64,000 bases of DNA, taken from contig OZ249450.1 of NCBI GenBank assembly GCA_965235115.1, positions 19,406,001 through 19,470,000 on the forward strand. The letters are read 5' to 3'. Both the position numbers and the translations under genes were made by a program. This DNA comes from Laetmonice hystrix (lineage: Eukaryota). Below are positions 1-64,000 of this stretch, piece after piece. Numbering within the stretch: position 1 is the stretch's first letter; each line of letters opens with the position of its first letter. A model generated the notes under the pieces. That model did not search any database, was not told the origin of the DNA, and saw nothing but the letters and a program-made list of their open reading frames with translations.

Positions 1-929
1 TTACGTTCCTCAAAGGTTAGTTTATTTGGGCTTAATATCCTAGAAAACCTACTCAGCAAACATGGTTAGCTTTGTCAAACGTCTATAAACGCGTTTCCCA
101 TACTTGTAATTTGATATCAACCCCGTATGTGATCTTGAGATTTTTCCATTTATGTGGAAACACAAAACAACGAAAAATCATCTGATCCTAACAAATGATA
201 TTAAATATCTGGCTTTTCTGCCGATATCTAATTAAGATTACAGATCAATGAGGAGAAATGATTACGGGATAGTTGGAAGGGATATACGGAAAATGTTAAC
301 AGTGAGATTATGAGAGACTACTCCATGCTTCTCCAGCAGATAGTTTGTGTTATAACACACTGCTACTAACATGGCTCTCTCTTTCTCTTTCTCTTGAAAG
401 GCTTCCTACTCTCTATATACCATATGTACAGGCGTTAATAATCATTGCATTAATCCTTTGTACGTCCACCGATTACAAACGCGGCAGCATTAGAGACACC
501 TTGGCCATGGATAATATTGTGTATTATATTTGCTATATGTCGTGTATTTGTGTATTGTGTAACATATAAGCAACCAATATTGTACGATATCGCACTTTTT
601 CATACATCTGGTCTTCCGTTGAAATTTCATTATTACTATTTTCTATTATTCTGATATTAAAATATCCCCCGCCAATCTGGCATGAACGGCCTTTATTTGA
701 GATATAACTACATCTCGCATGACCCTTATAAATGTAGTGAACCTCGATAATTGTAATTATAACCTTTGGGTGTATGCTCCCCAATATCAAGGCTTCTCAT
801 TTCATTAAACTTAGAGACTGAGAACTTCACCAACTACTGCACCGGCCTTTCTGTCCTAAAATAATACATTCTTTCACTCAGTCTCGTATTGGTTTAGCTA
901 TCTAACAACTTATAATAATCACATCCTAG

Positions 930-1100
930 TATGATAATAATAATAATATAAACTTGTGCACCCAGCGGGTGTTCTGTCATTCCATCAACATGGCTGAAGC
1001 CAGGAGAGTGCTCACTGATGTCGATTCCGAAACCTTTCCCACTTAAGACCTTCAGAGTCTTTGATCCTTGCCACTCACCCCTTGCGACTAGCTTCAACAA
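930..1100 (-). mobile_element. Possible SINE/LINE 3' end with (TTA)n tail
   Basis: The minus strand ends ...gggtgcacaagtttatattattattattatc; a gtggcaagg(a/g)tc motif also occurs on the plus strand near 32980 and 34770. Confidence 0.3.
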
Positions 1101-3085
1101 AATCGCAACGAAAACAGTACAAATCTTTTCGCCAGCAATCCACTGCGTGTTTTTCCCTAGCGATCTGCTTGAGACATATTTCGAAAGGTGATTTCAAGAC
1201 GTCACTTCACAAGTTAGAAAGTCAAAAGTGTGGAGATTTTCTTCCAGTTTGAAAATTTTTGATGCAAAAAAAAAAAATAAATAAAAACGGCAGCAGATTC
1301 ATCTAAGGGTGACCAAATTTATACTAGTTTCCTTGCAGTGTGGCTTGGTGGATTACGGTATTAATTTCTTCGGGTACCCCGAATAACCTGTGAGGGCAGT
1401 AACGAGAATTACTGTCTCTCAAGGAATGACACGATTGATGAAATGGCCAGACACCCGTCACCCAGACCTAAGGAATGTCAACAATTTAAATAAACATTCA
1501 ATATACTCGACATCTCTCCAGGAGAGTGACTTTTGCTATAACACAATTCTCAAAGTATAGATGTTTTTTATATCTTGTTGTACAGAGGCATATACTGACT
1601 TGGGTCCTGGAATCAGCCCACTTTAACGCTACGCAGATTTTCTTCTTCAAGTTTCTTGACTTGACCCCGTTTGGACCTTTCCTCGTTTGATTCCCTTACT
1701 GGGGTTCTCTGTACTATTAGATCTCTAACATACATGTACTCTCTTTTGACATTTTTTCATTTACCCTTTCACAATTTTCACAGAAAAGGTCAATTAGAAG
1801 CGAAGTTTGTCGCAATTTATGTTTCGATTTGTGTCCAAATTTAGTGCAATGGTTTGCAATCCTTGCTTGAATACTGGTAATTAAGTTTTAGTCGATGCAA
1901 TAGTTATATTTCTATATTAGAAATTACAAAAACAACTGAAAAAAGTAACAATTTAGGAGGAATCTAATGTGGTACATCTACCCAGTAAAAAATATAATAA
2001 TTCCTGCTCGGAACATGTAGCACAAGCCTTTGACTAACCCGCCACCTGTCAAACTTACAGCGTCTCCACTGAATACACCTGAACGTCTTTACACGCCCCC
2101 CGCCCCACCAAACAAGGAGAAAATCAACAACTATTCCCTCGCAAACCCATACCATTATCATAACAGTGAAAAGCAACCCCCAGATGAATTTGTTTTCTCT
2201 CAAAATACATTGCATAACATACATCTCACTAAGCCATACAATTTTTAACCTTTTTGCACTTAACTGCATCAAGGGCTATCTCAATAGAAGCGTTATTCCC
2301 CAAACGTAACATTTCTACGAACTCGGGGTTAGGGGTAAGGCGCATCTACAGAGATAGGGATACGTTTTGGGGGAGGTTTTAGGGTAGGGGTTCAGGTTAA
2401 GGGCTCCGACTAAATGATATTTATTTCTGACCACCAAATCCTGTGGAAACGCTACCATGAGGAATGTTCCAGAAGAAGCACACCGACAGGACAGACCTTG
2501 TCATTACCACTCGGTGGTGTACATTGTACCATAAACAACGTCTTAATACCAGGCCCCGCACGACTGGTCCATGGTTTACGGTCCATCTGTGGGACAGCAC
2601 CGCGGCAAATGGACCGCTTCTCTCAAATTCCACATCTTGAGATCACAACATGGGAAAGAAAAAAATCAATATATTGACAGAAAGGGAATTTTAAAAATTT
2701 CTATCTCCTCTGCTCACCCCCGTATTTACCCCGTAAACAATGGTTTGCTACAAAACATGAGCATGACGTGCATATAATCCTTGGACCGTGCTAAATATGG
2801 ACTTGACCTAGTGACTGTGGCTGTAGACATACATATACACAGTGTCAGACTGGAGCGAGTTCAAAGGTTAAATACCGTGACCCTTGACCTGGACAGATTC
2901 ATCACCCTCATCCCCATTACGTAAAAGGAAACATATACACAATGGTCATCAAGTCTGAGAAAGAAACGCAACATTGCTTAGTTCCCTCATTTTGTCATCA
3001 GATGTTACCACTTGGTCACATTGCCTCCCGACCCCTAGTGGTAACAAAAGGAACTGTTATCTCCAACGCGGCGTGTTGTGATGTG

Positions 3086-3102
3086 TCCACCAGGTGGCGC
3101 TC
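3086..3102 (+). promoter_or_regulatory. CTCF-like motif abutting the stop codon
   Basis: tccaccaggtggcgctc. Confidence 0.55.
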
Positions 3103-3238
3103 ATAGCGGAACCTTTTCCTCTGGTGTCATGGGAGAGGTTGGGTAGGAGGCCGAGCCGCCGTTTTGCTCTTCCGTCAACGATGAGTTATTGAGAGCCTCC
3201 TCGAAGTTGTTCTCCGACTTGCTGCCACGCACACGTGA
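3101..3238 (-). CDS. TPD52: TPD52-like terminal coding exon: SRVRGSKSENNFEEALNNSSLTEEQNGGSASYPTSPMTPEEKVPL*
   Basis: 138 nt; acceptor cctttgtttcag; phase 0; TGA at 3101-3103; FEEALN motif and S/T/P-rich acidic tail as in other D52 proteins. Confidence 0.9.
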   Translation of the reverse strand, partial: SRVRGSKSENNFEEALNNSSLTEEQNGGSASYPTSPMTPEEKVPL

Positions 3239-6200
3239 CTGAAACAAAGGCCAGTCATTATGAAACAGCTATGTACCAAACGACGTGTCAAAGTTAACAG
3301 GTCATAAACTTAATAAGCTACAAAACAAGTGTTTTACAAGTCCATGTGGATACAGAGACTGAGATAGAGAAAGACATACGAGACAGATAGAGACACAGAG
3401 AGATACGGTGGCTCCTCTATTAGGGTTCCGCTGCTCTAGCTTTATAATCCAATCACTTTGTCAACGTCATGGCCAACCACCACATGGCTTACATGACGCC
3501 GCACATGACGTTAGGGCTCACGTCACGGCCAACCACCACACGGCTTACATGACGCCGCACATGATGTTATGGCTCACGTCACAGCCAACCACACCACGGC
3601 TTACATGACGCCGCACATGATGTTATGGCTCACGTCACAGCCAACCGCACCACGGCTTACATGACGCCGCACATGACGTTACAGCTCACGTCACAGCCAA
3701 CCACAGCACGGCTTACATGACGCCGCACATGACGTTACGGCTCACGTCACAGCCAACCACAGCACGGCTTACATGACGCCGCACATGATGTCGCGGCTGA
3801 CAGGATTCCAACCCACGCTCTCTCTCTCTCCAATGCTTTATAATTTGTTGAACCTTAAACTGGGTCACGAACCGGATGTAATCAGGGCAGGGGACACTTG
3901 TCGGGCATCAATTACTACCCTGGACGTGACTAAAGGCACAGATTAGCATACACAAACAGATTGGAAACGATATAGGCCGATTTGAAACTTCCGGTTTGCG
4001 CCCGTGACCACTAGTGACATCTGGCGACGGATGAGATAAACTACAATGCGCCTATGGCAAGTTATGCATGAGCCCGGCTGGGAACGTCCTCAGTCCCATT
4101 TTGGACATAGGTTGGTAGCCTAGCGGGAAAATATGGCTACCCTGGGCATCCGAGTACCGTATTTTTTTTTACACCTGCCACCAAATGCAGGTCATTTGTC
4201 AGATATGTTGTCCTAAACCTGTCACACCATGCTTTTCCTATGGAGGACGTTTAGTTTATCTCCTCCGACGCGTGGTGTCGCCACTGACAAATCACTGAAT
4301 TTTGACGCCATCTTTGTTTCACGTCATTACTATGCCGTTTCCAATCTGTTTGTGTATGGTAATCTGTGCTAAAGGTGAGGACTACAGACCACTTCCGGGT
4401 CACGAGTAACACCACACATCTCGGGAGAACATCCGGAAGACAACAGTTCACGGCACCAGCGCACGCGCCGTGCAAGCAAGCGTCTCTCAGCCTTCCTGTC
4501 ACGTGACTATGCCAGCGCACGCGCCGTGCAAGCAAGCGTCTCTCAGCCTTCCTGTCACGTGACTATGCCCTCACGTGACTTGATCCTAGCATCGACAAAC
4601 TCTTCCGGCTGGGGGATTATCTTTGCTGAGACGGACACATGTCTCTACGTAAAGCTTAGCTACCGTAAGCTCAGCGTAACGAACGCCTGGCACTGTTTGA
4701 GCCCGGCTTGCAATTAGTGTTGTGCCCACCCAGAGACACCCTCTCCAACCCCCCGCCCACTGGAGCCTCAACTGTCTTATATAAACCCCTGTAAAAATGT
4801 CTAATCTCTCATCTAAGGAGGATAGGTGCGAATATAATAAACCATATTTTTTAAAGTGTCCAGAAGAATTTTGATTTAGGCTACAATGTCCTTGTCCCCC
4901 CGTTTGACGGTTCTATACGTAACGCCGGATGCGCGGGTTGTGGCAGTATGTAGTCACCATGAAGTTTATCCAGCATGGCCATATTTCACCGTCACTGAGC
5001 CCCATGACGTTGAGTGGAGATTGTCAGGTAAGGAAGAGACATGTTCCCTGAGTGGGGGATCCTGTCTCCCATCATAACAACCCCAGCCCGTCGTCAGTGT
5101 CAGCCAATCTATTATTTACAACCACGGTATGAGCAATGACAGTGTGGCGGCCACCTCGGCTCCGCTAGTCCCGCCGCCTGGTAACTTACCTCACGATACT
5201 GGAGCTAGGGGGTTGGGTTAGGGGCAGGACTAGGGATAGTGATCGACTTTTGGTGCCTACCTACTAACTTCCCTGGAGACCTACCATGATGGACCTACTC
5301 TTGGCTCTGTGGTTGACCTGCCCGGGAGAATCTACCGGGCAACCGTGGCCTGCCACTTACCCATACACCACGCCAATATACACATGCACACCCACACCTA
5401 ATCAATTACGTCGTGTGAAATTGTTCTCAATCAGTCTTCACGGGCCAAACACGAGCTGACTCTATTTCTACCAAACTATGTGAAGGGGGTGGTTGTGTTC
5501 CCTCCTGACGTAGCATGGACACCTGACAGGGCCGGGTGCCGTGAGTAGTGACAGTTCCTCCTGACGTAGCCTGGACACCTGACAGGGCTGGGTGCCGTGA
5601 GTGGTGACAGAGTGTTACCATTGACGGAGCGAACAAAAGCTCCCTCTGGCATGGCTTCAACTGAAGAGACCATCAATGTACCGGAGGAGAATTTTAAAGT
5701 ATTTCACTCCATTTTGTTAGGACAGGCTGCGGCGCAGAGCTGGCAGTCACATCACCAGCCCTCCTCCCAACTACACCCGTACTTCTAATTAAAACATCAG
5801 GAAAGGCGAGATTAAAATCTCAGATGGTCCAGCTTAACAATCTGATGGAGATAATCCCATGAAGGATTACGGCGATTATTTGAGGATAATTTAATACACA
5901 AAGTGATCTTAGTTTTGATTAGTCAATTTCAGTCAGCTTCTCGGACATCAATGATAACAGATTAACGCTGAGAAATCATGAGTTATCTCCACTATCTCGT
6001 ATAGACCTCTGTACACGAAACTACTACACCTAATGACCACGATAGAACATTTGAACCCGGCGCCATGGTGAACGGTAAAGGATGAAAGCAGCCGTTCCGA
6101 GGCGTCAGTTCCCGGTTCCTGAGCCTGACGCTACGATTGGCGTCACACTGACGCCATCTTATCATCTCAAACATCGCAAAGGCTTTAGTCGGAGGACAGC

Positions 6201-9200
6201 CAGGTTTGAACCCGTTCTGTGGGTCGGATTAATCAGCATATAAAAGTAATATACTCACACCTATTTACGAGTCAAGCTACATTCTAGAATTTGTTGTTCA
6301 AGATCAGAACAAGTCTACAGTTCTATACACATGCAAGAGAGTAAAAGTCAATACATAAACGCAAACTAGGACTATCTCTACGGGTGAGTAAATAACACAT
6401 CACAAGAAAATGACCAGACTTTCTCTTAATGTATTACGTTACAAACACATCTAAAATAGTTGAACTACACACGTCATGACAACTTAGTGCGGCAAACAGA
6501 CGCCAGGGGGCGCTTCAAGTGACTGGTCACTGTTAACCTACCATCTTTGATCGTAAACTTCCAATCGACCGTGAATGCTTCAGGGGCAAAATGGGAAGGC
6601 AATTAGATGGCGCCATCTCTTACGTTATATTTGTGTCAAACTTCACAAAGTTATCAAATTTCACGACGCAGATGACAAAAGAACTAATTGTGACGTCAGA
6701 TGTATCTGACGTAATAAAATAACATATCGCCGTCACGACCAGCGTCCTACGTCACACACAAAGAGAATGCTGATGTAGGAACTCTTCAGTCGCCAGCAGT
6801 GGGAGGTAAGAATGATAAAGTTCCTAGACCCAAGACTGGAGTTGCAAGAGGAACCGACGTCATCTGACTGACGCCGGTCGTTCATCACAAAACATATCAG
6901 ACCACATGTCACAGTTATCAAATTATTCTACCGATACTTGTAGCAGATAAACGCAACAACTGTTCAAGAAATTTACTAATGCTTTGGTTCGCTTTATCTC
7001 CACTCATATTAACTATTCTAATATCATAGGTTCCGAATTCTAAAATGACGGAAACGATTTCATTTATCAGTCTATATAATCCAAAAGAGCAAACTTCAGA
7101 TGGCACGTACACACACCCAAAAAGGCATTAATTAGTGACCCCCCCACACACACACACATACATAATAACATGAGCACCAAACACATAATCTCTATTACAC
7201 AATACATGTACAAGCACTTAATCCTAGTTTTTAACCCAATGCACTAGATTACACTAGAACCATGGTAACCCCCTCATAACTGAGGCAAGTGTTAGCGAAT
7301 TAATCGTATTAGAAATACGTTGTCTCAAGCTAACGGAGGCGGGGAGGGGGTGGGTAGGAGGGTAAACGGGTATTATAAATAACCCTGAGGATTGTTACTG
7401 TCACACCGTATCCAGATCATGGGTCACACAGCCATGTGGTCACACTCACCTTCACGTTAGTGTAGGCACCTCCAAGTTTCTCCTCGAACGACTTGAAGGC
7501 AGTCGAATTCCTACAACAAACAACCAAATTCTCAAATACAAGGCATGTAACCGTACCAATTGGCTCGACTAAATGGTTAAAAAAAACAGTTGTTGATACC
7601 ATGAAAAAAACATACAATCAAGTTGACATTTACAAATTTATAAGTTATATCTTATGGTGAAACAAAAGATGGAATTTTAAGTCCGACTCCTTGGGCTGGC
7701 TGTAGGGGTACCATTTGTCTCACTGCCCCACCCTCGTCCATTTCAGAAGAATCCCTGATCATAATTAATTTACTCAAACAGGAAATAACAAATGACAACG
7801 TATATGGCCTGTCCACCATGACTGTAGCATACTGCCCACTCCTTCATGCCTAACCATCCAATGATAAAAGTAATGCCCCCCCCCCCCACTCGGTACACCG
7901 CCCCAGTCTACACACTGCCTGCCTGACTCGAAGCTCAATAAATATCCACCTTCTAGATGAATTCCATATTATCTTTATCACAGCTTGGCTCCGAGCCAAT
8001 TCTGCACCGGAAATGAAGCTGGCACAGACAGAAGGTTTTATAAGAGATGTATCGTTTACTTCCGGTGATGACGTCACCATCCTAGACCGACGCCTCGTCT
8101 CATTGACAGCGCCCCCTAGCGTATATTATACTATCCAGGTCCGGTATCGCGACGCTCATGCATCCATGTCCCACCACGTGACTGTCACGTGGTTTATCTG
8201 ACTCAAGATGGTCCAAACGCCAGGAGTTCTCGAGGTTGGGAGGCTGTACTTTCGGAACCCAATCCGTGGTTCTCATTGGGCAGTCGTTCTGTTTACACAG
8301 ATACACTACGTCCGGGGGGGGGGGGGGGGGGGGGCTTGTGATCAGTCATGTGTAATCCCAACCCATACCTTACACACAGATACAGCCCTTTGATGCCCTG
8401 ATTGATCGTAACTAAGCAACAGATAACCATATCGCCAATCTCTGGTAGTATCAACCAATAAAAGGTCACTTTTACAGGCAATTACTTCGCACGGGTACTT
8501 CAAATATTCTATAAACTCCAGCAACATTAACCTAATCTTCACGGACCGGCCGCTCAGGGCTGGCAAGAGATACGTAAACAGAACGTCGTTTTCTTCACTC
8601 TAAATAACGAATTTACCGTATTGGACGTAATCATAGAAACGATGCATGAGGCGGAGTGAAGAAGAATCTCTACATAGCATCACACAATAATTCATCCCAG
8701 TATGAATTTGATATTTTGAAGTTCTCAAAATTTCCCGTCATTTCATTAAGGTGCACTTAGATGTGACGTAACGAGATTGCAACTATCTGAGCTCCACGTA
8801 AATGCGATCAGAGATCTGAGGGTTTAGTTCTACAACACGCCGCTAGGTGTCTAAAACCACCCGGCAGGCTCCAATTGATGGGAGGATATTGAGATCGACA
8901 GACACGGTTTGTGGTGGTGAGTTCTGATGTTGGTGGGCGCCCACTTCCGCCTGGATAACCTGGAGTTCATTTAGAAACTCCATGGCTGTCCCGCAATGGT
9001 AATACAGTATTCCCACGAAATTAGCGGTATGGTTTAAGGTCTGGGACATGGGATGGAATGGTTGTTGTATGGCACCCGTGACCGGGATCGGCATGAAAGC
9101 CAACGGAGACATGCATGTATATATTTTTTGATTCCGCTATTAACATACTTTCGCTCATCGCTCGACCCGGAAATTTTAACATGGTGTCCCTGGGGTTCAA

Positions 9201-12200
9201 AGGTAAGCACCTGAGGAATTTGTGGTGTAACTTTAATGTTTACGAGCGAGGCAATGCAGATATATCAGATAGTTTATCGAGAGTAAAGAGAACGGAGACT
9301 GGCGGAGAGAGAGAAGACCTTGACACACATGGCTCGGATTGAATCCACCCCCGACCAACCCACCACAAGGGGGCCATGAATTGACACTGTTAAATGTCGT
9401 TACGACCCTGATGGAGCCAACCGCCGGCTCGAGGTCAGGCCACGGCCAGGGTGTGTGTGTGTCCCGCCTCGGCCCGTCCCGGCCGGGGGTGTAAACCGTT
9501 ATCACCTTATCCGGGCCGTAAAGGTTCGCCCGCCTAACGGCACATCCGGGCCACTGACGGGTGAAGCTATGCAGCGCTCTCTGGTGGCGACTCCTCAAAC
9601 AGCGAGCGCCCAAGGAAATCACGTCAACACAAAGATTACGGGCACTGCGCCCCTGGGAGGATGGGTTTGCTCTCATTTGTCGGCTGCGATTTCAAATTGA
9701 CGCCCGTGGTGTGCTTGTGGGATCTGACAACAGCAGCGTCAGGTGGTCCATTCCACTTCCGCTTCCACGAATCCTTTGTAATGTATAATGCAAATACAAC
9801 CGGCACAAAAGAGCTACATGTCATTATCCTATAGGTTAGTGCAACGAGACATTAGGATCCTTGCCCGTGAAAGCATAGTACTAAATCGGTATAAATAGCG
9901 CTGCCATCTATTAGTCACAAGAGCAACTACTTTGTTCACAGCATTGCCATTAAAACCGATTCGTCTTCCCATCTGACTGAACCCATAAAACCAGAAGGGT
10001 CGCTCACAATTTTCTTCCGTTTTACAGCACAGCCCCATATCGAAAACAACGTGTTGGGGGCATCCTGCCTGGCCTGAGAACGGTCATGATTGGTCGAACA
10101 AAATCAGGCGATTGACTGTGACGTCACGCGATTGACTGTGACGTCGCGATAAAACACCTTCTTTACCCGAGAACTTCCAAGTCTTTCAATCTGAATCTCC
10201 AAACCGGAAGTTACCATCAATGGACCAATCAGGTGGTTGCCCATAGCCTCGCTTCCACTGATTGGGAGAGACCAGGGAGAAGCCCTGGGCCTGACCTCGC
10301 TCCACATTCCACCATACCGAGTTACAACGCCCCCTAACGGCCAGTCAAATCACAGTGCGGACGTAGACGACGTTAAAACGAAGGCGTTTCTTGCAATCAG
10401 ATTGCGCCAGCAGTCTCACCCTATAACTTCTCCTTCAGTGACCTTGAATTTCCATGACAATAACTAAAATATGACGACCGAAACTACTTAACGAATTAAG
10501 TTTTCGTCCTCTGGGTTGCCTGCATCTTTCTTGCTCACCGTTTTGCATGTGAACAACCGGAGGTTTGGGAAAGAATGCGCCGGATTTTCCTTGGCCCTGC
10601 TAGTGAGTGTTGGTGCGGGTGATGATGCTGGCAGCCGGGGACGCCGACGACGTCAAACATTGGCGGAGCGTTCTCCCGCTGCAAATTCACGTCACGACCT
10701 ACTGTCAAGGTCAAGGCCCCTCACCGAGTTTATTCTCAACAAAAATAACTTATTTTCTTGGGACGTTTTTGTGGTTTCCCCTGGGACATTAAAGTAACTT
10801 AATGAGACATCACTCCGACGTTATGGCCCGAACGTTAATTATTTTTTCATGATCTCAGAATTAACAAATGAGAAATGACAATTTCAAGACCACGCTTTTT
10901 ACTGGGAATAGTCTGTAATTGAGCAATTTCCTTTCCCGCAGAAAACTTTTCAATACGCCGGGAAATGTCATTTCTGGATTGTCACATCAGGCTCGGGCAG
11001 ACAAGAAGTGTCTACTCTTAAAACATACCGTTTGAATGTCAGGGTTCATAAGAAAACTGCTGCGTCAGCAGAAAATACATATTTGGTTTTCAGTGTCACC
11101 ACTCCCCTTATTCGGATATCACAATGACTTATGAATACACCTCCATTTGTTAATGTAACTTAGTGGCGTGTTTCCTTAATATGTTAAAATAAATCCCCGA
11201 TTCTCTCCTCCTCTGGTTCATCCCTTTGCATAGTCTTCCATAATTGTGATAACACGTGGCCATACTTACTCCCATAATCCTTCCCAACAAGCCACAGCTG
11301 CCATATGACGTGGTACTCCATACCCCAATCACTATACTGAGTACCAGCCAAAGCTTACCAAGGGACCTTCACGATAGATTCAGACAAGGCCCTCAGGATC
11401 AACCATATACTTCAATGCTGATAACAACCCTTTCCCGTCTACCTCAATCTATACACCGCTAAAAACAACCGGCCGCCCAACCTACCGTTGACTGCTGTGG
11501 TTTCAGCCAGAGAATATACTAGAATGCACCATATTTATTGGACAGATAACGGTAAGAAGATATCAGAATCTCCTGCCAATCTGACTGGCTGAACCTACAT
11601 CCATGCGATACTGTACCCTTTATCTGATCACAACCGTTCTTATTCTACTAAACACTTTATTGTTGATTCTAAAATCTGAACCTCAAAGTTTAACCCTCAC
11701 ATAAGCCAAGAGGGTTGACCCAGCGATGTAAGCAGAGCGTGTCTTACCTCATGTCACCCAGTTTCTTGGAAGCGAAGGCTCCAGCGGTAGAGAAAGCTCC
11801 GGCCGTCTTGGCTCCAACCGTCTTTAGGGCCTGGTTCGTCTTCTGATACCTGAAAAACACAAACACCACCAATTTTGACAACCGACCTTCAAATGACAGC
11901 ACATTAAGAAAGCGGGTTTAACGTTTAATCAGCATGGGCAACCAATCAGCATGGACAACCAATCAACATGAACAACCAATCAGCACCGTGCCTGAGTCTC
12001 CTAGGCGGTTTGACTGTCAGGTACAGCCACCGCAGGTCCTGTAGGAAAACAAGTTTATTCTTTGTTATACGGCGATTTGATATTGTGGATCTCTGGAGAG
12101 GATATTCATGTGACCGGTGGGGTAGGGTTGGGGGTTAGGGTACGGCTGGAAGGCGAGGGTATGGATATGGAGGTTGGAGGGGTAATGGACGGCTAGGGTA

Positions 12201-15200
12201 CGGGTGTGGGGGTTCTTTGACGTCTAGTCTACGGATGTGGGGTCCAACATAATAATCCGATCTTTCACTTTACAATTTTACCCTAACACACAATAAACTA
12301 AGCCTGTCAATAGGTGAACATCGTATTTCGGTCATCTCTCTCAAGACGAACGTGTCTTACAGTTCGACACGTATAGGAGAGCACGTGATGGGGCTGCAAT
12401 ATCTCCAGGCTTCCTTTGGTAACATGTTGGGTTCCCATGAGAGCACGTGATGGGGCTGCAATATCTCCAGGCGTCCTGTGGTAACATGTTGGGTTCCCAT
12501 GAGAGCACGTGATGGGGCTGCAATATCTCCAGGCTTCCTTTGGTAACATGTTGGGTTCCCATGAGAGCACGTGATGGGGCTGCAATATCTCCAGGCTTGG
12601 TAACATGTTGGGTTCCCTTTATCAATATCTCCAGGCTTCCATGGTAACATGTTGGGTTCCCTTTATGCGATTATGCCATCTTTTATTGGATGTCTGGCCC
12701 CTGATGTCTTCAGGAAACCCTTTCTCAGAGGTCAAGATGGGGTCAAACACAGGACAGTGAAGGATAACATCAGTCATAGAAAATCAGTGCTTTATATGTG
12801 TCCAATAATTCAGTGCTTTATATGTGTCAAATAAATCAGTGCTTTATAAATGTGTCCAATAAATCAGTGCTTTATATGTGTCAAATAAAGGCGTAACTTG
12901 TAAGTATTCAATGTATATTTGACAGGAGAGGTCAGATTTCAAAGGCGTGGTATTCAGGGCCCCAGCCTGCCTCGCACGCCCTCTAGCGTTGGGCTGATTG
13001 TCAGTTCAGTCAGGGGCCGACCATCACGGCACTGATTGGAGGGACCACGTGACACATGCTGATCACGTGACGACAAATGGGCGAGAACCGAACGAGAAGT
13101 CACAATAGACGACCTCTAGAAACCTCGAGGTCACGTGTAATCTAAAACGGTGTACACAGGCAAACTCTACCCAATCTTCCATCCTTCTCTCTATCCTACG
13201 ATACAAATTACCGGTGTAATGGATTAATGGCACACACCTGCTGGTGTAATACCATCCACATCACTAACTCGCTCACAACTCGGCTCATTCTATCGTCTTA
13301 GCTTGCCATAGCTCGTGATCCCTAATATGAAACCTGTTAACGACATTCTAACACATGATTTCAACCACTTTCATTTCATTTCCCGCCTCATGGAAACTAA
13401 TCACCGACCGACAATATAGAAATGTTAGTGATCATATTGAACCCCTGGTAGCGCTTCAGTAGACAGTGAGGCACTATAACAGGCTCTAAACATACCTTCT
13501 CTTAAATGTTCTAGATAATGGATGAAATCATTTAATGCTGAACTAATTAAAACTGGCATATGTTTTATTATTTACTCGCATACAATGAGCCGTAAAAGTT
13601 TTCCACTCAGCGAATGTAATGACACATATCATTTACTGTCAGTCAGATTAAGTACGGCTTCCCGTGTCATTACTCGACCGCCTTGCCTCGCGCTACCATC
13701 TCCTCCACCCGTCATTCTCACCACACACGTCCGTCACAGTCAACATGTAAATACGGCCACAATAACCGCCTTCCCTCGCGCTACCATCTCCTCCACCCAT
13801 CATTCTCACCACACACGTCCGTCACAGTCAACATGTAAATACGGCCACAATAACCGCCTTCCCTCGCGCTACCATCTCCTCCACCCATCATTCTCACCAC
13901 ACACGTCCGTCACAGTCAACATGTAAATACGGCCACAATAACCGCCTTCCCTCGCTACCATCTCCTCCACCCATCATTCTCACCACACACGTCCGTCACA
14001 GTCAACATGTAAATACGGCCACAATAACCGCCTTCCCTCGCGCTACCATCTCCTCCACCCATCATTCTCACCACACACGTCCGTCACAGTCAACATGTAA
14101 ATACGGCCACAATAACCGCCTTCCCTCGCGCTACCATCTCCTCCACTCATCATTCTCACCACACACGTCTGTCACAGTCAACATGTAAATACGGCCACAA
14201 TAACCGCCTTCCCTCGCGCTACCATCTCCTCCACCCGTCATTCTCACCACACACGTCCGTCACAGTCAACATGTAAATACGGCCACAATAACCGCCTTCC
14301 CTCGCGCTACCATCTCCTCCACCCGTCATTCTCACCACACACGTCCGTCACAGTCAACATGTAAATACGGCCACAATAACCGCCTTCCCTCGCGCTACCA
14401 TCTCCTCCACTCATCATTCTCACCACACACGTCCGTCACAGTCAACATGTAAATACGGCCACAATAACCGCCTTCCCTCGCGCTACCATCTCCTCCACCC
14501 ATCATTCTCACCACACACGTCCGTCACAGTCAACATGTAAATACGGCCACAATAACCGCCTTCCCTCGCGCTACCATCTCCTCCACCCATCATTCTCACC
14601 ACACACGTCCGTCACAGTCAACATGTAAATACGGCCACAATAACCGCCTTCCCTCGCGCTACCATCTCCTCCACCCGTCATTCTCACCACACACGTCCGT
14701 CACAGTCAACATGTAAATACGGCCACAATAACCGCCTTCCCTCGCGCTACCATCTCCTCCACCCGTCATTCTCACCACACACGTCCGTCACAGTCAACAT
14801 GTAAATACGGCCACAATAACCGCCTTCCCTCGCGCTACCATCTCCTCCACCCGTCATTCTCACCACACACGTCCGTCACAGTCAACATGTAAATACGGCC
14901 ACAATAACCGCCTTCCCTCGCGCTACCATCTCCTCCACCCGTCATTCTAACCACACACGTCCGTCACAGTCAACATGTAAATACGGCCACAATAACCGCC
15001 TCCCCTCGCACCACCATCTCCTCTACCCACCATTCTCACCACACACGTCCGTCACAGTCAACATGTAAATACGGCCACAATAACCGCCTTCCCTCGCGCT
15101 ACCATCTCCTCCACTCATCATTCTCACCACACACGTCCGTCACAGTCAACATGTAAATACGGCCACAATAACCGCCTCCCCTCGCACCACCATCTCCTCT

Positions 15201-18200
15201 ACCCACCATTCTCACCACACACGTCCGTCACAGTCAACATGTAAATACGGCCACAATAACCGCCTCCCCTCGCGCTACCATCTCCTCCACCCGTCATTCT
15301 CACCACACACGTCCGTCACAGTCAACATGTAAATACGGCCACAATAACCGCCTTCCCTCGCGCTACCATCTCCTCCACCCGTCATTCTCACATCACTATT
15401 CCTAACCCTAAACATATCGCTAACCTCTAACGTCGGCCCCAAAACCTCCCTAAACACCCATCGCTATCATTAGCCGTGTCCCTAATCCTAACTCTTACCA
15501 TGGGTGACGTCCCAACACACACAAAGGGTGTACTCTGATCGTAGACCACCAGTCCTCCTATCCGCAAGGAGATACGAGCTGGACACAAAGACATCTGCGA
15601 GCAGATGCCACCAGATGTCAGCACCCTGACCTGACTTTCCATATTTGGATGTGGCCTAGGCGGGTCCCCTGACTCTCTAGCTTCGCTGGGCCGACATTTA
15701 GAGCAGGGGACCAGAGTAAGGTCGAGGTTTCTAGGCCTAAGCAGGAAAACATCTTACTCGCTGGACAAACTCCCCCTTTCTCCCCTTACTCTACCTTTCT
15801 CGTGTCCAGTCTCCATTAACTGTCCTGTGAGACGGGAGCGGGGTAAACTGTGAGACGGGAGCGGGGTATCTCATTCCAACCCTTCCATCCTGACACCCCC
15901 TGGCCAAACATAATGGTGGTTGAGATGGCGGGGTTCCCTGCCAGCTTCCCATTATAATTAAAGCCTCACAAAGCGTCGGCTTTTTCTAGAGGTATTACGC
16001 ATAAATAAACGTCTAGCTGTCTCGCTAAGCATTAAAGCGGCAGTAAAAATTGAGCGCGATAGTGATAAGAAAACGAATTCTAACAAAGTCTGAAACAATC
16101 TTTCGTGTCTTGATGATTATTACGTGGCATGCTGATGGCGGAGACAGTTTTTCGCTCTCAAGAAGCGCGTTGAAGAAAGTGCAAATGTTGCATGAGAACC
16201 GTTTCTCGCGGGTAGACTAGACTGAATTGCAAACGGTTGGGAGGGCGCCGGGAAACGTTGGCAGTGCATGGGGCCGAGTTGTCTCCGCACGCTATTGTAT
16301 CAACGCGCCAAGGGAAGTAGTTCCCGTCAAAAGTAGTACTCGAGGTGTGATATGAAATCAGACTGGGAACCATTCTCCTCGGTCCTCCGGCTTATGTGTG
16401 ACTTATTCTGTGACTCAAACATTCTCCTCGGTCCTCCGGCTCATGTGTGACTTATTCTGTGACTCAAACATTCTCCTCGGTCCTCCGGCTCATGTGTGAC
16501 TTATTCTGTGACTCAAACATTCTCCTCGGTCCCCCAGCTCATGTGTGACTTATTCTGTGACTCAAACATTCTCCTCGGTCCTCCGGCTCATGTGTGACTT
16601 ATTCTGTGACTCAAACATTCTCCTCGGTCCTCCGGCTCATGTGTGACTTATTCTGTGACTCAAACATTCTCCTCGGTCCTCCGGCTCATGTGTGACTTAT
16701 TCTGTGACTCAAACATTCTCCTCGGTCCTCCGGCTCATGTGTGACTTATTCTGTGACTCAAACATTCTCCTCGGTCCTCCGGCTCATGTGTGACTTATTC
16801 TGTGACTCAAACATTCTCCTCGGTCCTCCGGCTCATGTGTGACTTATTCTGTGACTCAAACATTCTCCTCGGTCCCCAAGCTCATGTGTGACTTATTCTG
16901 TGACTCAAACATTCTCCTCGGTCCCCCAGCTCATGTGTGACTTATTCTGTGACTCAAACATTCTCCTCGGTCCCCCAGCTCATGTGTGACTTATTCTGTG
17001 ACTCAATCATTCTCCTCGGTCCCCCAGCTCATGTGTGACTTATTCTTTGACTCATGCCCAACGTCCCCGTCTTAATGTGTGACTCGTCCCGTGACTCGGC
17101 CTGGTCACATTAGGCTGCGACCGAAACAAGTAACTGACCATTCAAAATGGTCGCAAACCTGAGACCTATACACTGAAAAGTCTCTCTGAACTCGTCAACT
17201 ACCGATGGGAAATTTGGATCATCCCTTCTAACGGGAAGAATTCTGTAAATCTTCCTTCATGAAAACCACTTAAAATATTTGGTAAATAATTGCTCTTCCC
17301 CGACAACTGTTAATTGCTCCGTGAATGAACTTCATAATTCTTTACGTTCAATGGGAAAAAGATTTTCATTTAATATTAGGTTATGCATCAGTAAGAGATT
17401 TGGAATGGCCTCATTGAGAGTTTAAATGACTAGTTGGACGTAAATGAGGGAAAGGTAATTACAATTAAACTCACTCTTTTGAAATTAATTACTGCCTCAT
17501 TTCAATGGTCCCATCTCGCGGGATTTAATATTAATTTCACACCTGACTATACTCTGCATTGGGGGGAGGGTGTGCTGCATGCAATAACACTGAAGTTTAT
17601 TTTATTGATCATATTTATTGATCTGAATCCCTTAAAATTCCAACCGGGATTAAATGAATACTTTAACTAAATGGGTTTCAAAACAGACTTCCGTCCATCT
17701 CGTGTTTCTTTGAAATTTCCATTAGCATTTCTCCAAGGTTTTATTATTGGCAATTTATGTTGCTTGTTCTAATTTCTCTGCATTTTCATGACTCCCTCAA
17801 AATTTTGTAAGGGATAACATAGTTATTGGTTCTCAGAAATCATGATCATGACGTACTGTGCATAGAGTGGACTTAGTTTGAACTGCGCAGATGGAGGTTG
17901 TTAGGGTTAGTGGTCCAAGCTGCAGCTCATCACCTCAGGACCCTTCACCTGTGGGTTTGAATCTATTCCAGCCACATGTGAGAGGTTCAAGGCCGGTTAC
18001 AAGTTGTAGAGTCGATGGTTCCTCCTGGGACTCCGGTTTCCTCTATCAGTAAAACTGATATGACCCTGGCCGTGGCGGAGGTGCAAAATACCAATCGAAA
18101 TCGAGAACAAGTGTGCTGATTGGTAATCCACCATCTCTCTCAGGACCGGCGCAAGGATATGGGGGTGGTTTGGCGCGATCGGAACTACACTTCCACCGAC

Positions 18201-21200
18201 CACTCATCTGAGGCCATTTTTTTAGGGGGAACGGGGGGCAACATCACAAACAGAATCTTGGAATATAAAACGTAACCCGTTCTGTGTTTGTTGTATTTGG
18301 TGCATGAGGTTGTTAAAGTGGAGGTGGAGGCAGGTCGAGTCGACATTAATAGACCTCTCCATGGCCTGTCGGGAGGTGAGGGATTAACTACCGTTATTAC
18401 TTGGTTGATGTTAGTATTACCTTATTGCCGACCCTAGACAGATTGCCTCCATTAAAAACTCTGACGTCTTCACTCGATATCATCCATGGAGCAAGCCACT
18501 CTTCGCTCAACTTTCACCAGTGACACGTAAAACGACTTTATTACGTGACCCGCATCAAATCAACTCAGTTTCTGTCCCCCATCGAGACGTGGGCGTCGGT
18601 GTGGGTGTGGGTGGGGGAGTGGGTGTGAGCGTGGGGTGTGGGTGTGGGTGTGAGCGTGGGTGTGGGTGGTTCTTACATTACCCCCTTCTGTACACCTATA
18701 CCTAATCCATCCAATCCGTTATCCTCCGTCCACGTTAATTACCAATCGTTCCACCATATCCGTCCGGTTCTGTTTACATGCCGTCTCAACCAATCACATG
18801 GCCGCTCGCCAGTAACTCCGTGACTGTCATTCATCACCATGATGAGACGCCGCCATACATTACAACACACAGACTAAGAGGTCCCATGACCTAATTAGCT
18901 CAGTGTTTTCTGATTAACATCGACTCTAATCTTCATGGAGCACCAGTTTTTGCCCAGCCTTGACAAACACAGCAGCTGAAAACATTTGGCTGGGGATTTA
19001 TGTCGACGTCAGACGAGTCTTCAGTTTCTGTCGCCGACAGACCTACCCGAGTCATTTTCTGTCCTCACGCTTACTCCCTGTCGTCAGCCACAGTTTGTGT
19101 CAACCACATCAGTATCTGCTAACATTTAGCTGTCAGACTAGATATGATTGGCCGCCTGTGCGTACCGAGCCGGCGGCATGACGTCACCATCACCAAACGT
19201 GACGTTTGTTGTGCGCCATTCGACAGTCATTTCCCGCCTTCTCTAGAGGAGAATGCGGTGATTATTTACTGGTCTGACGCCCAGTCTCCGACAGAGAGTC
19301 TGCCGTGCCTGACGAGGCCCGACTCCCCGACTGTAGGGCTGCTGATGGCCTGTCACATATAGTCTGTCTATGTCACTAATTACAGCTCCCAAACCAACAG
19401 CCAACCAACCACTGGTAATGACGTCCTCTGGGGCCACAAACAGTCTCACCGTCCTTCCATTGTTTACGGTCACAATCAGACTCAGACGCTGCAATCAAAA
19501 TACTCAACAGGCCACAATCAACTGCTGACAATCACTCTAAAAACAGTCTAGTAGAAAGCTAGTTACTTTGTTTTAGATGTCATGATTTTGAGGTAAAGGT
19601 AAGGCAGGCCTGGATACAAAACTGAAGACAGGGAAACGAACATGCAGTGACAGTCAAGAACCATAAACAGAAACACCAGCGTTAGCATCAGCAATCACCA
19701 CAATAGGAAAATCCGCCTCTACACTGTGACATAGGGGTCTATACATAGCCCTACACTGTCTATCTCTACGTCTATGGTCTAGAAGTGTCTCGCCGACGTC
19801 GGCCTAGCCTAGACGTCGGCGTACGCCACAGTAACCCGGCCTGTGATCGTAATACGTTGCTTGTCTTTGTCCTTTCACTTCTAACTTTTTATATCCCGCC
19901 CAGAGAAACATCAGTAGGACTTCGGCCTCACCACCCAACCAACAGTTCTTCCGTCAAATAATACGGCGGACTAAGTGCTTTCCGTTTGCTTTGACACGAA
20001 TAGCATGCATAGTAGGTGAAATGATTTGGTTTCCATGGAGGGAAACGGAAAATAACGGAATCCTTGAGAAAGAAATCCATTTAGAGACTTGCGCTGAGCT
20101 TTTAAGGACCTTTATTGGCTTGTTACAATATGTTGCAATTTTTTTAACGTGAATTATTCAGGCAGCACCCCAGTATACAACTGGTAAGGTGAACCGACTG
20201 TATGGATTACGGTGTCACATGAAAGATTGTCCCTGGCAGGGGCACTGCCGGCAGGAGGTGTCACAGGAAATATGGTCCCACCGTGTGCGAAAGTTTCTTG
20301 GAGGTGACTAATGACACACTGCGTCCGACAAGATATTACCTCAGGGTGTAGGAATGGGAGACCTGGCTGTCAGCACACCATGTCGAAATGAAATACTGTC
20401 CCTTGGCATGAGCATCCTAAGTCAAATTAACGGTCGAGGACGTCAGTAAAAACATTCCTTCCCCATACGCACTAAATATCATTTTCCATATACTACTGAT
20501 GTCGGCCCCCTGGTGGCCAAGAATGTTCTAATGTACAGTATGTCATCAAGGACAGCGTCTGGGTCTGCCGGGACGTGGGGTGAGGGAGGCAGGCAATGTC
20601 CTTGGTATGGACAGCAGACCCAGGTCAGCCCGTGTACAGGCAATCTATGACATTAAGCAGCCTGTAATCCATCAGCTGGTGGTCAACTTCAGTGTTTATC
20701 TATAGGACCGTGACTTAATATACACAGTCCCTTTACATATTTTTTTTTCGCTGAGTAAGCCTTTTCTGGTGATCTCTCGTTTCACGTCCCACGTAGCTGA
20801 CTCTGCTTCTGACGCCAACGGGACAAAACCTCCCTGGTGCACGGTCGGCCTCGGCTTCATTTCTATCCCTTCTGTGCCACAGAATTGCTTTCCTTTTTAC
20901 TCCGTGATGGGGCCGGACCAGCTTGGCTGGCTGCCGACTTGTGGGTCGTAATCATAGTGAGGGTAGGGCCATAAAGACGGCCGCCAATAACGAGATCAAC
21001 GTCTGATGTCGGGACCCGTGACGACAATAGTTCAACCACCCTTCCCGAGTAGTGCCCGGAACGCCAGGCTCCTGTTCTGTCACAGCGCCCTCTGGTGGCC
21101 ACATGGCAGCGCCCTCTGGCGGGCGGGCCGTAAGTCACGACCCGAGGCCAGCTCTCAGTGCGCTCGGGGCACTGTTCTTCATTCAGAAACCACTTCGACT

Positions 21201-24200
21201 CCCTGACTCCCAAGAATTGCCGCCCTCCAATACTTGGCCGTATGCACTTCTCCTCAGCACTCTTCCCCAATCACTGTTCAATCACTGGAAATTCTCACCA
21301 GTTATGGACTGAATATGCGAGATTTTAAAAACTAAATAACAAGAAAAAGAAAAAAAGAAAGAAAACAAACATGAATTCATCTGCCTCATTGACTTCCAGT
21401 CAGCCGGTGGTGTTCCCTTTGCTTCCCTCACTTGATTCTTCCCTTCAAACTCAAACCATGCCTCTCCCGACTTTGTTGTTTAAGCTACTGGAGAGCTACC
21501 TCCACCTCTACTTACTCTGGCTTGGTTATTGGCGCAAACTACTAATCCCCCCTGGGGACAAAGTGCACCCCGTCATTCCACAGATTCTTTCAGAAGTAAG
21601 TCGATCTCATTCGCTCACTGATTCCACCTTTGTACGCTGGTCCCACCTGGTCTCACGGCTAACCGTCTGCTGACGTCAGCGCTTCCCACCGGTCTCAGGT
21701 AAATCTCTCAGGTAAATCTCAGGTGAGTGAAATCTCAGGTAACTCTCGGGTGGGTGAAAACTCAGCCGGATGGGCCCCTCACCTCATTAGTCCAGCCGAC
21801 ACCCATGTCAACTAGATTTGTAGACAGTGACAAACGGCCCCAGACTCAACCCGTCAAATATACTCTGCCATTATTCTATCCACCTTCAGCATCTAGAGGA
21901 GCTATGCCCACTCCCCCTACCCACACCCTTTCAGTGGTTGACAGCATCTACAAGAGCTATGCCCACTCCCCCTACCCACACCCTTCCAGTGGCTGACCAT
22001 ACTTTGAACCAGCGCGCACAACCTCAAAAACTCTGGTAGCGTTCTCACCTGCAGTCATGGGTCGGCCATGCACCTCCTTCCCCCGCGGGCCCCTTAAATT
22101 CCCGCTCCACTACAGTCAGGGCCCCCGGCCCCCGGCCCCAGACACACACCCTGGTCACACCCCCAGGTCACACCCCGGCTTCTCTCGGATTCAGACATCT
22201 GCGGCGGGTATTTGTCACTTTATGACGTATGCCTGTCGGCCTGTCTCATTCTGTCGTCGGAACGCTGAACTGTGACGTATGGATCGTGACGTGAATGACG
22301 TGTCACGACTGACTATAACCTCTTTCACTCATGACACTGGAACCTCTTCGGACTATTTGTCTAATCTCCAGAATACGAGATGACATCTGCTGGAACCCGA
22401 GGTCCTGGTCTGAGGAACCTGAGGAACCCTCAGGCGACATCTCTGAATTGTCCTGCGTACGATTATATTTTTAGTGACGTTTTAAGTTTTGTTCTCTATT
22501 GTTTTTTCTTGACGGTGAGTGGTTTCCGCAAGTTTTTACCTCAGAAGGATGATATCAAGAATCTACTACATGTATATACTGAATAATAGCAATATCTCAC
22601 AGCACTAACGGTGATTATATTGTATACAAAACACTTTCATGGTATAGGCCTTGTCTGATACAGAATGGATTTTGCGGAGATATTACGAATCAGGCTGCTG
22701 AAAAAGGACCTTTGTCAGGTGAAGCTTTCACTGTAATTAATTGTATTTTCTTACAATGAATCACTCTTCTTCCGTAAAGTCGTCATCCCAAAAAGAACTT
22801 AACAAATGTAAATGATTCTCTTTCTAATGGATCGTGCCGGGTGGTCGTAAAAAATCCCTTTTGTCCGAACTACTACAATAACCCGTACGCGCCGGGGAGG
22901 GTAACTGGAAGTAAATGACCCTCCTGGTCCGAACCGCTATGACCTGACTACAGAAGACATAGCAAACTGAAGGCCTCTCCCCTCCTCGCAGGACATGTAC
23001 CCTATCAGGGCCGTGGGAACGGAAGCCACAGGCGCCCATCCGGTAACCCGGTTCTAGCTGTCTGTCGTCACTGACCCGGGGACATCGGGTCGCCACATCT
23101 CGTATATGGGTCAAACAACTTTCAACAACCAATGATCTGTCTTCTTTCATACACTGCAAACGTGCCTTAGCGAGTTGTCAAGGGGCATCGCGCATCGTGG
23201 GAATCACTGGAAGCGGTGAGCGTGGGAGGAAGCTCACAGATTCAGAGTGTAGTGGGACCGCGATTTGTTTTGATTTAAGATCTGGCCGAAGAGCGCTTGT
23301 AAGAACTGTCCTGATTGGTCGCAAGGTTGTCGGTGATTGGTTGAATCTCCTGAGCTAAAATACGAGTTTTGCTCCTGGTTATGCCAGGGCGTATACGTAA
23401 GCACGCAAAGCACGCAAACGTTACGTAGTGGCCACAGGATGCAGGCGCCATGCTCCCCACTTCCAAGGGGATCCGCCTCAACTTTTCACGCTGAGCTAAA
23501 AATCAAAATAGCATTTTAGTCAGGCGAATCTTTCGACTACATTGTACGAGTAGCCATGCGAAACTTGGGGCAAGCATCGGTACACGTCTCATATGTGAAG
23601 CCATGGTGATTCCTCGCGTTCCAGGTTTATTTTTAGTCAGGCCATGACAGTTAGCAAGCAGCAGGATGTATTCCGTCCACTGGTCGATGAGGAACATCGA
23701 AACATCACCTAAAACATCTACCAAACCAAAGCTAATCTGCCTGAAGAAAGCCAATCGTCCATGGCCAGTTTAGCTACCACATCATACCAGCTGAGACCAG
23801 TGCAAACTGGTTAGAATGAGCTCCACTTGGTGGAGAAACTTCCAAGGGACTCATGGAAAAGTTTCCACTTAAAGCTGAACTCAGAAGAACTCACACTCTA
23901 TACAACACAACGCTGTATGATTGTGTGAATGCAGCTCCATAACCAGTGAGCTCTTCTATAGTAATATAACGCTCTATCTTAAAACGACATCAATCTGTAC
24001 AAAAACATGCTAGAAGTATTGAACTATTCTGTCACCTAATATGGCATTTGATCTTCGGTGTAGCTGGGTCAACCACGGTTTTTTGACCCATGGCTGGGTC
24101 AGCCAAATCGACCTTGACCCCTAGAGTCAGACAACCGCAGTCCTCTTCACCTTAAAAATCCCTATAACTTTGACCTTCAGTGGCCATGACCCTAACCGTG

Positions 24201-27200
24201 ACCTTGACCTTCTCACTCAACATTAACATGCAGTATAGGAGATTACCAAGCAGTCAGTCAGAAGTGTTACGGAGATAGGGAGATTTCTGTCTAATATCAT
24301 GCCAACTCCAGCCGTGCTCCAGGGCCGCTACACGCGAAGTATATTATCAAGATATACTTCTTACATATTAATACAAGGCCGTCCATGGGAAAATCATCGA
24401 CTTGTGCACAGGAAAGGTTAGTCTAAATATAAGGCAAACTTTTCGGAGGTTTGAAAAACTCACGCTTCAGTGTTGGCAATTTTGTCGCTGACTTCACTGA
24501 TTTTCTCATTGGTCGCCTTGTATCTGTACAAAAACAGCAAACAGAACCTTCCCGTTGTAAAATGTGCTCTTATAATGTCAAATCAAAGGGCTAACCAAGC
24601 AATGGGATTAAATTTGTTAGTTCTGGTTAGAATGATATTGCTTGTTTTTTTAACCTCCTGTGTCCTGCCTTATAAAGGAGGAGGTAATAGATTTAGTCGG
24701 ACCGTTGAGCACAGATAGTACTGGGTCTGTAAATGAAGGCCATGGATTACCGTAACTTGGGGAGTGTGTATCTGTGTGCACACAAATAAAACAATCGGTT
24801 CTCGTCCAAAGCAAAGAGAGAATATTTTCTCATTTCTAGTCTGTTAGAAGTGACTTTTGACATGAGTAAGAGAACGGCAGGTGTGGTTTTCCGTTTCCTC
24901 GTAAATCAAACTGAATTGTTTTTTCAAAACACCTGGTGCGTCTTAAATACTAAACGCAAAAGGCATTCGCTACTATTTAAACTAAGAATCAATGTTGTAC
25001 ATATATATGCTGCCGTTTCCACTTCAAGAATCGTATTATATACATCTCTCGATAGCGCGATCCACAGATGACAGGTATTTGCACAGAGAAGGGGTTGGCA
25101 GATGTAATGTGGCAGACTAAATGATTACAAACTGGGCATCAAAACGGACGTTGGCAGGAAGTGACGTCACAACAGAGCGGGCATGGTACATTAAGGTATC
25201 AGCACATAAAATTATAAACAACACAATTAAATGTAGTGGCGGCGATGGTGTCCGACCTCGCTGATCGTCTGTGTTCTCAACTGTCCTTAATATGGCCTTT
25301 TGAGTTTTGTCCGGCAAAGGGGATTATAATATGTCCGTGTTTTAAAGATTTTCATCTTTCAGGGCCATGTACCTATAATTACTGTCTTTGGTTTTTAAAA
25401 TATCCTCCTATTCCCTACATAATCATAAACAAGACATTGTTATTTTAGTGGCAGCTGTATCAAATAAGCTCTCTCTGGCCAGCAATATTTTTTAAAAGGT
25501 TAAGCTAACAAATGCATATTTCATCGAACTTTGTAAAGGTGACTGAGAAAAAGATAGACGTCAACACTTTCTATGTGATATCATTCAGAGAAAATATCAA
25601 CTACGCCCCACGGTCAGATATAATAAATATGGTACACTTTACTGAACCATTATCAAATACATATCCTCACAGATAAAAGTCATTCATACTTCCTTTAATG
25701 GCTCGTAACACAATAGTTTGGGATCTAATCCATGCCTTATTCTAACGTCTACTCAGAGTGCGAACTACAACATCGAGTACATGCACACCAGATGGCGCTC
25801 CCTGTGCTCCACCACCAGGGGGCACTTGTTACTGGACCCCCCCCCCCCCCGCTGTGCGGGCCCGGCAGCGACCCCCTTCCCCCTCCACTTCCTGGTCAGG
25901 GTGATCCAGGTCTCTGAGCTCCCTCTGAACTGAGCCCGTGTGCTTCACTTGCCAGGACGACTAAACTGCCATGCACCGCAGGAAAATAGCCAAAGGATTT
26001 TTTTTTTTAAGCCAAGCCATTCTACTTCAAATAGATGAATCAAACAGGAAAATCAAGGTTGAAAGATGGAGGGAATTTCGACTTCTTTTACTTTTGTTTA
26101 TTGCCTCATTACATTAGCATTCACTACACTTACTCTGATAAATCAACGACAATAATTAAGTTTTGATGTCGAAATGGAAATTAATTGGCTTTTATAGTGG
26201 CTTAAGAAAGATCAGAATGAATTCGACTTGTTCGTATTTTTTTGGAGCATGTCAAGAATGTCAATCCCAATCTAAGCCAATCACACGCGAGGACACAACC
26301 AACCAATCACACGCGAGAACACAACCAAGCCAGCACAGCCGCGGGGCGCGCAATCCCAGAATGCCTTAGTGACTCACGCTTCGCTGTTCGACACCTTCTC
26401 GCCGGCCGATGTGAAAGTCGCGCTCGTTTTCTGGTACCTGTGTTGATGAAAGTAAAAAACGTCACCGGCTGAGGTAGCTAAACTGACGGCTTGGTAACCA
26501 GTTACAACAACCAGGAAGAAAAACACATTGAATTGGGGATCGTCTGGCTTGGGTTTCTTTTGTCAGAACCTGGAGAAAACAAAACCTGTCTGATTAGTCA
26601 ACTCTCATGTCTGGAAAAATAGACTGCAGCTATCTGAAATCCTCTCCTCATCCTAAATTTGGGTTCAATAAAAATGGATCTCTATGGATGAAATATGTTA
26701 CTGCTAGAATATGGCATGACACTTTGAATGATTACATGAAGCGTTGACTGACAAGGATTCCGTCCCACTTGTTAGTCAAGAGGAAAATTAGTTCTATCGC
26801 CTGCGCTGGTTCCTTTTAGGGCCGTTAGGTGGCGAGGCACACTTATTAAGGGTCGATGGGTCAATTTGTGGGTGTGACGTAAATCTTGCGTCTCTTGAGA
26901 TGACGTCACCAATTGGTTTAACCTTTTGAGGTCTCTGCTGTGACGTTTACGGATGACCGTCATTAAATCTAACGCTGAATACAAGTAGAATAATTATTGT
27001 CAGCTCACAGATTACACACACAACGGTAACACACTCCTGATCTGGTCTGCCAGTCGATGGCTCGCCAACACAAGGGCAGCCATCTTGGACACTGTCTCTG
27101 TCACCGCCTACTGACCTAGGCTGAGTGCCTTCTGTGGTGGCTGAACCTTCATGATAGAATCAGAAACCAGTTTGCCTCCATGAAGGCGGCGGTGGGGGGG

Positions 27201-30200
27201 GGGTGTGTCTCTGCCTGGTGCAGCACGATATTAATATGCTGTGTGTTGCTGTCCTCCATCAACTAGCTCTACATCTACGAGGTCCTTAAAATGATGTACG
27301 AGTCTCGTGCTTAAATTCCCTACAAACTGATATTGACTAGTCCTGACTGTGACAGATACATTCTACTGGGCCAATAAATCACTAGAGAAAGCCACTCTGA
27401 CAAAACAAGAATCCCATGTTGGGTTCCTGCTACCGCCCATGTTTCCAGGTCGGTGCCGCTAGGGGGCAGTGAGTGTCCGAAAGGTCATACTAACAGAACG
27501 CGGCCTCCATTGGTGGAGAGAGTAAATCAGCGGCTGACAATCTCCATATCTGAGGGTTTACGATCACTGCCAGATGAGGCCATCACGTGACCTTCATCAC
27601 GTGACGTCCATGAGTCATCATCTTCCAGAGGATGATGCTGTCTTGACCTCAGAGACCCGGATGCTGTGAATCCCATTGGTTGCTGAGTCAGCTCCTTGAT
27701 CACGTGATCTCGAGATATTGAAGCTAGCCGAGATTACCGACCAGGATTAACTGTGGACCAGTAATCTGCTGCCTCTCACATGGCGCCCATTTACATTTAG
27801 TTCCAATGAATATTTAATGCGTTGATTTAATCCCCCCTTCTTTTCAGGAAAATCATGATTTATTGGTGAAAATGTGAAAACATCAATGTCTTTCGGACGA
27901 TAATGTCTATCAGACATGACGACTTCACTCACAACAACGGTCCACGACAGATGAAGTGTTTTAGTGGTACTTCAGTACAAGTACTTCAGTCAGCAGATCG
28001 CCCCAACTGGCATGAATTAACCTCACAGCCTAATGTAAACATTACTAGTTGTGCATATATGCCGTTTCAATGGCGATGTTTAACAAATGAGACCAACTTC
28101 AGAATACTGATATTCTGTAGAATAAAAAGTATATTATTCATGAACCTAACGTCAACGACTGGCATCCACCGGCTGTGAAACGCCAACTCATGTATCATCA
28201 CACTGTCTCGCTGTCTCAGGGGTGTGACCAGAGAATACATGATTCGTCCTTGGTGAGAGAAGTTTCTGTATCACGTGACTACGTCAAAATTTTAACAGAA
28301 TTACCAACTCAGACGGATGATCTAATATCGTCCCAAGTCTTGAAGACATCAAGTCCCTACCTTCTACCCAATGACTGCTGAATGAACACAAGCCACTGAT
28401 CAGTGGTGAACACCCTAGTCTCAATGTCACTAACTCACACTCTGAACATGGCTTGTGTTCCCTGTCACTCCACGGATGCTGCCTGCCGTTTATTTCAAAC
28501 ATTCCCATTAAACACAAAACTTGAGCCTGAGTTTTACCACACTTTTTATATACTACTTTCTCTTTATTTTTCTGAAGGTAGTCGTGTCCTTCGAAATGTT
28601 GCCGTGAATGAAATACATTTTTAATCAGAATTCTGACATTTATCGCAGCATACCCCGGCATTTTTGTACGGCTCACTCCCTTACGTCAAAGGTCATTCAA
28701 CAAATGAAACCATTTCCGAGGTCACGGGTTGAATGCCACCCGTGTAGACAGACGCTGTGCATGGTACCACACAGGGCCACCACAGTCCACAACCAGACTT
28801 TGCGGCTACAGTTACGGCAATAGCAGCCTAGAACCAGCCAGATGAATGTTGGGTCACAAGGTTCTTTCCGACTGTTCTTTTGAACATCCCATCCGTGATT
28901 TCCCAGTCCTAACGGGCCCTGACACTTGTGGTCATCTCCTTAAACTCGGCCATATTTAGTCTGACAACCTGGGCTGGCACTGCCGTGGGCCACAGTCGGA
29001 GTTCGCGGAGAATGACGTCTAGGGTGGCCTTTGCCCAGACAGGACCCATGAGGTGTACACTTTGAGGGAGGCTATAGAGATTAGCTCTGACTGGCAAGTC
29101 CCAACCACCGCCAGCTGCCACCAACCACGGCTGTGAGTAGTTCACAGGTCTCACTCGCCAAGCCGGTATAAAGGGTTAGCCACAGGACGGCCAGCTTCCA
29201 CAGTCTGACTGGGCACACGGCCACTGCGCGGTCACTGCTAATCCCACTGGTCACTGCAAATCCTACTGGGCACTGCCTGCCTCGGATGGCCTTGAAAACA
29301 ACTGACGTCGGGGTGACAAATTATTGCCACGAGCCACTATGCAATACAGTTCTGAGTCACGGGGGGTGGGGTGGGGTTGAGTGTTTGGAAATTTCACATT
29401 CGTTCCCAATTTAGAAAGACATGAAGGAACGGGAAAGATTCTAATGAAATATCGAATATTTCTACAACTCCTACAAATTACCACAAGACGCCGGTTATCT
29501 GCAAACTTTCCGAGTTTCTCAAACTGACGTCTCAGGATATCACGACATCCAACAGACGGCTCGGGAAGAAACCCCTCCGTGTTCCAGAACATTCTTTCAC
29601 TACTCTGGATCTGACAACAGTCTGACGTAATGGACACTTGGCGACCGGTAATGACTGACTGATGATTACCCTCAAGTGACTACAATGACAGGTTCAGTTT
29701 CCGCAGTTCCAGCTCGGCTTGCTGTGATTAACACTTCTCAACCATCGGTTTCCATGTTTTAACCTTCATGGAATCGTTCTACTGTTCTCCACCACCCGTC
29801 CAATAATCTCCAACTTCCCCTGACTCTGCCAATTACATGCAGTCATCTCAGGTTTAGATATCTCAGCTTTAGATATGAAACAGGATACACATTGTATATC
29901 AAAGTGCTAGACTTGCAAAATCCACATTTCACAAGTTATCGCAAAATATTATACAATATTTCTCAGTAGTAATTGAAGAGAGAAGAGACTCTAAACCTCC
30001 ACTGTCATCACTTCTCTATAGTTCCAGAGTATTCTTTTCATCCGATTCACAAGGATTTCTTATAGACATTCAGGTGTAGGATCCTTTCTTCAGTGAACAA
30101 TGGAGAGTAACCTGTTATAAATGTTCAGCCTGTGTTCTTAGGCTTATTCTACCATGGCAAAATTTCCACAAAATTGGGGGTTCGGGTTTTGGTTTATTTT

Positions 30201-33200
30201 TTTAGATCCGGAGATCGGAAGAAGGGGTTTAGGATAGGTGTGGGGCTGGGAATTGTCACATAATTTAGTTGTTAAACCCAGTTTTCACGGGAATGTTACT
30301 ATCAATGACATTCTCACTTTGCCAGGTTTCATTGATTTTAGTGGCGGTATGTGTGAGTGCCCCATTCTCTCTGTTACAAACAAACAAAAGCCATCCAGTA
30401 ATAGAAGCCGGTCCTTTGTCTACCTCAGGATCATTAAAACCGGCCTCAACTTCAACAAAGGATGGCAATCCCCCAGGATATCACCAACTGGTTCACCCAG
30501 TAAGCACGCCCAGTTCTAGCTCAGGTGAAATGCTACCAGTCGAGGCTAATTAACGTCACTAATTACCCCGGGCTGTGATTACCCGCTGAGCTGCATTCCA
30601 TGCCATACCTTCGTACAATTTAAAATATCTCTATTTTCCGGCTTTCCAAACGCGCTAACAGCCTGATGGAGGTTCCACACAGACAAACCGAGTCCATTGG
30701 CTGTTTTTACTCAGGAAACATATCCTTACAAAGTAAAGCTTTGTTCCACACTCTGCAGCAGGTCGTCCACAGAGTTAGGGCTATGATGAAGACCCCCTTC
30801 ACACTCTGCAGCAGGTCGTCCCAGAGTTAAGGCTATGATGAAGACCCCCCTTCACACTCTGCAGCAGGTCGTCCACAGAGTTAGGGCTATGATGAAGACC
30901 CCCTTCATACTCTGCAGCAGGTCGTCCCAGAGTTAAGGCTATGATGAAGACCCCCTTCATACTCTGCAGCAGGTCGTCCACAGAGTTAGGGCTATGATGA
31001 AGACCCCCCTCCACACTGTGCAGCAGGTCGTCCCAGAGTTAAGGCTATGATGAAGACCCACACTCTGCAGCAGGTCGTCCACAGAGATAAGGCTATGATG
31101 AAGACCCCCACTCTGCAGCAGGTCGTCCACAGAGTTAAGGCTATGATGAAGACCCCCCCTTCATACTCAGCAGCAGGTCGTCCACAGAGTTAAGGCTATG
31201 ATGAAGACCCCCCCTTCACACTCTGCAGCAGGTCGTCCACAGAGTTAAGGCTATGATGAAGACCCCCCCTCCACACTCTGCAGCAGGTCGTTCACAGAGT
31301 TAAGGCTATGATGAAGACCCCCTTCACACTCTGCAGCAGGTCGTCCACAGAGTTAAGGCTATGATGAAGACCCCCTTCACACTCTGCAGCAGGTCGCCAC
31401 AGAGTTAAGGCTATGATGAAGACCCCTTCCAGGTTCGTTTCTACCTATACGATGTGTATGACATGACGGTTGAAGTTAATACAGTTTTCCTCATGTTGTC
31501 CAGGAAAAGTTTAGACTTCAAATCAATCCTTTTTCTGATCGTACCACACATATTATTGCAATGGACATTAAATCCACGAATCAAGTCCGAAGTACAGATT
31601 TTAGTTAAAACTTGAAACATTTGGTCCTACGATATAAATTCATTAGGGAATTTCAAGAGTGTGTTCTTTCAATTTGAATGAATTAAGTGCCAGCTCGGGT
31701 CTAAGCTAACAGAATTTCAGTGCTAATGACATAGTCCATCATTTATCGGATTTCGAGTTCTGTTAAAAAACAAACAAGCACACTTCAATGCAATCTTCTA
31801 CGCAGGCGGTTAGAAGCTGAGAGCTATCCGCCCGTTTTTCGCCTTTCCTTTAACAGATGTATATGGCCCTTTTTCCCGACTCGTTACGATCTAAGAGATT
31901 CCTTAATTGGAACGCCCCGACTAAAGGAGTTTTAAAACGAAACACAAAAAGAGAAACCCAATGTGGTTCTCACATGTCGTAATGCGTGGTGCACAACATG
32001 TATACCGCAGACAGAGATAGAGATAGACAGACAGAGAATCAGATACAGACAGAGATAGACAGACAGAGATAGAGACAGACAGAGATAGACAGATAGAGAT
32101 AGACAGACAGATAGAGGTTGAAACAGATAGAGAAAGGGCACAAAATAAGAAAAGTAAACAATAAGATAGGATTAATTCCCTCTCACTGGCCTGCATGGAG
32201 AAACACCAGCGTACACATTGAACGATTTTTAATCATTCTCTGTACGAAATCAGGGGAAGATTTTAATCCCGCTACATCTGCCTCGCATTAATCACTGCCC
32301 ACGTGACTGCCACAATGGATCACGTGTCGTTTCCAATATGCTCAAATCCTGATGATATATCCGGATACATAATTAATTTTCACTTGTACAGTGACTTATT
32401 TTCTCTCCCTAATGCCAAACTGCATCGCCATTCCATCCATTAATTCAGCGGTCTCTTCTTCCATAGGCATCAAGCTTCCCATCGGGAAGGAACTTCACTC
32501 AAATGTCGCAAGGCATTCCAAAACAGTAAAATTATCGGAAGTAATGTGCCGTATTTTGTTCGGAGTTCCACAAAATCACCACAACGTCAGCGGTTATTTT
32601 CACTTCGGAGAGATTCGTTCTGCAGGAAGTGTTATAACTGTAAGAAACCCGTCCTGGAAACACTTCCCATACAGCACGCATTGATTGAGTGCTAATCAAT
32701 CTAATTAAATCAAGCCTCCATGGCATTGGATTGATTTAGTCTTGATGGAACTTCCATGGTTGCTAATTAAAGCCGTTTTTCCAGTCTCCTCCGGTAGAGA
32801 ATCGAACCACCTGACGGTGCCTACATAACGGGAAACCGGTGGTGGCGGTGGTGGTGGTGGTGGATTGCTTTCCACCCCGTCAACAACAGTTGGTGAGCGT
32901 CAGGGTGAGAACAAGACTTTGTTATGACAGACGACAGAGGTGAAACCCGCACACCGGGACTACGCCTTATCGATAAGTGGCAAGGGTCCCGAGACACAGA
33001 TAGTGTTAAATGACCGGACTTTGATAACCAAGTCGGTAGTACCGGCTGAGGGGAAACCAGTCATTGTTTCTGTACTAACAATCCGACAATGCTCCCTGAG
33101 ATCCATTCTGTTACAGGAGCCCCTCTCTCCCAGGTATAAAGTCGTCGGTCGCTAACACCCAGTGATAGCGACAAGTTGACGAGGAGGGGCACACGATCCA

Positions 33201-36200
33201 GTCTGTTACAGGAGCCCCCTCTCTCCCAGGTATAAAGTCGTCGGCTGCTAACACCCAGTGATGGCGACAAGTTGACAAGGAGGAGGGGCACACGATCCAG
33301 TCTGTTACAGGAGCCCCTCTCTCCCAGGTATAAAGTCATCTGCCGCTAACACTCAGTGATGGCGACAAGTTGACAAGGAGGAGGGGCACACGATCCACAG
33401 CCTGTTACAGGAGCCCCTCTCTCCCAGGTATAAAGTCATCTGCCGCTAACACCCAGTGATAGCGACAAGTTGACAAGGAGGAGGGGCATACGATCCAGTC
33501 TGTTACAGGAGCCCCTCTCTCCCAGGTATAAAGTCGTCGGCCGCTAACACCCAGTGATAGCGACAAGTTGACGAGGAGGGGCACACGATCCAGTCTGTTA
33601 CAGGAGCCCCTCTCTCCCAGGTATAAAGTCGTCGGCCGCTAACACCCAGTGATAGCGACAAGTTGACAAGGAGGAGGGGAACACGATCCAGTCTGTTACA
33701 GGAGCCCCCTCTCTCCCAGGTATAAAGTCGTCGGCCGCTAACACCCAGTGATAGCGACAAGTTGACAAGGAGGAGGGGCACACGATCCAGTCTGTTACAG
33801 GAGCCCCCTCTCTCCCAGGTATAAAGTCGTCGGCCGCTAACACCCAGTGATAGCGACAAGTTGACAAGGAGGAGGGGCACTCGATCCACAGTCTGTCACA
33901 GGAGCCCCCTCTCTCCCAGGTATAAAGTCATCTGCCGCTAACACCCAGTGATAGCGACAAGTTGACAAGGAGGAGGGGCACACGATCCACAGCCTGTTAC
34001 AGGAGCCCCCTCTCTCCCAGGTATAAAGTCGCTAACACCCAGTGATAGCGACAAGTTGACAAGAAGGAGGGGCACGTCGTCCTGCTGCCCGTCACCGGCG
34101 ACATTTATGAGAGAGGTTTTCTATCCCGTCATTTAGTGATCTCTTTTGTTCTATTAGTCTCGAGGCTATCCGGATTATTTCGGCCAGCCTCACGTCTGCC
34201 TTGTCTGTCTCGACTAATCAGACACGAACAACGATGAAAAAAACAGGGTGCACACTTTGATTACTTCTATCTTTTTCCTTTTGTATATCAATTCAAAAAT
34301 ACAATGAAGTGCCGGATATTTGTTCGCTCCGTAAGAAACGTATCAACAAATTAATATCAGACTTTCGTGGCCATATCACATTTGTAGCTAAATATGGTCT
34401 TTTTTCAAAAGTTTCCTTACAATATTCGCTGTCAGTTAAAAATTAATCTGACAGGCAAGTACATCAACCAGGTCTTATTAATACAATTTCGGATTTCACA
34501 TAGATTCTACATCACCATGACAACATTGTAACCTGAGAAACACGAGGCGTTTAATTATCTGTAAGACTTCCTTTCATGACAATTGATGAAATCTAAAACC
34601 AAAACGGGTGGTATCAGGGGTGGGGGCGACTGGTTTCTTCCGGACCTGTCCACAACTGATGGCCAACGTCAGTTATTTATTTAGATCGGGGTGATGATGG
34701 CGATGATGATAGCGATGATACGGGAGGAATCTCACACACCGGGTAAGCACTGTCGTCTCATCGTTAAGTGGCAAGGGTCCCTTAAATTACCAACACGACG
34801 ACAGAAAGCTACAACTCATCGCCTCTCTTTGTACCGAGGGAAAACGGGTACAAATGAATCACAATATGTCTGTATCTTTTGTCCAATTTGCAGCGGACCT
34901 TACACTCCGTGAAACCGCCTAATTATTCTGATACTGTCTGCTGGACCTACTCCCCCTGACCTCCACTACCTCGGCCAACGACCAAATGGTCTCATTTTTG
35001 CGATTGGATCCCTTTTCTTGAAGAAAACAAATTGGAAGACAAAACGGACTGAACAAGAATGTACGACGGAGTCACTCGAACTACATGAAGATATGCCAAG
35101 GATTTAATGAGTGTTCAACGATGGACAAAGATAAATCCATTTGGTGGGCAGACAGCAGACTCCTACCTGACCAAACAGACATGTAATCGTTGCTGGGCCC
35201 CCGGGCCCACTAGTCAGACGTTGGTGTTTTGTTACAGCGTTCTCGCAGCGTCCCCCATCTCCCACCACGTGACCTGTCACAGCCTATCACAGACCGTTCG
35301 TTTCTCACGTGATGAACGCCTATTTATCCTCATCACTGCCGGGCATCATGAATATTCCAAATAATCTCGTCCATGTCCAATATTTGTACTCCTCCACAAA
35401 CTACCCGGAACATCAGTCCTGCTCCCCATGTAAAACCTGCCCCCGGTTATAGCTGGACGTCGCCAGATAATCCAAGGTAACAAGGCAGGAATAACCCCGA
35501 ATCTAATCCTAATCCTTTAGTTCGGTCCCCATGTAGACCACTACCAAAACACATATGCATACCTTTAGCCCTACTTCTTACCCATTTCCCCAATTTCGGG
35601 CACGGTAACAACCTATGTGAGAAACACCAAAAACATCCCTTACAGACGGCCAACCTCTAGCAATTTGACCGATCCTAATGGAGGGCCAACTGTATTTACT
35701 CGCCTTCAGGCCAGTACAGACAAAAACTTTCAAGTCCATCCAATGGTGCACAGTGGGAAGACGCACATGCAGGGTCAATGAAGGTGTCATGTCAGGTAGA
35801 AGTTGTTGTAATATTAGGCAACATCGATTTCATTCAAATGAGGTACCGCGACCCTCTTAAAATATTTGAACGGAACATATCACAGGACAAACGACACCTA
35901 AAGAAATATCTATGGTTGCCACAATGGCGACCGACTAAGTTCATAACTAGTCTTGTACACCCCGTCTCGCTCCGACAGCACACATTACATGTTTGCGTGT
36001 ATCTGTATGGTATGGTCGGTCGTCCAATCACTCCATCCACGCCCCAGTGGAGAGTATAACGGAGCGTGAAACAATCAGGGTGGACATTTATCATTATACA
36101 TCCCTTCTCCCCGACTTCCGCTTACCACCTCCTCCCCTGGGGTGTATTCAGTAGCAGGTACCGTTACAAAACGTTATGAAACGTTCTCCCGTTGACTCTG

Positions 36201-39200
36201 TAAAGTTTCATAACGTTTGGTAACCCTACGTGCTATTGAACACACCGCTGGTTTTGTCATCGATCTGTGGTGATTTCACCCTCCACATCTAAACTCCACC
36301 ATATCGTCAATGTCAACCTACCTCTCTGTCCCTCCTACACCACTCACTCAATCTATACTCGGCAAACCCTCCACATCTAAACTCCACCATATCGTCAATG
36401 TCAACCTACCCCTCTGTCCCTCCTACACCACTCACTCAATCTATACTCGGCAAACCCACCACATCTAAACTCCACCATATCGTCAATGTCAACCTACCCC
36501 TCTGTCCCTCCTACACCACTCACTCAATCTATACTCGGCAAACTCTCCACATCTAAACTCCACCATTTCGTCAATGTCAACCTACCCCTCTGTCCCTCCT
36601 ACACCACTCACTCAATCTATACTTGGCAAACCCTCCACATCTAAACTCCACCATATCGTCAATGTCAACCTACCCCTCTGTCCCTCCTACACCACTCACT
36701 CAATCTATACTCGGCAAACCCACCACATCTAAACTCCACCATATCGTCAATGTCAACCTACCCCTCTGTCCCTCCTACACCACTCACTCAATCTATACTC
36801 GGCAAACCCTCCACATCTAAACTCCACCATATCGTCAATGTCAACCTACCCCCCTGTCCCTCCTACACCACTCACTCAATCTATACTTGGCAAACCCTCC
36901 ACATCTAAACTCCACCATATCGTCAATGTCAACCTACCCCTCTGTCCCTCCTACACCACTCACTCAATCTATACTCGGCAAACTCTCCACATCTAAACTC
37001 CACCATATCGTCAATGTCAACCTACCCCTCTGTCCCTCCTACACCACTCACTCAATCTATACTTGGCAAACCCTCCACATCTAAACTCCACCATATCGTC
37101 AATGTCAACCTACCCCTCTGTCCCTCCTACACCACTCACTCAATCTATACTCGGCAAACCCTCCCATCCCTTTATAATCCTGTAAAAGGATAAACTTACT
37201 GGTAAGAAAGTAATCCTCGCATCTTTCTCCTGCTTTTGTTTCTCATCATCAGTGCTGTGTTGGAGGAAATTAATCCGCCGACATTTTGCTACAGTAAAAG
37301 TTCTCCCTGTGTTGTTTGCAGGCGGATTACATGCGGCAGCAGTCCGGATCTGCGCGTCAAACTTCCCTGCCTCCCATTAACCCTTCCACTTCTCCCAGCT
37401 AATAAACAATATCTAGTAAAATCATATTTCTTCCTTCCCAAGTTGATAATTTCAATGAGTCTTTTCTTAATAACACAACGTGACAGGAAACAGACGGTCC
37501 GCCAGGGTCTATACGTGATGACGCACACAACGCTGGCTTCAAACTTTCCCAATGTTTCACGCAAAAATGATTTCATCTAAGAATATCATTTCCAAACTGG
37601 TAGTCACTTTCAACGTCAGTCACGACTTTATTCATGAATTCCCTTTCTAACACTGTTTGAGGGAGTTAGGGCATGCACATGTCAATTAGAAAGCCATTCC
37701 GACATTTAAATTGCCACTGAAAAGTTTCAATTAAGCATCAGTAGGGCAAAAAGAGAATGACATGACGAGTGTTTGTGAGGGCGGGAAAGTGGCGGCGGAA
37801 TCGGACTGATTGAATGTAAATGTTCCTCCATCATTCCGACACTGATTGCGATCTGATCCGCAGTCTATCTTCTATCTCCAGTCGTACGAATGCTGAGCTA
37901 ACATAACTCCAGGTTACAATCAGGAGTTTTTGTGTGGTTGTTAATCACTCCCTTACTTTAATTATTGCCCGCCTCCCAGGCCGCGATAACACCGTTCAAC
38001 AGGCCTCTAATCCACTTGGACGCCGGCCTAGGCGAGCCAACCCTATAGCACTGTCAGTTTTATCATCACCATATCTTATCAAATTAACTCAGATACACGG
38101 AATCTTTGGTCCTCCACAGCCTAAAGCCACAATAACTCACCGGCTTTTGAAGCTGATTGGAGTGAGACAGCCCGCCCTTCACGTAAATATCTAAAAACGT
38201 CGGGTAAAAACTGAGGGGAGCTTTTGGAATTACTTTTTCTTAAAACCAAACTACGAGAGCGCATGGAACCTGTCAGAATATCACTGCGCGCAACAGCTTC
38301 AGAAGATCAGAGTCTAAATAACATTAGCTCCACTAAATCTACACCAAGACAAATAGTAGAATGACAGCATCCATGCCATGCAGAATCAAAATCGTCATAT
38401 CATTACTATTAGAGAGAAATAGTGCCAGAACATGCTCTATTTATAACACAATATATCCAGCGTAGCATTAAACCATATCGTTCATTGACTCTTGTCACGG
38501 TTCAAACATTCCCTCATACTACAGTTTGCTATATCACAGATAGCTTCTACTCGTATCCCTGTGACAGACAGATCTCGCAGTGTTACACGTTGTATCTCTC
38601 CCTTGCTATATCACAGATAGCTTCTGCTTGTATCCCTGTGACAGACAGATCTCGCAGTGTTACACGTTGTATTTCTCTCTTGCTATATCACAGATAGCTT
38701 CTACTCGTATCCCTGTGACAGACAGATCTCGCAGTGTTACACGTTGTATCTCTCCCTGGCTATATCACAGATAGCTTCTGTATCCCTGTGACAGACAGAT
38801 CTCGCAGTGTTACACGTTGTATTTCTCCCTTGCTATATCACAGATAGCTTCCATCCCTATCTCTGCTCGTATCCCTGTGACAGACAGATGTCGCAGTGTT
38901 ACACGTTGTATTTCTCCGTAAGTTGACACCGTAAGATACCGACATGATTCATGAGACAGAGTACACACATAAAACATCTACTCGGTGAAGTTATTACCAG
39001 GAGACAAGAAACGATCGCAGAGAATACCCAGTATCTTCTGAAATTACACCCCACCCCTCCACAACACCCCCACACCCCCTATCTCACCCCTTCCCCAATC
39101 TGAACCCCTCCCCCGTCCCTCATACTAACGGTGTGGATCACCCTCCCTCATTGAACCCCCCTATGGCAGTCATAAGCTGGCCGATTAAGCCCCCCACGAT

Positions 39201-42200
39201 CCCCCGCCTCCTGAGGCCTAAGCCTCCGGGATCCTCCGTCTCTGAGGCCTAAGCCTCCGGGATCGCTCCCAGATGCTGCCACCCGCTCCGTGGGAGTGGC
39301 TATAAACGCGGACATTCCCTGTGTCCCAGTGATTGAGTTATAATGAGCAGTCTGTTCCCCCACCCCCCACCCGACCAACTGGGTCTCCCTACCCATCATC
39401 CTAAAGTGCAAAACGCTTTAATTTATACATCTGCGTTGAATTAAACTATATATTCACCCGCAAACAAAATGTTTAAAAAAGTGAAATCCAAGAAATATAT
39501 TATCTTTGTGTCAGACATCAAGACAATAGTCACGTGCTGTGACGCTGAGCAGGGTCATCACGCATGGCAACCTCTGCCAAGAGTCCTGATGCGCATCAGC
39601 TGTGAGCCTCAACAAAAATATACCGGGTCTTCCAAGTGTTGCAAGCCAGTAATGTTATAGTCTACCCTTAATGTACATTTTCCTGCCAGCAAGGCTTTAA
39701 ATTTTGATCCTACAGTTGCGGTTCTTTGTGTATGCCAAACCATGGGATTTCCCCGAAGAGGGATGGCGAGACTCCTTTACGCAGCGTTTCGACTTTTTAT
39801 ATATTTTTGTCTTGCTCAATACGACATAAATTGCTCCGAATGTCAGACATACGGCCCTGTGTCTGTCTGCCCGACTGTCTGCCCTTTCGGTGCGGCCGAG
39901 TATGTCTGTGCCTTCCCACAGAACCGTTATGGCCCGATCCACGATTTATGGACGTACACCAACACACTCCAGTTCCCATGACAACCTGTGGCATTCAGTT
40001 TGAAGCTGATAGTCGTACAAAAAACGGCCTAACACAACGGACCAACAATTAACCTGGGAAGGGTGAATGGGTTGAACTGCTGCACAAACTCTCCGGCATC
40101 GGATAGAACGATTCCTGGCAGGATTCTAGCCTTGTGTGGGAACAATTCCGATCAGGAGGGTGAGCCATTAGGGTTACTTACGTCCCTACCATACATCGTC
40201 CCATTATATCAATGGGAACTCTTCACAGCTGAGGGACAAAACATCTCCTCCCCATCATGCTCTAATGTACCGCCATCTCTGAGGCAGGCGTGCTCTCATT
40301 GGCTGTCGCTTGATGAGAACGAGGCTGTGTTACTGTGTTGTAAAAAGAGCCCGGAATGGATCCTTGATGGACTCAGATAGCTGGGCTTTAAGGCATGGAG
40401 GTTTTCAGCCACCAACAACTCACAACACCAGCGGACTTCATGAAAATAGAGTTACAGGCAGGTCAGAAAACACCACTTGATTCGTCCCGCACTTCAGGCT
40501 ACGTCAGATCATTTTATGGAGATGACCTAGACTTGACAGAACTTGCGTTCCAACTTTCTCCACGTCCTTGTTCACATAAAAACGCCATCAGGCAAACAAT
40601 CTTTGTCTGGCAAATGTCTATTCATACCAAACTGGGATTCGAGCATATCAGTGTTATTAATGCCTGCCGTAGGAGTTGGAATGTAAAATTGGAATCGTTA
40701 CAAACAAAGAAAACGCCTATCGAAATATCTCTGACTATCTCAGCCAACCAGTGAAATGTACCTCTTGCATTTATATTACGCCCTCTGCCCACAAAGACTT
40801 TTGAAGGTCATAGTGTAACTGGGAACCCTTTCATGACGTCATACTAGGTCGTCACCCTGACATCACAAGATAAACCTCCGAACCAACCAAATCCTCTGCT
40901 ATTTTTAGATTATTCATCCAGCGATCCCTTTGGCCGCGTCCCTCGTTACCCCGGGAGACAAACCAACGCCATACATCCAGCCAACCACACGCCCTAAATG
41001 AGAACAAATGGTCCATTAGCCGGCCAGATTTGGTGAGGATTTCACGCGTTCCGTTAAATCCCGGAGGGCCGTTTTCTCGGAGCCGAGCGCCCTAATTGAG
41101 GTATAAACATGTCGACCGCCTCCACCCCCGGGGACGGCAGTCTGTACGAAGCCACCGGGGTGCCCACTTCTCCCCTGGAAATCTCCCCCACACATTTACA
41201 GCCAATAACCCAGGACGTAGGAGAAATTAACATTTTCTATAGAAAATGGCGGGTCAAGGCCGGATCTGTCAGACGTCACACTGGTCAGACAACAGGATCT
41301 CTCCCTGCACCACTCCTGACGGCAGTGAACCAATCAAACGTCAGCTCCTGACGGCGGTGAACCAATCAAACTTCAGCTCCTGACGGCAGTGAACCAATCA
41401 AACGTCAGCTCCTGACGGCGGTGAACCAATCAAACGTCAGCTCCTGATGGCGGTGAACCAATCAAACGTCAGCTCCTGACGGCAGTGAACCAATCAAACG
41501 TCAGCTCCTGACGGCAGTGAACCAATCAAACGTCAGTTCCTGACGGCAGTGAACCAATCAAACGTCAGCTCCTGACGGCGGTGAACCAATCAAAAGTCAG
41601 CTCCTGACGGCAGTGAACCAATCAAACCAATCATGATGGGAGGTCACGTGGAAGGTCACGTGGGCCTGTCCTGGGCCCGGTTCACAAGGAAAGTCAAGTC
41701 AATTTTAATTAACTTGAAGTCAGTTTTACTTGATTCTGATTGGTTAAAATGGATTTCAAGCTCATTAAATTTGACTTGACTTTGCTTGTGAACCGGGCCC
41801 TGATCGAGGCGGGTGCCTACCAGGTCCTGATGGACGAGGTACAGGCACGGCACTGTAAACGACCACAGTTATTACGAAACTTTTAACGTAACACCACCTT
41901 ACCCGTGGGGAGGAGGGGGGAGTATGGCCGGGTGGGGCCACTATTGCAGGGGGGCACCCCCATGTCGCTCAATCATCCTTGTAGGAGATTTAAACATTCA
42001 CAAGGACCCAACCTCCTGGAGTGCTACAATACAAATCTCTCAGAACTGTGGAGTAGGGCACTTTGATTGTTACTAATTCAGATTTATCCTTTGCTAAACT
42101 TAGGTTATCAACCCATATAACTTTCTGTTAGTTCTAAGATGTTTCTAAGATCTCGAAATTATAAAAATGTAGACATATTTTTTCCATTCCGCTTTTAAAA

Positions 42201-45200
42201 TACTTTCGCTAATCGCTCGACCCTGAAATTTTAACTTGACGTCCCTGGGGTTCAAAGGCAAATATCTGAGGAATTTTGTGTGTGTGTAACTTTAACATCA
42301 CAAGCCCAGCGGCCAGGTTTGTGGACATTTAATGACATTCTGATTGTGGCAGAGCTTGGGATTTTTATAAAAGGAAACCACCTCGTATCGATTCCACCTG
42401 ATCCCATTTTCCCGTAGAAATTTCACACTTGGGCACTTTTCAGAGGATTCAATGATTCTCATGAAATTTCCCCCAGGCCACATCCAACCCTCGCCCGCCC
42501 TTTGAGAGGGACGTTTTGCCGCAGTAGTTGCGCCACTGACGCTGCCGGCCAGGGCGACCAAGAGAAACGCCATTTTCCGGCTCATTTCGCTGATGGAAGG
42601 GACCGACAACACCCTAATTGCCTGCGATCGTCTCACCTGTAGAAAGAACAGCGGCGGTAGATGCCGGGCGCTTGGCTAACAGAAAAACTCACTTTCCCCA
42701 CAATGTTAGCTCAACAAAAAGGGTTCACGTGACTCGGGTTGAGTGACAGCCCCTCCCCCGCCGTCCGACAATGGGCTCTGAGTGCGCCCCCTACCGGTTG
42801 ATTACAACGGATTGAGGCAAGCTCCGAAAATGGAGGCGCGCTGAACTGTGGGTAGCCACTAACCGGAAACCCGGGCCCAATGGACATAACAATATGTCCC
42901 GCTCTCCACATGGTCCTTGGTCGACAAACTATGGGCTCCTAAACACCCACAACCTAAGTGCTTCAAGCAATTGCAATTCTTGCAATAACCAGTACTTATA
43001 AATATAAATCCAACGTTGATCCATCTACAGAATTTCTGTAATCTATCTCTGATTGGTTCAGTCCAATTCTTGAGACATTTTGTACAGGGATCGCCAAACT
43101 TTTACTTCTGATCACCACAGCTGACCACGCAAAACAGATAACTTCAACAGAATCTGAGTTAGTTCGACTTCTCGGGATGAAAACATCCAACGTCGCCACT
43201 TCCCTGGTTCCTATCATACAGCGCCTCGGTAATGAAAAACGTCTTCATTTTGTGTGAACCGACGACAAACCCAGACGGGTCACGTCGTCCATCTCGGACT
43301 CCCGCCTTTTGTCTGTACGCGCAGACCTTTGTCTCTGCAGACCTTTGTCTCTGCTTCCTGTCCTTCCATCGCCAACCATAGTGATAACGAGGCTGATTAA
43401 CATGTCCACCAAACCGCACGCACCTGCCTTTTTGTTATCTTCACAAGTCTGTCAGGGTCCCTGTCTTTTTGTTATTTTCATAAGTCTGTCGGGGTCCCTG
43501 TCTTTTTGTTATTTTCACTAGTCTGACGTGGTCCCTGTCTTTTTGTTCAACGTTCTTCAAAACCTCTTCAGATCAGGTTTAGACCAAGCCGCAAGGACAC
43601 ACGCAAACTTCCTTGAAATCTAAAAGTCATTCCTGCTGGTTCTATTAATATACTTTAGACACTACAAATAACCTTCAGTACATGCTATCACCATTTAATG
43701 TTCCTCAGGGTATACGTTAAAATTAGAATGACTGCGAGCAAACCACCTCACAACCAGTAGTAGTGTACCCATACAGACGCTTCTCAACCACTCTGTCTAT
43801 CCTCCTGTCTGATCCATCTCAACCACTCTGTCTATCCTCCTGTCTGATCCATCTCAACCACTCTGTCTATCCTCCTGTCTGATCCATCTCAACCACTCTG
43901 TCTATCCTCCTGTCTGATCCATCTCAACCACTCTGTCTATCCTCCTGTCTGATCCATCTCAACCACTCTGTCTATCCTCCTGTCTGATCCATCTCAACCA
44001 CTCTGTCTATCCTCCTGTCTGATCCATCTCAACCACTCTGTCTATCCTCCTGTCTGATCCATCTCAACCACTCTGTCTATCCTCCTGTCTGATCCATGTA
44101 TATCTTTGCTTTATATAGTGTCCTTTTAAAAAAGACAAAATAAATTTCTAAATAAATCTCCAACCCCTTGCAACCTGAGCGCAGTGTAATAACGGCACCC
44201 CTAAGTCCTCTCTGCAGCCCTTCTTTGAACTCTACCCCGTTGTCGTTTTGAGATGTTTAGGATTAGGTCGCGTGTTAGTAGGTGTCTATGTCAGTAGGAT
44301 CCATGCGGGCGGGTCAGACTGTTCAGTAAGACTGGCAGGCTGGGAGAACAGCTCAATGCCATACTTACGGCCCACTCGTCGTTATCCGAGTATTCAGCTC
44401 CGTCAGTTTCTCATTCGTCTTCTTGTACCTGCAGGTAACCAATCAAAACGGTCGGTGAGTGACCAATTAAAATGACAGGTCAGTACCAATCAAAACGGTC
44501 GGTGAGTGACCAATCAAAATGACAGGTCAGTACCAATCAAAACGGTCGGTGAGTGACCAATTAAAATGACAGGTCAGTACCAATCAAAACGGTCGGAGAG
44601 TGACCAATTAAAATGACAGGTCAGTACCAATCAAAACGGTCGGTGAGTGACCAATCAAAACTTTCGGTGGATGCCCGTCAAAACGGTCGGTAGGATATAA
44701 ACGGTCTAAGCTAGCAGTCTTCCATTCCTTGCATAGGTTCAATATTGAAATGACGATGACGAAGAAGAAAAGAAACACAGCGCAGTTCAGCACTTGTCTT
44801 AAAGTGTATACTTGAACACATGAGAGGATTTTGAAGCGAGCCAAGCGTCCTGTGCCCCCCCCCCCCCTGGCTGACCCATTGTAGAAACACGACCCTGGGA
44901 GACACAACGAGCCCGTTAGAGAGCTGGCCCTGTTTGCACCCCACCCCCACCCCCATCCCCATCCCCCGGGGCGGGTCATCCCAGCCGGGAGCGCTGAGGC
45001 CCAGATTATGATCTCCTATTGTAGCTGACATGATTGTATTGTGGAGGAAGGAATGGCTGGCCCTCAGCGCTGCCATGATTAGATCATGCCATGCTCACAC
45101 GGCAACTCGATTACAGTCTTGGGATGCCTGCATTCACGACATTAAAGGCTTCCCTCACACACTGGTTGTGGGGGAAGAGGCTGGGGCAGTCTCCTATTGC

Positions 45201-48200
45201 CACAGACCAGGGCCTGACACAGGGCCACTGGCCCTAAAGTCTGCCCTCACACACTGGGGGGTTGTGGGGGAGGCTAGTTGTGAAACACTTTACCGCCTTT
45301 AAAGTTAAAGCATTTCGCAACATTCGGATAACCATTTAACGGTTATCTGACATTGACCAATCATACAATGAGACAAAGTCGTTGGCTGCCATTGGTCAAT
45401 CATTTCTCGAGATACACTCGTCGCCTGTCATTGGTCAGTTATGACACACTCGTCCTCGTTTATAGAAAGAGTGGTGAACATGCCAATCCCCAGGCCTTCT
45501 GTTGCTGTGATAGCATCAATAATGATTCATGATTACATTCGTGACGGATGCTACTCACATAATATCGATACCATTATTAGGAGTTGTGTGTACAATGGTG
45601 TATCATTAACTATTGACTGTAACGATTGCATGTCACATACATACACCTCTTAATGGGGTGTATGTGTACTTTTAATATCACGTGATCCACCCATGGATCC
45701 ATTCAGGCTGGGTGGTCTAGACTAGACGAACTTTGATCATCAGTTAGCATGACTCGCGGGCAGTCCCAGGCGTAGCCCAGAGATAAATAATAATGAATGC
45801 GACTTTTTCGCAAACATGAACACTTACGATAAAATCTACTTTGAAATTCATACAAACTGTGTGGAAACTTCTCTGGATATCTAGTCCATACAAGCTTTCG
45901 GAAAAGTTTCAGATCACGGCATTTAAAGGCTATCTAGGCACAGGCGCTTTGGCAGAGTGAGGGATTCATCGCAGTGCTCACGTGCAAGGCACAGCAAGCT
46001 ATCCTGGACGAGTCTGAGATTATAATAGTATATGTAAGAGCCCTATCTTCTTGTAAAGCCTGCGAAACACAATGGTACCTAGACGACATATAACCACACT
46101 ACCATTTGACAAAGCTCGGGGCGTGATAGGACATCTCCAATATTTGTTTTTATTCAATACGCCAAAGATGCCACTGATATGGAAACCACGGCTGGCAAAG
46201 TTTGGGATACACAAGTATCAGAAGGACATCCAGGCATACTGGGGTCAGAGAGCCCACAGTTCATAGAACCCGATCTTTTACCCGATCTTCCATTGGATGA
46301 TAATCCACGATCAGCCCAGTACCATCCCTCTAAGATCCACTGTAAACTTATCATAATTAGATCTCCCAGAACGACGTGTATTGAGTGGCGACCACAATGA
46401 GGCGATTTTTTAATACCATACCAGCCCTGCCCCACCGCCACTAACTCCCACTCATCTCTCAATCACCGCGATTGGCTAACTTATGACCGCCATCGTCCAA
46501 TCATAGAACGTCTCTCTTCTTGACCTGACGTGGCACAACCCCTTGAAAATAAAAATAAAAATAATTGAAATTAAATCATATATTTTTTTGGATGAACTTC
46601 CTTGGTGGGCTCTACACCCTCCGTGGGGATGTATGTTGTAGGGCTGTATGCCAGACAACATTGGGTCCCAGGTCAGCAGTGTCTGATCAGTTATTAAATC
46701 TCCAGCTGTGATGGAAGTGGCTGTCAACTTTTTACGACCGTCCTCGCACATTTGTTGTCGTTTCATCAAGGCCAGTTTGAGGTAGACTGATTGCCTCTGG
46801 ATTTCACAGGATGATGAACAACTCACTGAATTATTGTCGAACAAATATTTGGCAACAGGGCTTGTCCCTTATCAATCCGCAATTATCGCTTTTTTTAACA
46901 CTTGACTAAAACTCATGTTTAGCTGGTACCTTCACTCTAGGGGGAAGCTCCAGCCATATTACCCACCTCACTGCTTTCATATCATAGTATTCAATATCTG
47001 TCAGCTTCATAACATGGTATTAAATATGTCAGTTTTATAACATGGTATTAAATATGTCAGTTTTATAACATGGTATTAAATATGTAAATTTTATAACACG
47101 GTACTAACGCTTGCCTCCATATAAGGGAGGAGAACAACATCGTGTTTTCTCACGAATCCTTATCGAGTTATATACGCCATACCCACATCATTCAGTGGCT
47201 GATCACGGGACTGTCCACATTATGTCCCATAATGCAATGCTGTATCCGTTACTAGGCAACGCTCTGACAAAACAGACAACCCTTTACCAGATCAACAACA
47301 TGTCTTTTTATCGTTCTAATCCTCTACAGAAGATCAACAAAATGGGTTTCCACAACCCTAAACATGAGATTAACTATAAAGAACCTCCGTTTATAAACAC
47401 CATGACCATCCTTTAGCAGAGTGTGGTAGCCGGTTTATCCGTATGGGAGGCACGGATCCAGCCAATCATGAGCCAGGTTCTCCACCATCGGTTTAATCTC
47501 TCTCGTTATCATTGCCTGGCGGTTGTTTACTCAGCTCGACGGAAAACAGTGAACGCTGATGGCAACCACTCTCGTGAACAAGTAACTCCGGACACATGCC
47601 TGCACATTAACTCTCAGCCCCCCACCCCCTCCCCACCCCGACATACACGTCCAGGACCAGTCTCTCTCTCTATCATCTGCCATGATATTTCATAAAAGGC
47701 AATGTCCATTGTCCGGGCAGGCCACAGTGTCTGCCGCGGCGTCCTCACCAAAGTTTACCGCGCAGGCGCATTGCGAGAGCGTGGATGGAGATGAAAACGA
47801 GGCGTTTCTACTCCCCAGCACTGTCCAACACCAGCGCTTGTGATTGGCTGCAGCTAAACTCCCAGCATCCTCTCTGGAGTCAAAACGAGGCGTTTCTACT
47901 CCCCAGCACTGTCCAACACCAGCGCTTGTGATTGGCTGCAGCTAAACTCCCAGCATCCTCTCTGGAGTCAAAACGAGGCGTTTCTACTCCCCAGCACTGT
48001 CCAACACCAGCGCTTGTGATTGGCTGCGGCTAAACTCCCAGCATCCTCTCTGGAATCAAAACGAGGCGTTTCTAATTCCCAGCACTGTCCAACACCAGCG
48101 CTTGTGATTGGCTGCGGCTCCCAGCATCCTCTCTGGAATCAAGAGTGTGACGGGCGATGCCAAGAAACCGTAGCCCGTTATTCTAGTGACTACAGACAAA

Positions 48201-49617
48201 ATTTACAATCCTGGTCATAAAAGAAATTCGTGCTAAGCCATGCATGTGATGAGCAAGAGTCGTCTGCATGGTCGCTGGTACCGGTTGACGGAGAGTACCG
48301 GGCGGCTGAACGTTGCTTTACTACCGTGAAAACTCGGGTCAGACATGACTTGTCAACCAAAACCTTCCCGCTCAGTCAGTTCTGTCTAATGTCGCGGAAA
48401 AAAGGGCACTGCTCCTGGTAACACGTCTGACAAACACGGAATCTGAACTGGATGGATATAAAACTTTAAAATGGCTTCTTTTTTTCGCAGACTCCAACCA
48501 ACTTGTATTTAATTTCCAAAGTTTGATTCGGCAACTAGGGAGGTGGTCCCAGTCTTGCCAATTCTTATGCCAACGTGGATTCTGATCTGCTGGGGCCGGT
48601 TTCCTTGTCACATTTGAGACTCCCAAATAGTCACCGTCCTTGCATAACCGTTTTTTTGCAGGCCGGTTGGACAGTCCATTCATGGATCAAGTTAGGCAAG
48701 GGACTTGCCCAACGACTAGGAAACTGGTCCCTGGTGTTTGGTAGATCAGAAAAGGCACTAGTCACATTGAGCTAACAGTGATCTGAAATACAAGCGTCAC
48801 CAAAGTTGGGTAAGCCAAGATGACCTCCCTGTCATCTCCGACATATAATGTTGATCAGAAGCTATAAGAAGTATAGTAGAAGGATGTCTAATGAAAGAAT
48901 CTGTTGTCAGTGGCTTCAGCGAAGCAATGACGTAATGACCAGGCAAGGTTAATTATAATGAACCTGAGGTCGGGTGTGAAACTGATTGGTTAAAATTGAC
49001 TTGAAGGTAACTATAATCAGCTGGGTTCACTTGTGAACTGGCCCCATAAGTCATTGAGATTTCTACAGCTGGTGACGAACAAAACCAAGGCATGCATCAC
49101 AACATTCGCTGGTAGAGAGCTCTGACAATGTAACTAGCTGGAAGGGTAAACAAATATCTACCTTGTGCAATTACGGATCTATACAAATAATGTCTGATGA
49201 GAATAGAAACTACTTCAAACGTGAAACAACCGTGCTTAGTTCAAATTTAGTTAAGTTTTAGCGTTTAACTCACAGTGCATTGCGTCTGCATTTCGTCAGG
49301 GGCAAATAGAGAAGGTTGATTAATATTCATCATTTTATATCAAATCATCAACGTGTGGTTCATCAATCAAAGAATCAATCAAGAAATCTGTCGATCATCC
49401 AGTCAGTCATCTTGCTGTTTGGTCCCTACTGGAATTAATGTCCATGATTAGCAAATATCCTAAAGGGAAAGACTATCTCAATCTCTGAATGTTATCTTTG
49501 AAAACATCCGGTCACGGGTACCACATCATCATATATTCTCACAGGATCCAAGTTATCTAGGTTCTCATCACAAAAATAACCTCAGATCCAGACTAGGTGA
49601 GCAACTATAATTCATTA

Positions 49618-49649
<32 letters not shown>

Positions 49650-51781
49650 CGGCAGAAAATTCTAGTCATCATCTTACCACTACACGCAAATATGTAAGAA
49701 TGACTCCTCGTATATACGACCATTCACCAAGTGACAACACTTGGTAAGTTGACCTTTTTACGCCTAAAGGGTAATGGGTTACGGAGCAAATGTTCAGGTC
49801 TAAAGTCCTTGAACCGACCTCAACATGACGCTATATATACAGTGACATCCGTCGATGTCACTCTACACGGTGACCTTCACCTTGGTTTTGTAACACATAA
49901 CTAAGTGTCAGAATAAATCATTCTATATCTGGTCCCCAATACTCTCACACCTCAGGTATACGAGGGAATCCCACTTATACCTCGGCGTCATACCTGGCGG
50001 AGATATTCTAAGTTCTATTGACCACTATCAGGAGTAGGTAATTTCAATGGAACAGCCAGCATTACGGAGGAATGCCTTGTGTTATTTTCCCAGTCCACTG
50101 ACCATGCTGACCATGCTGGCTGTTCTATTGACATTACCTACTCCTCACAGTAGAATATTGAACTTGGAGAATTTCGTCGAGGTAAGTGGGATTCTCCCGT
50201 ATATCTGAAAACGTTTTGTAATATCCATGACAAGTATCTTCACTTATAGACGTGCCTAGTAAAATCTGCCTTAACCTTGCATTATTTGTGCGGTACACAT
50301 ACACCAGGACAACAAAGATTTTAATCAAACATTTAGAGAAAAATTCAGAAGAAACTTAATGATTAGCACCTTGTTCATACATAATTTAGCCATAAGCTTC
50401 TGAACCTGACTAGTTACCATAGTTACGTCCCGGAAGTGTATCTTTTTTGGGGTCACACTGAATGTACCTCTTAATCTTAATGCCCACATATACGAAATAT
50501 GACAAATACCGGTTGATCAGTTTAAACGTATCATTAAAAACTATTTACACCTCTTATAACATAGTCCTGTTTTTGTTTATAAGTGATTGCAATCCAACCC
50601 AATAAATGACTATTTGTCATAGCTGTTAAATTTGACATGGTTTTTTACATTTTACAAATAATTGAGTTGTAGATGTTGAGTATTATTATACATACGCGTC
50701 TGAGTCCTTGATGTTCTGGATGCCTTGTTTGAGGTCGTGTCGGAGCTCCACCATTGGGGTGATTCCGAGACGTCGCTTGAGGTCGGAGGCACTGCGGACC
50801 TTGACAGACAGAACCTGGCGGAGGGTTTGAATCTCGTCCTCCAGCTGCAACCATAGAGATATACCTGTCGTCATCTGGGCAGCCTGGGGGGTGGGGTGGG
50901 GGGTGGGGGTGTGTCACCCTGACCGGCGGTCACGGCCACCCCCTGGCCGGTCAGGGTATAGGGTATGGGGACCTTGACAGACAGAACCTAACGGAGGGTT
51001 TGAATCTCGTCCTCCAGCTGCAACCATAGAGATATACCTGTCGTCATCTGGGCAGACTGGGGGGTGAGGGTGGGGGTGGGGGTGGGGGTGGGGGTGAGGG
51101 TGTCACCCTGACCGGCGGTCACGGCCACCTCCGGGCCCGTCAGGGTATAGGGTCACAGGACGGGGACATCTCAACAGCCAACTACAGTCATGTTATATAT
51201 GTGTTCCCGCTCACCTATGTCTACGCTCTCTACATTATAAATACACCTGTTGTCCCCTTTCCCTTCCTTCCCCATTATAAATACACCTGTTTCCCCCTTT
51301 CCCAATCCTTCCACATTATAAATATACCTGTTTCCCTCTTTCCCAATCCTTCCCCATTATAAATACACCTGTTTCCCCCTTTCCCAATCCTTCCACATTA
51401 TAAATACACCTGCTTCCCCTTTCCCAATCCTTCCACATTATAAATATACCTGTTTCCCACTTTCCCAATCCTTCCACATTATAAATACAGCCTTTTCCCT
51501 TTCCCAATATTTCCATATTATAAATACACCTTTTTTCTTACATTTCCCAATCTTTCCACGTTCTAAGTACCCCTGCATTTCCTTTCCCAATCTTCCCCCA
51601 TTATGTTTTATCTTTGTGAACGTCCATGTTATAATGACTTGAGTCGTACTGACCTTTGCCAATTCCTCCTTCCACTCAGCCTCTTGCCTAGCGCGTTCCT
51701 CGGGGTCCACAGGTTCAGTGCTCTGGTTGAGGGCATTGTCATACTCTGGGGACCGGGCTTCTGTGTCGTACAACACCTCAT
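3101..51781 (-). CDS. TPD52: TPD52-family protein (tumor protein D52/D54-like), multi-exon gene, 5'-incomplete (first coding exon not identified)
   Basis: Spliced translation: (x)EVLYDTEARSPEYDNALNQSTEPVDPEERARQEAEWKEELAK|LEDEIQTLRQVLSVKVRSASDLKRRLGITPMVELRHDLKQGIQNIKDSDA|[three 20-aa exons]|YQKTNQALKTVGAKTAGAFSTAGAFASKKLGDMR|NSTAFKSFEEKLGGAYTNVK|SRVRGSKSENNFEEALNNSSLTEEQNGGSASYPTSPMTPEEKVPL*. It contains the family hallmarks as I recall them: the ELAKxEEEIxTLRQVL...LKRxLGI coiled coil, KKLGDMR and NSxxFKSFEEK. All junctions are GT-AG with matching phases. The symbol denotes the family, not a specific vertebrate paralog. Confidence 0.96.
3465..3797. repeat. Minisatellite, 56-bp unit x6
   Basis: ggcttacatgacgccgcacatga recurs at 3486, 3542, 3598, 3654, 3710, 3766. 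Confidence 0.95.
4456..4567. repeat. Tandem duplication, 56 bp x2
   Basis: ccagcgcacgcgccgtgcaagcaagcgtctctcagccttcctgtcacgtgactatg at 4456 and 4512. Confidence 0.95.
5501..5611. repeat. Tandem duplication, 56 bp x2
   Basis: cctcctgacgtagc.tggacacctgacaggg at 5501 and 5557. Confidence 0.9.
7450..7510 (-). CDS. TPD52: TPD52-like exon: NSTAFKSFEEKLGGAYTNVK
   Basis: 61 nt; acceptor ttgtttgttgtag, donor gtgagt; phase 2 to phase 0; NSxxFKSFEEK motif. Confidence 0.95.
9121..9237 (+). repeat. Dispersed repeat, copy 1 (copy 2 at 42175-42295)
   Basis: attccgct..taa.atactttcgct.atcgctcgaccc.gaaattttaac.tg..gtccctggggttcaaagg.aa..a.ctgaggaattt...gtgtaactttaa is shared by both loci. Confidence 0.8.
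11260..11620 (+). mobile_element. Possible highly decayed LINE 3' fragment
   Basis: SFPTSHSCHMTWYSIP and DCCGFSQRIY*NAPYLLD loosely resemble the SFFP..IxxWNSLP and CxCG..ExxxHYLLxC motifs of CR1/L2-like ORF2 ends. Confidence 0.25.
11748..11849 (-). CDS. TPD52: TPD52-like exon: YQKTNQALKTVGAKTAGAFSTAGAFASKKLGDMR
   Basis: 102 nt; acceptor gtgtttttcag, donor gtaaga; phase 2/2; KKLGDMR family motif. Confidence 0.95.
11926..11985. repeat. Short tandem repeat, about 17 bp x3.5 (aaccaatcagcatgga)
   Basis: Visible repeats of ccaatcagcatg. Confidence 0.8.
12377..12660. repeat. Minisatellite, 62-bp unit x about 4.5
   Basis: gagagcacgtgatggggctgcaatatctccaggc...gtaacatgttgggttcccat; explains three overlapping ORF-track entries. 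Confidence 0.95.
12781..12888. repeat. Minisatellite, about 26 bp x4
   Basis: aaatcagtgctttatatgtgtc(c/a)aat. Confidence 0.9.
13678..15392. repeat. Minisatellite, 88-bp unit x about 19.5
   Basis: ccgtcacagtcaacatgtaaatacggccacaataaccgccttccctcgcgctaccatctcctccacccatcattctcaccacacacgt; highly homogeneous. Confidence 0.98.
16371..17054. repeat. Minisatellite, 49-bp unit x14
   Basis: cattctcctcggtcctccggctcatgtgtgacttattctgtgactcaaa. Confidence 0.98.
17894..18100 (+). mobile_element. tRNA-derived SINE with V-domain-like core
   Basis: A-box-like tagtggtcc, B-box-like gggtttgaatc, then gtcgatggttcctcctgggactccggtttcctctatcagtaaaactga. This matches my recollection of the V-SINE core (ggttttctccgggtactccggtttcctcc...aataaaactga) common in molluscs. 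Confidence 0.65.
21083..21125 (-). promoter_or_regulatory. Tandem pair of CTCF-like motifs
   Basis: cagcgccctctggtggcca and cagcgccctctggcgggcg, 24 bp apart; the reverse complement closely matches the CTCF core CCACCAGGGGGCGCTG. Confidence 0.65.
21898..22000. repeat. Tandem duplication, 55 bp x2
   Basis: gagctatgcccactccccctacccacaccctt at about 21899 and 21954. Confidence 0.9.
24464..24523 (-). CDS. TPD52: TPD52-like 60-nt repeat exon A': YKATNEKISEVSDKIANTEA
   Basis: Acceptor tttgctgtttttgtacag, donor gtgagt; 60 nt, phase 2/2; aligns ungapped with exon A (YK.TNEK..E....I....). Confidence 0.9.
25785..25826 (+). promoter_or_regulatory. Tandem pair of CTCF-like motifs
   Basis: acaccagatggcgctc and caccaccagggggcact, about 26 bp apart. 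Confidence 0.6.
26378..26437 (-). CDS. TPD52: TPD52-like 60-nt repeat exon B: YQKTSATFTSAGEKVSNSEA
   Basis: Acceptor ttttttactttcatcaacacag, donor gtgagt; 60 nt, phase 2/2; YQKTS..AGEK resembles the start of the downstream constitutive exon. Confidence 0.9.
29850..30130 (+). mobile_element. Degenerate RTE-like non-LTR retrotransposon RT fragment
   Basis: Frameshifted translation FRYLS...ARLAKSTFHKLSQNI...SSLLYSSRVF resembles the RTE RT C-terminal pattern FKYLG...RIxKAxxAFxKL...SxLLYGSExW (from memory). Confidence 0.45.
30746..31428. repeat. Minisatellite, about 53-bp unit x about 13
   Basis: acactctgcagcaggtcgtccacagagttaaggctatgatgaagaccccc; variable C-run. Confidence 0.97.
32008..32135. 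repeat. Purine-rich (GACAGA/GATAGA)n microsatellite
   Basis: agacagagatagagatagacagacagag... Confidence 0.9.
33107..34075. repeat. Minisatellite, about 96-101-bp unit x10
   Basis: tctgttacaggagccccctctctcccaggtataaagtcgtcggccgctaacacccagtgatagcgacaagttgacaaggaggaggggcacacgatccag. Confidence 0.97.
36279..37163. repeat. Minisatellite, 88-bp unit x10
   Basis: ccctccacatctaaactccaccatatcgtcaatgtcaacctacccctctgtccctcctacaccactcactcaatctatactcggcaaa. Confidence 0.98.
38526..38917. repeat. Minisatellite, about 77-bp unit x5
   Basis: ttgctatatcacagatagcttctactcgtatccctgtgacagacagatctcgcagtgttacacgttgtat.tctccc. Confidence 0.95.
41313..41626. repeat. Minisatellite, 32-bp unit x about 10
   Basis: ctcctgacggc(a/g)gtgaaccaatcaaacgtcag. 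Confidence 0.97.
41674..41799. mobile_element. 126-bp MITE, PIF/Harbinger-like
   Basis: TIR ggcccggttcacaag(g/c)aaagtcaagtcaa ... ttgacttgactttgcttgtgaaccgggcc, flanked by a CTG target-site duplication (41671-73, 41800-02). The superfamily is inferred from the GGCC-type termini and 3-bp TSD. Confidence 0.8.
42175..42295 (+). repeat. Dispersed repeat, copy 2 (copy 1 at 9121-9237)
   Basis: Direct visual alignment with 9121-9237; mostly identical with few indels. Confidence 0.8.
43430..43546. repeat. Tandem repeat, about 38 bp x3
   Basis: tttttgttattttca.aagtctg.c.gggtccctgtc. Confidence 0.8.
43783..44097. repeat. Minisatellite, 35-bp unit x9, identical copies
   Basis: ctcaaccactctgtctatcctcctgtctgatccat. 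Confidence 0.98.
44369..44428 (-). CDS. TPD52: TPD52-like 60-nt repeat exon A: YKKTNEKLTELNTRITTSGP
   Basis: Acceptor ggttacctgcag, donor gtaagt; exactly 60 nt, phase 2/2, open frame; resembles the 20-aa alternative insert of vertebrate TPD54 (recalled as YVKTSEKLGEWNEKVTQSDL). Confidence 0.88.
44438..44660. repeat. Minisatellite, 47-bp unit x about 4.7, abutting the acceptor of exon A
   Basis: accaatcaaaacggtcggtgagtgaccaattaaaatgacaggtcagt. Confidence 0.95.
47017..47100. repeat. Tandem repeat, about 28 bp x3
   Basis: ataacatggtattaaatatgtcagtttt. Confidence 0.9.
47794..48141. repeat. Minisatellite, 88-bp unit x4
   Basis: aaaacgaggcgtttctactccccagcactgtccaacaccagcgcttgtgattggctgc... at 47794, 47882, 47970, 48058. 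Confidence 0.96.
48960..49045. mobile_element. Degenerate relative of the 41.7-kb MITE
   Basis: Shares ctgattggttaaaat, ttgacttgaag and the terminal cttgtgaac(t/c)gg(g)ccc. Confidence 0.35.
49617..49646. repeat. (ATCA)n microsatellite
   Basis: aatcaatcaatcaatcaatcaatcaatcaa. Confidence 0.9.
49952..50208. mobile_element. MITE-like element (about 257 bp) with imperfect ~32-bp TIRs
   Basis: tcaggtatacgagggaatcccacttatacctcg versus the reverse complement of cgaggtaagtgggattctcccgtatatctga; no clear TSD. Confidence 0.6.
50696..50844 (-). CDS. TPD52: TPD52-like coiled-coil exon: LEDEIQTLRQVLSVKVRSASDLKRRLGITPMVELRHDLKQGIQNIKDSDA
   Basis: 149 nt; acceptor ctctatggttgcag, donor gtatgt; phase 0 to phase 2; most conserved part of the family. 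Confidence 0.96.
50969..51150 (-). pseudogene. Tandem duplicate (offset 173 bp) of the coiled-coil exon's 3' splice site and 5' part, with an in-frame stop
   Basis: Near-identical copy of about 50797-50968; reads cag|LEDEIQTLR* because CGC CAG became CGT TAG (cta at 50988-50990). Confidence 0.85.
51233..51603. repeat. Minisatellite, about 39-bp unit x about 9
   Basis: cattataaatacacctgtttccccctttcccaatccttcca. Confidence 0.93.
51654..51781 (-). CDS. TPD52: TPD52-like exon (most 5' coding exon found): (x)EVLYDTEARSPEYDNALNQSTEPVDPEERARQEAEWKEELAK
   Basis: 128 nt; acceptor ttgtttgttttag, donor gtcagt; starts phase 1, ends phase 0; the EWxEELAK motif is typical of invertebrate TPD52. Confidence 0.93.
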
Positions 51782-52599
51782 CTAAAACAAACAACATGGC
51801 AAATATACAGGACATGTATCATGGTTTAACATTGGAGTATTTGAGTAATAAGAAGTGAAATAATAAACAGTTTTTAAAAACAACTTTACGTTGGTTACGA
51901 TCTCTAGATCTAATAGTTTCCTCACATTATAAACCAGGACTCCTTTCGTAAATCGCATGACCATATAAGGAGTCACTCCAATCTGTGTTTATTTCCCTCA
52001 AGTTATTAACAATGAGTCACAACGTAAACAGTTCCCACTTAGATTTCAAAGGGCACACTACTTTCTATCAAAGTAACTCTCACCTGACTAACAAAATTAA
52101 AATTTGATGATTCAGCAACTAGACATCACCATGATCAGGCGCCAGACAGACAGGCAGCGTCTCATATTGATTTTTTACCTCTTATTGTGTGAACATTTCT
52201 TGACAAGACATTTTGAAAATAATCATTCCGCGTTTTAAACATTTTATTTTGTCTTTAATCGATACCTTTTTGATAGTTTTTCTGATACAACTGACATCCA
52301 TCCGGGCACAATTCGAGAACCTTAATCCCCGATGTTTTTAGCACCTCACTGACCCCGGTGCTAAATTATCTGTTTCATCACTGATTCTTCAGTCAGGATT
52401 ATTCTGGCCTTTTACAACCTGCGGTGGCCACTCGTTAGCGACTTGGACCAACAGATCGCCACCATTACTTTGCTGTATTTTTGTGTGTGGTCGGTTTAAA
52501 ACATTTCTTTAAACGTCACATATTGACTTGGATTCGGGCAATAAATAACCGACGTTAAACAACTAAAGGCTCCATCCGTCTGAAGGTCGTAGATATCTC

Positions 52600-53110
52600 A
52601 GCACGGCCACAGTACCACTGACGAACCACCTAACGGTCTCCTCCACAGATGAGCAAACACTTATACCCCCGGAGTCACGGCAGTCGTTTCTCCGATAGCG
52701 GCGGTCAAACTTTCCCACGATAACCGACACGACCCGGAACGCTGCCTCCTCCGTACGGGCATCCATCGATCAGGGCAGCTCTCAACGTTTACAAAGCTAT
52801 CGGCCACTTGGTTCACAGCAATCTCTACCACTTATTCATACACGTAACATTTATCTGGTCGGAGTCCGTCAGCTCCGCTAGGCAAACACACAATTCCTCA
52901 CGTCCCACTGCCAATATATCACACGGGGGTTTAACCCCTCACCCCTCACCCCGCTAACACCCCCAGGGTCAACTCTAGAGGGCGTTCTTTTTGTCTTTTT
53001 GGAGGAGGTGGGGAAACAGCCTGTTTTATGGGCCGAATACGGACGGGTGGCTTCGATTATTCCGGCTTCGTGAAAACCGCCGGAAGTTTGCCGTAAGGGG
53101 TCAGGGATTG
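52600..53110. promoter_or_regulatory. CpG-rich promoter-like region about 1 kb upstream of the first identified exon
   Basis: CpG-dense; ccggaagt at about 53080; minus-strand ATG at 52766. Confidence 0.35.
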
Positions 53111-53654
53111 GAGCAGATCTAGGGACTGGTTTTAGGTATTAGTTTAAAGTTTGGTTGTGGTCAACAAATACTTTTATAATAATAATGTGTGTCTTGGAAG
53201 GGGATGCCTGTACAGATCATTACACAACCTCCATCTATACAGCACAGTGCCGGACCTCTCTAGACAAACTTACACAATGTCAGATATTGCCTTGTCGTTC
53301 ATGCCCTGATCTCCACCCTGTCTCAGCCGGTGGCTGTTGCTAACAACATTAAATAGTGGCCAGAATGCAGGCACCAAGTAAACAGATTTGTAGAGTGCAG
53401 AGATTGAATCCCTTGTATTGATGACGACTGTTCATGCTGAGACTTGCCTGTCGATTCATTCATACACGTGCCTTTTCTGGCCTGGCTCACCAACAGGGCA
53501 GCCTAATATTACCAGCTGATCGATTATGATGGGACAGGGTCGGCTGGGGGCGGTGGTGGTGGTGGTGGTGTGGTGGAGGGTGGTGGTGGGTTAAAAAGGG
53601 GGTGCCGTCTCTGACGCTGTATGCCTGGATCGCCCGGGGATCACAACTCTCAAT

Positions 53655-53987
53655 CCGGCCTGACCTGCGACCACCACCGGCCTACAACTGTCCAACACCC
53701 GACCTACCACCGGCCTGACCTGCGACCACCACCGGCCTACAACTGTCCAACACCCGACCTACCACCGGCCTGACCTGCGACCACCACCGGCCTACAACTG
53801 TCCAACAACCGACCTACCACCGGCCTGACCTACGACCACCACCGGCCTACAACTGTCCAACTCCCGACCTACCACCGGCCTGACCTGCGACCACCACCGG
53901 CCTACAACTGTCCAACTCCCGACCTACCACCGGCCTGACCTGCGACCACCACCGGCCTACAACTGTCCAACACCCGACCTACCACCG
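53655..53987. repeat. Minisatellite, 55-bp unit x6
   Basis: ccggcctgacctgcgaccaccaccggcctacaactgtccaacacccgacctacca. Confidence 0.96.
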
Positions 53988-54647
53988 GGCAACCACTGCC
54001 CTCCCACTGGGAAATCCTGCTATCTCTCCACTCTTGGTGACACAAGATTTGACAGCAGGGACACATCAAACAGACGGTTTTTATTGTAGTTTAAAGTACC
54101 TTACAAATTATGCCCCACTCACCCGCGTTATACGCTGCCTCCTTTGACCATATCAGAGTAGTGTGATCTTTCTTCTATTTAGAAGTCGCTCTCAGACATG
54201 ACAGAGGCCTGTGATTCTCAGAGGGAAAACGAAGATATGTATCCTGTGACGTGCCAATGATTGAATCAGTATATACCCAGTTGGTTTGCTACAAGTCCGC
54301 GGATTATTCTACAGGAGTTGGCCTCTCCTCCACCCCGGGACACAAACACAGCGGGCCAGACGTTGTTTTCCCAAAGATCAGACCTGCCAATCAGTGGCAG
54401 CCACATCAAAGGGGACCTCTTCGCGAGCAGCTTTGATCAGAGATGCTGATTATAAATCTTTTATTACGAATGCCACTCCGTTCCTGATGGTCTCTCGCGG
54501 ACTGGGATGTCGTCGCAGACAGTGAGCTGGCAGGAGGCGATGTAGGGTCCTGCCTCCGCCCGCCCACACAAACATACATAAAACTCTCTGTGGCTCTGAC
54601 TAAAGGCCTCCCACCCAGCTCAAAGTATGTCAGGGTTCCAACACCTG

Positions 54648-54843
54648 GGCCCAGTTTTTCAAAAATTCTCAACTTGAACAAAGCTTACTTAAGTAAACTA
54701 ACAGGCTCCTGATTGGCTGGCCTATAAGCAGACCAACTATAACAGGCTTCTGATTGGCTGGTCTACTTAGGCCAGCCAATCAGAAGCCTGTTAGTTTACT
54801 TAACTAAGCTTTACTCAAGTTGCGAATTTTTGAAAAACTGGGC
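54648..54843. mobile_element. Foldback MITE (about 196 bp) with long inverted arms and GGCCCAG-type termini
   Basis: ggcccagtttttcaaaaattctcaacttga...taacaggctcctgattggctggcct pairs with aggccagccaatcagaagcctgtta...tcaagttgcgaatttttgaaaaactgggc (about 75-nt arms); TSD imperfect. Confidence 0.75.
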
Positions 54844-55051
54844 ATAGGTCCTCAGTGTACGGGCAGCAGAGATGTCAATCATACCACGTGACTAGGGCTA
54901 CTAGAAGTACGTCACAAACGTGTGGCTAACCATTCCTTGCCTCAGTCATGTCAGTGCTACTATTGTTTCTCTGAGAACAAAAACATCAACGTTGGTATAA
55001 AAAATACTAATCCGTAAATAAATCACTTCTCTGCTGCCGATCTCTCCTGAC

Positions 55052-55113
55052 AAAGAAAGAAAGAAAGAAAGAAAGAAAGACAGAAAGAAAGAAGGAAAAA
55101 AAGAAAGAAAAAA
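55052..55113. repeat. (AAAG)n microsatellite
   Basis: aaagaaagaaagaaagaaag... Confidence 0.9.
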
Positions 55114-55979
55114 TAGCGCAGCCCTTATGCATCTCCATTTATTCTCGTCGCCAATTTCGCGTTCAGGAGGTAAGCAATAAATCTTGGTTTGGCCCATTCT
55201 CTCTATCTCGTGGCGGCCTGTGCTGGCAGACGACAGACAATGACGGCCATGCAGGCGGGAATACCTGCACACAGTCTGAGGGGCACTGAACACTCAGTTA
55301 TGGCTGCACTGATCTAACCAAGTCTCTCTTAAACCGGTCAGAGAAACTCCACATCATTAAGGCCCATTCATAGTCCAGTCGCCGAACGTTACCGACTAAA
55401 AATCTGACCCCGACTGATGTTCCGGACTATGGACCAGTGGGGCGACCTTGTATAGTTTTAAGAGCGTAGACCACCAACAATTTCAACGACTTCCCTCAGC
55501 CAGCCACCAACCCTGCAGCCTCTCGGTGCTAATATGTGTGCAAATTGCGACCACTTGGAGAATCGTCCAAATTTTCAGACCGTGCAGTGAAAAGTTCCTC
55601 AGCCATTCAAATAAAATCAAATCTCAATTTCTGGTTTTATAAGTTGAATATCAAAATAACTATCTCCATCACTTGGGCCGACAGCTGCAGAGCCACTAAT
55701 TAAGGCCGCTAATTAATAATAGGCGTGATCTCCGAGTGAGACATTCTGCAAGACCAAAATTATTTCCGTACTTCATAGTTACTTTAACTGACTCCTTCGG
55801 ACTAAAGTTGCTCACACTTGCTACTGAATTCAACACAAAGGCTACTGTCTTAATCTAATAAATGCTGCCGATGAAGCCAGTTACCATGGCAACTCAGGTG
55901 TCATCTGATGCAGTTTCTATCTATAGATATCTATATTTATAAGTGTACAAATGTCAAGCTAATAGTCGCCACCACTTTT

Positions 55980-56580
55980 TGTGGGTCTCCACTAGGAGGC
56001 CTCGGTCTCGGTCCGGCAGTCGGCCCGCACTCTCTAGATTCAGACTCGCTGATTGGTTCGTCATTTCTGGGGTTCTCCCTCCGGCAACCAAAGGGATAAA
56101 CCCCGAGGAACCTGAACCCAAGGACATGAATTGTGATCTGTGGTCTACAAGTGAGAGTGGGATTTAAGGGCAGGTATTAGGAAGTCAGCAGGATGAGTAA
56201 TCAACGGCTGCAATATCTGCTGTGCGGACGCCCTTTTACTGCAGCAGTGTCACACAATAACAGCATGCGAAAGAATCTCCAGAAAGAAAAGGCGTAATAC
56301 GTAAAACGGCAAGAACACCGGAAGTTTTCTGAAGCACCTTTTCCACCGTTTTCATTTTGTTGTTATTAGCAGCTGGCGTCAAGCAGCGTTCCGGCGGAAA
56401 TACCCGTGAAGTTTTCCCAACATGCCCCAGCGCTAGATCATCCTTCCGGTATGACGTGTACCGAGTCGGCGTCGATCGTCCTGGCGTCGTCATTAAGACT
56501 TCCTGCTGTATAGGTCAACCGGGACAACCGGTAAAACAGCGGCTTACCTTGTGAGGGATTGGGGGTTCGGGGGTAAGTGC
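55980..56580. promoter_or_regulatory. CpG-rich promoter-like region
   Basis: ETS-type ccggaagt/ttccgg motifs (about 56318, 56389, 56443), tgacgt at about 56452, tgattgg at about 56050, many CpGs; strong donors on both strands (56543-47 minus, 56574 plus). Confidence 0.45.
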
Positions 56581-56711
56581 TCAGGGGACGCTATGAATTG
56601 GTAATCAGAGGCACCGGAGCTGTCAGTAGAAAGCCATAAATTACAGGTCACGTCGACCTAGAACTAAGAATCATATACCGTCATCACCTGAGTCAGGACT
56701 GGGGATGGTGG

Positions 56712-57190
56712 GATGGCGTGGGAGTGAGGACCTGTGATGGCGTGGGAGTGAGGACCTGTGGTGACGTGGGAGTAGGCCCTGTGATGGCGTGGGAGTGAGG
56801 ACCTGTGATGGCGTGGGAGTGAGGACCTGTGGTGACGCGGGAGTGAGGCCCTGTGGTGACGCGGGCGTGAGGCCCTATGATGGCGTGGGAGTGAGGACCT
56901 GTGGTGACGCGGGAGTGAGGACCTGTGATGGCGTGGGAGTGAGGGTCTGTGGTGACGTGGGAGTGAGGCCCTGTGGTGACGTGGGAGTGAGGCCCTGTGA
57001 TAGCGTGGGCGTGAGGACCCGTGATGGCGTGGGAGTGAGGCCCTGTGATGACGTGGGAGTGAGGCCCTGTGATGGCGTGGGAGTGAGGCCCTGTGATGGC
57101 GTGGGAGTGAGGCCCTGTGATGGCGTGGGAGTGAGGCCCTGTGATGGCGTGGGAGTGAGGCCCTGTGATGGCGTGAGAGTGATGGCGTGG
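56712..57190. repeat. G-rich minisatellite, 24-bp unit x about 20
   Basis: gtgatggcgtgggagtgagg(a/c)cct; source of the repetitive 159-aa and 132-aa ORF-track entries. Confidence 0.97.
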
Positions 57191-57379
57191 GGTAAGAACT
57201 CAGGATCCCGCCCGGGTACCCAGACTCTGACAGGTAATGCCCAGGGCGCTCCTGTCAGGTGGTGGTAGCACACATCGACCTCCCATCAGCCACAGCTTCA
57301 CAAGTCTGCTCAAATCGATGCACAGGCCTGTCCAAATCAAGGCAAACTTCGATCGGGGTCTCACCTTTGTGGTCCAGTT

Positions 57380-57710
57380 AACAGACCAGATAATAATCTG
57401 TCAGAGGCCCACACCAACCCGTCATCCCGCCTGGTCTGTTCTCAGCCAGTACGAGTCGGAACAACGCCTTAAAGGTGCAGGAGATGGAGGACGACTTCAG
57501 GGAGAAAAAGTACGGCAGGGCTGAGCAAGACGACGCATCACGCCAGAAAGCGGGGAAATCTCTGAGGACCTAATCGGACTACACAAGGAAAATGATTAAA
57601 AAGAAAACACTGGGCCTGAAGAAGACTGCATGGAGTGTCAGATATCGGAGTGTCGCAGAACTCCTCAGCAAGAACTCATCAAACTCCCCCATTGGCGCCA
57701 AACCCTGAAC
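57380..57710 (+). mobile_element. Possible degenerate non-LTR retrotransposon ORF2 fragment (EN-RT linker)
   Basis: One frame stays open apart from a single stop: ...KVQEMEDDFREKKYGRAEQDDASRQKAGKSLRT*SDYTRKMIKKKTLGLKKTAWSVRYRSVAELLSKNSSNSP; basic helical character typical of LINE linkers; no diagnostic motif. Confidence 0.3.
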
Positions 57711-58193
57711 GATGAAAGTACGACTCATACTACTGACAAAAACCCGAGTCATTTTATTCTGCAGATGCAGTGATATCACATTTCACCGGTCTCAAACAGG
57801 GCCCTTAACTTCACACTTTTCCCACTTAAATGTGGTCTGGCAGGAAAAGGACTTCCGGAATGTGGAGGTAATTTCTTTAAATTTCAAACATGGAGAGAAA
57901 AAGAGAACTACGTTGTAATTGAATATTTTTTCCCAGCCAATACATGGTTTGGTGGGAAATCCCAGCCGTAACCAGTTACTAATCTCTTCTGAATTCCAAA
58001 CTGCAAATCAATCATAATCAGCGCGTAGCTGTAACGTTGAGATTTCCGCTGGGCAAATCTGCATGCAGTTCAAATTCCCCAGTTGTAAGCAAAATTAAAA
58101 CGTTGCCTTTGGATAAAACGTTCAAAATTGTGGAATTCTGCAGTCAGTGACTGTGGTTAGCGAGGAAGAAACATGATCATTTTCAGTTATCAG

Positions 58194-58433
58194 ATGGCAC
58201 AGGGACTGGATGAGACCTCAGTGGCTCCACATGGCGCAGGGACTGGATGAGACCTCAGTGGCTCCACATGGCGCAGGAACTGGATGACACCTCAGTGGCT
58301 CTACATGGCACAGGGACTGGATGACACCTCAGTGGCTCCACATGGCGCAGGGACTGGATGAGACCTCAGTGGCTCCACATGGCACAGGGACTGGATGAGA
58401 CCTCAGTGGCTCCACATGGCACAGGGACTGGAT
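58194..58433. repeat. Minisatellite, 37-bp unit x about 6.5
   Basis: atggc(a/g)cagggactggatgagacctcagtggctccac. Confidence 0.95.
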
Positions 58434-60119
58434 CAGGTCCCAGAATTTCTACATGGCAAAAGTACTGGACCAGGCCGACTGGCTCTACGTGACACAGGAT
58501 TGGCGTAGGTCTGAGTATCCCTTCATGGCACAGGGAATGGCGCTGGATTGGGCTCTTCTACATGGCACAGGGACTGGATAAATCCACACAAGGAACACCA
58601 ACCCACTCTAGGACCCTCCACTCAAGTTCTCTGGACCGTTACTATCGCTGACCGTCCCTCCCAGAGATCCCCGGGTGAAGTGATTAGGTATGCGGGACAC
58701 ACCATCAACGACTTCCAGGGGACCTGGGTTGTCTTGGGGATGTAGAGAACAGTGCTTAACGTCGTTATCTGCTCCAGCAATTTGCTTCTGCATCCTGGGA
58801 AGTCTGAAGAAAATGTGATAACACTCGCCACAAGCGAGCCCTCCAAATGGTGTTGCTGATCTGGCATATTCCCAGCAGCCAATACAAACTTGTTTATCTC
58901 GTCCCAAGATTTTTTAACTGTCTATAGCTCGGTTTCGGTATATGATGGCTGGTATGTTTCCACCATTGCATGCCGTATGCTGTGTGCAGGCATTATGTTA
59001 CCGAGATCGTCCCTAACCTAACCAAGTCAGCCAAGTTCAGAGAGTTTCTTTATTGAATGTCGCGGCTGGCCCCTCTGGGCGTGCATAACCGCAAGACCAA
59101 AACTTTTAGTATATCTTGAAGACGCTTCGGTAAATCCCGCTGAGGTCTTTGTGCCAGTGGATAAAGCGATGAAACTAACCACCTTAGAGACACACGGGCG
59201 ATCAACTTAGATCTCATAGTGTTGGCAACAATAAAAAAGAATACAATAAAAACTGCGAAATACAGTTGAGAAAAAAAACTACAGTAATCAGTTTGGTGAG
59301 AGACCAGCTTGGAAATTCACCCCCGACAAACCAAACACAGGTCTGCTGGACCTTAGTGCCTTCGTTTTGTGTCTGGTAATTAAAGATCCCAACAAATGCC
59401 ATATGTTCGATGTCTGAGGAGTACTTAGCGGTAGTAGAGATCGGGACGGGGTCGGTCTGTGATAGGTGTACCACTGGGTGGCTGGTCCTATTACTGGTCA
59501 CCCTCGGATGGTCAGGTTCAGCCTCAGCTTGCCCTGGTCAGTCCCCACACCCCTCCCTGGGGTGGGGGTTAAAGGTTGGGAGTTGGCCAGGCCCACTGCG
59601 CCTCCTTACTCTGCCCCGATCTCAGCAACTAATACCTAACCTCCACTGACAAGGCAATTACCGTGGCAACTGGTGGGGCAGCTGTGAAATCATTGGTTGG
59701 TTATCGACGGCGGCTGGTCCCACCAAGACTGCTGATTGAAGTGCGGATGGATGCTCGGTCCGCCTGCTGTAGCCAGTCCCACAGACATCTCCAATGGTCG
59801 TAGGATGCCGCCTTGAGCACACTGAATAGGGTTTCCTCCCCTGATTTATCACTGAGGCACCAATATCGGGGAATACCCCCACCACCAGACTGGGGGCCGT
59901 GCTGTCCGGGTCTTGAGGCCGCTCTGACCGGGCTATCTCTGATTGATGCCGGGGGGGGGGGGGGGGGGGTCCGCCCCAACCCCCCGCTCAGTCCGAAAGC
60001 CGCACCCCTCAGAGATTCATCATCTTACTCCGACATGATTGCAATTGACAAAATCCGAATGTGGCCATTGATTTGTGTGTCTTCTGAAATAAAGGAGGTT
60101 CTACGCTGGAAGACATGAG

Positions 60120-60480
60120 CTCTCTTATGTTAGCGTCACACGTGGGCTGTGGTCTGTGGCTCTCTTATGTTAGCGTCAAACGTGGGCCGTGGTCTGTGGC
60201 TCTCTTATGTTAGCGTCACACGTGGGCCGTGGTCTGTGGCTCGCTTTTGTTCGCATCACACGTGGGCCGTGGTCTGTGGCTCTCTTATGTTAGCGCCACA
60301 CGTGGTCTGTGGTCTGTGGCTCTCTTATATTAGCGTCACACGTGGGCCGTGGTCTGTGGCTCTCTTATGTTAGCGCCACACGTGGGCCGTGGTCTGTGGC
60401 TCTCTTATATTAGCGCCACACGTGGGCCGTGGTCTATGGCTCTCTTATGTTAGCGTCACACTTGGGCTGTGGTCTGTGGC
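60120..60480. repeat. Minisatellite, 40-bp unit x9
   Basis: ctctcttatgttagcgtcacacgtgggccgtggtctgtgg. Confidence 0.96.
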
Positions 60481-60910
60481 CCTTGAGAAAGTGCAGTTAT
60501 CTTCACTGTTTAAATTGCTTGCAGCACGAACAGTACCCCCTCCCCCACACCTACCCAGCCTGCCAGCCAACAGCCCCCTTCACAACTTTCACCACCCATC
60601 ACCCAGTCTCACCAACCAACACTTTCTTCTCATTTTTATCGGCTTTTCCTTCGTGCTGCTCGCCATCCAAATCAATGCAACATGCGTGATTGGCTCCTTC
60701 CTATTCCAAAAGTTGGCGAAGCTGCTCAAATGCATGACAAATTTTCATATTTTAATACTAAAAGGCGGCCTTAATGGCTAAAATTATCTCAGGAATACAC
60801 GACACGATATGGATATGCAACTAGATCCGTATAAATATTCCATAATCTTAAATAAGGAGATATAATCATAAATAAAATTGATCAACCCCTGATTGTGACT
60901 GCACCGGCGT

Positions 60911-61696
60911 CTAGAACTCGCATACATGTAATATACGGTACATGTTCTACACATACAGGCACTAGACCACCATGGTTACCTATAACCGTCTAGAACACGC
61001 ATACATGTAATATACGGTACATGTTCTACACATACAGGCACTAGACGACCATGGTTACCTAGAACTGTCTAGAACTCGCATACATGTAATATACGGTACA
61101 TGTGGTACACATACAGGCACTAGACCACCATGGTTACCTAGAACCGTCTAGAACTCGCATACATGTAATATACGGTAAATGTTCTACACATACAGGCACT
61201 AGACGACCATGGTTACCTAGAACTGTCTAGAACTCGCATACATGTAATACGGTACATGTGGTACACATACAGGCACTAGACCACCATGGTTACCTAGAAC
61301 CGTCTACAACTCGCATACATGTAATATACGGTACATGTTGTACACATAAAGGCACTAGACGACCATGGTTACCTAGAACCGTCTAGAACACGCATACATG
61401 TAATATACGGTACATGTTGTACACATACAGGCACGAGACGACCATGGTTACCTAGAACCGTCTAGAACACGCATACATGTAATATACGGTACATGTTCTA
61501 CACATACAGGCACTAGACCACCATGGTTACCTATAACCGTCTAGAACTCGCATACATGTAATATGCGGTACATGTGGTACACATACAGGCACTAGACCAC
61601 CATGGTTACCTATAACCGTCTAGAACTCGCATACATGTAATATACGGTACATGTTCTACACATACAGGCACTAGACCACCATGGTTACCTAGAACT
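60911..61696. repeat. Minisatellite, 79-bp unit x10
   Basis: ctagaactcgcatacatgtaatatacggtacatgttctacacatacaggcactagaccaccatggttacct. Confidence 0.97.
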
Positions 61697-61734
61697 TCTG
61701 AACACTTGAAAATTGTCCGTCTCCTTCAGTATCT

Positions 61735-61900
61735 TGACGGACTCGTTCACGCCTAGTGGGCATGGATGTCGACACCTTATGCTATGCGAATGGGTGCAGT
61801 AATCTTAGGGCCTGGGTTCGATTCCTGTAGAGGACTATACAACTTTTCTCTTTAGGGACATTGTCAAAGTAATTGGGTTACCCCTGATGCCCGTGCATTT
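61735..61900 (+). mobile_element. Possible tRNA-derived SINE fragment
   Basis: B-box-like gggttcgattcc at 61814-61825; no cloverleaf found, so not a tRNA gene. Confidence 0.3.
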
Positions 61901-63792
61901 TCAAAAGAAAAATACATCAGCCAGCGCTCAGCCGCTGTTGAACTTGTCTCGCTTGGCCTACATGAGTGTGAGTCAGGCACGAGTTGATAACGTCCTGGTA
62001 CTCAAACCCTCCATGACTCATGAATTACAAGAACTTATCCCCCTGAGTTTCTAATTCCTTGCCAACTGTTGCTATCTGTGTGCGTCGCCTGTAACAGCAC
62101 CACTGATAGCAGTTCGATCCTCCTCCCCCGTCCTAACTATCTGTAATAAGAAACACCTTATTTATTCTATTTAATACCCCTTCCTCGTCTCATCTCTATT
62201 ACCCCCTGCCTATCTGCTCATACCCTTCTTACCCCAGTTTTCTCTAATTGACCGGCACTTAAATTACCCTCCTCGGACCTTGCCTCCAATAGCCAATTCC
62301 GTGCTGGTCGTGGTCGTGACGGATGTATGAGGAGGGAGCATGGCGACCAACACTCACACCAGCACCCGCTCCACAAACATTACAAAATGTTTCAAATCAA
62401 TGTTACGACAGCCACAATGCAAGCCAATCTCAGCCGCAATCTGCAGCGCCCCCGCTCTGCTGGGCTAAGACGTTATTCCACCATGGCAAAAGTCCCACCA
62501 AATTAAGGGGTAGGTTAAGGTTAAGTCAGTATAGGGATAAGGTTTTTTGTCGAGGTCTTGGGGCGAGGTTAGGGTGTAGGCAAATGTTTAGCGTACAAGT
62601 AGTGATGAATTTGTAGTTCTTAAACACAGATTTCGTGGACGTGTCTCCACTGAAGATCTGCCGGGAAGACCACATGGTTGGCGGTCCATTGATTGCTCAT
62701 GTGGAGGCACGGCTCACAACTGGGACAAAGCCTGGCAGGGAAGGAGGGGCGGGGGTTGTGGACCGTCCTGGACTGGGTCCTCCAGAGAAGGCTCTATTCG
62801 AGTTACGTTTAACACCGAACACCTACAAGAAACCTATATGAGTGGAGAGAAAATCTTGTAATAGGCAGATGCGAGCTTGTGGTACATCTTTACAAATTCG
62901 CACCATGAAGCAAGCAATTTTTCATGACTTCGAAATACATTCCCCCACCCCTAGAGCTATCTAAGCACCTGCACTGACAATACACACATTGCCATGGAAA
63001 TTGACCACATCCCATTCCTCAGTCGTGACCTTGGGGCAGGTGCAGAGAGGAAGCTGCACAGAGCGGGAAATGGGCAAAATATTGCCGGCTGCTTATTGCG
63101 CTCATGGCGCCCGTATTTTACGGTCTTGTTAGAACGGGTTCCTCCCGGCAAGTAAACACCTGTCATTCCACCAAAACTGCTCGCCCCACTGGCCTTCTCT
63201 GTGAACCCATTTAACCTCACCACACTCAGTATTCCTACCTTCACATTCCGGTTCTATGCGACATTTCCCAGGTTCTCATTTAAAGCCACAATGCCAGACT
63301 TCTGTACACAACTCTAGGCCATTTGGAATTGTCCCTGGCGTACAACTATGAGAGAATTCAGTACGTTTAAGTAGACAAGAAGTGGTCCCATCCAGACCCT
63401 ATTTCCCTTCCCGTTATACAATGTGGCCTAGAGGAATTCGTATATTATTTTCTTCAATTCACGGATGTGTGCAACGTATGTAGATCTACATGGACAAGTA
63501 CGTTTACAACAATAACAACCAGGCAGTGATAAGCTCTTTTTTCACGGGTCGATTTAAGTCTGTTTTCAGGAGTGATGAGGTGAATAAATCGCATGTTTCA
63601 GGTTTAGCAGCAGCATACAATATGAATAATCTTCCCACGTTTAGATTCACAAGTACCCAGTGTCCTTAGACAGCTGACCTATATTATAAGTGACAAGAAT
63701 GCCAGGACCATTACAACGTCGCCACCCCTACATCAGGGTGTTAAGGGACACCCCCAACAACCCAAGGAAACCCAGAGAAATGGTTGGGGGCG

Positions 63793-64000
63793 TTACCCTG
63801 TGCCTCGGTCCACACCGAGTTTTATAACACTCCCCTGTCTTTGATTGAGAGATGGTTGTGGTGTTACCCTGTGCCTCCACACAGAGTTTTATAACACTCC
63901 CCTGTCTTTGATTGAGAGATGGTTGTGGTGTTACCCTGTGCCTCCACACAGAGTTTTATAACACTCCCCTGTCTTTGATTGAGAGATGGTTGTGGTGTTA
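63793..64000. repeat. Minisatellite, 67-bp unit x3 or more, truncated by the window end
   Basis: ttaccctgtgcctccacacagagttttataacactcccctgtctttgattgagagatggttgtggtg. Confidence 0.93.

What the first reader, a model, noticed from the sequence alone, without database searches (positions are those of the whole stretch)
24464..44428. Three paralogous 60-nt symmetric exons hidden in a 39-kb intron: a length-tunable amphipathic-helix module in TPD52
Seen in sequence: exons 44369-44428 (YKKTNEKLTELNTRITTSGP), 26378-26437 (YQKTSATFTSAGEKVSNSEA) and 24464-24523 (YKATNEKISEVSDKIANTEA) are each exactly 60 nt and phase 2/2. They have canonical splice sites and align ungapped with each other and with the start of the constitutive exon (YQKTNQALKTVGAKTAGAFS). 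Hydrophobic residues at about positions 1, 8, 11/12 and 15 suggest an amphipathic helix. Established (from memory): vertebrate TPD54/TPD52L2 has one such 20-aa alternative insert at this position, and this amphipathic region mediates binding to small curved vesicles. Inference: all 8 inclusion combinations are in frame, so splicing could set the lipid-binding helix length in 20-aa steps (0-60 aa). Whether they are alternatively spliced, and whether this is already annotated in related species, cannot be seen from the DNA.
Basis: partly seen in the sequence, partly recalled or inferred. Interest (0 to 1): 0.8.

Follow-up and report, generated by a model that had tools for sequence, protein, structure and literature searches.

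The report
Three duplicated cassette exons in TPD52
A worm's single TPD52-family gene (vesicle-binding protein) carries three duplicated 60-base mini-exons, each coding one short amphipathic helix; one is spliced into mRNA and two are skipped in the one transcript seen, and scallop and oyster gene models already show the same layout.

Summary
Three 60-nt, phase-2/2 open segments with AG/GT flanks lie on the minus strand at 44369-44428 (A), 26378-26437 (B) and 24464-24523 (C). They sit in the 38.8-kb intron of the genome's only TPD52-family gene. A profile built only from other species' 20-aa inserts scores them +42, +33 and +40 bits. The next best of 12,915 open 20-mers in the intron scores -12.5, so there are exactly three.

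A spliced transcript contig from the sequenced animal joins coiled-coil exon|B|constitutive exon at the predicted sites. B is therefore a real exon, and A and C are skipped in that transcript. Inclusion of A or C was not shown. Their fit to the family consensus and saturated third codon positions argue that they are live cassettes.

The kind is known. The exons match vertebrate TPD54 "insert 2", which overlaps helix AH2. RefSeq models already show up to three such inserts in scallops and two in oysters, mussels and Lingula, in several combinations.

"Helix length tuning" is not supported. Each module is predicted as a separate ~19-residue helix, about 200 degrees out of register with the next. 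Splicing would set the number of helices, not the length of one. This is a new member of a known kind, of modest interest. The scan had not noted this gene before.

The parts
55555..55606 (-). Exon 1 coding part (inferred): ATG at 55606, MAEELFTARSENLDDSP plus 1 nt, donor GTGGTC
   Evidence: One search found an ORF with a phase-1 donor. Its N-terminus resembles P0279 (..AEEPLF..DD..). The length fits the 368 nt that lie upstream of exon B in the transcript contig. The exon is inferred; no junction was seen.
51654..51781 (-). Exon 2: (N)EVLYDTEARSPEYDNALNQSTEPVDPEERARQEAEWKEELAK
   Evidence: acceptor ttttag, donor gtcagt. The SPEYDN motif is shared with relatives.
50696..50844 (-). Coiled-coil exon: LEDEIQTLRQVLSVKVRSASDLKRRLGITPMVELRHDLKQGIQNIKDSD(A)
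   Evidence: Pfam TPD52, E = 1e-14. Sequence. Its 3' end is joined directly to exon B in the RNA contig (loose end at 26437).
44369..44428 (-). Cassette exon A: YKKTNEKLTELNTRITTSGP, 60 nt, phase 2/2
   Evidence: cag|...|gtaagt. PSSM +42.3 bits. It is 13/20 identical to the insert of P0288 and 12/20 to the Pecten and Lingula inserts. It is skipped in the one transcript contig seen. Inclusion was not shown.
44438..44660 (.). 47-nt minisatellite that abuts the acceptor of exon A
   Evidence: 4.7 copies, 97% matches. The last subunit merges into GATTGGTTACCTGCAG|G.
26378..26437 (-). Cassette exon B: YQKTSATFTSAGEKVSNSEA, 60 nt, phase 2/2; expressed
   Evidence: cag|...|gtgagt. PSSM +33.2 bits; a 2569-nt contig of run X4 covers 26376-26437. 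Its flanks read the end of the coiled-coil exon and the start of exon D.
24464..24523 (-). Cassette exon C: YKATNEKISEVSDKIANTEA, 60 nt, phase 2/2
   Evidence: cag|...|gtgagt. PSSM +39.8 bits. It is 11/20 identical to the insert of the annelid Ridgeia (P0317). No X4 contig lies on it, and it is skipped in the B-containing contig.
11748..11849 (-). Constitutive exon D: YQKTNQALKTVGAKTAGAFSTAGAFASKKLGDM(R), 102 nt, phase 2/2
   Evidence: Pfam TPD52, E = 5e-6. It is joined to exon B in RNA (loose end at 26376).
7450..7510 (-). Exon E: (R)NSTAFKSFEEKLGGAYTNVK, the D52 motif region
   Evidence: acceptor tgtag, donor gtgagt. It is 80% identical to P0283.
6542..6577 (-). Candidate second cassette: HSRSIGSLRSKM, 36 nt, phase 0/0
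   Evidence: aag|CAT...ATG|gtaggt. Homologous inserts occur in relatives. Not tested by RNA.
3101..3238 (-). Last coding exon: SRVRGSKSENNFEEAL...PEEKVPL plus stop
   Evidence: The C-terminal EEKVPL is shared with relatives.

Best explanation
This is the single TPD52-family gene of a spiralian, most likely an annelid. Between the coiled-coil exon and the constitutive 'YQKT...' exon it carries three old tandem duplicates of one 60-nt cassette exon. These are homologues of vertebrate TPD54 insert 2, which codes most of amphipathic helix AH2.

Each cassette adds one discrete amphipathic helix of about 19 residues plus a short break. Any subset keeps the frame.

In the sequenced animal the assembled transcript contains B only. 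A and C are most likely regulated cassettes that are tissue- or stage-specific or minor. By setting how many AH2-like helices (0-3) precede the ALPS-type region, splicing would change how strongly the dimer binds small, highly curved vesicles, or perhaps its curvature preference. It might also change how it self-associates.

Shown: exon anatomy, homology, the cc|B|D splice, and skipping of A and C. Inferred: use of A and C, combinatorial inclusion, and the effect on membranes.
For: - Anatomy and phase.
- Single-copy TPD52 gene.
- Exactly three modules, far above background against an independent PSSM.
- Direct splice evidence for B with A and C skipped.
- Identity between the paralogues is 10-13/19 and 9-11/19 at codon positions 1 and 2, but 6-8/19 at position 3. 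There is no similarity in the flanking introns. The copies are old and have been kept at the protein level.
- A and C match expressed or annotated inserts of other spiralians (11-13/20) better than they match each other (8/20).
- RefSeq models show 0-3 inserts in scallops (Pecten maximus X2 = 3; X3/X5 and X12 = 2; X6 and X8 = 1; X9/X10 = 0). All four combinations of two inserts are modelled in oysters.
- Each module is amphipathic: muH 0.35-0.47, shuffle p 0.004-0.034.
- AlphaFold2 gives one helix per insert at pLDDT about 77-89.
- Human AH2 overlaps insert 2 and, with AH3, dominates membrane binding.
Against: - No RNA shows A or C included. Only one RNA-like run exists, and it is held as contigs, which drop minor isoforms.
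- Exon A's region was never laid.
- No protein of this species is in the protein collections.
- The codon-position argument rests on 19 codons per pair and cannot exclude recent loss of use.
- Membrane binding is extrapolated from human TPD54. The AlphaFold model is of a scallop protein and has low pTM (0.27).
- Exon A has a weak polypyrimidine tract, and a minisatellite lies at its acceptor.
Confidence: 0.7

Rival explanations
1. Only B is a working exon. A and C are unused leftovers of old exon duplications (pseudo-exons) that happen to keep an open frame and splice-site-like flanks.
For: The only transcript seen has B alone, and no contig of the RNA-like run lies on C. A 60-nt frame stays open by chance about 38% of the time. 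Exon A has a poor polypyrimidine tract and a minisatellite at its acceptor.
Against: A and C score higher than B against the cross-species insert profile: +42 and +40 bits against +33. They are 55-65% identical to inserts used in other spiralians. Third codon positions are saturated while first and second are kept. Donors are consensus GTAAGT and GTGAGT. Introns next to them have lost all similarity, so neutral copies of that age should have decayed too.
Confidence: 0.15
2. The three exons are used one at a time (mutually exclusive choice of helix variant), not additively. Splicing would then swap the flavour of one helix instead of changing the number of helices.
For: The transcript seen holds exactly one of the three. 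B differs in type from A and C: it is a hybrid of insert-like and constitutive-like sequence. Close relatives' transcripts carry either an A-like or a B-like single insert.
Against: In scallops, oysters, mussels and Lingula the homologous cassettes are modelled together in one isoform. All combinations stay in frame, so nothing enforces exclusivity. No docking/selector-type complementarity was found within 600 nt of the exons.
Confidence: 0.25
3. The modules mainly tune protein-protein contacts (TPD52 self-association or partner binding) through a heptad-like pattern, rather than lipid binding.
For: Hydrophobic residues at positions 1, 8, 15 and 11/12 fit heptad a/d positions (sequence). A review reports that TPD54 interacts more strongly with +ins2 isoforms than with -ins2 isoforms. 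AlphaFold2 gives these helices fairly high confidence, pLDDT 77-89.
Against: In human TPD54, AH2 (which overlaps insert 2) together with AH3 has the predominant role in binding liposomes and cellular vesicles. The modules are rich in Ser/Thr/Gly and low in hydrophobicity (<H> 0.02-0.08), which is more typical of membrane-induced helices than of stable coiled coils.
Confidence: 0.3

Closest known systems
Vertebrate TPD52L2/TPD54 'insert 2' (residues 106-125), overlapping amphipathic helix AH2 (Q101-V120)
   Same: It holds the same position, directly after the coiled-coil exon and before the 'YxKT...' exon. It has the same 20-aa size and is an alternative cassette. It is amphipathic-helical, and AH2 contributes strongly to nanovesicle and liposome binding.
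   Different: Vertebrates have one such cassette, and the review describes it as restricted to TPD54. Here a single ancestral-type gene has three paralogous copies. Exon B is a hybrid of the insert type and the constitutive type.
RefSeq isoform models of scallop TPD52/D54-like genes (Pecten maximus LOC117316216 X2, Ylistrum balloti, Mizuhopecten yessoensis X4)
   Same: These are single spiralian genes with three tandem 20-aa inserts at the same place. Isoforms with 3, 2, 1 or 0 inserts are modelled. Our three-insert reading aligns end to end at 53-54% identity.
   Different: They belong to a different phylum. The 20-aa modules are too short to tell whether the three copies are orthologous or arose independently. 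Here only the B-only transcript is seen. None of the scallop inserts is B-like.
Two-insert TPD52/D54-like genes of oysters, mussels and the brachiopod Lingula
   Same: The same cassette type is duplicated. In oysters all four inclusion combinations are modelled.
   Different: They have two copies rather than three.

Membership tests
TPD52 (tumour protein D52) family, Pfam PF04201 | Profile match above the curated cut-off | tested here: met
   The coiled-coil exon scores 55.2 bits and exon D 27.1 bits, against a cut-off of 25. In the genome-wide six-frame search they score 55.9 and 25.8 bits, and this is the only locus.
TPD52 (tumour protein D52) family, Pfam PF04201 | N-terminal coiled coil followed by the Ser/Thr/Ala-rich helical region and the NSxxFKSFE motif, with a short acidic C-terminus | tested here: met
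   The exon translations align collinearly with 46 family members. Identity to the closest proteins is 72-73% over 104 residues.
Insert-2-type 20-aa cassette of TPD52-family genes | A 60-nt symmetric exon between the coiled-coil exon and the constitutive YxKT exon | tested here: met
   all three are 60 nt, lie between phase-2 introns and have AG/GT flanks.
Insert-2-type 20-aa cassette of TPD52-family genes | Sequence similarity to inserts of other species | tested here: met
   PSSM built from 65 foreign inserts: +42.3, +39.8 and +33.2 bits, against -12.5 for the best background 20-mer. Best matches are 11-13/20 identical.
Insert-2-type 20-aa cassette of TPD52-family genes | Alternative inclusion shown in RNA | tested here: inconclusive
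   B is included and A and C are skipped in one transcript contig. Inclusion of A or C, and skipping of B, were not observed. Only contigs of one run were available.
Amphipathic, membrane-binding helix (AH2-like) | Helical amphipathic pattern | tested here: met
   muH is 0.40, 0.35 and 0.47 for A, B and C, with shuffle p of 0.034, 0.007 and 0.004. AlphaFold2 gives one helix per insert in the scallop homologue.
Amphipathic, membrane-binding helix (AH2-like) | Curvature-dependent binding to lipid vesicles | not testable with these tools
   Known only for human TPD54. It needs liposome assays.

The most novel reading that the evidence does not exclude
The insert-2/AH2 cassette is not a TPD54-specific vertebrate feature. 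It is an ancestral bilaterian module that spiralians have repeatedly amplified to two or three copies. Combinatorial splicing then gives a natural series of proteins with 0-3 extra amphipathic helices, which sets the strength or curvature range of nanovesicle capture in different tissues. Exon B would be a distinct hybrid type that serves as the default.
Probability: 0.3. Interest if true: 0.55.

Novelty: new member of a known kind. Interest (0 to 1): 0.35.

Why it matters
TPD52-family proteins mark and bind the smallest transport vesicles. How their amphipathic region reads curvature is still being worked out, and the role of the alternative 20-aa insert is called unclear in a 2026 review.

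A gene that can add zero to three copies of that helix would be a ready-made natural series for testing how the number of helices affects vesicle binding. The data also show that the insert is much older and more widespread than the vertebrate literature states: one copy in arthropods, and one to three in annelids, molluscs, brachiopods and nemerteans.

For this genome the practical gain is a corrected gene model. It has three cassette exons, plus one more candidate cassette, inside very long repeat-rich introns.

Tried and rejected
- **RNA runs.** Two run searches found only one study of this organism. There are three DNA-like runs and one small run, X4, that behaves as RNA. Reads were laid on the B-C region, so exon A's own region was never laid.
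- **Own-species proteins.** Three protein searches and one whole-library HMMER search found nothing closer than about 73% identity. Isoforms with A or C could not be looked up.
- **Spliced protein.** I did not hand in a spliced protein of this gene to any database or folding tool. It has no reference and would have had to be typed. The exact look-up of the 229-aa B isoform in the contig index was left out for the same reason.
- **Metagenome contigs.** A scan with the coiled-coil exon found no relative.
- **Fourth copy.** No more-diverged copy exists in the intron.
- **Recent duplication.** Rejected: the flanking introns share nothing, and exon nucleotide identity is only 27-33/60.
- **Docking/selector RNA pairing for exclusive splicing.** Nothing above shuffles within 600 nt.
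- **One continuous amphipathic helix.** Rejected on helix register and on the predicted breaks.
- **The 20-mer at about 59155** (GTKTSAGFTEASSRYTKSFG) is a chance hit with no splice sites.
Full report
**What is in the sequence.** The feature lies on the minus strand. Read as reverse complement, the three segments are cag|GTACAAG...GGGCC|gtaagt (A, 44428-44369), cag|GTACCAG...GAAGC|gtgagt (B, 26437-26378) and cag|ATACAAG...GAAGC|gtgagt (C, 24523-24464). Each is 60 nt, made of one base, 19 codons and two bases. They translate to YKKTNEKLTELNTRITTSGP, YQKTSATFTSAGEKVSNSEA and YKATNEKISEVSDKIANTEA. Upstream is a 149-nt exon (50844-50696) that ends GC|gtatgt. Downstream is a 102-nt exon (11849-11748) that starts cag|GTATCAG and reads YQKTNQALKTVGAKTAGAFS.... 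The intron between them is 38,846 nt. Every subset of A, B and C keeps the frame, and the junction codons are always Ala or Pro.

**The gene.** Pfam TPD52 (PF04201) matches the upstream exon (55.2 bits) and the downstream exon (27.1 bits), both above the cut-off of 25. A six-frame search of the whole 627-Mb assembly finds only this locus. The rest of the model could be traced:
- Exon 2 lies at 51781-51654, the NSTAFKSFEEK... exon at 7510-7450, and the last coding exon at 3238-3101.
- A likely first coding exon lies at 55606-55555.

With B alone the protein would be 229 residues. The closest proteins in the public collections are 72-73% identical over the core. One of them sits in the transcriptome of Siedleckia, a parasite of polychaete worms, so it probably comes from the host. 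Named relatives are annelids, molluscs, nemerteans and a brachiopod. Earlier notes of this scan on other windows also call the genome annelid. I take the animal to be an annelid. This is an inference.

**More than chance, and exactly three.** I built a position matrix from 65 different 20-aa inserts of other species, with none from this window. I scored every splice-compatible open 60-nt candidate in the intron. There are 79, close to the roughly 58 expected by chance. A, C and B score +42.3, +39.8 and +33.2 bits, and the next scores -39.4. Among all 12,915 open 20-mers on that strand, the best other score is -12.5. A cruder BLOSUM scan of the whole window gave the same picture on both strands.

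**Are they exons?** The two run searches found a single study of this organism. One run, X4, has only 58 Mb of contigs and comes from the same sample as the DNA runs. Laid on 23500-27500, X4 gives one contig of 2,569 nt that touches the stretch only at 26376-26437. Its overhangs read, in mRNA sense...AGGCATCCAGAACATCAAGGACTCAGACGC before the exon and (GT)ATCAGAAGACGAACCAGGCCCTAAAGACGG after it. These are the last 30 nt of the coiled-coil exon and the start of exon D. The DNA run X1 covers the whole stretch evenly. B is therefore a real exon, spliced at exactly the predicted sites. In this transcript A and C are skipped, which rules out constitutive use of all three. No X4 contig lies on C. Contigs drop minor isoforms, so this shows nothing about absence.

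**Evidence that A and C are live cassettes rather than relics.**
- They fit the cross-species insert consensus better than the expressed exon B does.
- They are 11-13/20 identical to inserts carried by transcripts or gene models of other spiralians (P0288, Pecten, Lingula, the annelid Ridgeia). That is more than their identity to each other, 8/20.
- Between the paralogues, identity is 10-13/19 and 9-11/19 at codon positions 1 and 2, but 6-8/19 at position 3. The flanking introns share nothing above shuffles. Nucleotide identity is only 27-33/60.

The copies are therefore old and have been held at the protein level. The numbers are small, and a recent loss of use cannot be excluded.

**Comparison with what is known.** Human TPD54 has a 20-aa alternative "insert 2" at residues 106-125, whose function a 2026 review calls unclear. 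It overlaps AH2 (Q101-V120), one of four amphipathic helices. AH2 and the ALPS-type AH3 dominate binding to small liposomes and cellular nanovesicles.

The review states that insert 2 is restricted to TPD54, but the protein searches show otherwise. Among about 240 family members with recognisable anchors, the distance from the coiled coil to the NSxxFKS motif falls into classes of 33, 53, 73 and 93 residues, corresponding to 0, 1, 2 or 3 inserts, with 78, 93, 14 and 3 proteins. Within that pattern:
- The three-insert proteins are RefSeq models of scallops: Pecten maximus X2, Ylistrum balloti and Mizuhopecten yessoensis X4.
- Pecten also has models with inserts 1+2, 2+3, 2 only, 1 only and none.
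- Oysters have all four combinations of two inserts.
- Mussels and Lingula have two inserts.
- One-insert forms occur in spiders and termites.

The multi-cassette layout is therefore already in public annotation. I found no paper that describes it.

**How it most likely works.** Each module alone is amphipathic: muH is 0.40, 0.35 and 0.47, and shuffles reach this in 0.4-3.4% of trials. A 20-residue period turns the hydrophobic face by about 200 degrees from one module to the next. As a single helix, the whole-chain moment falls to 0.03-0.08. Exon A ends S-G-P. AlphaFold2 on the scallop three-insert isoform, with a 46-sequence alignment, gives the coiled coil and then separate helices at 116-134, 136-154 and 156-174. 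There is a one-residue break three residues before each module's Tyr, and pLDDT is about 77-89. The human paper likewise reports separate predicted helices and notes that AH1 and AH2 are out of register. Splicing would therefore change the number of short helices, not the length of one.

My best reading (confidence 0.7) is that the number and type of AH2-like helices tunes vesicle binding of the dimer. Tuning of self-association is a non-exclusive alternative, because the 1/8/15 and 11/12 pattern is also heptad-like and +ins2 isoforms of TPD54 interact more strongly. Whether the exons are used additively or one at a time is open. The only transcript has one exon. Close relatives' transcripts carry either an A-like or a B-like insert. 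However, mollusc models combine them, and I found no docking/selector complementarity.

**Verdict.** The exons are real members of a known cassette type in a known family, and the three-copy layout has annotated precedents in scallops. This is a new member of a known kind, useful for annotation and as a possible natural test series, but not surprising to a specialist who looks at invertebrate gene models.

Noticed in passing
window 6542-6577 (-): A candidate 36-nt phase-0/0 cassette exon codes HSRSIGSLRSKM (aag|CAT...ATG|gtaggt). It lies between the NSTAFKSFEEK exon and the last exon. Similar 12-15-aa inserts after '...NVK' occur in relatives' transcripts and in Pecten isoform X3.
   Followed up: partly
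window 44438-44660: A 47-nt minisatellite runs right up to the acceptor of exon A. It has two 23/24-nt subunits, 4.7 copies and 97% matches. Its last subunit merges into GATTGGTTACCTGCAG|G, and each unit carries a CTGAC branch-point-like motif. It looks like the splice-junction-adjacent minisatellites noted elsewhere in this genome.
   Followed up: partly
window 3464-63972, e.g. 13677-15391, 16371-17054, 30747-31426, 33100-34075, 36278-37168: The introns of this gene hold more than 20 minisatellite arrays with periods of 24-99 nt and up to 19.5 copies. The strand-biased ones account for the GC-skew dips at 14-16 kb and 36-38 kb.
   Followed up: no
window 26378-26437 (exon B): Exon B is a hybrid. 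Its first 15 residues (YQKTSATFTSAGEKV) resemble the start of constitutive exons of other species, and its end (SNSEA) resembles the insert type. MAFFT aligns it with the constitutive module. A B-like insert (YQKTNETFHKVGDSVSNTTA) is carried by transcript-derived relatives such as P0266.
   Followed up: partly
protein P0279 (EukProt, Siedleckia nematoides transcriptome): This 'apicomplexan' TPD52 protein is 73% identical to the gene here and has a metazoan TPD52 architecture. It is probably contamination from the polychaete host.
   Followed up: no
protein P0341 (Lineus longissimus isoform X22): The nemertean TPD52-like gene has at least 22 RefSeq isoform models, so heavy alternative splicing of this gene seems general in spiralians.
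   Followed up: no
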